Part shown: positions 1 through 64,000 of the stretch, piece by piece
How the letters are laid out: each line of letters opens with the position of its first letter
Numbering within the stretch: the stretch's first letter is position 1
From: Diadema antillarum
Lineage: Eukaryota
Reading direction: 5' to 3'
NCBI RefSeq assembly: GCF_040938485.1
Contig: NW_027272364.1
Location: forward strand, 1-64,000
Length of the DNA: 64,000 bases
The notes under the pieces: model-generated
What the model was told of the DNA's origin: nothing
What the model saw: only the letters and a program-made list of their open reading frames with translations
Database searches by the model: none
Made by a program: the position numbers and the translations under genes

Positions 1-1121
1 CATCGACGCCTCTGCATATGAAGGAGCTTTTGTTAAGTGAAAGATCTGCTGCACACTCTTTGATAAATTAGGGAAATATACGTCAATCTCAAAAGTGTAC
101 TTATCGAAAGGGATCCAGTATAGCGGAGCTTTTGCATGTTTATGATTGCAATTCTCCATTGCAATTTTCCATTAAGAAAGTTCGAGATTTGTCCTCATCT
201 CGGGAATTGCTTGGGGGATAAATGATTTGTCTGCCTAAACACAAATGCCCCTTTGCCCCCCCCCCCCTCCCCCCTCCTCCTCCCCCCCCCCCCCCCCCCG
301 ATGGATTCGACGCCCCTGATCTTCCCTGGGTATGGCCATAAATGTACTTAGTATTCTGACTGAGTCATCAGTCACTGTCGTTTCTCATGAATTATTCAGG
401 AAATGGAGGGGGTTATGACAATATAGTTTTTGTTATTGTTTGTTTGTTTTCGTACATATTTTGCAGATGGTCCCAAGTTACTCGCGTCATAGCATGTTTA
501 CATATAGGCCTATACTGACGTTGTCAACGTCTGAGCCATACCTTGTATGTCCATGATGTTACTTTCTTCGCGAGCGAGCGAAGCGAGCGAGCGCTTGAGA
601 AAATTATGTATACATTTTCCTACAAGATAGAATACTGTTCAGCTCTGTTACCTGCCTGAAGGCCGGCGTGCAAACGTCATGCAAAATGCCAAAATTGATA
701 CAATCACATTTCTGCTTCCTCCATTTTTTCCCCAAAAATTCGGGGGGGGGGGGATGATTGTACAGGCCATCCCCCTCCTCCATTTCAGGGGGATATATCC
801 CCCCATCCCCCCCCCCCCCCCGGATTTACGTCAATGGTATGCATGCATGTATATTACCCCATTTACTACTGCTGGCGGGTTTCAGAGCCTCCTCGAGGAG
901 GTTCGAAAGCCCACTCTGAAAAAGCAGCCTCTCGTCTGTTCATACTGCTTGCCCAAAGCAGACCCTAGCAGGCCCTAGCAGACTCACCGGGCTCTTTCCC
1001 TCTGATATATTATGGCGCGGACTTTTGAGTGAAAGTGTGCAAGTTGAAAGGCTTTCTTCAGCGGGGATTGGTCGAAACCGCTGGGTTGTTTATGAAACTT
1101 CCCCCTGTAGGTGATTTCAGA

Positions 1122-1663
1122 CAGTGGCGTACCGTGGGTCAAGACATGGGGGGGGGGGGGGCACCGAGCGCAACTACTGGCAATTACTGGCAGCATGGAC
1201 CTACAACTGTAGGTCCATGATGCGAGCGAGCGGAGCGATCGAGCTTGAAAATTTTAACATTTTACAGTCCCAAAACTGCTGTTTGTAGCCGTATTTTTTC
1301 GCTTTGGAATTTAAGGGGGGGGGGGGCACCGGGCGCAACTGCTGGCAATTACTGGCAGTAACATCAGGAGAATGGCATAACGAGTGGAGCGATCGAGCTT
1401 GAAAATTTTGACATTTTGCAGTCCATAAACTGCCGTTTGTAGCTATACTCTTTTCGCTTTGGATTTTTTTTTTTTTTTTTGGGGGGGGGGGGACGCCGGT
1501 GCGCCCCCCCCCCCCCCCCCTGGATTCGCCACTGGTAGTCAAGGGTGTCGGTTTATGTTCATGATTGGGGGAGGTATGACCAGCGAGGTGGCGTCGAAGT
1601 GACCAAGCGGGGGAAGGATGTCCAAAAACTGCACTTTAGAGCATCCCCCTATTGTGCGTGTTT

Positions 1664-1703
<40 letters not shown>

Positions 1704-2231
1704 TTTATACATCGAAAAGTTAGGAAATAGCTCAGGTCAAGTCTTTTTATTGGCAATGCAAGACATTTTATATAGACTAGTATGTAAAGCAACACTGCAA
1801 AATCAATGGTCTAGCTTTGATATAACGAAGTATATATAAGCTACAAAGGTGTACATTCTACATTGCGCAATATATTGCAGCGACTCTTTTTGCCGTTCGG
1901 ATGTTCTGAGTACACTGCGCACATCCTGCTTAAATTCAGAATGCCAACCAGAAATCACGCTGAATCACAATCTTTTGTCGGCTCCGGGCTTTTTGAACAA
2001 TGTTCGATACTATATACCTATACCTACCTATACATATATACCTCTTTAATTATGGTTAAAAGAAATCTTAGAAAAATATCTTATTTCTTGATTACCCTTT
2101 CATGTCGAATTCAAAAGCAGTTTACTAACCCTTGAATTACCATTTTGGTAAGTATTTTTTGTTTATTTTTATTTTTTTTTTAACCAGCGGATTGCCCCCC
2201 CCCCCCTCGTGCCCCTGTAGGTAAGCCACTG
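1122..2231. mobile_element. Non-autonomous hAT-like DNA transposon (MITE) with about 150-bp internal subterminal repeats
   Basis: Termini are CAGTGGCGTAC and GTAAGCCACTG. The 8-bp flanks ATTTCAGA (1114-1121) and GTTTCAGA (2232-2239) match 7/8, consistent with a hAT-type TSD. An inverted copy lies at 34181-35566. Confidence 0.75.
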
Positions 2232-2349
2232 GTTTCAGAACATGACCTGATCAAGATTCAAGATTCATGTCATTTATTATAATGCAATAAGGCAAAAAAA
2301 AAAATGCTCAACAGTCTCCATTTCAAAATTCCACATAAAGGAAAATAGA

Positions 2350-2410
<61 letters not shown>

Positions 2411-2699
2411 AGTTGCTCCGCGTATTGGCAGTACTAGAAATAGCAATGATAATGTCACAGTAGAGGAATGCGTTAAATGCCAATAGTCTTGATTTTAATT
2501 TTTTTCCCTCAGTATAAACGGGGTATGAGTCTGCATGTGAAGCTTCCAGCTTTGTCTTGATTTGCGGGTGACTTTCGACGGCCAAAGATTGCCTGAACTA
2601 TGATTGGTCTAGGCCCGGGATAGTCTGGGTTCTGTCCCCTTTTCCTTTATGTGATATTTTCAAACGAAGAGAGAAATTATCTGACTGTCTGACTGCGAT

Positions 2700-2853
2700 A
2701 ATCATGAGACAGCGCCCAAATCTCGCGTATCGCCGTTCTCGACGTATCGCAATCCTCGCCTGCCATGCCCTGTTAATGGCGTGTCGTGCACCTGGATTCT
2801 AGAATGTTCTGTGACGTCGACAGCCTTTACCAATACGCGTGTATTGCGTAAGT
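2700..2853 (+). promoter_or_regulatory. Putative promoter or non-coding first exon of the UBL-UBL gene
   Basis: CpG-richer patch with CCAAT near 2830 and a GTAAGT donor at 2848, upstream of the acceptor at 3163-3164. Inference only. Confidence 0.3.
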
Positions 2854-3164
2854 GGAGAATCCCAAATCCAGCGATTGCGACAGAATATCATGCTGATACA
2901 AAGTATATTAAGAGATTTCACTCCCCTTTAACCGCATTTGGTCACCAAACTGCCTTCTATCCCGTTCGCTCGAATTAATCGTTGTTCACAACATTTTAAT
3001 GCTATTGTACGACGGTTTCAATATACAGTAAAACAAAATTCGATGTTTTGTGCTACTATCAAATGCTGATGTGGAACAACTACTAAGTATCCGGCAACTG
3101 CAATTGATATATCCTCACTGGACAGCACTAAAAATAAGCAGCATTTTACCCCTCTGATTCACAG

Positions 3165-3369
3165 ATGGATGAAACCACCGCTAAAGGGTGTTGTGGTGAT
3201 TCTGATAGTGGCATCGGAGAGAGCGTCGCTCCATCGCTATCGTCATCGTCATCGTCATCGTCATCACATGCCCACGGAACGGGATATTATAATGGCTCCA
3301 GATCCTCGACATCGGGTGTCTCTTCCCATCACTACAACTCGACGTTGACATCTGGCACCGGCCATCAAG
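3165..3369 (+). CDS. Gene A first coding exon: MDETTAKGCCGDSDSGIGES plus Ser/Gly/His-rich repeat 1
   Basis: Pyrimidine-rich acceptor CTCTGATTCACAG directly before the ATG. Open frame ends at donor CAAG|GTAAGG in phase 1. The 3' half is homologous to the next two exons. Confidence 0.7.
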
Positions 3370-4224
3370 GTAAGGGGACCTCAACTCCTACGATAGTACA
3401 CAAAAAGAAGGATTGAGGAACCATCCATGGATCGCTTGGTCGTAAGCTATGACGAACAAGTGCTTAAACAGTGCATCAAATACTTCGATACCTAAGCAAT
3501 TAAGTTTGAAAATACGAAAAGAAGGAAAAATATGTCCGTATTCTTCTAAATAGAAAGTGAAACTTATAGTTACGTTTGATCGCAAAGTGTTTTGGACCGA
3601 TTCACACTGAATGTATCAGATTTTAATAGGATAAGCTTTATAATGGATGAATATAGGGAATATAGATGAAGACTATTTCAGTTGCTTGTAGAATAAAAAC
3701 AGCATGCATTAATCGTCTAAAATCAAGTTGGTTTTTATTTTTCCAGTGTATTCTTGTCGGCAATGTGTAAACTTAACCATAAATTATCAAACAGAACTCC
3801 AGATCATATACCATGCTGTTCATGCCAAACAGTTTATAATTTACAGAGGACAGAAATTTTCAGGCACACTTTCCTCCTTTTTTTATCGAAAAAGATCAAG
3901 AATTAAGATGGAGTTGATTTCAGTTGTTTGTAGAATAAAACATCATACATTAGTAGAGAAAAAAAAAAACAAGAAGAGAAGAAAAATGCAAGAAAAGAAA
4001 CGAAGGCAGGATACCCGAAAATTTCTGTGCTCTGTGAATAAACTGTTGGTATTGACAGCATGATACATTTCTTGAATTCAGTTCTCCTATTATAGATGAT
4101 ATGATTTTACCAACACGCGGATACTACTACTAGTATATGATATAGTTTTATAAATACGTGTATGGATGTTTTATAGCGGCAGGCCTGTAAGGATATTACG
4201 GATTCCTCTCCTGGTCTCATATAG

Positions 4225-4443
4225 GGAATTATAGACGGACTGGTAATGTACCAAATGGCTGTTTCGGAAGTCGATACTGGGAATCCCAATTTGCAGCAAA
4301 CCAGACAGTTGGCATCGGTCCATCTGCATCGTCATCGTTATCACATGACCACAGAACGGGACGACATAATGAAGCCAGATCTTCGACATCGGGGGTCTCC
4401 TCTTATGCTTCGAATTCGACGTTTACACCTGGCAAAGGCCAAG
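4225..4443 (+). CDS. Gene A exon: Ser-rich repeat 2 (GNYRRTGNVPNGCFGSRYWESQF...TPGKGQG)
   Basis: Acceptor TCTCATATAG, donor CAAG|GTAAGT. 219 nt, phase 1-1, no stop in the spliced frame. Confidence 0.7.
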
Positions 4444-4838
4444 GTAAGTCTTACTGAATGGAGAGCACTCGACTGAAACTCTTCCCTTTCTATAGGCTCT
4501 TGAACGATCCTTACATGGACTACGACTAGGACCCTACACATGATGATATCGCAAACCTTTCTCCCTCACGAAAGGGGTTGACTTCTAAACCGTTACTTGG
4601 TGGTATAAGCTCTGACGGATACGCGTTCATTGGTTCTTTTAACTGTTTGAGTATTGCATTGAAATTAATCCCTAGACAGTAATGGAATACGTATCTTGAT
4701 GCACGTTTACAAAATTGGAAACATCGAATGGTTTCAACTCTAAAAATCACGCGAAAGAGAGAAATACATGTATATTGTATTTGACCTCTTTTGCGAGGGA
4801 GCACAAGATACCGAAAAGAGGATCATTATGCAATGCAG

Positions 4839-5912
4839 CGTGTCACACCTTTCCGGGCAAGCTACGCGGGCTTGTGGCGAGGAGGTAGTTTCCAGCACGT
4901 AGATTTTCCGCGGGCGAAGAAGAATGTTTGCCATGTTCGCACTTGTTTCTTACCTACTAGACGCGTGCTACTTAGCTTCTACTTGCGTGCGTTCCGTGTG
5001 ACCTGCGTGAGAGCTTTGAAATCGATCCGTTTTCTGTTACGAGCGACTTATGGGTACTGAGAAGTACCTGCGTTGGAGTTGCCTGCGAGGTGCTGCCGGT
5101 AAGAGTCTCCTACTGGTGTTCTGCGTACACCTCTGCGAGCTAACCCCCACGAGTCACTCGGAACAAGTTTTGATTATGCTCAAGGCCTTGTCATACTGTA
5201 TCTGGGGAAGTTTTGCCGCTTGACTTGCGGGCAAACAAATTTGCTACCCGGAGCTCTCCCCAGTTGGTCCGCTCCTGACAGTACCTAGTGCGTATCTCGC
5301 CTGTAGTTGCCCGGAGGCGCTCACGCAAGTCCGATTTAACCGCAGAATTTTAAGCATGACCAAAACCTTTTCCGGGTAAGTCGCGGGGGTGCCCGGAGAG
5401 GTCCACGCAGAGCGCCAGCAGGAGGCCCTTAGCGGCAGCGCTTCGCAGGCAACTCCCACGCAGGTACTTCGCAGCCCCCGTATGCAGCCAAGATAATGAC
5501 ATTCCGTGGGACTTTTGCCATTCCTTCAGAGGAATTCCTTCACTGAGTTGTCAGCCCCCACGCGACTGGTACAAAGGTCACACAGTATACCCGCAAGTAG
5601 AATTTAAGAAGAACGCGTCCAGCAAGTAACACACATGCACTGACTCGCCCAAATCCTTGTTCGCCCTCAGAAATTGTCCGGTATGCTGGAAAATCCCTTC
5701 ACGCAACAAGCCTGCGTAGCTTGCCTGGAAAGGTGTGACGGGGCCTAAACATGGTTGCGGGTAAAAATATTTGCGTGCACACCTCCGGATGACTACGGGT
5801 GAGATACGTGCTTGGTACTGTCATGTGCGGCTCATTCTGGGGACCTCCGGGTAGTAAAAACTGTTCTTTGCAAGTCGAACGCAAGGCTTGCCCGGAAAGG
5901 TGTGACACGGCC
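4839..5912. mobile_element. PIF/Harbinger-like non-autonomous element
   Basis: Left TIR CGTGTCACACCTTTCCGGGCAAGC. Two right TIR copies end GGGGCC|TAA (5745) and CACGGCC|TTA (5912). GGCC termini next to TWA fit Harbinger, but the left end is degenerate. Confidence 0.6.
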
Positions 5913-6320
5913 TTAAGGCCCAACAGTTTATAATTTACAGTGGACAGAAATTTTCAGGCACCCTATTAGTACCCCTTTTTCTATCGGAAACGATTAAGAT
6001 TAAGACGAAATTTATTTCAGTTGTTTGTAGAATAAAACATCAAACATTAGTAGAGCAAAATAAAAAAGAAGAAGAAGAAATAAATGCAAGAAAGAAACAA
6101 AGGCAGGATACCCGAAAATTCCGTGTTCTGTAAATAAACTGTTGGTATTGACAGCATGATACATTTCTTGAATTCTGTTCTCCTATTATAGATGATATAA
6201 TTTTACCAACACGCGGATACTACTACTAGTATATGATATAGTTTTATAAATACGTGTATGGATGTTTTATAGCGGCAGACCTGTAAGGATATTACGGATT
6301 CCTCTCCTGGTCTCATATAG

Positions 6321-6539
6321 GGAATTATAGACGGACTGGTAATGTGCCAAATGGCTGTTTCGGAAGTCGATATTGGGAATCCCAATTTGCAGCAAATCAG
6401 ACAGTTGGCATCTGTTCATCTGCATCGTCATCGTTATCACATGACCACAGAACGGGACGACATAATGAAGCCAGATCTTCGACATCGGGGGTCTTCTCTT
6501 ATGCTTCGAATTCGACGTTTACACCTGGCAAAGGCCAAG
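6321..6539 (+). CDS. Gene A exon: Ser-rich repeat 3 (duplicate of 4225-4443)
   Basis: Same splice sites, 219 nt, open frame, a few substitutions. It overlaps tracked ORF 6344-6553. Confidence 0.65.
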
Positions 6540-7418
6540 GTAAGTCTGACTGAAACTCATCTCCTTCTTAACTAATAAATAAAGAAATGTGTTGCATGAA
6601 CGATTGCATGGTGAAGTGAAAGAGGGAGAAATGTTTACTATAACACTATGTTCACGTAGTCCTCACAGGGATCATTGCTGGGCAAGAGAAGAGTCTAGAA
6701 AGGGGAGAGTTGAGGAGGGAAGCGACATAGGGAGAGTGTATTAAAGGAAGGCAAATAGTGACAAGTGTATGGGGAGCACTCAACTCTCCCCTTTCTAGGC
6801 TCTTGAACGATCCTTACATGCATGGACTACGACTGAGTGGCCTTCACATGGTGCTCCCGCAAACCTTTCTCCCGCATGAAAGGAGTGACTTCTAAACCGT
6901 TACTTGGTGGTATAAGCTCTTACGGATACGCGCTCATTGGTTCTTTTAACTGTTTGAGTATTGCATTGAAATCACTCCCTAGACAATAATGGAATACGTA
7001 TCTTGATGCACGTTTACAAAATTGGAAACATCAAATGGTTTCAACTCTAAAAATCACGCGAAAGAGAGAACTACGTGTATATTATATTTGACCTCTTTTG
7101 CAAGGTAGCACAAGATAACGAAAAGAGGATCATTTGCAGCAAGTTTCTTGCTTACTTGGAGAGCGATCGAACAACTGTTTCAGCACTTTTAAACTCAGGT
7201 GGCAGCGAGTTTGATATTTCACATTCTAGATTTGATATTCGATATTCGGATATTTACGCAAAGCGCATAGTCTGTGTACCAAAAACAATTTAAAGCAACA
7301 CTGTATAGATTTGCTTTTTCTGATTATAGTATATTAAATGTATACTGCTTTAGCTTTGTTCTGTCATGATCAAACGGTTGTGATGAGCTCAGTTTCTCTC
7401 TTTTTCTCTTACCGACAG

Positions 7419-7727
7419 GAGCCTGCTCAGTTCCACTACCAGATTTACCAGGCATCAGCATGATTAACGTTTTCTTGAATGATGGGACGACTGACCACAA
7501 GATTTCCATTGACCGGGAAAGGACGGTACGCGAATTGCGAACCTGTGTACAGGAGAGAACCAGTGTTCGTCCAAATGAACAGCACCTGAGTGTCGACGTC
7601 ATTGAAGGGCCCAATCGTGTTCGCACACGAGTCCTGGAAGCGTGTGACGACACTAGCTCTCTGCAGGACTGTAGGATCGTACACCGCTCACGGATCAACA
7701 TGAGAGTAGCTAACAGCGGGACCGCTG
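7419..7727 (+). CDS. Gene A exon: divergent ubiquitin-like (beta-grasp) domain 1
   Basis: Strong acceptor TTTCTCTCTTTTTCTCTTACCGACAG and donor G|GTATGT. 309 nt, phase 1-1. INVFLNDG..HKISID...TVRELR..VQERT.V.P.EQHL and SLQDC.I follow the ubiquitin pattern. Confidence 0.75.
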
Positions 7728-8041
7728 GTATGTTATGTTGTGCTATAAACAAAAACAAAAACAAAAACAACCCCCACCAAAAAGCAAACAAACAAACAAA
7801 CAAACAAACATACCAGTGCCTAGAAAATGTTCCATGTTTTTAATCCCCCCCCAAAAAAAAAACAAACAAACAAACAAACAAACAAACAAACAAAAAAACC
7901 GGCGAGGAAAGTATTTTTATAGCGAAGAACGTTTAGAGTTGCAAATTCCAAGTCCTATTGCAACTGGACTTCTGGTGTGTATTTATCCATATCATGACAA
8001 ACCCGCAAGTGGTAAGTGTACATGGATGCAAGGGTATATGA

Positions 8042-8175
8042 NNNNNNNNNNNNNNNNNNNNNNNNNNNNNNNNNNNNNNNNNNNNNNNNNNNNNNNNNNN
8101 NNNNNNNNNNNNNNNNNNNNNNNNNNNNNNNNNNNNNNNNNNNNNNNNNNNNNNNNNNNNNNNNNNNNNNNNNNN
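8042..8175. other. Assembly gap (N run)
   Basis: Run of N. Confidence 1.
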
Positions 8176-8456
8176 TTTCAACTCTTGCGCTTTTCCGAAA
8201 AGGAGGAAAGAGGAATTATGATGTGAAAGTTACACACCGATTTCTCCTTCCTTTTTCATATCTCACATATGCAAAATTATTCAGGAGAACCCAAAAAGCT
8301 GTTGTAGCGGTGACTTCTTACGCAAAATATTATCCCAATTCATTCACCGGTACGTGAATCTTAGAAGATCCAGCTGAGGCACGCAGCTGGTAGTTATTCA
8401 TAACTCTCTGCTCCCACCCCCCCCCCCCAAAAAAAAAGGAATATGCGCATAATGAC

Positions 8457-8760
8457 GTCTCCGTGGCTGAGCGGTTAAGGCGTTGGGGTTCCATGCCAAA
8501 GACCATGGTTCGATTCCCGATGGAGACCAAGTTTTCAACTCTTGCGCTTTCCGAATGGAGGACCAGTAACAGGAATAATGATGTGAAAGTTACGCACCGA
8601 TTTCTCCTTTCTTTCTCATATCTCACATTATACACATGGTGATTCTATCCCACAATGGAGAGTGCTCGATGTCCTCATGGTATAGAGCTTTTGACAGCAG
8701 AAGTAATGAAACAAGTTCATTGACTGCAGGTTCATCAGTATTTATTGCAACTCTGAGTTT
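8457..8760 (+). mobile_element. tRNA-derived SINE or tRNA pseudogene head (8457-8528) plus body
   Basis: 7-bp acceptor stem GTCTCCG/TGGAGAC, A box TGGCTGAGCGG, B box GGTTCGATTCC. The T stem and anticodon stem are imperfect. The body is repeated at 8176-8270. Confidence 0.55.
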
Positions 8761-8761
8761 C

Positions 8762-8923
8762 NNNNNNNNNNNNNNNNNNNNNNNNNNNNNNNNNNNNNNN
8801 NNNNNNNNNNNNNNNNNNNNNNNNNNNNNNNNNNNNNNNNNNNNNNNNNNNNNNNNNNNNNNNNNNNNNNNNNNNNNNNNNNNNNNNNNNNNNNNNNNNN
8901 NNNNNNNNNNNNNNNNNNNNNNN
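8762..8923. other. Assembly gap (N run)
   Basis: Run of N. Confidence 1.
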
Positions 8924-9076
8924 TTCTGTAAAGTGGGGGGGGGGGGAGGGCGTGACTAATATTTCTGGTGCCACTTCCGGGTTTCATTTCATTTTTTCTT
9001 TTTTTTTCTTTTGTTTTTGTTTTGAACTTAAAATAAAGGGAGGCGTGCGCCGGTTGCGCCCCCTCTGGATAAGCCA

Positions 9077-9115
<39 letters not shown>

Positions 9116-9855
9116 CTGTAAGTGTCCAAAGCCGTAAAAAAGACGGGTGACACGTTGAAAATTTGTTGGACAATATATTTGATAATGAATTACTATCTTT
9201 TCTTTCATCTTATATATATATATATATATGATATATTTATATATTCATTCATTTATTCATAATGTAAATGTATATATATATATTTATATGCACCTGTATT
9301 ATATTAATTATCACAATCACGTTCTGTTTTCAAGAAATGCTGTACTCTTCAACATTTTAGAGTCGATCGATTTGTTTTGAGAATAATTACATTTTGCTGT
9401 TTTGGCACATTTTAACGTGCATCTAAATCTCAGGTGCTCATTTGAAAAGTCCGTCATTGAAGGAATGATTATTGTTCTATAGTGTACCCTACTGTACTAA
9501 GTATATCCTACTCTAATGCTGCCCGCAAAAATATAAGTTCTGCCCAACTCTATAGCCTCCTTCGCCGTAGTTTTCTTGGCTGTAACGTGCACAAGCAACC
9601 GCTCATAGTGACAGTCCTGCATAATTTCTTGGTTGATTATTTGTAAATTTGGCAATACAAAAATAACAATACAAATCTTATTCATGAAATTAATGTACAC
9701 ATTTACTTTCTTTCTTCGAACGATTTACATTGTAATTCGTGTATCGATGTTTTCTGTGACATTACTGAAAAGAAATTTGATTTATGTATGAAATGATGTT
9801 GAAGGAAGTAAAATGAAACAAAATACTGAAGGGGTGATCTCATATCTTTTCTAAG

Positions 9856-10157
9856 GAACCTTGGGAAACACCTCAGGCAGAGCAAATGGGCGCCCAAAGA
9901 CCGCAGAGCTGGTACGGAACACGTTCCAGGTGTTCGTACAAACACCTGGAGGGAAGATCATTACCATTGACACGTGTAGTGAGGACACAATCGGTGTGCT
10001 CAAGAGAAAGATTCAAGCGAAAACCTGTGACGCGCCCAGACAGCAGACCTTGACACACGCCGGAAAACCACTGGCCAAGGACTCGGCAACTCTGCAACAC
10101 AACAAAATTGGAAAGCAGTCCTTCATAGCCATGAATATCCGCCTCGTATCAGGTTGA
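9856..10157 (+). CDS. Gene A terminal exon: ubiquitin-like domain 2 ending RLVSG-stop
   Basis: Acceptor TCTTTTCTAAG in phase 1. FQVFVQTPGGKIITIDTCSEDTI..LKRKIQAKT..P.QQ.LT.AGK is ubiquitin-like and paralogous to the UBL exons at 28015, 41242 and 52515. Confidence 0.85.
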
Positions 10158-10629
10158 ACCTCTGAACGTACTTGCGAATAGCTCATAGTTATGTAGACTT
10201 AGGATGCATGCACCTCTAAACTTTCTTACGAAAAGCTCACATTATCATAGACATTCTTTTTGCCAAACTTTGAACGCTATCAACCGAAGCATATATTTGT
10301 ATATAGGGCTCCAATCAGCTCGTCAGAGTTGGTCACGTCTGCCACGTTCAGGAGAACGGTGTGTTTTCTGTCACGGTGACGAGATCCGCCCAATCTGCAC
10401 AATAATCGTCACACGAATTCAAGTCAAATCGCTAGATAATAATAATAACGATCATAATAATACTAATGATTTTAGTTGCTCAACATGTAAAGGTTAATAC
10501 ATATATATGCATGTTCAAACATGAAAGCAGAGAAGAACAATAATGGCAAACAACAAACACATAACCGATAAAGAATACATTTGTTCCAAACATTATAGAC
10601 TGCAATTATAGTACTCAGTGTGAGAGGAA

Positions 10630-10840
10630 CAGAACGTTTTAAGTTTGGATTTGGATGTTTCTGTAGATGACAGTTGCCTTAACTGAATGATTCCACAATT
10701 TTGGTCCCATAACGGACAAAGCACGATACCCTATCCATGTTTTACGCTGGGTGTTTTGAGTAACAATGCATCTGATAATGAACGTTAACTTCATGTCGAA
10801 TTGTACTTGGAAATAGAGTCACAGGTCTACGAGGGAAAAA
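10630..10840 (-). mobile_element. L2/CR1-type LINE 3' remnant
   Basis: The minus strand of 10690-10731 encodes GYRALSVMGPKLWN, resembling the L2 ORF2 C-terminal G.RAFS..AP.LWN motif. Confidence 0.5.
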
Positions 10841-12824
10841 GAATGAACTGAATGATATACTAATAACAGAATATTATTAATATCTAGATCAATATCAATA
10901 TCACCATCCACCCATTCTGCGCATAGTTGCTATACCAATCAAGCACAAATAAATTGGTAGATAGGATGATTAATGAAGTAATCATACAATATACCTTTTC
11001 TTCTGGATTAATTTCAAGCGATGTGTTTTCGAAACGAATCAAATTTAAGTCATTCCTGTGGACTGTGGTACAAATTATTAAGTTATTTCAGACAACCACT
11101 AACCATAGAGCCTACCCCTCCCTTGTTCGACATTGCAGTCACTATCATAATATATGTTGATACTCTTACTGAGGTCCATGTTCTTGAATGTGTTTATGCA
11201 GAAATAATTATGTGCGCTGATAAACTCGTCATACTGTCCTAAACAAAATGTTCTTAACTTTGAAGACAATAGTACCCATGGTTTATCCTTATTCGCCAGT
11301 AAAGTTTTTGAAAAGTAACCAAAATATAGCTGCAAATTTAGTAACACGTAATGCAAAAGGTAATAAATGGTGAATTTGGTATATAGTTGTGTGAAAACTA
11401 AAACTGATTTTAAATCAATGATCTATGTTTGATTTTTTTTAATATGGTTAAGATTCTATATACTAAATAATTCTGTAAATAGACGTAATTGAAATGAAAT
11501 CTTGATCATAATTATTATCCATTTAGCAACTGTTAAGATACAGTATATAAATACTATACTATGCGACTTTCTCGGAGACTCGGGTAGGTAATTTTTCTGT
11601 GTGTCATGTATTGATTGTGTATGGTACATCAGGCGTTACAGTGTTCAATTAAGAATGCACAAGCAAGGCATGATTCTTGATATAGAAAATGTTGACTTTA
11701 ATTCATACATTAAATGTTGTTACGGCCTTGTGCCCGCGATTCTAATATCAACCGTGGTCTATTCCATTCGAAAGAGTCTTTCATACTGTTATTTTTTCTT
11801 TTACGTTCTAGAAACCATTGAGGTATTTTTTTTTTTTTTTGGCAGGTTTTCCTTGTTATAGTAGAACTCTTTGGTCGTACAGGTGGTTTCATGGTATATA
11901 CCATGTATTCCCTCTTGGAGGTGAGAATGGTCTTGAAAAAGACCTAAAGAGACCTACTCAATCGCGACGTTCTAGTAAGCAGGTAAGCATGTTCACACGG
12001 AAACGTCGAGCTTGAGTAGGTCCTTTTCAAGACCACACTTAATATATCTAACGTTAGGCAGGGAGGTGTGAGAGATGGAGATACAACTACTGCTCTCCTT
12101 TGAAGTCATGCGCGGCACCGCCGAGAAGTTATGCACATAACTGCAGGTGGGAACCAGGCGCTTTGACAAAAGAGAGCATCAATAATCGGGACTAGGGCTC
12201 TCACACCAAGAAAGACTCCCCCCTACTGCAGTTCGCTCTCTCTTTGAATGTGATGGCAACAATGAATTTAGATTATTTTGTGTGCCCTGGATGATTGGAG
12301 CAGCGAATCAAATGCAGTGTAAAATCGACAATTTTAACAGTAAAAAGTTTAAAGGCACGCTGGAACACGCTTTAGCAGAGGACTTTATTTGGAAGATCAA
12401 AATATCCCAGAATGAAAGATTAAAAAAATAACATGCGCAAATGTGCACATCATAGAAGCATATTAGGTTTTAAAGAGGACCTAGTTTTCATTTCATGTCG
12501 ATTTGCGCATTACGAAGAAACTTAGAAATATATGTTTATGATATTGAATTCTTTCCTTAACTCTTCTCAATCTATTCGAGCATTTCACTTCAGATTTTAC
12601 GGTGAAAATAGCTCGTAATTCGATGAAAAGTGAAATGCATTCGTTGTCTCCAAACTTCGTCTTGCAACTAGAGAGGTGCCGAGCATGGCTTAAAAGCGTA
12701 GTGGAATATTAGACATCCCATTGAACCCAAGCATGTGTTTGTATGAGTTATGAAGTGTTGCCACTCCATCTATGTAACACATCCCTGATCTAGGTTGTCA
12801 CTGTCATTGTTATTGTCATATATA

Positions 12825-13211
12825 GGTGGAGGTGTCGTGGCTGAGTGGATAAGAGCGCTCGTCTGTGAACAACATGAGCGTGGTATGGTTCGTGGGTTCG
12901 AGCCCATGCCAAGCCCGACACGTTTGCCCTTCAGCAAGGCACTTTATCCACATTGCTGCTCTCCACCCAGGAGTATAAATGGGTACCCGGTAGGATGAGA
13001 AAGCTTATGTTGGTTGATCAGCATGTCCGCACCTGGAAAATGGCTGCGACTGGCTGGAATGCTCCCCAGGGAGTGGAGAATGAGCACTGTCAGTGCTGGT
13101 TGGAAATAATGTATCCAGTGACCGGGGTAATAATAGTCTGTAAAGCGCATTGAAACCCTGAAGTGTGTGAAATGCGCTATATAAAAACCAGCTATTATTA
13201 TTATTATTATT
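12825..13211 (+). mobile_element. Full-length tRNA-derived SINE
   Basis: A box TGGCTGAGTGG and B box GGTTCGAGCCC. Central GCAAGGCACTTT...CCACCCAGGAGTATAAATGGGTACC is typical of conserved-core SINE superfamilies. L2-like tail TAAAGCGCATTG...AATGCGCTATATAAA is followed by (TAT)n. Confidence 0.85.
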
Positions 13212-16200
13212 AAGGTCCATCGTGAAACCACCTATAATACCATAAGAAACCATTCAGCTTTCATGAATATACGACAGTTTAATGAGTGTTCAAAAGCTGT
13301 GGTTTTGTCTTTTCGTCTTTTTGTCTTTTCATATTTTAATGTTGCTAAATAGAATCACTCAAGCGCCTCGACTATCGTGCCCATCGGGCAATATATTGTA
13401 ATAACCTTGCTAGATCATGGTTAATGTCGAGGATGAAAAGTTTGGAAAAGAAAGGACAATGTACATATCAGCTTTCCTCCTGTCGAATAACTAGTGATGA
13501 AAGAAAATTGTAACCATTTTGTTCTAAAAGTGAAAAGGCAAATCATCTTTCCTTTATGAGTTTCCTTTTACATCTGCTCGGCTCTGCTTATGATAATGGT
13601 CTCGTGCTTTCCTATATTAGAGATTTGCTAAATTTCGTCTTGAACAGCAGGTATATACGTAAAATCTTTTTTTCATCGTGCGTAAAGTGACACACGCTCG
13701 TCTTCATTTTGCATTATCAAGAAAGACAATTCTGTACATTTAAGTCAATCATTTGCCTGTTTCCATGTATTTCCTCCGTTCAAATATTACTCAATAACTT
13801 TACTTTGTGTTGATAATCGACGTGAAATCAAGTATTAAATCTCAGATAAAGATAAAATAAAAACAGTGTAATATAACATTAATTGGATCGTTTTATACGA
13901 CGTAACTCCTTTTGTGTAGAGTACATGTACTAATGCGAGGTAATGGTTTGTATGTGTGATAAAATGTGAAGGTATGTGACCGTTTGCATGCGTTTTTGCA
14001 TGCCTGAATGATGACTGTTTGACTTATTCACATCTCGCTTTCGAATGCACTGAATATTTGTGATTCCCCAGTTTAGCTCTTTTAGGGCAAGAAGTGATAC
14101 TGAAGAGCTGTATACGACTTCGTAGAAGCTTCATCAAAATCGGACTTAAAGATGAGAAAGATGTGAGAAAATTTGTTCTGTTTTCACAGAATAATAGCCA
14201 TGGTTCTAATCACAATACTACTAAGAAGTTGAAGTAATTATGTTATGGATCTACAATTTAACTGTTTCATTGGTCTGCGCCGTAGAATATCCTATACAAA
14301 TTCATGTTTTGGTGGTTAAGTTATAAAGCAATTACAATTAATTCTATCCCATAAAAACTCTAATCGCAAGGATAAACTACGGCATTTACATGATACGTAG
14401 TGTAATCGTATACTGTATAGACACATGACTCTCGTTGTAGGCCTTCAACATGAGACATATTCAGACGCTAACATTTTATATCGTACATTTCAATAATGTC
14501 TCGAGATTAACCGGGAGGTAGTCATATTCACTCAACGGCTTCACGTCTTCTCCTTTAAAGAAAAGTAAAGGTCGTCAAATTGTTTCTCAGTGGGGAATTC
14601 CACACCCGTGTCAGATTGTGTTTGATAACGGAGTACAAGTTTAAACAATAGACTGCGTGATTAGAGGATGAAAAACAGGCAAGGCAAACACCACTGTCAT
14701 AATTTTGTTGCATTACTGCCGAATTTAACAGATAAAAGGTGGAGCTTTTAAACCACACACGTACAAATAAACAAACACACACACACGCACACGCAGATAC
14801 AATAGAATAATGAATAGAACAGGAAAAGGGAGAGAAGGGGCGTTAACTATAGAGAGAGAAATAAAAAGAGGAGAGAAAAAGAGAAATCAAGCACGGAAAA
14901 AATTGCAGTATTGTTCCTGTTATAGGACTCCATTTGTATTGTAATTTAAGATTTTATTGATCAGAGAAAAAAACACTTTCTCAATTTTCAAATTTAATAT
15001 CACACACATTACATAATAATCAATCTTGATGATATCGATACTAATATGGTCTTATTATCTGATCGAGTTTTTGTACTAACTAATAGCATGCAAAATCATA
15101 CACTGAAAAATCTAGGGAAAGAACTTCACTAGTAATAGGTTATACAAAACACACCAAAAGCATAAACTATATACATAATTTTACTGTAAAGGAATGAACA
15201 CGTAGATTAAGGGAATGTTTAATCATTAAAAGGCGCTTTCCAGGCTTCTGCATTTGAACACCTATAATATATATACTGGATTCAGAGTTTCAAAATTTGT
15301 AGTGATTGGAATGAGGGATACAAATGTTTTCAAAATTCCTAACAAATCACAATGAGAATGCATAATTCTACACGGGTGAAATTGTTAAGCAAGTGGTATT
15401 GTAATGGAATACATTGCTACATTACTGGAATAATTACGTGGGCCTCCTATGTCATCATCCTTTTTCAGTGTATAATGTTTTTGGTTTTTTTTATTTGTTT
15501 ATCTACTCAAGGACCACAATAAATTCCATAAATCTATACATGGCACTATCGATTTATGTACTACATGATGTGAAATTATATAAATCGTCTGGAACATTCC
15601 GTAATCTTATGAAGGAGGAACAGGAATAATTCAACAGGTTTTTTAATGCTTTAGCAATAGCCTGTGTGTTTTTTTTTCAGTGGGGAAGAGGTTACCAGCC
15701 CTGGGTTTAACCCCCTGCGTGCCAAATATAATTGCCTGTTCATAAGTTTGTGTGCAGATTTTGTGCACATTTGACTCATTGGCATGAAAACAGTTAAGGT
15801 CTTCATTCTCCTATTCTTTATACGTCAAGCCGTATAAGATGATGGTGATGTATATATCTAGTGTCTGGATGGCTGACGGATAATATGTGGAAATCAGGAA
15901 ATATTTCAGCTAAGTGAATAGACGGGGCAACGAGAAAAAGAAATATATAACATATCATGTAAGTCATGACAAAATTGTTATCATCATGACATGTTTGCAT
16001 CATTAGCCATTCAATGATCACATAAAATGGAAAAAAAAAGTGAATGGAGCTATCTATAGTGTTCCTTGAACTGGCTTAATAACCCATAATATAGATTGAA
16101 AACGCCCTTTTAATACCATGGCCGAATGTGGCATCAAGTACCGTTATAACGTCGTTGTGACGCTTTACACGACACTCCATGCATATAGACAGCGTCAAAC

Positions 16201-16933
16201 AACAAAGCCGACCAGCGGGGAATACCAAGGTTTAAAGGGAAGTTCACTCAATAATCATATTAATGAGCAAAAACGAAAAACTTTACTCAAACAAGGAAAA
16301 CAAGACATGTTGAATTTCTTTTGAAACATTTTGAAGTTTTATACATGGTGTCACGAAAGATTCCCATAGGAATGAGAATCGTATCATATAAGGCGATGGC
16401 GTCACAGCAGCACCATTCCCCTAAGATTGCCATATGTGATAGAACTCCACCCCAGGTTTCTAATCACTAATCCATCAACTACTAGTATAAGTACAGTATT
16501 TACAGCTCTATAGTGATCTGATGGAAAGGATGTAATATCTCCTTGCTGGGTTATTTTAAACTTGAAAATTTAGGGAAGATTTATGAAGACTTTGGTGAGG
16601 TAATGATCGACAATCATCATCATCTCAGCAAGATTGTATGTGTGATTGTGATTGCTTTGTGTAATTGTCGTGAAACTTTTGATTTTGATGTATCTATTGA
16701 AGTCAACTTGAAAAGTAGAGGAATCTCTCTCGAACACAAACACACCATGCTGTGCCTATATAAACATTGTCACAGTATCAAGCGACGAAGGCAAAGTCTA
16801 TCTAGTCCAGTCAAAATAGGGTTTCACCCACCACTAATTGCAACAGTACGAATTCCACTGCAGTGCAACTTGTTATGGGCTCCTAAACACCACACTAAAA
16901 GTCCCAAGAAATCCAATGGGGTAAAGTGGCTAA

Positions 16934-17441
16934 ATTTGCATAATATGCAAATTAGCTCCCATAATGATAAAAATACAGTGTTTCCATGAAAACTATGCTT
17001 CTAGGTTTCAGATTGGAAAACCGAAAGTGTTTTAACGTATGTTTACAATGTCAGCTAGTGCGATGCAAACATTTCCATGGACATGATCTGGGCCTCATTT
17101 GCATAATATGCAAATTAGCTCCCCATAATGATAAAAATACAGTGTTTCCATGAAAACTATGCTTCTAGGTTTCAGATTGAAACACCGAAAGTGTTGAAAC
17201 TTATGTTTTCAATGTAAGTTGTGCGATGCAAACATTTCCATGTACATATTCTGGGCCTCATTTGCATAATATGCAAATTAGCTCCAATAATGATTAAAAT
17301 ACAGTGTTTCCATGAAAACTATGCTTCTAGGTTTCAGATTGGAACACCGAAAGTGTTGAAACATATGTTTGCAATGTCACTTAGTGCGATGCAAACAATT
17401 CCATGAACATAATCTGGGCCTCATTTGCATAATATGCAAAG
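16934..17441 (+). repeat. 163-bp tandem repeat (3 copies plus a partial)
   Basis: ATTTGCATAATATGCAAA recurs at 16934, 17097, 17260 and 17423. Confidence 0.9.
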
Positions 17442-18149
17442 GGTACCGAGCCAACGGAATATTCAAATGCACCAAAGTGCCCGATATGAGCATATCAAGA
17501 GTGTTCAAATGTGACATGTCAGTTTCTCTTCACCAAAAACAAACTTTTCAGCATTAGAAACCTAGCATGAATAATTTTAAGCGAATAATAATTTGTTATC
17601 AGAAAGATAATGATAGCTTATCCACTAATTACGGAGAATCAAATAATATAAACAACTGTCAACATCTATAACTTGTCCAATTTTGTAATTAATGAACTCT
17701 ATTTGGAGAGGTGCTTATTCGAATCTGGATGATTCAGCTCTTGCACCCTTGAGGGTTTTGAGATATTGAAGATAGCACAGTCAAAGGAAACTCTGTGGGT
17801 AGTGACCAAAGTTACCCCTATCGATCATATCCCCACGGCCATTTGCAAAACATGCATCAACCAACGCGATTTCCGTTGTTCTAAGCGTACAAGATTTTTT
17901 TTAAAAGTCGTTTGGCCGTCTAGCAAAGACTATTTCCATGAAAGTATATCTTTAAAAAGTGGTGCACATGAGTCAAAGCGACTCGGAGGGAGGTACCCGA
18001 ATTTATCCCTATACCCTCACAGCCCGGTACAAAACACAGTATATACACATGAATACACCCTCTCTAACGTCCTTTTCGTTTCATTTCCATTAAATTTCAG
18101 TGGAAGTTATAGAAGAATTATTGTTCTACAATATCTCAAGGGCAATTCC

Positions 18150-18870
18150 GCAGTTAGTAACGTTACATTTGAACAAATTTAGATATTTGTTTTTACTACT
18201 AAATTACAATTTATTCATTTCAAGCCAAAATTATGTCAAAAACATGTTCATCATTCCCAGGTTTATGATACAGAAAAGAATGAATACAATCCAAGAAATA
18301 ATAGCATTGCTATGGCAACTTAAAGGGCTGGTTAGTAACGTTACGAAAAAAGGACATGACAAAAAAATCAATGTCTTGTAACAAAAAGTGTGCAAAAATT
18401 CAAGTTACTTCAAACAAAGTTTTGCATTAATTTCAATTATTACAAATGTTCACACAATGTTTTTTAGCAGTTCGACCAATAATTTCTTAGCTAGACCCCC
18501 AAAAGCATGGTTAGTAACGTTACGGTTAGTAACGTTACATTTGTCCGGAGAAATTCCGCAGGTCATTTCACCCTTTTGTAATTGACAAAATGTCACATGA
18601 CTTCTGGAGTATTTAAATGTATTTATCTTTTACCCTTTAGCAAAACTTTGAGGAAAAAATTTCAAAGGAACCCACTGTAATTTGCATTTAAGTGAATTTC
18701 AGCATCCCCAGTCCCACATGTACATTTTAAATGATGGTTTTAGATCTCGCGAAATCAATCAATACGAAAGATAAAATCTACTGAATTTGAAAGACCTTAA
18801 TAATTGGTGAACATCCGTGGCATTAGTTGATACCTAGATTAAAGAGTAATATAAAGAGGCACATTTCTTT
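18150..18870. repeat. Dispersed repeat with an inverted copy at about 61620-63315
   Basis: The reverse complement aligns by eye with 61626-62245 and 63180-63315. It contains several GTAACGTTAC palindromes. Confidence 0.75.
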
Positions 18871-19029
18871 CATCCATGTCATGTCCACCTAACTGCGGAA
18901 TTGCCCATAAGATGAAAAGGTGAAATCCTAAAGGCAATGAAAAACATGTTCCATGGGTACATGCCTCTGAAAAGTTCTTCCGCCTGTCTAGCACATACTC
19001 TTTTATTTTCGTAAAATGCAATTCAGGTA

Positions 19030-21360
19030 ATGCAGGAGACGTTGCTTTACAATATCTATATTGTCAAAAAGTTGGACATTCAAACGCAAGCCCTTGGGAA
19101 GTGCCCAAATCACCCATACCTTGACCTTCGTAGTCCCAAAACAGGTTAACAAAACATGCATTATATGCCAAAGCAAATTCAGTTGTACATGCACGTAGAA
19201 AGTCGTTTTGCCGGGTTGTAAATAAAAACACTTTACTTTTCATGATTTTTGAATGGTAGAGACACTGCTTTACAATATTCATATAGTCAAAGGGGTGCAC
19301 ACTCAAAGGCCACCGAGTGGGATGTGTTCAAATCATCCAACCCCCAGGGCAATATAGGAAACATGCATACTCATTTAGCACGAATATGTTCCAATTTTCC
19401 AACGGTTGTACAGCAAGTGCCCTATTGTTTTCAAGAAATGCAATATAATTAAAAGAAGAAAAAATTGCTCTACCTTAACTTTATTGTCAAAAGGGTGAAC
19501 ATTTCAAAGCAATCCCTTGGGAAGTGTTCAAAATTACACCTCCTCTCAAGCCCCGTAATTACAACACACGGATACTATGAACGCAAATACTGACGTTCTT
19601 TGGTACATGGTTTTAGAAGTAGTTCCGGCAATACAGCTACACACTTTTATATCGATGAATGTCGTGGAAATGATAGAAGAAGCATTGCTTCACAATATCT
19701 ATTCAGTGAGAGGATGCACATTAAATTCCAATCCAGTAATTGTGCCCCAAAGTACCCCACCCTCACGGCAATATAGAAAACATCGAATATCATTAACGCG
19801 AATATACTATATGTTCCAAACGTACATGTTTCAAACTTCGATCATGCCATGCAGCATGGGCACTTTTGTTTTCAAAAATACATTGCAGTTAATAGAGGAG
19901 ACATCCCTTAACGATATCCATATTCTCAAAAGGGTGAACATTAAAGGACAATCCCTTGGGAATGGTCCAAAATTACACCTACGCTCACGCACCCTTAAGA
20001 CAAAACACAGATATTAGCAACGCAAACACCGTTGTTCTAGCGTGGATGGTTTTAAAAGTAGTCCCGGCAATACAGCGAATACACTATTTATCAATGAAAA
20101 GTCATGGAAATGATAGAAGAGGCTGAACCTTACCAGATCTATACAGTGAAGAGGATGCACATTAAATGGTAACCCTGTGGGATGTGCCAAAAATATTCAA
20201 CCCTCACGGCAACTTAGAAAACATATAATATCATAAAACGCGAATATATATTTTCCAAACGTACATGTTTTCAAAATTCCATCGTGCTGAATAGCAAAGG
20301 CACCTTTGTTTCCAAGAAATGCAACTAATTAATGGAGGAGACATTGCTCTACAATAACTATATTGTCAAAAGGGTGAACATTCAAAAGTAATCCCTTGGG
20401 AAGTGTCCAAATTCACATCTACGCTCACGCCGCCTTATTACAAAACACAGATATTAGCAACGCAAATACCGTTGTTCTAGCATGAATGGTTGTAAAAGTA
20501 GTTCCGGCAATATATCAAATACAATTTTCATCGATGACAAGTTATGAAAATGATAGAAGAAACTTGAATTTACAAGATCTATACACTTAAGAGGGTGCGC
20601 ATCAAACGGCAACCCTGTGGGATGTGCCAAAAATACTCCACCCTCACGGCAATATAGAAAACATATAATATCATATAACGCGAATATATATATGTTCCAA
20701 ACGTACATGTTTTCGAAATTCCATCGTGCCGTATAGCAAAGGCACTTTTGTTTCCCAAAAAAATGCAACTAATTAGTAGAGGAAACATTGCTCTACAATA
20801 ACTACATTGTCAAAAAGGTGGACATCCAAAGGTAATCCCTGGGGAGGTGTCTAAATTTACACCTACGCTCACGCCCTTTATGACAATATACGGATATCAG
20901 CAACGCAAATGCAGTTGTTCTAGCGTGAATGGTTTTAAATGTAGGTCCAGCAATACAGCAAATACACTCTTATATAAATGAAAAGTCATGAATATGATAG
21001 AAGAAGATTTGCTTTACAAGATCTACACAATAAAAAGGGTGCTTATTGAAGGGCGACCCTGTGGCGTGTGCCCCCGAAATGCCCTTTATCCTCTTGGCAA
21101 TATGGAAAACATAATATCATATAACGCGAATATATATGTTCCAAAAGTACATACTGTCAAAATTCGATCGTGCCTTACAGCAAGGGTATTTTTGTTTTTA
21201 AGAAATGCAATGTAATCAATACAGGAGACATTGCTTTACAATACTTATATAGTTAAAAGTGATGCACATTTAAAGCGGCCCCTTGGGAGGCGCCCAAAGT
21301 TACCCCCTCAACCCCGCGTCCCCATATGCAAAACGTGCATTATGCCAACGTGAGTACTGT
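19030..21360 (+). repeat. About 440-bp degenerate tandem repeat (5-6 copies), each made of two related halves
   Basis: AAAAGGGTGAACATT-like anchor near 19066, 19488, 19929, 20368, 20813 and 21255. Confidence 0.8.
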
Positions 21361-22923
21361 TGTTATGAATTTACTCTTACAGTTACCGCTAATTTGCATT
21401 TTATGTAAATTATTTTTGTACGACCAATTCGAAAAGGCATCTATCGTGTTCATTGACCTACAAAATATAAGTTTATACATTTAAATCTTTAAAATTGGAT
21501 AACGGGAAGCTGAGATCTGTCAATTTCCTCTCATTTCAGGTGCTAATTTGCATATTATGCAAATTTTACTATTTTGCCCCGCTGGATTTTTTGGGACTTT
21601 TAGTATGGTGTTCAGGAGGCCTCAACGACTTGCTCTGCAGTAAAATTCCTACTGTTGCAATTAGTGGTGGGTTACCCCCTAAAAATCGCTAGATTGACTG
21701 GACTAATCTGGGTGTTGTGATTGTTTACCGAAAAAGAATGAATCCATTGCGACACTCAAACATGCCAAAGCTGTATGTTTCTACAGATTGATATAAACAA
21801 CGACGATATTGCGCAAAAACACTTATGACGTCATCGGCCTTGATTACTGAACCATTAACATTCAGTTAAACTTTTTGGAATGTTTCCTCTTTTCCGCTAA
21901 AGGGTGCGTGGGGGACAAGAATATATCTCATGTGATGGTCATGAGGTCGAGAATTTATCACTTTGAGGGATAATTGAATGGACCCTGGCCTTGCAGGCGA
22001 AAAAAACTGAATAAAGAAAAAGATATTCTGCAGATTACCAGGGGAGAGCAAGGTAGGAATGATTGTCCGTATTTGTCTTTTGAGTGCTTGAGAGTTGTGA
22101 CCATGCACTCCCAGCCTGGTGAATCTAGGTCACCTTGTGAGAAATATTGGACACGCATACATGATGTATGTATGTGTGTATGCATAAAGAATCTATGTAT
22201 GCATAAATGCATGAAAATACTCCAGTATGAAAAACCGAATTTGTCTAGAATTTCTCTGGCTGGCCTGATGACTTGACCATTTTCATTGACAGCTCTCATC
22301 CATGCAGTGAGACATACATTGTTCCTTCGCAATAACACGCAAACTTGGAAAAGTGCAATTTGTCATTGTTGTCTTTAAAGTTCATGTGCTCAGTCTTGCA
22401 TGACATTCATCAACATAATTAGGCATCAATGGAAAGGAGAAGAGTTCTCCTTTCCTCACAACTAACATTGCGCTCTCTATAGCTGACAATTTTTAAATAA
22501 GTAGCCCTCGAAAGTTGGATTACCTTTTTTTTTCATACTCACTGTAAAACCACACCATGTTTAAACTCCATAAAAAGCAATAGCACTTATAAATGTAAAA
22601 ACTGAGAGTTTAATTCTAGTGGAGTTGGCGTGAGTACTGTCTTGCACGTGAAAAGAGGTCTACCCTATACTTCATTTATAAACAACCCGTTTCGGGGGAA
22701 AAAAGTATAGATATTCGAAGCTGCCAGTTGTAGGCATTACGGAGTTAGTGTATACGATTAACAGATGTGCAATATCAATGCAACATTATCACGTCTGGAG
22801 TTTAAAAAAAAAGTGTGTGTGTATGGGGGGGGGGGATTGGTAGCTACGGGGTACATGAACTTTGTGCATGCAAGGGTATTTTAAGCAGAGAAATTATACT
22901 TATTAACATGATAAACAATAAGC

Positions 22924-23372
22924 GGGAATTCCCCGATTTCATAATACCTGCTAGTGCATGGAATATGTGATTTTCATGTCTATGCATGTAACCGTGTCGT
23001 CACTGTGCCCAAGGTAGCACGATATACCCTGGGAATCCCATGGTGGTAGATAGGGGTGATATCACTGAGATTTAAAGTAATGACGTCAAAAAGAATGATC
23101 ACGTCATCGTAATAATGAATCCGAAGGCTTCCAGCTCTGAAGTCAAGCCGTATCGCAAGAAGAATTTAATGACTGATACTTCATGATCATTTTAATGCTG
23201 CTCCTTTATCATTGATTGTATTTGAAATAAATCAGATTATTGTCCAACAACAATAACAAAATCAACAAAAACAAGAGCAGCAGCAACAACAACAACAACG
23301 ATGCAATGAACAGTAAATGGCCCGCAATAGATGGCTCTTCACATTGGCGATTACCGCAGACGGGGATTCCCC
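22924..23372. promoter_or_regulatory. Distal NF-kB consensus pair plus CRE-like TGACGTCA, unit 1
   Basis: GGGAATTCCC at 22924 and GGGGATTCCCC at 23362 match GGGRNNYYCC. Both are retained in units 2 and 3. Confidence 0.45.
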
Positions 23373-23670
23373 GCTGTACATGTCCGTGGCTTTCATGCTT
23401 GCCGTTTGGAAACATGTTCCTAATCACGTTCCATGCTAACTGATTGATTTTTTTTTTTTACTATGAATACAATTTCCAATCACTTTCCTTCCAAAATATC
23501 TTTCTTAAATTGAGGAGGCCCTTTGACAAAGACTTCACTGTAGATTTTGAATCGGCATACGGGTGTGTATATATATATACGTTTGTTAACATGCCATGGT
23601 GCTAGTGACACAGATGTTGTATATGGAATCTCGTTTGTCACTATAGGAGAATGGTTTATATGTATAATTG

Positions 23671-23702
<32 letters not shown>

Positions 23703-25120
23703 GATATATATATATGTATACATGGCTATATGTGCATTTGTATATAATCTTATACATATTACACATTAGGCCGATATCATTATTATGTATCTATACATAT
23801 CCTTCATATCATATAGATACATAATATTGTATGAATATATATGTATATATATATATATATATATATAATTATGATACACAGAGAGAAAGAGAGAGAGATT
23901 TGATGAAGACCTTGCTATAGCGGCGATATGTCTTCGAAAATGTATATTTAATATGGCCTTTTGCATTGATATGTGTACGGGAGATATGTGTGGCTTATAA
24001 CATGAATGGATTGGATCAGACATACCTGTGCGTTACTAGTACATAGGAGAGATACCCCATGTTTCCACTGAGTGCCCGCTCTATGGAGGTATACAAACAT
24101 ATAGGCCCTACAATATGCCTTACTTTCAACAAACGTATGTAAAGTACAAACCGTCCGTCACCCGAAAGATGAGAGAGGGACGACAGATTATTGCTTCATT
24201 CTTGCCCTCCAGACCGGAAAAGAAGCTGATATAACATCAATGCATTTTGTGTATGATTAAAGGAAAAAAACAAAAACAAAAACAAAAAGCTAACCAGACG
24301 CTAGTGCCAACGGGCATAGTATTTTATTATTGTGAGTTACTGTACGTATCGAGAGGATGTATGAGACACGTATTACAAGGAGCTCCTTGCTGTAATGACG
24401 TGAGCCAAAAAAGGGAGGAAATTCAGTGTGCTCTGAGCGCTTGATACGCTCTACTATAGTCTTATTAATGCAGACGTGATCGTCAGGCAAGCACGCAGTA
24501 CAATGTCTGAATTATGACTCCTCCCCCTTGTTTTGGCCATTTCCACGTCTATGGTAATGGTACTTGCAAAACCAAAATAACAACACCAATCTTTTTTTTT
24601 TTGTACCAAGGGCTTTGAAGAATACAGTATGTCGTTAATGTAACCCGTGAAGGTTCGAAACAACTCCATATCCATAGGCTAAACTTGGAGCTGCTTCTCG
24701 AAAAATGTTATTGCTTGGGCTAATACCATCAAATATGTTTTTTTTTTCTTATTAGATAAGATTATTCTCATGTTAAAAAAGGAGTCTCACACAACCTTTC
24801 CTACATTTTAGAATATGCATTCTCGGGTGAAAAGAAAAAAATCTTTGCATTTCTATTGAAGTGTCATTCAGCGCAACTTCATGACACTCGTTTGGAGTAA
24901 TTAGTGATGAAATGCAAGAACATGACATTGTGTTTTAATTTAATTAAAACACATATACGAGTATTCTGCACCAAAACAACACCTTCATTTTTACTAACTG
25001 AGACCTGGAATTGTAACTCAACGCATTGATACCAATTTCGAGCCATTAGTATCAGAGCGTTGAGTTAAATCCCCATTTCAAATGATTGTTGATACCGCGT
25101 AAACCGAAACGTGAATATTT

Positions 25121-25400
25121 TGACTCACTGGAGGTGTTACAGTACGGTCTGAATAGAAACTATTCCTGATTGCAGCACCTCGAGCAGCTCGCAGAAGCGA
25201 TTTCCCAATGTTGGTAGGAGCTGGTGGGGAGTTTGCGCAATCCGAATGACAGTCGTGTGTCTGCAGACTGAGCGAGCGTAATTATGTGACGTCATGTTAA
25301 AGTGGTTATCCGCTTTGTCTTATAACGTTTGTGTCGTCTCTATCTAGTTTAGACTCATTTTAATCTCGTCAAGTTTGCGACAAAGGTTTCACGATAACGG
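25121..25400 (+). promoter_or_regulatory. Conserved upstream block, unit 1 (AP-1 TGACTCA at 25121, C/EBP TTGCGCAA at 25233, CRE TGACGTCA at 25287)
   Basis: Island of high similarity among all three units (38365-38625, 48251-48510) within more diverged flanks. Confidence 0.5.
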
Positions 25401-25975
25401 GTGGGGTTTGGGGTTTGTTTGTTAATGCAGGATGGTGAAGTTGTTGTCTTGTCCCAAATGTATCTGCAGTTGAACTGAACATTCGATGCATCTCAAGGGT
25501 TTTTACTGTAAATAACATAAAGCCCATGGGCACGTCATGAATCTAAATTCGAGGTGGGCCTACTTGTTCAATTTTTATCAGTAATTAATCTGCAGGCATA
25601 GCATATATGATAGACAATCAACCACAAACAGTGAAAATGCCAAGATTTGCACAGACGGTCAGATTTTTCTTCCGTGGCCTATACGTAATGATGATAATAT
25701 ATTATGATGATGATGATGATAATAACAATAACAATAATGATAACAATTATAATAATAATAATGTTACTAGTTGAGCTTCCACAGCGCATACATTATTAAC
25801 AAATCAATGTTCCTCAGTGCGTTTTATGATAACCCTTATCCATTTTACACTTACACTATCACAAAGACATATTGACAAATTTTACATTATTGATACAAAC
25901 ACAGGCGCAGACCCACACTCAGAACACACATACACATACACATACACATACACACGTACATTAACGCTAATCACA

Positions 25976-26006
<31 letters not shown>

Positions 26007-26107
26007 ATCGAAGGCTCATAATTATGAACGTCAATACACGTGATGAGAGGCAATTCAGTAGTGCAATACCGCGCAGGGCAGATTGTGCCGTAGAACAACT
26101 TTAACCT

Positions 26108-26198
26108 GGGAATTCCCCGTCGTGTCTCGTATCAGCAAACAGGAGACATCGCGCAGATCAGATATAAGCGCGCTATACCCATCGTCAGATCGTCAGTG
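26108..26198 (+). promoter_or_regulatory. Proximal promoter of RING-RING-UBL gene 1: kB site, TATA-like box, Inr
   Basis: GGGAATTCCC at 26108, TATAAG at 26163, TCAGT with its A at 26195 (32 nt after the TATA start). No ATG lies between this and 26315. Confidence 0.55.
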
Positions 26199-26314
26199 TT
26201 TGAGAAGACACCGCATACAGTCATCACATCGCTGATATAACGCATTTTCGAACTTGATTAAATTGTAACATTGGTTAGTCGATTACTATAATTATTGTGC
26301 TGTTAAACGCAAAG

Positions 26315-26861
26315 ATGTCGAACGGCATTGTGATCCCATTTGATAACAAGCTGAAATGCAGCATTTGTCAAGACAGACTGAAGGACGCTCGAAGTCTTCC
26401 TTGCGGCCACACCTACTGCAAAGAATGCATCACTAGAAGTGTCCAAGCAAGTTACGAGCGGGGAATCGTCAAATGTTCCGAGTGCCAGAAAAGTACGAGG
26501 CTTCCTGCGGGAGGCGTTGACAACATACCCCGCTGTTATACCCTAAACTTCTTGCTGGACGAGATTCACCGGACATTCGGCCCCAGCGGTCAGAAAGTGG
26601 ACATCCCTGCCCATGGGTTTCAGGCCAGGGAGATGTTTGCCTGCGCCATCTGCATTGGGCCGTTGAGGGATGCTCGCTACTTGCCGTGCGGTCACTGCTT
26701 CTGCAAGAGTTGCCTAGCGAGGCAGAATACTTCCGGTCACATTAAGTGCTGCAAGTGCCAGAAGTTCCACAACCTTCCCAGCGGAGGGTTAGACAGCCTG
26801 CCTGTGGCCTACAGAATTAACAGCATTACAGCCGAGTTCAGTGGGGAAGAGGAGGCAGCAG
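26315..26861 (+). CDS. RING-RING-UBL gene 1, exon 1: two tandem C3HC4 RING fingers (TRIM-type)
   Basis: C-x2-C-x11-C-x-H-x2-C-x2-C-x15-C-x2-C, then the same pattern with x11. Each RING is followed by an LP.GG...LP TRIM-like post-RING motif. ATG context AAAGATG, donor G|GTAAGT in phase 1. Confidence 0.92.
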
Positions 26862-28014
26862 GTAAGTCTTAGTGTCCGTTGTATACGGTATTTGTATTCC
26901 TTAGAGGTTTCTAGTTATCGAGACATGCAATGATAGCAACTTCCTAATCATGGTTTCATAGTGGCTCTTCACTTTACATTGATACCTCCTATATACCGAT
27001 ACAAAAATAATCGGCATAGCCTGAATATTCATGTCTGTGAAGTTGAAGGAGAATGAGACCCAAATATATGTGAATAGAGGAAATGCAGCAATATTAGTAC
27101 ATATAGTAGAACACGTCGGTGAAGTTTGAGGAAAATCGGGAAATCCGTTCAAAAGTTATGAATTTTTAAAGTTTCGGTACCGCCATCTGCATGCGAAGAC
27201 TACAACCATTCGTGACTTCACTCATCAACGACGGTGTAAAGAAAATGTAAAGAGAATTCCGCAAAAATTCTTTTTTTTTTCATTCCATTCATTCATTTCA
27301 TTTTCATTTCCTCCTCTTGATACTGACATTAATTATGTTGATGCTAATTTCCCTTTTTTCAGAGAGAGGTCAGTCTTTTCATTATGTTGGAAAAATAAAA
27401 ATGTTGAATTCTCTTAATATTATTTTTCTTTATATTGTTGTCCATGCGTGTGACATGAAAATTAATCGTGCATTCTTCTCATCCAGCAATAGCAGCACCG
27501 AAACTTAAACTTTTATTCAGTCATTAAAGGTGAATGAATCATAGGCCTAAACATGTATGTGAATTGAGTGAATACAGAAATATCAGTACACATCAGTCAA
27601 GTTTGAAGAAAATCAGACAATATGTTCAAACGTTATGATGTTTAAGTTCGGTACCGTCATCGCTGATGAAGAAGGCTACAACAATTTGTAATGTCACAGT
27701 ATATGACAACGATATAAAGAAATCTATTTTGACATTATATCTTATTGTATAATGTTATAATGTATATGTTGATATAGAAAGGCCTGGTAACATTGCCTGC
27801 TGTCAAACCAGTCGAAGCAATATGAATAGTTTATGGCAACATCTTGGCAAATACAAAATAATTGAAACCGATAATACGATAACCGACTTATGGGGGGGGG
27901 GGGGGGGAGGGTCCGTCAGACCCCAAGGGTAATGTTCTAGATTAGTGATATGTGGTCCATGCAGCTCACAATACTCATAATACATGTATGTTATCTCATT
28001 ATTCTGTTTCCAAG

Positions 28015-28385
28015 GAAGCAGCTGCCGCTCCCAGGGCACAGCTAACGGACGTCTACCGTCCACACAGCGGCGCTCTTCCGGGAGACTTGTTGATGACGTC
28101 GCACGAGAGAAGGCACAGGCGCAAGCCGCGGCGCGACGGCCATTTCAGGTATTTGTGCAAAAGCTTGATGGAAAGACGGTCACCATTGACACGTGCAGTC
28201 AGGATACTATCCGTGAGCTGAGAAGGAAAATTCAAGCCAAAACTAATATTGCGCCTTCACAGCAAGTCTTGACGTACGGCAGAACAACCCTGAATGAGGA
28301 AGCGAAAACTCTGCAAGACTACAATATCGGACAGCACGCTACCATAAACCTGAGTGCCCGCCTCCGAGGAGGGCGCACTTCCTAA
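28015..28385 (+). CDS. RING-RING-UBL gene 1, exon 2: linker plus ubiquitin-like domain ending RLRGG-RTS
   Basis: Acceptor TTCTGTTTCCAAG in phase 1 joins exon 1 in frame (547+371=918 nt, 305 aa). About 34 of 76 positions are identical to ubiquitin by manual alignment. Confidence 0.92.
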
Positions 28386-31300
28386 CTTACTTGCGAACAG
28401 CTCATTATACTAGTACTCCAGACATAACAAGCAAAAAAAAAAAGAAAAAAGAACCAACAACAACAACCTCGAACGTTGTAATAACCTTTGTAAATTGGGC
28501 TTCACTCTCGTCAGAGTTAGTCATGTATTCCGTATTAAGAAGAATAATAGTTCTCTCATAATCAAAATCACATGAACGAATAGATAAATGAATAGATAAA
28601 TAGCACGGCCTAAACAGTCTCCCTATCTAAAAAAAAACAAAAAACAAAGCACGACAAAACAAACACAAAAACAAACAAACCCTACACCAATGCATGGTCG
28701 ATAAATAGAATTATATAGATGAATAAATAAACAAGTACAGTAAATTCAAAATTTTAATTCAACGACTTCATCTTATTTCTATGCGGATTTTGTCAGTTAT
28801 TACGTTACATTGTCTGGATGAATATCTGAGGTAAAAAACAAAACAAAACAATGATGATAAATTATTCTGGACTGGGTTCAATGATGAGGTCGTCATAGGG
28901 CTGACCTATAAAGGAGAGATCCTAATAGCTGCATGGAAATTGCGAGTATGGGTTAAGTTGTAAAGAGTTTGTATCACAACATTGGTAAAGATTGCAGTTT
29001 CCTCTATTATTTTTTGTATCAGATTTAATGTATTAATAATACAGATTTGATGTATGATAATGTGACTGGCTCATCATTCATCTTGTATTTTGAAATATGT
29101 AAATATCATTAATTTGTAAAAAAAAAAAGTCATGTATCTGTACCGATCAAGTGAGTGAAATGAGATTTCACGTGTTTGTATTATGCAACGTACATTCCTT
29201 ACGTATTTTGATATGAAATAGTGAGGTTTTTAATTTTTTTTTTATGCTGTCTGTTGATATATACTATAGTACAAATCCGCGATTCTTATGTATTTCATTC
29301 AAAAGTCTCTTCTCTGTTATTTTGATTTTACAAACTTTCACCCACTCAGCTATATTATGTTGGTGAAGCACTTAAAACAGACTACAAAGAGTGCGGGAAA
29401 TGAGAAAAGAGGGAACAAAAAAAAAAAGGAAAGTGGGAAAAAGATGAAATAGAAATAGGGGGAGAGAGATGAGACGGTTAAAAAAGAAGAAGCCTAGATC
29501 AATGCATATACACAAAGCCCACAGAGACGATTTATGGGCATGCATAGCAGGACACTATGGTCAGGGAGGTGTGCTCTGGTATAGCATATAAAGCCACCGA
29601 GAAAGTGTGGTGGTACAGGGAATTGTTGGCAGCGGAACTGACTACAGTATCTATTCTGTGAAGACACGTATAATAGTTACCTAGATTTAGTTCGCAATAA
29701 AATGAACATGGAATGTTATATGGAATGTCTTAAGCAGACACATGCAGCGTAAGAAGAATCAATAACTTTGTGCTTACAACATAGATAATTAGTTTCTTTC
29801 TGTTGCATCATGAGACTTCAGCAGAAATAGTTTGAATCTTTTTTAAACGAATTCAATGACGGTGCATTTTTTATGTCGAAACAGAGTTCCAGAATGCTAC
29901 ACTGTGTAAATAAAATAATTTCTGCTGGGCTAGCATAGTTCTGTTTCGAGTGTGAGATGGTAGTAACAGTAACTGTGACAGCACTCAAGATTGCTTCTAG
30001 TCATAAGTAAGCAGGGAAACAGTAGGACTCTGCGTCAGAGAAGTGGAATAAAAATATTTGAAAGCAGAAACGAATATTGCTACAGTAGGCCTATTTGTCT
30101 TGAGTTATTTCGTGATGCCGCTATCAATACAACGAAATTCCAAGGACGTATATAGAACATTTTACAATGTAGAAAGGTGAATGATTGATTGCCCTGGATG
30201 ACTTGAAGTACTGTGATATGTTTTGAAATGCAATGAATCAAACTGATTTGGTTAAATTTCTCATGCACAAGGGGCTTAACTGTAACATTCACTCACGTTA
30301 TCACGATTTTTATCACTCGATCTGATCTATATACTAAGACAGTGTAGCGATAGACGTGACACAAAATTCTTTGAATTTTGAAATATCCATAGCAAAGCAC
30401 GTGACAGTAATTTACTTGACGAAGACGTTAACAAAATAAAATTAAGTTGTACATGGTCACTGAGAAGAGATTCTGACTCTGATATTAATGACAAATTGAC
30501 GCAGTACTGGCAAACTTCAAGAGTGCTTTTCTTTTAATGTGTTTTTTTTTTTAAATCTATATTCAAATAAATTCAATTCAACTCAAATGAATATGAATAT
30601 CTACACGTGTATGGTCGTTTTGTGGTGATCAGTGCAATGGAGATAGAAGGATGGCCAGAGGCAGTTGAAATACAGAGTGGAGTTGCAAGACGAAAATCAC
30701 ATATGATTATGCCAAGTCTGGCAAACAATGTTCATAGCCATTATGTAGGTGAATATATTTTTCATCTAGTATCTATGCCTGTATAACCACGCCGTGATTA
30801 GTCTCCATAAAAAGCAATAGTACTTCTAAATGCAAAAACTGAGAGTTTAATTCTAGTGGAGTTGGCGTGAGTACTTGCATGTATATACCCTATACTTCAT
30901 TTATAAACATCCCGTTTCTGAAAAAAAAAGAGTAGATATTCGGAACATGATAGCGAGTTTCAGCGTAAATACGTATTGGCCTGTATATGTGATATCAGCA
31001 AACTAGAAGTCATAGGTTATCTGGATGCGTTGTCAGCCAGACAGCAAGTTGCTGTAGGCACGGTATACGGAGTTAGTGTGTACGAGTAACAGACGTGCAA
31101 TAATATTAATGCAAACATTATCATGTCTGGAGTTGAAAAAAAAAGTGTGCTAGCAGAGTCCTAGTTTATGAGAATACAGAAAGCAGCACTATCTTTTTTT
31201 TCCTTTTTACCTGGAAACAAGTGTATCGTCAATTCCTTTGACCTCATTGTCGTTAAGTTTAAACTTTACAGATTGTTATTATTATACTATGAATGTAATA

Positions 31301-32907
31301 CTGATTTTCTCTATCATGTTGTCAGATACACGTGTTGTCATTTTAAATGTACATTATAGCTTATGAGCTATGTGTAGGTAAGATGCACATGGTAAGGCTT
31401 ATCAACATAAACATGGCTGAGAATATGTATAATGAGAATTTATTTGAGACAAATTGTGAACCAACATGAGCTGTTCATTTCAATTTTAGTTTGCTGGTTG
31501 ATTTACAACACTTCAAATTCTTCGAACTATGGGATGGCGGGGGGGGGGGGATTGGTATAGCTATACGGGGTACATGAACTTTGCATGCAAGGCTATTTTA
31601 AACAGCGAGTGAATCGTATATGAACATGATAAACAATAAGCTGGAATTCCCCAGCTTCACAATACCTGTTATGTGCAGGGAATATGTGATTTTCATGTCT
31701 ATGCATGTAACCGTGTTGTTACTGCACTCAAGGCAAGGGCGTACCGAGGGGGGGGGGGGGGGGGGGTGTTTTGGGTGTTCAAACACCCCCTTTGCCAAAA
31801 CGGAGGTGTTTAAGGTGTTCAAACACCTCCGTTGGGCAAAAGGGAGGTGTTTGAGCTATTCAACACCCCTCTTCAGCAATGTTTAGATGTTGACAAAATG
31901 AAACAAAAGCTGCCTTTACCGCTTTTATTTCCGTTTTGAATTCCGCCTTTCCTTTCTTTTGCGTTCATTTTCTCTCTCTCTCTCTCTCTTCCTTGTTTTA
32001 TCTTAATGTGTTGTGTGGATGATGATACATTATGGAGTTACATAATATTATACGCACTAAAGAACTCGTGTACAGTACGTGTTAATACTACGTTACTGCA
32101 CCGCGCGCGAAGCTGACGCGCAAACAGTAGACATTCCCGATCCCTGCTTTGCTTTCTGGCCGAATCGCGAAGATACATTGCGCATAATGTTCACCGTTTA
32201 CCGGTATTATACCGTACGCGGTGTATGATATACAAATGATGCACAGGATAGAGTGCGTTAGTGGAGATGTAGCCAACTCGAGGGTATTTACAATTGTGAA
32301 ACATGCACTACATTGTAAATACCCGAGAGTGAGCTGCATCTCCACTAACGCCACGAAATAATCCTGTGCATCATTTGTTTTATAAAATGGGTCGAAAACT
32401 AACAGCATTTTTCACGTACCTTTGTGGGTCAATACCAGTCAGCTACATGTAGCACTAGCTCAAGTCAAAAAGTCAAGATGATGTCCAAAGATGTTCGTCC
32501 CAAACATATTCCGCACATCGCACTCGGAAATCCCGCACATAAAAGTACTGTGAGCATGTACGTATAAGAGTATACGTATGCCACATGATATTGTATCCAC
32601 AAGAAAGGCCGGCTGGCAGCCTGAACTAGAAGTTGTTTACAGGATTGACAGCGCGTATAGTAGCGCGCGACGCATTTGTAACAGCTGATTGAGTGCGCAC
32701 TGCTAGTGTAAACATTGTGAGTCAGGCCGTGCATGTTAGTGAGAAATTAATGCACGCACACGTGACTCATTTCAGCGCTTCCAATTGGCTACATTCTTGA
32801 ACCCATTTTATAATGCATAATATTATGTGTGTACAATGCATGCTGCGCTGCAGCCTATTATAGGCACATTGCATGCTAAGTTAATAGTATCAACTACCAA
32901 CCAGTTT

Positions 32908-34179
32908 GAGTGGCGTATCTAGGGGGGGGGGGGGGGGGGCAAGAGGAAAACGTGAAAAAAACGAGAAAAAGAAGAAGAAAAAAAAACCGACGAAGAAAAA
33001 GAAGAAAAAGAAGAAGAAGAAGAAGAAAAGAAAAAAAAAAACCCTCGCCCGGACGGGGGGAAGGAGAATGTGGGGGGGGGGGGGGGGGAGCAGAAAACCA
33101 AATCAAACAAGATAAAAACAAAACATGAATTCCATGTTTTGTAACGCTGAAATATAAAAATTTTCGGCTCGCTCGCTGCGCCCGCTCGCCAAGATTTATC
33201 CAAAAAAAAAAGAATAAGAAGAACAAAACGTAATGATGACGTGGAAATATGAAAATTTCGGCTCACTCACTCGTAGTAATTTAGAGTATTTTTCCAAGTC
33301 CTTAGTTTGTTGGCATAAATCGTTATCTATGAAGCCGTCACTATATCGTGATTAGAATTGAAAGATTTAATAACCAAAAAATGACAAGAATTCCATGTTT
33401 TGTAAGGTGAAATACAAAAATTGTCGGCTCGCTCGCTGCGCTCGCTCGCCAAAATTTATCAAAATTTATCAGATTTTATATCACCCTAAAAAAAAAAAAA
33501 CTTTTAAGTGCTCGAAAAAGCATATCAAGTGGACTTTTTTAAAGTCCTTACCGGGATGGGATTGGGGTTGAACACTGTTGGTATAAATCGTTATCTATAA
33601 GACCGTCACTATATCTTGATTAGAATTGTCATTCGAAGATTTAATAACCAAAAATGACAAGAATTCCATGTTTTGTAAGCTGAAATACAAAAATTTTCGG
33701 CTCGCTCGCTGCACTCGCTCGCCAAAATTCTTCAATATCTATTACATTTAAATCACCCTCAAAAGACCCCTTCTAAGTGCTTGAAAAAGCATATCATGTG
33801 GACTTTTTTTAAGTCCCTACCGGGATGGGGTTGGACACTGTTGGTACAAATCGTTATCTCAAAGGCCGTCACTATATATTGATTAGAATTGTAATTCGAA
33901 GATTTAATAACCAAAAATGACAAGAATTCCATGTTATGTATAAAGCTGAAATATAAAAATTTTCGGCTCGCTCGCTGCGCTCGCTCTCCAAAATATATCA
34001 AAATTTGGGGTTGCCTATTACATTTTAAATCACGCTCAAAAGACCTCTCTTAAGTGCTTCAAAAATCATATCATGAGGACTTCTTTAAAGTCCCTGCCGG
34101 GATGGGGTTGGGGTTGAACACTTTTTCAGAAATTAGGGGCGCAATTTTCGCTGCGCCGTTTTCCCTAGATACGCCACTG
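32908..34179. mobile_element. Nested MITE with TIRs AGTGGCGTATCTAGG and about 265-bp internal tandem repeats (x4)
   Basis: TIR at 32909 and CCTAGATACGCCACTG ending at 34179. GAATTCCATGTT...GGCTCGCTCGCTGC recurs near 33127, 33387, 33661 and 33924. Confidence 0.75.
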
Positions 34180-34180
34180 A

Positions 34181-35365
34181 CAGTGGCGTAACTACGGGGG
34201 GGGGGGGGGCATGGGGGGCACGTGCCCCCCCCCCCCATCCGCTGGTGAAAAAAAAACCTAATTCAAGGGTTAGTAAGCTGCTTTTGAAATCGACATGAAA
34301 GGATGATCAAGAAAAAAAGATATTTTTCTAAGACTTCTTTTAACCATATAATTAAAGAGGTATAACATTGTTCAAAAAGCCCGGAGACGACAAAATATTG
34401 TGATTCAGCGTGATTCCTGGTTGGCATTTTGAATACAAGCAGGATGTGCGCAGTGTACTCAGAATATCGGAATGGCAAAAAGAGTCGCTGCAATGTTGCG
34501 CAATGTGATGTTTGATAGGTTTGTTGTACACATTTGCTATCAAAGCTTGATCATTGATTTTGCAGTGTTGCTTTACATACTAGTCTTTATAAAATGCCTT
34601 GCATTGCCCATAATAAGACTTGACCTTGGCTATTTCCTAACTTTTCCATCTATTTGAAACATACACACTCACAAACACAAACAAATTAGGGGATGCTCTA
34701 TATAAAGTGCAGATTTTGGACATCCTTCTCCCGCTTGGTCACTTCGACGCCCCCTCGCTGGTCATACCTCCCCCAATCATGAACATAAACCGACACCCTT
34801 GACTACCAGTGGCGGATCCAGGGGGCGCACCGGGCGCCCCCTCCCTCCAATGCGAAAAAAAAAAAACATGTTGCTACAAACGACAGTTTTTGGACGGTAA
34901 AATGTCAACATTTTCAAGCTCGCTCGCTTCGCTCGCTCGCATTTAACCGTTATATGCCATTCTCCTGATGTCACTGCCAGTAATTGCCAGCAGCAGTTGC
35001 GCCCAATGCGCCCCCCTCCCCGAATTTCCAAAGCGAAAAAATATAGCTACAAACGGCAGTTTTGGGACTGTAAAATGTCAAAATTTTCAAGCTCGCTCGC
35101 TTCGCTCGCTCGCATTTAATCGTTATGCAATTCTCCTGATGTTGCTGTCAGTAATTGCCAGCAGTTGCGCCCGGTGCGCCCCCTCCCCTTAATTTCTAAA
35201 GCGAAAAAATATAGCTACAAACGGCAGTTTGGGGACTGTAAAATGTCAAAATTTTCAAGCTCGCTCACTTCGCTCGCTCGCATTTAATCGTTATGCCATT
35301 CTCCTGATGTTACTGCCAGCAACTGCCAGCAGTTGCACCCGGTGCAACCCCCTTAATTTCCAAAG

Positions 35366-35414
<49 letters not shown>

Positions 35415-35566
35415 GCTACAAACGGCAGTTTGGGGACTGTCAAATGTCAAAATTTTCAAGCTCGCTCGCTCCGCTCGCTCGCATTGAATTGTACAGTAAT
35501 GCAATTCTGATGTTGCTTCCATGAGGTGCCCCCCCCCCCAATGTCTTGACCCACGGTACGCCACTG
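34181..35566. mobile_element. Nested MITE, inverted copy of the 1122-2231 family
   Basis: Termini CAGTGGCGTA and TACGCCACTG. The internal sequence is the reverse complement of 1122-2231, with more subterminal repeats. Confidence 0.8.
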
Positions 35567-35824
35567 AACACCCCCTCTAAAAAATCCTGGGTACGCTTAT
35601 GACTCAAGGTAGCACGATATATACCCTGGGAATCACGGGGGGGGGGTTAGATAATGACGTCAAAGAGAGTGATCACGTCATAGTAATAATGAATCCAAAG
35701 GCTTCCATCTTTGCAAGTCAAGCCGCATCGCAAGAAGAATTATGATCAATACTTCATAACCATTTTCATGCTGCTCCTCTGTCACGTACATAGATTGTAT
35801 TTGAAATAAATCAAATCATGGTCC

Positions 35825-35861
<37 letters not shown>

Positions 35862-36101
35862 TTAACAAAAACAAATAAATGGCTCGCAATAGATCATGGC
35901 TCTACACATTGGCGATTACCGCAGACGGGGATTCCCCACTGTCTTGTCCGTGGCTTTCATGTTTGTCGTTGGTGAATATTATGTTCCTGATCACGTTCCA
36001 CGCTGATTGATCATTTGTTACTCTGAATACATTTTCTAACCAGTTTTCTCCCAATTAACCTTCTCAAATCACGTTTTGCCAGTCGTGGTCCGGAGATGCT
36101 T

Positions 36102-36146
<45 letters not shown>

Positions 36147-36238
36147 CGTGTGTGGTAATGCGAATGGTTGGATATCACTATAGAAAATAGGATTGAGGAG
36201 CTCTTTTGACAATGAATTAACTATGATTCTGACTCCGT

Positions 36239-36299
<61 letters not shown>

Positions 36300-36761
36300 T
36301 CTTATAAGAGTTACACGTTTACCAGACCCCATGGTGTTTGTGACACCGATGTTGTATATGGAATCTCGGTTATCGGGGTAGGGATAATGGGTTTAGAGAC
36401 TCGTTGTAGTGTAAACTCGAATCACATTCAGAAAGACGTTTTAGAAACATGTTTTCACATCAAATTCAGAAGCACGTGTACAAACTATCTCCATGATGCA
36501 CTATATCCATGATATGCCGTCATTATGCAACACTTCTGTCTATAAGCGGTACGCATAGAAACAAATATATATATATATACACTTAGATCTAGATATAGTC
36601 GCCCCTCTTTACCCTGACATGTAGAATGTATACTATATTTTACACATATTACATAATATGTACATCTGCCATTTTCCACCTGTTGGACTTCGAATATTAT
36701 AAGTAGGAGTCTCGAGTAGTCAATTTCTACAAATGGCGTGCTCGAGACTCCTTCTTCAACT

Positions 36762-36796
<35 letters not shown>

Positions 36797-36934
36797 CATA
36801 GATATCTATAATTATTTACATGTATATAAAAAGATAAATAACAAAACTGGAACAAAGTTCATGCTGTATTCACCAACGGTTTATTTCTGCACACAAATTT
36901 TCGAGCGTCTCGCCGCCCTTTCTCAAGTGTTGAT

Positions 36935-37077
36935 NNNNNNNNNNNNNNNNNNNNNNNNNNNNNNNNNNNNNNNNNNNNNNNNNNNNNNNNNNNNNNNNNN
37001 NNNNNNNNNNNNNNNNNNNNNNNNNNNNNNNNNNNNNNNNNNNNNNNNNNNNNNNNNNNNNNNNNNNNNNNNNNNNN
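36935..37077. other. Assembly gap (N run)
   Basis: Run of N inside the unit 2 upstream region. Confidence 1.
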
Positions 37078-39339
37078 CCGATATCTGTCTGCGAAAATAT
37101 ATAAGTAGACGCCTGATTGTCTTTTGTGGGCAATACAGGCAGACTCCAAGTTGAGTCCTGTCTGTCGCGTCCTTATATATTATGCTGCTTTCTTATACAT
37201 TTGTATACGTTATTGCTGAGAATCTTAATCTGTAGAGCAAAAAAAAATTGTTATATAGGAGAAAAAAAATTACCTGTTTTGTATTCTTCTCTTTTTTTTT
37301 TCTTTTTACCGAGATGGGACATTCCCTTTGATATGGCCTTTTGCATTGATATACATGTGTACTGGAGATAGTGTGGCTTAATTATAACATGACTGGAATG
37401 AATCAGACATACCTGTGTGTTACATGGGAGAGATACTCTATGTTTCGACTGAGTTCCCGCTCTATGGAGGTATACAAAACATATTTAGGCCCTACAATGT
37501 GCTTTACTTTCAACATACGCAAACTGTCGGTCACCCGCAAGATGAGAGAGAACGACAGATTATTGCTTCATTCTTGCCCTCCCGACCGGAAAATAAGTTG
37601 ATATAACATCAATGTATTTCGTGTATGATTACAAGAAAAACAAAGCAAAACAAAACAAAAATCTTACACGACACCAGTGCCAACGGGCATATATAATACT
37701 AGTACTGAGTAGAACACGTATAATATTACAGTCGCTGCAACCAAGGAGCTCCTTGCTGGAACGACGTGAGCCAAACAGGCAGGAAATTCACCATGCGCTG
37801 AGCACTTGATACGCCGTTACTATTACATGTATGATAGTCTTATTAATGGAGACGTACCAGTAATTGTCAGTCAGGCACGCAATAGAATGTGTAAATTGAC
37901 TATACAAAATCAAAATAGCAACAACACCAATTGTACCAAGGGCCTTCAAAGTCATTAATGAAATAGACTAAAATTCGAGCTGGTTCTCGAAAATTGTTTT
38001 TGCTCACGCAAATACCAGCAAATATGTTTTTGCGTAGATATTAAGATTATTCTCATGTTAAGGAGATAGTCTCACACAACCTTTCCTAAATTTTAGAATA
38101 TGCATTCTCGACTGAAAAAAAAAAATCTTTGCTTTTCTATTGAACTGTCATTCAGCGCAACTTCATGAGAATTTCGTCTGGAGTAATTAGTGATGAAATA
38201 CAAGAACATGAAATTAGAATACGAGTATTCTGCATCAAAATAACATCTTCATTTTTACTTGCTAAAATGTGTAACTCAACGCTCTAATGGTACACACCCA
38301 ATGGCTCTAAATGCCCATTTAAAATGATTGTTCATACCGCGTAAACAAAAACGCAATTTTTTTTTGACTCACTGGAGGTTTTAGTAGGGTACGGTCTGAA
38401 TAGAGACTATTCCTGATTGCAGCACCTCGAGCAGCTCGCAGAAGCGATTTCCCAATGTTGGTAGGAGCTGGTGGGGAGTTTGCGCAATCCGAATGAGAGT
38501 CGTGTGTCTGCAGACTGAGTGAGCGTAATTATGTGACGTCCTGTTAAAGTGGTTATCCGCTTTGTCTTATAATGTTTGTGTCGTCTCTATCTTAGACTCA
38601 TTTTAATCTCGTCAAGTTTGTGACAAAGTTTTCATGATTACGGGTGGGGTTTTGGGTTTGTTTATTAATGCAGGATGGGCCTTCATGAATGTGAAAAAGT
38701 TGAAGTTGTTGTCTTGTCCCAAATGTATCTGCAGTTGAATTGAACATTCGATGCATCTCAAGGGTTTTTACTGTAAATAACATAAAGCCCATGGGCACGT
38801 ACTGAATCTAAATTCGAGGTGGGCCTACTTGTTCAATTTTTATCAGTAATTAATCTGCAGGCATAGCATATATGATAGACAATCAACCACAAACAGTGAA
38901 AATGCCAAGATTTGCACAAACGGTCAGATTTTTCTTCTGTGGCCTATATGTAATGATAATATGATGATGATGATGATGATAATAACAATGACAATAATGA
39001 TAATAATAATATTGATACTAGTTGAGCTTCCCCAGCGCATACATTATTAACAAATCAATGTTCCTTATTGCGCTTATGATAACTCTTATCCATTTTACAC
39101 TTACACTATCACAAAGACATATTGACAAATTTTACATTATAGATACAAACACAGGCGCAGGCCCACACTCAAAACACACACGTACATTAACACTAATTCA
39201 ACCCCCCCCCCCCCCCCAGACACACACACACACACACATCGAAGGCTCATAATTATGAACGTCTATGCACATGATGAGAGGCACTTCAGTAGTGCAATAC
39301 CGCGCAGGGCAGATTGTGGCCGTAGAACAACTTTAACCA

Positions 39340-39430
39340 GGGAATTCCCCGTCGTGTCTCGTATCAGCAAACAGCTAACATCGCGCAGATCAGATATAAG
39401 CGCGCTATACCCATCGTCAGATCGTCAGTA
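39340..39430 (+). promoter_or_regulatory. Proximal promoter of gene 2: kB site, TATA-like box, Inr
   Basis: GGGAATTCCC at 39340, TATAAG at 39395, TCAGT with its A at 39427. Same spacing as unit 1. Confidence 0.55.
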
Positions 39431-39542
39431 TTTGAGAAGACACCGCAGTCATCACATCGCTGATATAACGCATTTTCGAACTTGATTAAATTGTAACATT
39501 GGTTAGTCGATTACTATAATTATTGTGCTGTTAAACGCAAAG

Positions 39543-40089
39543 ATGTCGAACGGCATTGTGATCCCATTTGATAACAAGCTGAAATGCAGCATATGTCAAG
39601 ACAGACTGAAGGACGCTCGAAGTCTTCCTTGCGGCCACACCTACTGCAAAGAATGCATCACTAGAAGTGTCCAAGCAAGTTACGAGCGGGGAATCGTCAA
39701 ATGTTCCGAGTGCCAGAGAAGTACGAGGCTTCCTGCGGGAGGCGTCGACAACATTCCCCGCTGTTTTACATTAAACTTCTTGCTGGAAGAGATTCAACGG
39801 ACATTCGGCCCCAGCGGTCAGAGAGTGGACATCCCTGCCCATGGGTTTCAGGCCAGGGAGATGTTTGCCTGCGCCATCTGCATTGGGCCGATGAGGGATG
39901 CTCGCTACTTGTCGTGTGGTCACTGCTTCTGCAAGAGTTGCCTAGCGAGGCAGTATACTTCCGGTCACATTAAGTGCTGCAAGTGCCAGAAGTTGCACAA
40001 CCTTCCCAGCGGAGGGTTAGACAGCCTGCCTGTGGCCTACAGAATTAACAGCATTACAGCCGAGTTCAGTGGGGAAGAGGAGGCAGCAG
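39543..40089 (+). CDS. RING-RING-UBL gene 2, exon 1 (two C3HC4 RINGs)
   Basis: 547 nt with all Zn ligands intact, 9 amino-acid differences from gene 1, donor G|GTAAGT. Confidence 0.92.
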
Positions 40090-41241
40090 GTAAGTCTTAG
40101 TGTCCGTTGTATACGGTATTTGTATTCCTTAGAGGTTTCTAGTTATCGAGACATGCAATGATAGCAACTTCGTAATCATGGTTTCATAGTGGCTCTTCAC
40201 TTTACATTGATACCTCCTATACCGATACAAAAATAATCGGCATAGCCTGAATATTCATGTCTGTGAAGTTGAAGGAGAATGAGACCCAAATATATGTGAA
40301 TAGAGGAAATGCAGCAATATTAGTACATAGTAGAACACGTCGGTGAAGTTTGAGGAAAATCGGGAAATCCGTTCAAAAGTTATAAATTTTTAAAGTTTCG
40401 GTACCGCCATCTGCATGCGAAGACTACAACCATTCGTGACTTCACTCATCAACGGCGGTGTAAAGAAAATGTAAAGAGAATTCCGTAAAAAAAAAAATCA
40501 TTTTTTTTTTCATTCCATTCATTCATTTCATTTTCATTTCCTCCTTTTGATACTGATATTAATTATGTTGATGCTAATTTCCCTGTTTTCAGAGAGAGGT
40601 CAGTCTTTTCACTATGCTGGAAAAATGAAAACGTGGAATTCTCTTAATATTATTTTTCTTTATATTGTTGTCCATGCGTGACATGAAAATTAATGTTGCA
40701 TTCTTCTCATCCAGCAATAGCAGCACCGAAACTTAAACTTTTATTCAGTCATTAAAGGTGAATGAATCATAGGCCTAAACATGTATGTGAATTGAGTGAA
40801 TACAGAAATATCAGTACACATCAGTCAAGTTTGAAGAAAATCAGACAATATGTTCAAACGGATGATGTTTAAGTTCGGTACCGTCATCGCTGATGAAGAA
40901 GGCTACAACAATTTGTAATGTCACAGTATATGACAACGATATAAAGAAATCTATTTTGACATTATATCTTATAATGTATAATGTTATAATGTATATGTTG
41001 ATATAGAAAGGCCTGGTAATATTGCCTGCTGTCAAACCAGTCGAAGCAATATGAATAGTTTATGGCAACATCTTGGCAAATACAAAATAATTGAAACCGA
41101 TAATACGATAACCGACTTATGGGGGGGGGGGGGGGTCCGTCAGACCCCAAGGGTAATGTTCTAGATCAGTGATCATATGTGGTCCATGCAGCTCACAATA
41201 CTCATAATACATGTATGTTATCTCATTATTCTGTTTCCAAG

Positions 41242-41612
41242 GAAGCAACTGCAGCTCCCGGGGCACAGCTAACGGACGTCTACCGTCCACACAGCGGCGC
41301 TCTTCAGGGAGACTTGTTGATGACGTCGCACGAGAGAAGGCACGGGCGCAAGCCGCGGCGCGACGGCCATTTCAGGTATTTGTGCAAAAGCTTGATGGAA
41401 AGACGGTCACCATTGACACGTGCAGTCAGGATACTATCCGTGAGCTGAGAAGGAAAATTCAAGCCAAAACTAATATTGCGCCTTCACAGCAAGTCTTGAC
41501 GTACGGCAGAACAACCCTGAACGAGGAAGCGAAAACTCTGCAAGACTACAATATCGGACAGCACGATACTATAAACCTGAGTGCCCGCCTCCGAGGAGGT
41601 CGCACTTCCTAA
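41242..41612 (+). CDS. RING-RING-UBL gene 2, exon 2 (UBL ending RLRGG-RTS)
   Basis: Acceptor TTCTGTTTCCAAG, 371 nt, in frame with exon 1. Confidence 0.92.
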
Positions 41613-44600
41613 CTTACTTGCGAACAGCCCATGATACTATTACTCCAGACATTTATTCAACCAAAAAAGAAAAAACAACAACAACCTCGAACATTATAGT
41701 AATCTTTGTAAATTGGGCTTCACTCTCGTCAGAGTTAGTCATGTATTCCGTATTAAGAAGAATGATGGTTCTCTCATAACTAAAATCACACGAAAGAATA
41801 GATAAATGAATAGATAAATAGTATATGGTCTAAACAGTCCCCCTATCTATCTGTCTATCTATATATATAAACACGACAAAACAAACACAGGACAAACCCT
41901 ACACCAATGAATGCTCGATAAATAGAATGTTATAGATGAATAAATAAACAAGTACAGTAAATTCAAAATTTAAATTCAACGACTTCATCTTATCCCTTTG
42001 CGGATTTTATCAGTTATTACTTTACGTTGTCTGGGTGAACATCTGAGGTTTAAAAAAAACCAAACAAACGATGATAAATTATTCTGAACTCTGTTCAATG
42101 ATGAGGTCGTCATAAGGCAGACCTATAAGGATAAAGGAGAGATCCTAATGCTAAGTAGCTAGAAATCGGGAGTATGGGTTAAGTTGTAAAGAGTTTGTAT
42201 CACAACATTGGTATAGATTGCCGTTTCCTCTATTATTTTTTGTATCAGATTTAATGTATGAATGATACAGATTTAATGTATGATAATATGACTGGCTCAT
42301 CATTCATCTTGAATTTTGAAATATGTAAATATATTAATCTGTTAAAAAAAAGAGTCGTGTATCTGTACTGATCAAGTGAGTAAAATGAGATTTCATGTGT
42401 TTGTATATGCAACGTACATTTCTTAGGTATTTTGATGGAAATAGAGAGGTTTCTAATTTTTTATGTTGTCTGTTGGTATATACTATAGTACAAATCAGCG
42501 ATTCTTATGTTTTTCATTCAAAGGTCTCTTCTCTGTTATTTTGGTTTTATAAACTTTCAACCACTCAGCTATTATCAATATTATTATCAATTATTATCAT
42601 CATTATTATTATTATTATCACTATCATTATTCTATCTGGATGAGGACATATTACAATATGAAATCAGATACAGAGCTGAGCGTGATTAATCATTACAATA
42701 ACACAAAAACACTTAGACACTGGATGCAGGCGTTTGGGCAAAGTTATCTGAATAACTATATAGTACACAGACCGCCCTAACCTATTTCCCAGTCGCTTGC
42801 ACCCAGTGTTGCAGATTTATGTGTCATGGATAATCATAACATAGCATTCTTAATAGCTATATCCCTCAAAAATACATTTGACGCTCTAGCTTGTTTACTT
42901 TGATAATACTGTGCCTCACTGTATTGTTTTGCTTTTAACTGACCTCGTCTTGCTGAGGTTTTTGGTTTTTGTTTTGTCTTGTAAGTGTAATCTATGATTA
43001 TAATGGTCAGTGGATATCATCAGAGTCGTATGAGTGGATGACTATTTTAACAGTGCAGTTAGTTGTATATTAGCATGTGCAAAATTCCCCTTCTATGTCA
43101 TCAAATGAGTGCTTTGCGATGATAAAACGACAAATCAAATTGATTCATTATAATTCTATTCGTATACATAAGCTCGAAAATAAAGATGTTAGTATAGATG
43201 ATGATTGACCTAGTATATACAGTGTACATGCACCGCCACGCACGTTTCCGACTCTGATCTGACATACGTATGACGAATTGATATAGTACTGGCATACCTC
43301 CAAGAGCGTGTTTTTTTTTATTGTTGTTTTGTTGTTTTTTTAATGACTTTTGGAATTTATGATATGCATGTCATAGTACGTGCTTGTTTGTTTGATCGGT
43401 GCACAGAGGACGACTAGACTTGGGAGAACACTGCGTGATTGCTATGGTAAATGCCAACGCATCATTTAGAAAAGATTTGATTTTGAGAAAGAGATTGTTT
43501 CAATTCAATTCAATTCAAACTTTATTTTCACTTCTTTCAACAGAAAATACAAAAATCACGTAAATTTGACATGCATTTCATGGAATGGTACACAGGTATA
43601 GCAAAGAATAACATGTCCATGTATGTGGTAATTACGAAATGAGGCATAATTTATACAAACTTATTTGTACATTCTCTTAAAAAAAGTGGAGGTGGGAATA
43701 CCCACTCATAAGACTGTGATTGGTGTGTTTTGTGGGTACTTCAAAGTGAAGAGGAAAGAGAGGGTGAAGGACCTAACACAGACTATAGACTACAAAGAGT
43801 GCGGGAAATGAGGAAAGAGGGAACAAAAAAAAAAAGAAAAGTGGGAAAAAGATCAAATAGAAATAGGGGGAAAGAAATGAGTCAGTTAAAAAAGAAGAAG
43901 CCTAGATCAATGCATGTACATTAACGGTGAAAGCACACAGAGACGATTAGGCATACATAGCAGGACAGTATGGCGTATTAAAGCCACCGAGAAGGTGGCA
44001 CAGGGAATTGTTAGCAGCGAAACTGACTACTGTATCTACTCTGTAAAGACACGTACAATAGTAAACTATAGTTCGCAATGAAACGAACATGGGATGTGAT
44101 ATGGAATGCCTTAAGCAGACGCACACTAAACAGAATCATAACGTTGTGATTACAACATAAATAATTAGTGTCTTTCTGTTGCATTATGAGACTTCAGCAG
44201 GAATAGTTGGAATCTTTTTTTAACGAATTCAATGACGGTGCATTTTTTATGTCGAAACAGAGTTCCAGAATGCTAGACTGCGTAAATAAAATAATGTCTG
44301 CTGGGCTAGCACAGTTCTGTTTCGAGTGTCAGATGGTTGCAAAGGTAACTGACAGCACCCAAGATTGCTTGTCATGATTAAGCAGGGAAACAGTTGGATT
44401 CTGTGTCAGAGAAGTGGAATAATTTGAAAGCGGAAACGAATATTGCTACAGCACATATTATGTATAAGCCTATGTGATTGTCTTGAGTTATTTCGTGATG
44501 CCGCCATCAATACAACGGAATTACAAGGATGTAAATGGAACAATTTACAATGTAGAATGAGGAATGATTGATTGCCCTGGATGACTTGCAGTACTGTGAT

Positions 44601-47600
44601 ATGTTTTGAAATGCAATGAATCAAACTGATTTGGTTAAATTTCTCATGCACAAGGGGCTTAACTGTAACATTCACTCACGTTATCACGATTTTTATCACT
44701 CGATCTGATCTATATACTAAGACAGTGTAGCGATAGACGTGACACAAAATTCTTTGAATTTTGAAATACCCATAGCAAAGCACGTGACAGTGATTTACTT
44801 GACGAAGACGTTAACAAAATAAAATTAAGTTGTACATGGTCACTGAGAAGAGATTCTGACTCTGATACTAATGACAAATTGACACAGTACTGGCAAACTT
44901 CAAGAGTGCTTTTCTTTTAATATGTTTTTTTTTTAAAATCTATATTCCAATAAATTCAATTCAACTCAAATGAATATGAATATCTACACGTGTATGGTTG
45001 TTTTGTGGTGATCAGTGCACTGGAGATGGAAGGGGAGGCAGTTGAAATACAGAGTAGAGTTGCAAGACGAAAACCACATAGATTATGCCAAGTCTGGCAA
45101 ACAATGTTCATGGCCATTATATAGGTGAATATATTTTTCATTTATGCCTGTATAACCACGCCATGATTAGTCTCCATAAAAAGCAATAGTACTTCTAAAT
45201 ACAAAACCGAGAGTGAAAAAAGGTCTATTCTATACTTCATTATTTTATAAACAACTCGTTTCTGAAAAAAAAAGAGTATCGGAACATGATAGCGAGCTCC
45301 CGCGTATATACGTATTGGCCTGTATTTGTATGTGATATCAGCACACAAGAAGTCATATAGGTTATCTGGATGCGTTGTCAGCCAGGCTGCAAGTTGCTGG
45401 TTGCTGGCATGGTATACGGAGTTAGTGTATACGATTAACAGACGTGCAATATTAATGCAAACATTATCACGTCTGGAGTTCAAAAAAAGTGTGTTAGCAG
45501 AGTCCTAGTCTATGAATACAGAAAGCAGCACTATTTTTTTCTTCCTCTTTATACCTGGAAACAAGTGTATCGTCAATTCCTTTGACCTCATTGTCGTTAC
45601 GTTTAAACCTTAAAGATAGTTGTTATTACTATACTATGAATGTAACACTATTTTTTCCTATCATGTTGTCAGATACACGTGTTGTTATTTTAGTTAATGA
45701 TATCTTTGAAAAAAAATGCAGAAATAAAATCAAACTGGAACTGAAAATGAAATTTGATGTACATTATAGATTATGAGCTATGTGCAGGTAAGATGCACAT
45801 GGTAAGATACAAACATGGCTAAGAGTATGTAATAATAACAATTGTTTATTAGAGATAAAATAATTGTGAATCAACATGAGCTGTTCATGTCGATTCAAGT
45901 TTGCTGATTGAAATTCCATTTTTTTTTCAATGCAGTCACACGGTGTCCTTCCACCTATGGTGTACTGTATTTCATCTTGCAGTGTGATCGGGATGGCGGG
46001 GGGGGGGGGGGGATTGGTAGCTACGGGTACATGAACTTTGCATGCAATGCTATTTTAAGCAGAGCAAGTTTAATTTATGAACATGATAAACAATAAGCTG
46101 GAATTCCCCGGTTTCATTATACCTGCTAGTGCATGGAATATGTGATTTTCATGTCTATGCATGCAACAGTGTCGTCCCTGCACCCATAGCACGAAATAGG
46201 CTACCCTGGGAATCCCATTGTGGTAGACATGGGTGACAACACCCGGGGGGGGGGGGGAGGGGGTTAGGTAATGACGTCAAAAAGAATGATCACGTCATCG
46301 TAACAATGAATCCAACGGCTTCCATCTCTGCAAGTCAAGCCGCATGGCAAGAAGATTTTATATGATTAATACTTCATAACCATTTTCATGCTGCTCTTTT
46401 GTCACGTGCATAGATTGTATTTGAGATAAATCAAATTACGGTCCAACAGCAGCAGCAACAACAACAACGACAACAACATCAAAAAAAAAAAAAAAAACCA
46501 GCAGCAGCAGCAACAACAAAAACAACGAATGAACAGTAAATGGCCCGCAATAGATGGCTCTACACATCGGCGATTACGGCAGACGGGGATTCCCCGCTGT
46601 ACGTGTTGTCCGTGGCTTTCATGTTTGTTGTTTGTGAATATTATGCTCCTGATCGGCGTTCCGTCATGCTAACTGATTGATCTTTTATTATTGTTACTCT
46701 GAATGCAATTTCTAATCAATTTCTTCCCAAGCATCTTTCTTAAATCACATTTTGCCAGTCACGGTCCGGAGATGCTCTGTGTGTTTGTGTGTGGTAATGT
46801 GAATGGTTGGATATCACTAGAAAATAGGATTGAGGAGCTCCTTTGACAATGAATTCACTATAGATTTTGAATCCGTATACACACAGAGAGCGAGACAGAG
46901 AGAGAGATTAGATGAAGACCTTGCTATACAGCGGATATTCTGTCTGCGAACAATATATAAGTAGACGCCTGATTGTCTTCTGTGGGCAATATCGGCAGAC
47001 TCCAAGTTGAGTCCTGTCTGTGGCGTCCCACTACATTATTTTGCTTTCTTATACATTTGTATAACGTTATTGCTGAGAGTCTTAATCTATAGAGCCAACA
47101 AAATTATTTTAAGGAGAAAATACCTTTGATTATTGTTTTGTTTTGTTTTTTTAACCGAGATGGGACATTTCCTTTAATATGGCCTTTTGCATTGATTAGT
47201 GTACGGGAAATTATGTGTGGCTTACAACATGACTGGAATGAACCAGACATACCTGTGTGTTACATGGGAGAGATACTTCATGTTTCCACTAAGTGCCCGC
47301 TCTATGGAGGTATGTACAGAACAGTTTTATACAATAATGTTTCACGTTCAACATATACATACATACAGATGCAAACCGTCAGTCACCCACAAGATGAAAG
47401 AGAAGCGACATATTATTGCTTCATTCTTGCCCTCAAGACCGGAAAAGAAGCTAATAACATAAATGTATTTTGTGTATGATTAAAAGAAAAACAAAACAAT
47501 ACAAAAAGCTAACGCGGCGCTAGTACAAACGGGCATAATATACCAGTATTTTATCGAGAATCGGGTACAAGGAGCTCCTTGCTGTAACGAGATGCCAGAA

Positions 47601-49161
47601 CAGCTCTAGGCAGGAAATTCAGTGCGCGCTGGGCGCTTGATCGGCTCTACTAAAGTCTTATTAATGCAGACGTAATCGTCAGGCAAGCACGCAGTAGAAT
47701 GTCTGAATTTATACGACTCCTCCCCCTTGTTTTGGCCATTTCCACGTCTATGATATTGGTACTTGCAAAATCAAAATAACAACATCAATCTTTTTTTTTT
47801 GTACCAAGGTTCGAAACAACTCCACATCCATAGGCTAAACTTGAAGCTGCTTCTCGAAAATGTTATTGCTTACGCAAATACCATCAAATATGTTTGTTCG
47901 GGTTTTTTGTTTCTCTTTTTTTTTTAGATAAGATTATTCTCCTGTTAAACGTAGTCTAACACAACCTTTCCTAGATTTTAGAATATGCATTCTCGGGTGA
48001 AAAAAAAATAAATCTTTGCACATCAATTAAAGTGTCATTCAGCACAACTTCATGACAATTTCGTTTGGAGTTAAATTATTTAGTGATGAAATAAAAGAAC
48101 ATGAAATCAAAATACATGTACGAGTACTCTGCATCAAAATATCACCTTCATTCTTACTAACTGAGACTTGTAACTCAACGCTCTGATACCAATGGCTCGA
48201 AATGTCCATTTCAAATGATTGTTCATACCGTAACAGAAACGTGAATTTTTTGACTCACTGGAGATGTTAGTAGGGTACGGTCTGAATAGAGACTATTCCT
48301 GATTGCAGCACCTCGAGCAGCTCGCAGAAGCGATTTCCCAATGTTGTTGGGACCTGGTGGGGAGTTTGCGCAATCCGAGTGAGAGTCGTGTGTCTGCAGA
48401 CTGAGCGAGCGTAATTATATGACGTCATTTAAAGTGGTTATCCGCTTTGTCTTATAATGTTTGTGTCGTCTCTATCTTAGACTCATTTTAATCTCGTCCA
48501 GTTTGTGACAAAGTTTTCATGATTACGGGTGGGTTTTGGGGTTTGTTTGTTAATGCAAGATGGGCTTTCATGAATGTGAGAAAGTTTAAGTCTTGTTGTC
48601 TTCTCCCAAATGTATCTTGAATTGAACAATCAATGCATTTTAAGGGCTTTTACTGTAACATAAAGCCCAAGGGCGCGTACTGAATCTGAATTCAAAGAAG
48701 GCCTACTGGTTCAATTTTTATCAGCGATTAATCTGCAGGCATAGCATATAGGCCTAGCATTAAGGGACAATCAATTTAAACAGTGAAAATGCCAAGATTT
48801 GCACAAGCGGTCAGATTTTTCTTCTGTGGCCTATCTAATGATGACATGATGATGAGGATGATAATTAGGATGATGATAATAACAATAATAACAATGATCA
48901 TGATAATGATAATGATAATGATGATGATAGTTGAGCTTCCATAGCGCATATTAACAAATCCATGTTCCTATCTTATGCGTTTTACGATAACTCTTATCCA
49001 TTTTATACACACACTATATCACAAAAGACATATCAATTGACAAATTTTACATTATAGATACAAAGACAGGCGCAGGCCAACACACAAACATAACGCATTT
49101 TCGAACTTGACTAAATTGCTACATTGGTTGGTCGATTATATCGTGCTGGAAAAACGCAAAG

Positions 49162-49720
49162 ATGTCGAACGGCATTGTGATCCCATTTGAGAACAAGCTG
49201 AAATGCAGCATTTGTCAAGACAGACTGAAGGACGCTCGAATTCTTCCTTGCGGCCACACCTACTGCAAAGAATGCATCACTGGAAGTGTCCAAGCAAGTT
49301 ACGACAGGGGAATCGTCAAATGTTCCGAATGCCAGAAAAGTACGAGGCTTCCTGCGGGAGGCGTCGACAGCATACCCCGCTGTTTTACCCTAAACTTCTT
49401 GCTGGAAGAGATTCAACGGACATTCGGCCCCAGCGGTCAGAAAGTGGACATCCTTCCTCATGGGTTTCAGGCCAGGGAGATGTTTGCCTGTGCCATCTGT
49501 ATTGGGCCGTTGAGGGATGCTCGCTATTTGCAGTGTGGTCACTGCTTCTGCAAGAGCTGCCTAGCAAAGCAGAATTCGTCAGGTCAAAATAAGTGCTGCA
49601 AGTGCCAGAAGCTCCACAACCTTCCCAGCGGAGGGTTAGACAGCCTGCCTGTGGCCTACAGAGTTAACAGCATTACAGCCGAGTTCAGTCACAGTGACAG
49701 TGGGGAGGACGATTCAGCAG
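49162..49720 (+). CDS. RING-RING-UBL gene 3, exon 1 (two C3HC4 RINGs, 4-aa longer acidic linker)
   Basis: 559 nt with Zn ligands intact, donor CAG|GTAAAG in phase 1. Confidence 0.9.
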
Positions 49721-49910
49721 GTAAAGTAGTGCCCGTTATGTACGGTATTTGTATTCCTTCGTGGTTTTTCGTTATAGGACACGCAATAGTAACTTCACTA
49801 TCATCATTCTCATATGTGTATAGTGGCTCTCCACTTTACCTTGATACCTCCTGTATGCCTATACCGCTGAAATAATCGACATATCCCGATAATTCATTTT
49901 GTGAAGTTAA

Positions 49911-50739
49911 AGGAGACTGCAGAGACCCAAATAATATGTGCGAATTGAGGAAATGCAGCAATATAGTAGGAGAAGACATCGGTGAAATTTGAGGAAAATC
50001 GAGCCATCCGTTCAAAAGTTATGAAATGTTAAAGTTTCGGTACCTCCATCTCTGGATGAGAAGACTATAAAAATTCATGACTTCACTCATGGACAAAGGT
50101 ATAAAGAAAATGTACTCTCTAAAAAGAATTGAGTGAAAATATTCACTCTTAAAGGAGTGAATACAGAAAAAGAGTGAATTTGGAGTGAAATTAGAGTGAA
50201 TTTTGAGTGTAAATGTTCATTTTCACTGATTTTGGAGTGATCCCTGAGGTCACTCCAAAACGAGTGAAAATTAACAATTTCACTCAAAATTCACTCCAAT
50301 TTCACTCAAAATTAACTCTTTTTTGTATTCACTCCTTTAAGAGTGAATATTTTCACTCGATTTTTTTTAGAGGGTAAAGAAGATTCCGCAAAAATGTATT
50401 TGTCATGAAAAATGCACATTATTTCCTCCTCTTGATACTGAAATAATATTTATGCTAATGCTTGTTCACCTGTTCTCAGAGGGGTCAATCATGTATTGAT
50501 TTTTTTTTTCATTATGCTAGAAAAATAAAAATGTGAATTCTCTGTATTATTATCTTTATATCATTGTCCATGCGTGATGTGACAATTATGTTGCATTCTT
50601 CTCATCCAGCATTGGCAGCACCGAGACTTTAAAAACTCATGATTTTTAACGGATTTTCTGATTTTCCTCAAATTTCACCTTCTATGTTCTCCTGCACTCA
50701 CTCAATTCACAAAATAATATATTTGAGCTTTATTCTTCT
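49911..50739. mobile_element. TTAA-flanked foldback MITE (Kolobok-like) in the gene 3 intron
   Basis: TTAA at 49907 and 50740, with long imperfect subterminal inverted repeats. Truncated copies lie in the introns of genes 1 and 2. Confidence 0.55.
50115..50374. mobile_element. 260-bp palindromic CACTA/EnSpm-like MITE nested in the gene 3 intron
   Basis: Termini CTCTCTAAAAA and TTTTTAGAGGG with TA on both sides. Genes 1 and 2 show the empty site AAAATGTAAAG. Confidence 0.75.
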
Positions 50740-52514
50740 TTAACAAATACGTAGAGCCGTCATTCTAAAAAGGAATATTCGTGTTCCGCTGAAACCTACC
50801 ACTATAATTATACCAAAAAAAAATCTATTTATCTTACAGATTCTAAATATAGTCTATATTGCGAAAGTTTTCACTTCAGTCTGATCATTTTTGTTAATGT
50901 CCCTTGAGCTGAGTGCACTAAGAAAACGTTCATTTAGTCATTAAAGATTCAAGATTCAAGATTCAAATCTATTTTCACTTCCATCAAATACACAAGAATA
51001 TTTTATACATTGCATATGTACAGGATATTTGTAATAATTACAGAATGTGATTTGACAAAGTACATATGAAAATGAGAAGCAGATGAAAAAAACCGCTATT
51101 ATGTCTTTGTGAATATATACAGAAACTTGAGAAAGCGTATATAATACAAGTCAACTAATGATGAGGATGGAAGTGGAGTGTCCCACTAAGAAGCAGAGCT
51201 TGTACGATATTATGGGACCCTTAGAAAATAGACAAGACAGCAATGTAAAACAAAATAAAACGAACCGATGTCAACTGACATCAAAATAATTGGGAAGGGA
51301 AAAAGAAAGAAAAAAAAGGGGAAAAAAGGAAAAAAAAACCAAACAACTACAGCACGTGCCATCGCGGATTCCATGATGTAAAATTAGTGATGAAATACAA
51401 CCTGGATTGAAAATAATGCAAATTTTTTATACATGATTATATTGGTAAGAATGCAGGAGAAAGAGAGTAGACACTTCAATATATGCGGAACACTGACAGG
51501 AACATAATTATAAGGAGGACTTATGTAAAAAAAGATAAGTTCATAGTAATTGTTTAATATTCAAAGAAATGATGACTTGACTGAGATGGCAAAACGAAAC
51601 TAACTCGGTTGGATGTTGTAAGATTTCAATAAAAATAATTCTAATTAAGATGAATGAATCATAAACATGTTATGTGGATCGAGTGAATACAGAAATATCA
51701 GAAGAACACATCAGTCAAGTTTGAAGAAAATCAGACAATTTGTTTAAGGTTATGACATGTAAGTTCGAACGATGAAGAATGTTACAACAATTTGTAATGT
51801 AACTGTAGGAAAACGATATAAAGAAATTTATTTTGATTTGACAATATAGTTTAGATATGTTGATATACAAAGGCCTGGTAACATTATCTGCTGTCAAACC
51901 AGTCGAAGCAAAATGAATGATTCATGGAACAGCTTGGTAAATACAAAATAATGGAAACCGATAATACTAACGATAACTGACTTATGTGGGTGGGGGGTGG
52001 GGGGGGGGGGGTCCGTCAGTCCCCAAGGGTAAATTATTGTTCTAGATCAATTCTATGTGGTCCATGCAGCTCACAATATAATAGAGTGATGGCATAAGTT
52101 GATTTGGATATTGAAGTGAAGATAAGATAAGTTGGAGTATTTTTCATATATTTTTTGTTTTGTATTTCAATAATGTGATATTTGTATTATTGGTCTGTTC
52201 TGATAATGTGCATTTGTATTTTTTACAAGTTATTGCGTATGTATACGGGAATGCATTACATGAGGGCTCACATGCCTAAGGGCAATAGTAGAATAATTAT
52301 TTTGTAAGCCCTAGCCCATGTAGGCCTATTGCTTCCCAGTTTATACTTTGTCAGACGTAAACAGTGTTTTTGTGTTACTGTATCAACTGTATTATTTTTA
52401 TGTGATTATAAATGTTATGTTATTGTTTATTGTCATTGTCATTTGGCGGAATAAATGATAATGAAAATAGTAATAATAATAAATGTGTTTTTTTTTCATT
52501 ATTTTGTTTTGCAG

Positions 52515-52885
52515 GAAGCAGCTGTAGCTCCCTGGGTACAGCTAACGGACGTCTACCGACCACAGGACGGGGCTCTTCAGGGAGACTTGTCGATGACGTC
52601 GCACGAGAGAAGGCACTGGCGAAAGCCGCGGCACGACGGACATTTCAGGTATTTGTGCAAAAGCTTGATGGAAAGACGGTCACCATTGACACGTGTAGTC
52701 AGGATACTATCCGTGAGCTGAGAAGGAAAATTCATGCCAAAACTAATATTGCGCCTTCGCAGCAAGTCTTGACGTACGGGAGTACAACCCTGAACGAGGA
52801 AGCGAAAACTGTGCAAGACTACAATATCGGACAGCACGCTACCATACACCTGAGTGCCCGCCTCCGAGGAGGTCGCACTTCCTAA
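52515..52885 (+). CDS. RING-RING-UBL gene 3, exon 2 (UBL ending RLRGG-RTS)
   Basis: Acceptor TTTTGTTTTGCAG, 371 nt, phase 1. The spliced product is 309 aa. Confidence 0.9.
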
Positions 52886-54634
52886 CTTCCTTGCGAACTG
52901 CTCCTTATACTCCAGACATTTATTCAACCAAAAAGAAAAAAAGAAGACAAAACAACAACCTCGAACGTTGTAACAACCTTTGTGAATTGGGCTTTACTCA
53001 CGTCAGAGTTACTCATGTATTCCATGTTAAGGAGAATAAGAGTTCTCTCATAACCAAAATCACATGAATGAATACGGCCTAAACAGTCTCCCTGTCTGAA
53101 AAAAACACACAAAAACAACAAAACAAACACGAAAACAAACAAACCCTACACCAATGAATGTTCGGTGAATAGAATTATACAGATGAATGAATAAATAAGT
53201 AGGGTAAATTCAAAATTTAGTTTAAACGACTTCATCATATTCATTAATGCGGATTTTATCAGTCATTTTAATAATTTACGTTGTCTGGATGAACATCTGA
53301 GGTAAAAACAAACGAACATACAAAGAATGATGATATCCTGGAGTGTGTTCATTGGTCAGGTTGTCATAAGGCAGACCTACAAAAACAGAGAGATCCTAAA
53401 AGCTGAAAATTGGTACCGAGAGGTGTATGCATTGATTCCGAGTATGGGTTAAGTTGTAAAGAAGTTTGTATCACATCAATTGCCGTTTCATATACACTTG
53501 CATTATTATTTTTTGGTGTTATGATTTAATGTATAACGATACAGATTTGATGCATGATAATTGAAAGACAAGCTCATCATTTATCTTGTATCTTTGAAAT
53601 ATGTAAATATCATTAATCTGTTAAAAAAAGAGAGGAAAAAAAGCCATGTATCTGTACCGATTAAATGTGTAAAATGATGTTTCATTTGTTTGTAAATGCT
53701 ATGTACATTCCTCAGGTATTTTGATGGAAAAAGCGAGTTTTTTTATGTGTTCTGTTGATACTATAGTACAAATCCGTGATTCTTATGTTTTTCATTCAAA
53801 AGTCTCTTCTCTGTTATTTTGAATTTTTTGGGGTGTATCATTATTATCATTATCATCATCGTCATTATTATCATTATGACTATTTTTGTTATCATTATTA
53901 TTGTTATTATTATTATTATTATCATTATTATTCTATCTGGAAGAGGACATACAACATACACTGTAAAAATCAAATACAGAGCTGAACATGATTAATCACT
54001 GCAATAACACAAAAATAAACTTAGACACTGGATGCACTGGCAAGGCTGCCAGGCGTTGGGCAAAGTTATCTGACTAACTATATACATTATAATCCACATT
54101 CCAGACCGCCCTATAACCTATACCCCCGTCACTTGCACCCAGTGTTGCGGATGTATCATGGATAATCATGACATAACATCCTTAGCAATACCCCTTGAAA
54201 ATCCCTTATAAATAGTTATGATGAATAAGAATGATAATCGTTGAAATGTTGGTGCTTGTTAACACAAAGATGTTCGGTTTGATATATTTGATTCGATATA
54301 TTATGTACTTGGTTTGATATATTAATGTACATGTAGTTTGTTTCTCTTTGTATGTTTCTGCACAGATGTTGGCATGTTTACTACTTGTTACTTCTATCAC
54401 TTCACTCCTCTTGAGTTTATGTTTTGAAGATTAGAATGAAAGGGAAAAAATCCCATCTTTCTTTACTTTCAAACTTAGCAATTATTGTTTCTATAACACC
54501 ATTCAAAACATTGTCTTTACTTCTCTGTATGTTCCAAATAAAATGAACAACGTGTATAATGTAACATCGTTTCATACTTTCTTTTGGGCAAACCACTTAC
54601 TTTACCATTGCATTTTTCGTCTTGATGCAGTTGT

Positions 54635-54688
<54 letters not shown>

Positions 54689-54690
54689 GA
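54635..54690. repeat. Compound (GT)n(GA)n microsatellite, one of many simple repeats in the window
   Basis: Seen directly. Others include (GT)n near 1665 and 36108, (TA)n near 2350, 9081, 35370 and 36250, (AAAC)n 7745-7900, and (CAA)n near 35826. Confidence 0.95.
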
Positions 54691-57600
54691 GTAGTAGTAT
54701 GTGATCTGCTGTGTTAGCATGTACGTGTGTTTGTGTGTGTGTGTTTGTACATGTGTACTTTTCACAACTTGACTTACAGACTTTATTCTCAATTGGCAAC
54801 TTCAGTATTGTATACACAGTGGAGAGAAGCCATTCAGTGAATCTTATAAATTATTGAATGCCATTTCGATTTCATGATCAAGTTGACTATATCGTGCAAA
54901 ATAAAATTAGTCCAACAAAACGGTAGATGCTACATCGAAATTGGACTTGAGATATAAAAGTTTGGAAATCATCAATTTTTTGTGTTTTCACCAACGATGA
55001 ACTCAATATAGTTATACCCATGTCATGACGTCAGCTATTCACAACTTCTCCTTGATTATTAATGCGCAAAGATGTCGCAAAAATCTACATACCCAAAGTT
55101 GTCTTTGTTATAGAATACAATTATGCATTATAATACACCGGAAATTTTGTGCAAAGAAGGCTTGCGTGTGGCGGGAGACTTATGAGGTCATGACATTATC
55201 ACCTCATATACTTTGCATATTGTGATTACTCCTGAACTGCTTCATGAAAACATGTCAAACTATCCACAAGTTTATAAACTTCTACATTTCGCCAACACTA
55301 TATCTTACAAAACTTCTGCCATTTTGTTCGATTTGATTCTCCATTCCAAGAGCCAACTTGAACAGGATGAAGATTGCACTTAAACCCACAAACTCACTCT
55401 ACTTGAAAGATCTGCATAAAACATTCATAATCAATATGATATACATGACAATGAATGTTATACTATTTACGTTGAAGCAGAACTGATAAACACGTTAAAA
55501 AGAATACACAAAAAAAAAACGTAGAGAGTAAAAAACTGTAAGCCTATAGTTTATGGTACAATAATCAATCATTTTTGTTAGACATATTGCTATTTATATG
55601 TATACATATTTTTTCTATCAGTAGGTTTTGTCAGTCCCACCCATTAACCTAATTTCCGCCGGTGACGAGCATTCATCGAAAACAAAAAATGCGCAACACC
55701 GACAGAGAATGGATATTATCAAGGAGGTTTAAGAGATGGAGTTCCAATTGGTTGTAATTATTCAAACAGTTGTCACTTTTCTATTGATGTACAAAAGAAT
55801 TCCATAGGTGCATCTGTGCCTTTGGTGGCGGGGTTTGATGCCGCCGTCTTGCTGAGCAATCTGAAGATTCATTTTGAACGTTCACTTAATGTTGGCTATA
55901 TTTTGCTTGTTTATCTATTAAATGAAACGAAATCTCACTTAATGATAAAGCTCATTAAACAAAGGTCAATCCCTTCAAGAAATATGTGCAAAAGTGTAAA
56001 TCAGAGCTGTATCATGTGAAAGTGTTTAAAATTGTACCCTCCTGGAAAGCCGGTTTTATTACTTTTCAACTTAATTAATCCAAATAAAACTGATATGGAA
56101 TAATCTTCGAGTATAATTCTACATTGATAGATATATCAGATTAGTGGCCGGGCACGGCCAGTCGAGTAATTTTCATTTTCATTTCATAATTTTTTGCGCA
56201 ATTTCTATTTGCGCATCCCCGTGTCTTTACCTTTATATACCACCTATCTTTTATAAGTAGGAATGGCGAAAAGTAATTACCATCACAAAGACATATTTTC
56301 GTTAGAAAGTGGCTGATGATTATGCAATGAGAAATGAGTCAATTGTCTTCCTATCTGCGCGGCAGAACCAGTTTGCCACATGCTTCAAATACTTTCGAGT
56401 GGCGGCATCGAACGTGACTTCAAAGGAAATACGACAGTAATTATCTTGTTGTGACTCCATTCTCTTGAACCTCCTTGATATTATACAGTTGTACTTGTAC
56501 CAAAGATCATATACGTAGGATCTTTGCACACACAGGAAGGCATGTGAACATCGTGGGGGATACATTATGTCTGTGTACATATCCATGTAGACTCATAACA
56601 CACAAAGCCGTCAATCTATTTTTAGCGACAGGAAATTGGATACAAAGTACATGAAAGCAAAAGAAATGGTTGGACACAATTCCAGAGAATGGATATCTGT
56701 GATACAGCATTCATTGGTTGACAACAAGAGCATGCGCAGACTCTGGCGAGTTATATAGCGAGCTGAGCGCTGTGACATTCATACGCGGGTAAAATGTAGT
56801 GCGAGAAATATACACATATACGTACAACTTCATCATGTACAGGAATACTAGTAGTGTGACATAACTCGAAAAATGGTCTTCGAAATCTAAATCATGCATC
56901 ATAATCGTTGCTTATTTCATCTTAAATGATATCTATTGCAAAACACAGTAGGCCTACACAATAAATTGAGTCTGAAAGGGAAAAAAAAAACTTTGAGCAT
57001 AAATGAATGGTGAATATATCCACAGTAAAATTTACTCATTCATTCTCTTTCGATTGCATCCAGGCACAATTAAAATGTCTATGACGACTAATTTAGCTTG
57101 GCGGCTTTTAAAGGACTCCAACATCCAAAATGGGTCCTCGTGTGTCATGATGACTTCTCCTGAAGTGAATAGGTTTTCGAATCACACATTCAGGAATTGT
57201 TTGACTGAAATATGTATAAAAATGTTTGTGATTACTCAATATTTGTTTCTGCACCTATTAAGCTTTACCACTATATTCCTTCTTTTAACTGATTTTCGAT
57301 GGCACAAGGGTTAAAGTTGAAATAAGCGTAAAATTACCTTAATGTTTATAAAGATTATGCACCTTGCCATAACTAGGTCCTATAGGTCTAAATATCAAGG
57401 CAGGTTTCTTACATACATATAATTCAGAACATTCTCTTATCTACTACATTATATACTCTCAATTCTAGAAAAAGTTTCCACTAATAATGACCATCATAAG
57501 AATAGGTTCTGAGGTGTTATTCTATAAAATCTGTCATGCTATTGTGAGTTGGTGTATTTTTAGTCGTGTAACATCATACACTGTAATGCTTTATTTCACT

Positions 57601-58312
57601 ATTGAATGACATCAGGAAGAGGGGGGGGGGGGGAGTGTGGAGAGGAAAGAAATCAAATAGTAAACATCAATGATATATTTTGTGTGATAAATTTCAAGAG
57701 TATAGTCATGCAGGCTGACAACGCCCACGGAAATTTCCATTTCACGCCCATGCGCAGTGCTCATTAGACCTAAAGAGGATGTGCAGTATGTGAGCACATT
57801 GCCTCGTTCTATTGTACTGAGTAGTGTGGGAGAGAACTGATAGCGTCATTTGGGTGTATGTTGCTAAGAAACCGAGTTGTAAACGGCTTCAGACCAACGT
57901 CCACGCTTTTCATGTGATCGAATGGGACGAGGAATCTTCCAGTTTTCTGCCGAGTATTGCCGGTTTAGTGCATCTTTAAACCCACTCCGTCGAATATGTT
58001 TCGCTTCCCATGTCAAACTGCACCTGTGGGAATTCGTTTGCGTATATACGAGATCCCTTGCAAGTATGAACAAATTTGGGGAGAAAACTATAGATATGAA
58101 TAGTTAAGCTCGTGTCAGAGCTGTGGAGTGACTCCGCGTTATATCAAACCTTTCGATCATAGGCGAGGATCATCAGGACTACATCAGAGACAGAATAGAG
58201 AGGGAGACTGGTTGGTGTACATGGGGGAAAAAAAAAACATACTCGACAGAATCGCAGTCTTTTAGAGGAATTCGGTCAATATACTGAATCAGGGTTTTCT
58301 TCTCTCTCGTAG

Positions 58313-58361
58313 CTTCATAACAAGCTTGCTTTGAAGCCGTCCGGCAACGCTTCCAATCATG
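58313..58361 (+). other. Putative 49-nt exon ending in ATG (5' exon of a neighbouring gene)
   Basis: Strong acceptor TTTTCTTCTCTCTCGTAG and donor ATG|GTAAGT. Confidence 0.4.
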
Positions 58362-59515
58362 GTAAGTTTTCATAGAACTTTGAAGGAAGTGATTATGATA
58401 AGCAACTGGAAATTATCCTCTTACATGAAGCTATCACGTTCCTAATTAATTTTCAATACGTATATGAGCTAAACGGCAATGCGTAACGTCTCTATAATTA
58501 TTTGTTCTTTCCGGTTACAAATCTACATTAACGTCAGTTTGTGTCATGTGCTCAAGCTCAGAGCTGGCCAACTCGTAAAAGAAACACTTTTTATCAGGGA
58601 AAAAAAATGATGAAATGACATTTTACTGATCAACGTTCAAAGTTCAACATTTCATGTTGTTACCGCCATAAGGGTGTAAATATCCTTATTTTGAAAAATA
58701 GAAAATGGAATGAATGGACGGGTGTAAGTAAGCACGTATACAGACCGAACTGTTCAAACCAAAGAGGTCAGAGGAGAAAACAGTTTGGATCTTGGAGTGC
58801 CCCGTTCAGCAAAGCGTAGGAACTTCAATCTCACCGCACAGTCTTTCAAGAGGCTCTTAGATCATTACATCCAAACTCCAACTCCAATATCAAACATGAA
58901 GTGAAATCTCACAGGACTTATATCTACGTGAACATTTAACTGACATAATTATTATCTTAACGTTGAGTTTGTATTGCTATTGCAAATTCCATGAATAACA
59001 TACAGCATATAGTAATAATAATATAGATTTCTGATTGTTCAAAGTGCGATGGTGCGCGTTTCCATCAGTCATATGGCCCTTTTTCAATTTGCGCCCATCC
59101 AAAGGGTGTATGGGAAAAAGCCCCTGATCTTACTTTTTGATATTACAGTTATGAGGGGAGAAGAAATGTAATAAATTACCGTCATATACATGCAGCAAAC
59201 ATGTATCAAATGCCTTAGTATAATTACTATCGAACATTGCGCGAAGTATAATTATTTCCTTTTTTTTCAAACTAAATTCTATAAGTGACTGCGAATCAGG
59301 AATAAGGCAAACTGCATAAAGCAAGAATAAAATCATTCTCAGCTCTGATGGTACATTGATTTACGTTGAGTGTCGGTGTGAATCTTAAATAGATCCATTT
59401 CAGGGAGCTTTCAAACGAGGAACTTTGATCTTAATCAGCTGGGTTATTATCAACTTGTTACTTGATTTTTGTCCGACATTCATGCACTTCGACACCTCAA
59501 ACTGCAGTACATTAA

Positions 59516-59913
59516 AGGGATGGTATAGTTTTGGTTGAGATAAGGATTCAGATTTTAACTTTTTCCGAGATAATAGAAACCACTTGAAATGATAATATAA
59601 TCTTTTATGAAATATCAATGAGAATACAATTCTAAAAGTAATTAAAAAAAAATCATTTGATGAAAATCGGTTTTGAATAAGCTGAGATATCCAAGAGCAA
59701 AGAGGTCCTAATAAAAGGCGAAACCCACCTATTATTGGGACCACTTTGTTTTGCGCTGTTGTTGGATATTTCAGCCATTTCAAAACCGACTTTCAACAAA
59801 TATATTTGCGATTCCTCTTAGAATTGTTTGCTCTTTGGTATTTTAAATAAGTGGTTCTAATTATCTGAAGTTAAATCTGAATCCCAATATCAACGAAAAA
59901 CTATACTATCCCT
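59516..59913. mobile_element. About 400-bp foldback MITE with TTAA target (Kolobok-like)
   Basis: AGGGATGGTATAGTTTTGGTTGAGAT pairs with ATATCAACGAAAAACTATACTATCCCT. Flanks are TTAA and TTGA. Confidence 0.7.
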
Positions 59914-62247
59914 TTGATAAGGCTCTGACATTGCCTGGCCAAAATGCTATGACAACATGTCGCGCATGCATTGATGAGCGCCTATAAAACGGGATATGCA
60001 CCACCAATCTATTTTTGGCGACGGGGAATTTGGAGGTCGATCGTACGACAGTCAGCTAAACCGTAATTCTCGTATGCAAGCAGAACTATCGATTATTACT
60101 CTCAAATGAACACGTTATATATGCATAGGAACTGTGTGAAATAACGCTGTAATAACACTATTTCAGTTGAGTAAGGACAAAAATGCAAAATATCAGCCGA
60201 AATGGTTCGCCGGAGAAGATGAATCAGAGCTCTTCCGAGATCTATGTTTTGGCTTTAATATTCATGAAGAGGGCTACAGAATTGGAGCCTATTGGTTACT
60301 GGACTAGTCTCGCGCTACGACCCATCGCTTACATTATGCTCCTCTTTCCATGTAATTACTGCTCTAACAGGTAACAGCTCTGTCATCCTATCACACCTCT
60401 TTCACATATAAATGTTGAGGGCTAGAATTGGTAGACACGTGCCAGGAATGCACAATATAGGTACCAGTCTATACTGATGTATAACTCTGTAATCTTTTAC
60501 ATATAGGCCTAAAGAGAGAGCTAAAATAGGAAGATATACAAGTAAGTATATGAATGATGTTTTAAGATATACGTTGAGTGTCCAGAATACTAGATAATTG
60601 CTTTTCTGAAACAGGAATTAACAGCGTGATGTCTCCGGTAGGCCTATTCCTAAGCAATGATCGAGAAAATGACACCCTTGGAAAGTTTTGGTGTCACAAA
60701 TGCAACAAGATGCCTGCTTGAGCATTGAATAACCTTGAAATAGCATGGATACCGTATCACGCCATCCGATTGTTATGTGCAATATATTACAGATATAATT
60801 TTATGACAGAGTTACATCAATATTCTTAAATAGCACCTATCTAGCCTCCTGGACAACAGACCTGCATGTCTTCCAATTTGAGCCTTTACCATAATGTAAA
60901 ATGTATAGGGTCTATAAGGTGACAAAGTTTACATCGATGTAAATTGGCACTTATCCAGCATTCTTACATGCTCGTTTGGCACTAAGGGAGATGGGCGAAT
61001 CGAGCGATTTCATTGGTCGAAGAAACCAACTGAATTATTCAGTGGGTCATGAATATCGTATCAAGTCGAGGAAACAATCAATCTGCAAACAAACTTGGCT
61101 TCGAATAAAAGCCATTAACAAAAATCAACAGGCAATACAAACGAAATGATACCTATTTTATGTCTGTCGGTAAGTTGCGTCTTCGTATTTCACTTGTTTG
61201 TATACTCGAAATCACTGATAGTGGGCTCTATACCAGTGTGTGATAGTCCCTTCAATAATAGGCTGGGCCATGACGGAGAAATAAGAAGCACAACCATTAT
61301 ATTCCATGGACATATTTCCACGTCTGCGGACTTTCGAAAAGTTATGCACACATTTTTTTCCAGTACTATTCATTCACTTCCATCTTTAATAGCAATACAT
61401 GAAATAAAAACTGCAATCAAATTGGTATTACTGTGCATTGTACATATGTAGTATTTCTGCACTAGGAAATAAAAACAACAACAAAACAACAAGTAATGAC
61501 TGAAATATTTCATTTTGTCGTTGAAACAAATGAAAAGAAGATAGTACAGCAAAATTACCAACATAAAAAAATGGAAGTGAACGATTCCTTTATAAGTATA
61601 GGAGGACATGACATCAAAAAAAGAAATGTGCCTCTTTGTGTTAATCTTTGATTTAGGTATCATCTAATGCCATAGCTGTTCAGAAAACATTAAGGTCTTT
61701 CAAATTCATTAGAAATTATTTTTTATCTTTTTTCTTGCTATCTCAAATCATTATTTCAGCTGTATATAACATGTAGGACTGGAGACAATTAAATTCACTT
61801 AAATGCAAATTACAGAGGGATCCTGTGATATCTTCCCTGTAAATGAAAGAATAAATACATTTAAATATTCAAAAGAGCATGTGATATTTTATAAATTACA
61901 AAAAGGCGAAATGACCTCCGGAGTTACTCTGGACGAGTTTATTGTAACGTATACTAACCATAACGTTGCTATCCATTTTTTTTTTTTTTTTTTTTTGGTG
62001 GTGGTGGTGGTGATGGTCTAGCTAAAAAAAAAAATTATCAGTCAAACTGCTAAAAAAATTTGCTGGAACATGTGTCATGATGCGGTAATTGTTTATAGTA
62101 ACTTTCATTTTCGCAAAATTTTTGTCACAAGACACTGATTTTATTTTATCATGTCCTTTTTTATAACATTACTAACCATGTCCTTTTAGTTACCTTGTCA
62201 ACTCCAATATTTTTTTAATTGTATTCATTCTTTTCCATTCTTTTCTA

Positions 62248-63177
62248 CACTCAGCAAAAAAAAAGAAGAAGAAGAAAGTAAACACTTTTTCAAGTTTATA
62301 TCTCTCATAGAACATTTGGCTTAAAGTTAATTAAAGTGAACAGTGTTTTATTTGGTTATCAACCTGGTAGGTCAATATAAAGGGAAACTTAACGCATGAC
62401 TGAACACCTTTACTTTCCTCATCAAATGCATAAAAGTTAAAATAGTAACAATTAACAAGATGTCATTCATTTGTTAGTGCTCTTCCCTGTAACAATAAGA
62501 ACAAAAGACGAATTTAACGCAATAATAAAACATTACTTAAATTGCAACAGTAAGACTATGATCTCTATAATATCTTTGAAGCTCAAAAGATCAATAAAGG
62601 CTAAAATATTGGAGGAAAATGAAGAGTCTTCTGTCAAATCCAAATTCAAATGGAATGAGAATTGTAAATAGTATTTGGTTCTTAGATTTGTGTCATGAAT
62701 TCTTTAATTACTAAATAAAAAATGAAATACAGATATTCTGTTCATTTAATCATCTTTGTGCCCTTACTTCCTATGCCATTTGAAGTTCGAGTTGGCAGAA
62801 AATTCTTATTTTTTCCTTTGGTTCCCGCTTTGATTTTGTTTGAGGTTATAATGAGAACGAAGACTTATTTTTGCTGTTTCATTCAGGTCTCTCATTGTAT
62901 TAAAGTGGTCTTTTGTTATCATTGTTGTCTTTAAGGGCATTTCAAAATGAAAGACAACATGTCAATATTTGCAATTTTTACATTTGTACCTTGGAGGACA
63001 AAAACGAACATGTTCACTCAGGGGTAGAATTCCCTTTAAATTGACATACTGGTTTCATAGCCTATCAAATTACCTTTAACATGGTATATAATACATTGAT
63101 TTTCATCAAAATCTTCTATGAAAAAAATGAACAGGAAAAAGTGTTAACTTTCTTTTTCTTTCATATTTTGCTGAGTG
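62248..63177. mobile_element. CACTA/EnSpm-like non-autonomous element inserted into the 61620-63315 repeat copy
   Basis: TIRs CACTCAGCAAAA and TTTTGCTGAGTG, TA on both sides, matching subterminal arms. It interrupts sequence that is contiguous at 18210-18290. Confidence 0.75.
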
Positions 63178-63890
63178 TACAAAATCTGGGAAGAATGAAC
63201 ATGTTGTAACATGATTTTGACCTGAAATGAATAGATGATGATTTAGTAGTAGGCCTACAGTGTAAAAGCAAATATGTAAATTTGCTTAAAGTATAAATGT
63301 AACGTTACTAACCATACCTAAGTATGTAATATATAAAACTAGCAACCCATCCCCAAACAATTCTCCCTACCTACTTTTCATAACAATTTATACCTCTACA
63401 ACTATCCTACAGCAACGACACCAAAAAACCTATATGCTTCTCCCCTCCCTCTTTCAATCCACCCATTGCCAGAGAGACGTCTGTCATTGTTCCCCTCCCC
63501 CAATTTCCAAGTCCAAACATCCCCATGCCCTCGCCCCAGCACATCCATAACCTCCTATATCACCCCTTGCCACAATTCACTACCCACCCATACTTTTACT
63601 CATTACTACCTGAACACACTCACTCATAGCAGGGAGGTGTAAAAAAAACCTCCCTGCTTATAGCATGCTCAATTGTAAACACACATTCAAAGCTAAATGA
63701 AAAAGACACACATATACGGCCCCAAACTAATCAAATTGAGGATTTCTTTTAATTGAATGCAGTTGTATTTTGATGTTACATTAATGAACGTTACAAGCCT
63801 CATACGACGTGATCTTCAATGACTCTTTTATCATAAATGCCCTCTTCATCAGTCACTTGTTATTCTCTCTCCTTCTAACTGCCTATTCAG

Positions 63891-63915
63891 GACCAAGAAC
63901 TTGATGATTCCGACC
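63891..63915 (+). CDS. Putative 25-nt micro-exon (DQELDDSD) of a neighbouring gene
   Basis: Branch-point-like CTAAC, pyrimidine tract, TATTCAG acceptor and ACC|GTGAGT donor. It is in frame if joined to the ATG at 58359-58361. Confidence 0.4.
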
Positions 63916-64000
63916 GTGAGTAAACTTTTGTTTGTTTGTTTGTTTGATTTATTTCTGCATTTTCTTTCTCCGAATACAATTCCAAATGAAAACAAAATGA

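What the first reader, a model, noticed from the sequence alone, without database searches (positions are those of the whole stretch)
3165..10157. Upstream UBL-UBL gene whose terminal UBL is a GG-less paralog of the RING genes' UBL
Seen: five exons splice in frame (205+219+219+309+302 nt, 417 aa) into a Ser-rich N-terminus plus two UBLs. The last exon shares FQVFVQ..GK..TIDTCS.DTI...RKIQAKT and the ANGR linker with the RING genes but ends RLVSG-stop with no tail, and it retains an AGK (K48-like) motif. Established: ISG15 and FAT10 are di-UBL immune modifiers that need a terminal GG. Inference: this is either a non-conjugatable decoy or regulator of the RING-RING-UBL proteins, or a modifier using a single terminal Gly. 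Two N gaps may hide further exons.
Basis: partly seen in the sequence, partly recalled or inferred. Interest (0 to 1): 0.7.

Follow-up and report, generated by a model that had tools for sequence, protein, structure and literature searches.

The report
Sea-urchin double ubiquitin-like gene without GG
A long-spined sea urchin (Diadema) gene encodes two ubiquitin-like domains, and the usual Gly-Gly attachment end was replaced by Val-Ser-Gly-stop before two Diadema species split, so the protein probably works by binding rather than by being welded onto targets; this is untested.

Summary
Five GT-AG exons (3165-3369, 4225-4443, 6321-6539, 7419-7727, 9856-10157) join in frame. They give a Ser-rich, probably disordered N-terminus plus two beta-grasp (UBL) domains, ending RLVSG-stop.

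The genome is Diadema antillarum. NCBI annotates only exons 4-5 here (182 aa, 'polyubiquitin-like'), using an acceptor 21 nt further down.

- **Closest relatives.** These are not the RING genes' UBLs (49-54% identity). They are di-UBL paralogues elsewhere in the genome (75%) that end RLRGG plus an 8-residue tail.
- **How the end changed.** The stop is a Cys codon (TGC) turned TGA directly after the Gly76-equivalent. R74 became V and G75 became S. The old tail is still readable behind the stop.
- **Conservation.** The D. setosum orthologue (331 aa, one copy of the duplicated exon) ends RLVAG-stop, so the loss predates the species split. Both genes are intact.
- **Rates.** Exon 1 and UBL1 are conserved. 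UBL2 changes three to four times faster, but never at ubiquitin core positions.

Most likely this is a retained, non-conjugatable di-UBL protein, as mammalian OASL is relative to bird OASL. Decay of UBL2 and a single-Gly modifier remain open. No RNA evidence could be obtained. Other notes of this scan cover the neighbouring RING-RING-UBL genes on this same window, not this gene.

The parts
3165..3369 (+). Exon 1: start codon and Ser-rich N-terminus (68 codons + 1 nt); carries a DSGIGES motif at 3204-3224
   Evidence: donor AAG|gtaagg. 64 of 66 aligned residues are identical to the D. setosum orthologue P0007. The same N-terminus opens all full-length family members.
4225..4443 (+). Exon 2: Ser-rich repeat, 219 nt, phase 1. 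An alternative in-frame acceptor lies at 4296/4297.
   Evidence: Homologous to exon 2 of P0007, P0001 and P0005.
4839..5909 (.). High-copy transposon-like insert with perfect 24-bp terminal inverted repeats, lying at the junction of the two duplicated exon-2 units
   Evidence: Inverted repeats 4839-4862 / 5886-5909. Word depth is about 1000 times that of the flanks in three DNA runs.
6321..6539 (+). Exon 3: tandem duplicate of exon 2 (6 nt and 3 aa differences), with identical splice sites
   Evidence: Duplicated units 3824-4832 and 5918-7138 are 89-93% identical. The D. setosum orthologue model has only one copy.
7419..7727 (+). Exon 4: short linker plus UBL1, a divergent beta-grasp that ends ANSGTAG with no Gly-Gly; Met at 7460 is the start of NCBI's model
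   Evidence: Pfam ubiquitin 20.2 bits, TBK1_ULD 22.8 bits, both below threshold. AF2 residues 1-83 have pLDDT 74-92. Foldseek aligns both domains to di-ubiquitin and ISG15.
8042..8175 (.). Assembly gap 1, inside intron 4 (not read, not filled)
   Evidence: It is flanked by repeat sequence.
8457..8528 (+). tRNA-Gly(TCC)-like sequence inside a high-copy repeat in intron 4 (probable tRNA-derived SINE)
   Evidence: ARAGORN. Depth 9,000-22,000 in bin 8400-8599.
8762..8923 (.). Assembly gap 2, inside intron 4 (not read, not filled)
9856..10157 (+). Exon 5: ANGR linker plus UBL2, ending RLVSG-TGA.
   Evidence: Pfam ubiquitin 6.8e-13. AF2 residues 105-180 have pLDDT 83-91.
10146..10157 (+). Altered conjugation tail: GTA TCA GGT TGA (V-S-G-stop), where the paralogues read CGA GGA GGT TGC (R-G-G-C)
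   Evidence: 5 of these 9 a-priori sites differ, hypergeometric p = 0.0017.
10158..10181 (+). Relic of the ancestral pro-peptide tail (TSERTCE + TAG) behind the new stop; 24 of 24 nt identical to the paralogues
   Evidence: probability of no difference about 0.04. No SECIS element downstream.

Best explanation
This is an intact member of a small di-UBL gene family found only in Diadema. The layout is a Ser-rich unstructured N-terminus, UBL1, a roughly 20-residue linker, then UBL2. The ancestral form, kept by the paralogues, ends RLRGG plus an 8-residue pro-peptide, which is the layout of a modifier that is processed and then conjugated. In this gene's lineage three things happened before D. 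antillarum and D. setosum split. The Cys codon right after the second Gly became TGA, Arg74 became Val, and Gly75 became Ala (later Ser in D. antillarum). The protein therefore ends in a free single Gly at the Gly76-equivalent, without the di-glycine that ubiquitin-type E1 enzymes need. The gene was then kept. Exon 1 and UBL1 are under purifying selection. UBL2 keeps every fold-determining core residue, while its surface has changed fast, above all the Leu8 loop, the beta-5 face and the tail. The most likely working mode (inferred) is non-covalent. The protein would bind partners that recognise its GG-bearing relatives or the neighbouring RING-RING-UBL proteins, such as E1/E2, processing proteases or receptors. 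It would act as a regulator or competitor and would not itself be attached. Shown: anatomy, homology, the exact mutations, their age, intactness and rate heterogeneity. Inferred: loss of conjugation, binding partners, and any immune role.
For: Exons and frames. Organism and existing models: P0008 (NCBI 'polyubiquitin-like', D. antillarum) matches the window's exon 4 and 5 pieces exactly. GG-type paralogues P0001, P0005 and P0006 end RLRGG plus tail. Codon-level comparison of the terminus. Orthologue P0007 (D. setosum) ends RLVAG-stop and is full length. Conservation against P0007: exon 1 has 2 substitutions in 66 residues and the UBL1 exon 4 in 102, against 13 in 99 for the UBL2 exon (Fisher p = 0.0055). 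UBL2 domain: 12 of 77 residues differ, against 3 of 77 in the GG pair P0005/P0006 (p = 0.027). None of the 12 lies at a ubiquitin core position. The exon 5 N:S ratio differs from exon 4 of the same gene pair (pN/pS 1.49 against 0.29, Fisher p = 0.008). The densest clusters of nucleotide change are the Leu8 loop and codons 74-77. Both domains fold as beta-grasps and align to linear di-ubiquitin, ISG15 and the chicken OASL tandem UBL. A decaying family member for contrast, C104/C1311, has a TAA in one allele and a UBL1 branch nine times longer. Literature: the di-glycine is essential for E1 activation (10.1101/831503); Leu8, the Ile44 patch, Arg42, Arg72 and Arg74 contact UBA1 (PMC12355090); mammalian OASL tandem UBLs lack LRLRGG and are thought to act by binding, whereas bird OASLs keep it and form conjugates (PMC8764230).
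Against: There is no transcript evidence for any junction; the runs found were DNA. NCBI's RNA-seq-informed pipeline annotated only exons 4-5 here. UBL2 evolves at about the neutral rate: pN/pS is 1.3-1.6 and not significantly different from 1, which fits plain relaxation as well as re-specialisation. The two haplotigs are identical here, so there are no polymorphism data. No partner is known. The E1 requirement is extrapolated from ubiquitin.
Confidence: 0.5

Rival explanations
1. Partial decay. The gene, or at least UBL2, is losing function. The nonsense change and the loss of RGG were disabling hits, and UBL2 now drifts. It is a young unitary pseudogene, or a gene whose only working parts are the N-terminus and UBL1.
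For: UBL2 pN/pS is 1.3-1.6 against its paralogues, not different from 1. It has four times more replacements between species than the GG pair. The upstream acceptor of exon 5 is weakened (AAG where a paralogue has CAG). Exon duplication and a transposon insertion sit in the 5' half. NCBI annotates a truncated model. A sister-like copy (C104/C1311) is visibly decaying.
Against: The ORF is intact over all exons in two species despite the age of the terminus change. Exon 1 and UBL1 are strongly conserved between species (6 changes in 168 residues). None of the 12 orthologue differences, and only one of the 20-24 paralogue differences, in UBL2 falls on the 19 ubiquitin core positions. Exon 5 (88% nt identity to the paralogues) is still better conserved than the flanking introns (69-81%).
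Confidence: 0.25
2. A modifier that is still conjugated. The stop directly after the Gly76-equivalent produces a ready-made free C-terminal Gly, so no processing is needed, as in FAT10. The V-S/A-G tail would be charged by a dedicated or tolerant E1, as single-Gly ends are in UFM1, ATG8 and ATG12.
For: The stop falls exactly at the mature-end position and the terminal Gly is kept in both species. Arg72 and Leu73 are kept. The changes cluster in the tail and the Leu8 loop, the two elements that E1 and proteases grip, as expected for a change of specificity. Lys48 is kept and a Lys63 is gained.
Against: In ubiquitin the di-glycine is essential for E1 activation (10.1101/831503). Position 75 is itself unstable, Ala against Ser between the species, which is odd for a recognition element. 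The known single-Gly UBLs use non-canonical E1s and belong to other UBL families (own knowledge). No candidate E1 was sought here.
Confidence: 0.12
3. A different gene model. In D. antillarum the functional product is only the 182-aa di-UBL that starts at Met 7460 (NCBI's model). Exons 1-3 are then relics or belong to a separate or alternative transcript.
For: NCBI's pipeline had 12 RNA-seq runs (PMC13511894) and produced full-length models for the paralogues but a short one here. Duplication and a transposon disturb the 5' part.
Against: Exon 1 is 64/66 identical to the orthologue's and opens the D. setosum full-length model. Exons 1-3 are open and in phase, with intact GT-AG sites. Gene predictors often truncate models at repeats.
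Confidence: 0.25
4. The TGA is decoded as selenocysteine or read through, so the protein continues into the conserved TSERTCE tail.
For: The TGA aligns with a Cys codon in the paralogues, and the next 24 nt are identical to theirs up to the same TAG.
Against: No SECIS or other matching RNA family was found in 9800-14000 even at E up to 10. The base after TGA is A, not the leaky C context (own knowledge). Gnomon ends both species' models at this stop.
Confidence: 0.02

Closest known systems
OASL tandem UBL domain (mammalian without LRLRGG, avian with it)
   Same: Two tandem beta-grasp domains; the chicken OASL structure 7sbi is among the fold matches. Within one homologous family, some members keep LRLRGG plus a short pro-peptide and form conjugates. 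Others lack it and are thought to act by binding (PMC8764230).
   Different: There is no OAS domain; the N-terminus here is a Ser-rich unstructured region. There is no sequence relationship beyond the ubiquitin fold. The GG and GG-less forms coexist as paralogues in one genome instead of in different classes of animals.
ISG15
   Same: Di-UBL layout. The GG-type paralogues end LRGG plus a pro-peptide, like the ISG15 precursor. ISG15 structures align over both domains.
   Different: Only 18-20% identity in the fold alignments, against 26-27% to di-ubiquitin. This gene lacks the GG. It has an N-terminal extension of about 130-210 residues and a disordered inter-domain linker of about 20 residues. 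Found only in Diadema; interferon or immune regulation is unknown.
FAT10
   Same: Di-UBL made with a free C-terminus that needs no processing.
   Different: FAT10 ends Gly-Gly and is conjugated through UBA6. Here the end is Ser-Gly or Ala-Gly. No homology beyond the fold.
Ubiquitin / linear di-ubiquitin
   Same: UBL2 is closest by sequence to ubiquitin itself (E about 1e-9 to single ubiquitin chains; 42% identity to the genome's own polyubiquitin). Lys11, 27, 29, 33, 48 and 63 and Arg72-Leu73 are present.
   Different: Leu8, Ile44, His68 and Val70 are replaced by Pro, Thr, Ala and Asn. Arg74 and Gly75 are replaced by Val and Ser. UBL1 has no detectable sequence match in the PDB.
Non-conjugated UBLs such as Hub1/UBL5 (own knowledge)
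   Same: Ubiquitin-fold proteins without Gly-Gly that act non-covalently.
   Different: Those are ancient, conserved, single-domain proteins. This is a young, lineage-specific derivative of a GG-type paralogue.

Membership tests
Ubiquitin family (Pfam PF00240) | Profile match above the curated cut-off | tested here: met
   UBL2 (exon 5): 48.6 bits against 25.4, positions 1-71 of 72. UBL1 (exon 4) alone scores 20.2 bits, below the cut-off.
Ubiquitin family (beta-grasp fold) | Both domains adopt the beta-beta-alpha-beta-beta-(3-10)-beta fold | tested here: met
   AF2 model of P0008: pLDDT 79.6, domains 1-83 and 105-180. At least 500 PDB matches at E <= 0.001, led by linear di-ubiquitin, ISG15 and the OASL tandem UBL.
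Conjugatable (type I) ubiquitin-like modifier | C-terminal Gly-Gly, exposed or followed by a cleavable tail | tested here: not met
   Ends V-S-G-stop; the orthologue ends V-A-G-stop. Paralogues P0001, P0005 and P0006 do meet it (RLRGG + 8 residues).
Conjugatable (type I) ubiquitin-like modifier | Charged by an E1 and found in isopeptide conjugates | not testable with these tools
   Needs biochemistry.
ISG15 | Two tandem UBLs with nothing else | tested here: inconclusive
   Two UBLs are present. The homology-supported model adds a Ser-rich N-terminus of roughly 130-210 residues. NCBI's 182-aa model has none.
ISG15 | LRLRGG end | tested here: not met
   Ends IRLVSG.
ISG15 | Orthology to vertebrate ISG15 and induction by interferon or infection | not testable with these tools
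   Searches with exon 4, P0001 and P0008 found relatives only in two Diadema species. No expression data.
Non-conjugatable UBL-domain protein (OASL-like use of a tandem UBL) | Tandem UBL lacking the conjugation motif, yet retained by selection | tested here: inconclusive
   The motif is absent and the ORF is intact in two species. Exon 1 and UBL1 are conserved and the UBL2 core is conserved. The overall UBL2 rate is near neutral.
Pseudogene | Frameshift or internal stop, or lost splice sites | tested here: not met
   None in the five exons nor in the orthologue model. The only 'premature' stop replaces the first residue of a tail that is removed anyway in such precursors.
Selenoprotein | In-frame TGA aligned with Cys in homologues, plus a SECIS element in the 3' UTR | tested here: not met
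   The TGA/Cys alignment is present. No SECIS in 9800-14000 at E up to 10.

The most novel reading that the evidence does not exclude
The loss of RGG is adaptive, not decay. A burst of replacements in the Leu8 loop, the beta-5 face and the tail, together with a stop placed exactly at the mature end, would have made either a ready-made, protease-resistant single-Gly modifier or a dominant 'cap/decoy'. Such a protein would engage the E1, E2 or processing enzymes of the GG-type di-UBLs and of the adjacent RING-RING-UBL ligases. It would evolve under positive selection, perhaps in an immune arms race, which is topical given Diadema's mass die-offs.
Probability: 0.12. Interest if true: 0.75.

Novelty: new variant of a known kind. 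Interest (0 to 1): 0.42.

Why it matters
One genome holds three things side by side. There are conjugation-type di-UBL genes (RLRGG plus pro-peptide). There is a two-species-old derivative whose tail was rewritten and cut off exactly at the mature end. And there are ligase genes carrying the same UBL exon. That is a natural experiment on how a ubiquitin-like modifier turns into a non-covalent UBL-domain protein. It parallels the bird/mammal OASL contrast, but here the mutational steps are still readable: TGC to TGA, and GGA to TCA with GCA inferred as the intermediate from Ala in D. setosum. It would also give a handle on an unstudied UBL system restricted to Diadema, a keystone reef grazer hit by mass mortalities. 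Without expression or biochemical data it remains a well-documented evolutionary case, not a functional discovery.

Tried and rejected
- **RNA evidence.** The look-up of sequencing runs returned three runs of unknown kind. Laid on 4200-10199, their contigs cover introns, so they are DNA.
- **Selenocysteine or read-through at the TGA.** Rejected, because no SECIS element was found.
- **Polymorphism between the two haplotigs.** They are 100% identical over 2,355 nt around exon 5, so this is uninformative.
- **Test for omega above 1 in UBL2.** Not significant (binomial p 0.18-0.30).
- **Relative-rate tests.** They run 3:1 in the expected direction, but p is only 0.04-0.7 depending on the outgroup.
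- **Wider orthologue survey.** The profile-free search of 1.8 billion representatives with exon 4, and two word-index searches with P0001 and P0008, found only Diadema proteins.
- **Full-length fold of the orthologue.** Poor model (pLDDT 39.8). I use it only to say that the N-terminus shows no predicted structure.
- **Joined protein.** The joined five-exon protein was not built or searched. Exons were searched one by one by reference, and NCBI's own models served as joined proxies.
- **N gaps.** The letters under the two gaps were not looked up. Of the automatically fetched haplotig locus L001, only the part matching window 9300-11654 was compared.

Full report
**What is in the sequence.**

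Every junction is GT-AG and every intron is in phase 1. The lengths 205+219+219+309+302 add to 417 codons plus TGA.

- Exons 1-3 encode a Ser-rich, low-complexity stretch with no Pfam match.
- Exon 4 gives sub-threshold ubiquitin-type matches (PF00240 20.2 bits, TBK1_ULD 22.8 bits).
- Exon 5 is a clear ubiquitin-family domain (48.6 bits against a cut-off of 25.4).
- Exon 5 ends IRLVSG-stop and keeps an AGK at the Lys48 position.

I did not build or search the joined five-exon protein. Exons were used one by one by reference, and NCBI's own spliced models served as proxies.

**The N gaps.**

Both gaps (8042-8175, 8762-8923) lie inside intron 4, so no reading frame crosses them. Around them are high-copy repeats, including a tRNA-Gly-like element at 8457-8528.

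Exon 4 and exon 5 have the same order, strand and spacing on the second haplotig of this assembly: 2,107 nt between the two protein matches there against 2,131 nt here. I used coordinates only.

Every homologous gene model joins the UBL1 exon directly to the UBL2 exon, so a hidden coding exon is not expected. I did not read or infer the gap letters. Of the automatically fetched haplotig locus L001, only the part matching window 9300-11654 was compared.

**Whose genome, and what is already annotated.**

The profile-free search with exon 4 and two word-index searches found relatives only in two species, Diadema antillarum and D. setosum.

P0008 is NCBI's 'polyubiquitin-like [D. antillarum]', 182 aa. 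It equals the window's exon 4 from Met 7460 plus exon 5, piece by piece.

A paralogue has a strong CAG at the upstream site where this gene has AAG. The downstream site may therefore be the one really used here.

The assembly size and contig count match the uncollapsed diploid v0.4 assembly, which NCBI annotated with 12 RNA-seq runs (PMC13511894). That explains why contig C277 carries the same locus.

**The family.**

| Type | Proteins | Species | Length | End |
|---|---|---|---|---|
| GG-type di-UBL | P0001, P0005 | D. antillarum (contig C139) | 331 aa | RLRGG + 8-residue tail |
| GG-type di-UBL | P0006 | D. setosum | 328 aa | RLRGG + 8-residue tail |
| GG-less di-UBL | P0008 (this gene) | D. 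antillarum | 182 aa as annotated | RLVSG-stop |
| GG-less di-UBL | P0007 (orthologue) | D. setosum | 331 aa | RLVAG-stop |
| Mono-UBL | P0002, P0009 | D. antillarum, D. setosum | 238, 239 aa | RGG + 8 residues |
| Decaying copy | on contigs C104 / C1311 | D. antillarum | - | not assembled |

- The GG-type genes have the same architecture: the same N-terminus, one Ser-rich second exon, UBL1, linker and UBL2.
- The window's UBL2 is 75% identical to these, but only 49-54% to the UBLs of the three RING-RING-UBL genes downstream.
- The mono-UBL paralogues stop after UBL1.
- The decaying copy has a TAA in one allele and a UBL1 branch nine times longer than this gene's.
- The close RING-RING exon occurs only beside this gene, and no ORF of note lies between 10.2 and 26.3 kb. 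The GG-less gene is therefore the immediate upstream neighbour of that cluster, on the same strand.

**How the end was made.**

The paralogues read CGA GGA GGT TGC at codons 74-77. The window reads GTA TCA GGT TGA. The following 24 nt, seven tail codons and the old TAG, are identical.

The new stop is thus a Cys codon turned TGA directly after the Gly76-equivalent. Arg74 became Val and Gly75 became Ser.

Five of these nine a-priori sites differ (p = 0.0017). The only denser cluster in the exon is the Leu8 loop.

The truncation and the loss of RGG therefore predate the species split. Ala (presumably GCA) is the plausible intermediate between GGA and TCA.

A selenocysteine reading of the TGA was considered, because TGA opposite Cys with a conserved downstream tail is the classic sign. 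I rejected it because no SECIS element was found.

**Is it alive?**

There is no frameshift or internal stop in any exon in either species. Against the orthologue:

| Part | Differences |
|---|---|
| Exon 1 | 2 substitutions in 66 residues, plus a 2-Ser indel |
| UBL1 exon | 4 in 102 |
| UBL2 exon | 13 in 99 |

- The heterogeneity between the UBL2 exon and the rest is significant (Fisher p = 0.0055).
- In the 77-residue UBL2 domain the GG-less pair differs at 12 positions, against 3 in the GG pair P0005/P0006 (p = 0.027).
- Against its paralogues, exon 5 has pN/pS of about 1.5 (30.5 replacement and 6.5 silent differences). This is not significantly above 1, but it differs from exon 4 of the same pair (0.29; Fisher p = 0.008).
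- None of the 12 orthologue differences, and only one of the 20-24 paralogue differences, falls on the 19 positions I took as the buried ubiquitin core. That position list comes from my own knowledge.
- Exon 5 is still better conserved than the flanking introns (88% against 69-81% nt identity).

Changes shared by both GG-less species are L8P, x9G, Q58H, Y59N, Q63K, T66F, V68A, A71I, R74V and G75A/S. Most of these lie on the surface that ubiquitin uses for E1, proteases and receptors (PMC12355090).

My reading: the gene as a whole is under selection. UBL2 is kept as a folded domain, but its canonical interaction surface is either released from constraint or being re-tuned.

**Structure.**

An AF2 model of P0008 with a 10-row family alignment has mean pLDDT 79.6. 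It shows two beta-grasp domains (1-83 and 105-180) and a disordered linker (86-103).

Foldseek aligns both domains to linear di-ubiquitin, ISG15 and the chicken OASL tandem UBL. By sequence UBL2 is closest to ubiquitin itself, and UBL1 has no PDB sequence match.

The full-length orthologue model is poor (pLDDT 39.8) and shows no structure in residues 1-142. That is consistent with, but does not prove, a disordered N-terminus.

**Mechanism and rivals.**

In ubiquitin the di-glycine is essential for E1 activation (10.1101/831503). With Val-Ser-Gly, Pro8 and Thr44, conjugation through a ubiquitin-type E1 is unlikely; this is an inference.

| Reading | Probability |
|---|---|
| Retained, non-conjugatable di-UBL protein acting by binding | about 0.5 |
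| Decay of UBL2 or of the gene | 0.25 |
| Ready-made single-Gly modifier | 0.12 |
| Read-through or selenocysteine | 0.02 |

Separately, I give 0.25 to NCBI's short model being the true product in D. antillarum.

The best precedent for the main reading is OASL. Bird OASLs keep LRLRGG plus a pro-peptide and form conjugates. Mammalian OASLs lack it and are thought to work by binding (PMC8764230).

**What could not be done.**

- No RNA evidence: the runs found were DNA.
So there was no D. setosum DNA, no codon-level test between the species, and no check of synteny there.
- The haplotigs are identical at this gene.

**Verdict.**

This is a neat, datable case of a conjugation-type UBL turning into a GG-less one inside a Diadema-only family. 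The gene is annotated but unstudied, and interest is moderate until expression and biochemistry are known.

Noticed in passing
window 3824-4832 and 5918-7138: Tandem duplication of the exon-2 unit: 89-93% identical overall, and the exons themselves differ by only 6 nt. The second unit carries an extra insert of about 210 nt at 6554-6766. The D. setosum orthologue model has a single copy.
   Followed up: partly
window 4839-5909: Element of about 1.07 kb with perfect 24-bp terminal inverted repeats, lying exactly between the duplicated units. Its word depth is about 1000 times the flanks in three DNA runs, so it is a very high-copy DNA transposon or MITE family.
   Followed up: partly
window 8457-8528: tRNA-Gly(TCC)-like sequence inside a high-copy repeat in intron 4, between the two N gaps. 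Probably a tRNA-derived SINE.
   Followed up: partly
window 3204-3224 (exon 1): The motif DSGIGES (DSGIGDS in the paralogues) is conserved at the N-terminus of every full-length family member and repeated in exon 2 of some. From memory it resembles the beta-TrCP phosphodegron of the DSGxxS / DSGxGDS type. This is a lead only and was not tested.
   Followed up: no
G000:C139:13782-14075 and 768865-769158 (L013, L014; P0002, P0009): Mono-UBL paralogues. The UBL1 exon reads on for a few codons where the others have the intron donor, and the protein ends RGG plus 8 residues. In this branch UBL1 itself therefore carries a conjugation-type end.
   Followed up: partly
G000:C104:7187443-7187748 and G000:C1311:1519-1821 (L016, L015): Another family copy sits at two contig ends, with a TAA inside UBL1 in one allele and a long branch. 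Its UBL1 ends ANSGTAG like the window's gene. Its UBL2 end is not assembled, so whether it had GG is unknown.
   Followed up: partly
G000:C139, about 4-14 kb and about 755-769 kb: Two copies of a mono-UBL plus di-UBL gene pair lie on one contig. The di-UBLs (P0001, P0005) differ by 10% in protein, while the mono-UBL exons are identical in protein. In an uncollapsed diploid assembly this could be a real duplication or a haplotype joined in.
   Followed up: no
window 9846-9877: The acceptor of exon 5 is AAG here, where a paralogue (L004) has CAG. A CAG 21 nt downstream is used by NCBI's model, which removes 7 linker residues in frame.
   Followed up: partly
window 3145-3167: The start ATG is directly preceded by a pyrimidine-rich tract and AG. 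This suggests an upstream non-coding exon and a 5'-UTR intron.
   Followed up: no
window 11905-11949 (-): Sub-threshold match to the histone 3' stem-loop family (23.6 bits against 34, E 0.0023), with no histone ORF nearby. Probably chance.
   Followed up: no
window 49153-52885 versus G000:C277:712685-716062: The third RING-RING-UBL copy differs strongly between the two haplotigs (about 83% nt identity around the UBL exon), while copies 1 and 2 are 99.3-99.8% identical. This is either structural or allelic divergence, or non-allelic copies.
   Followed up: no
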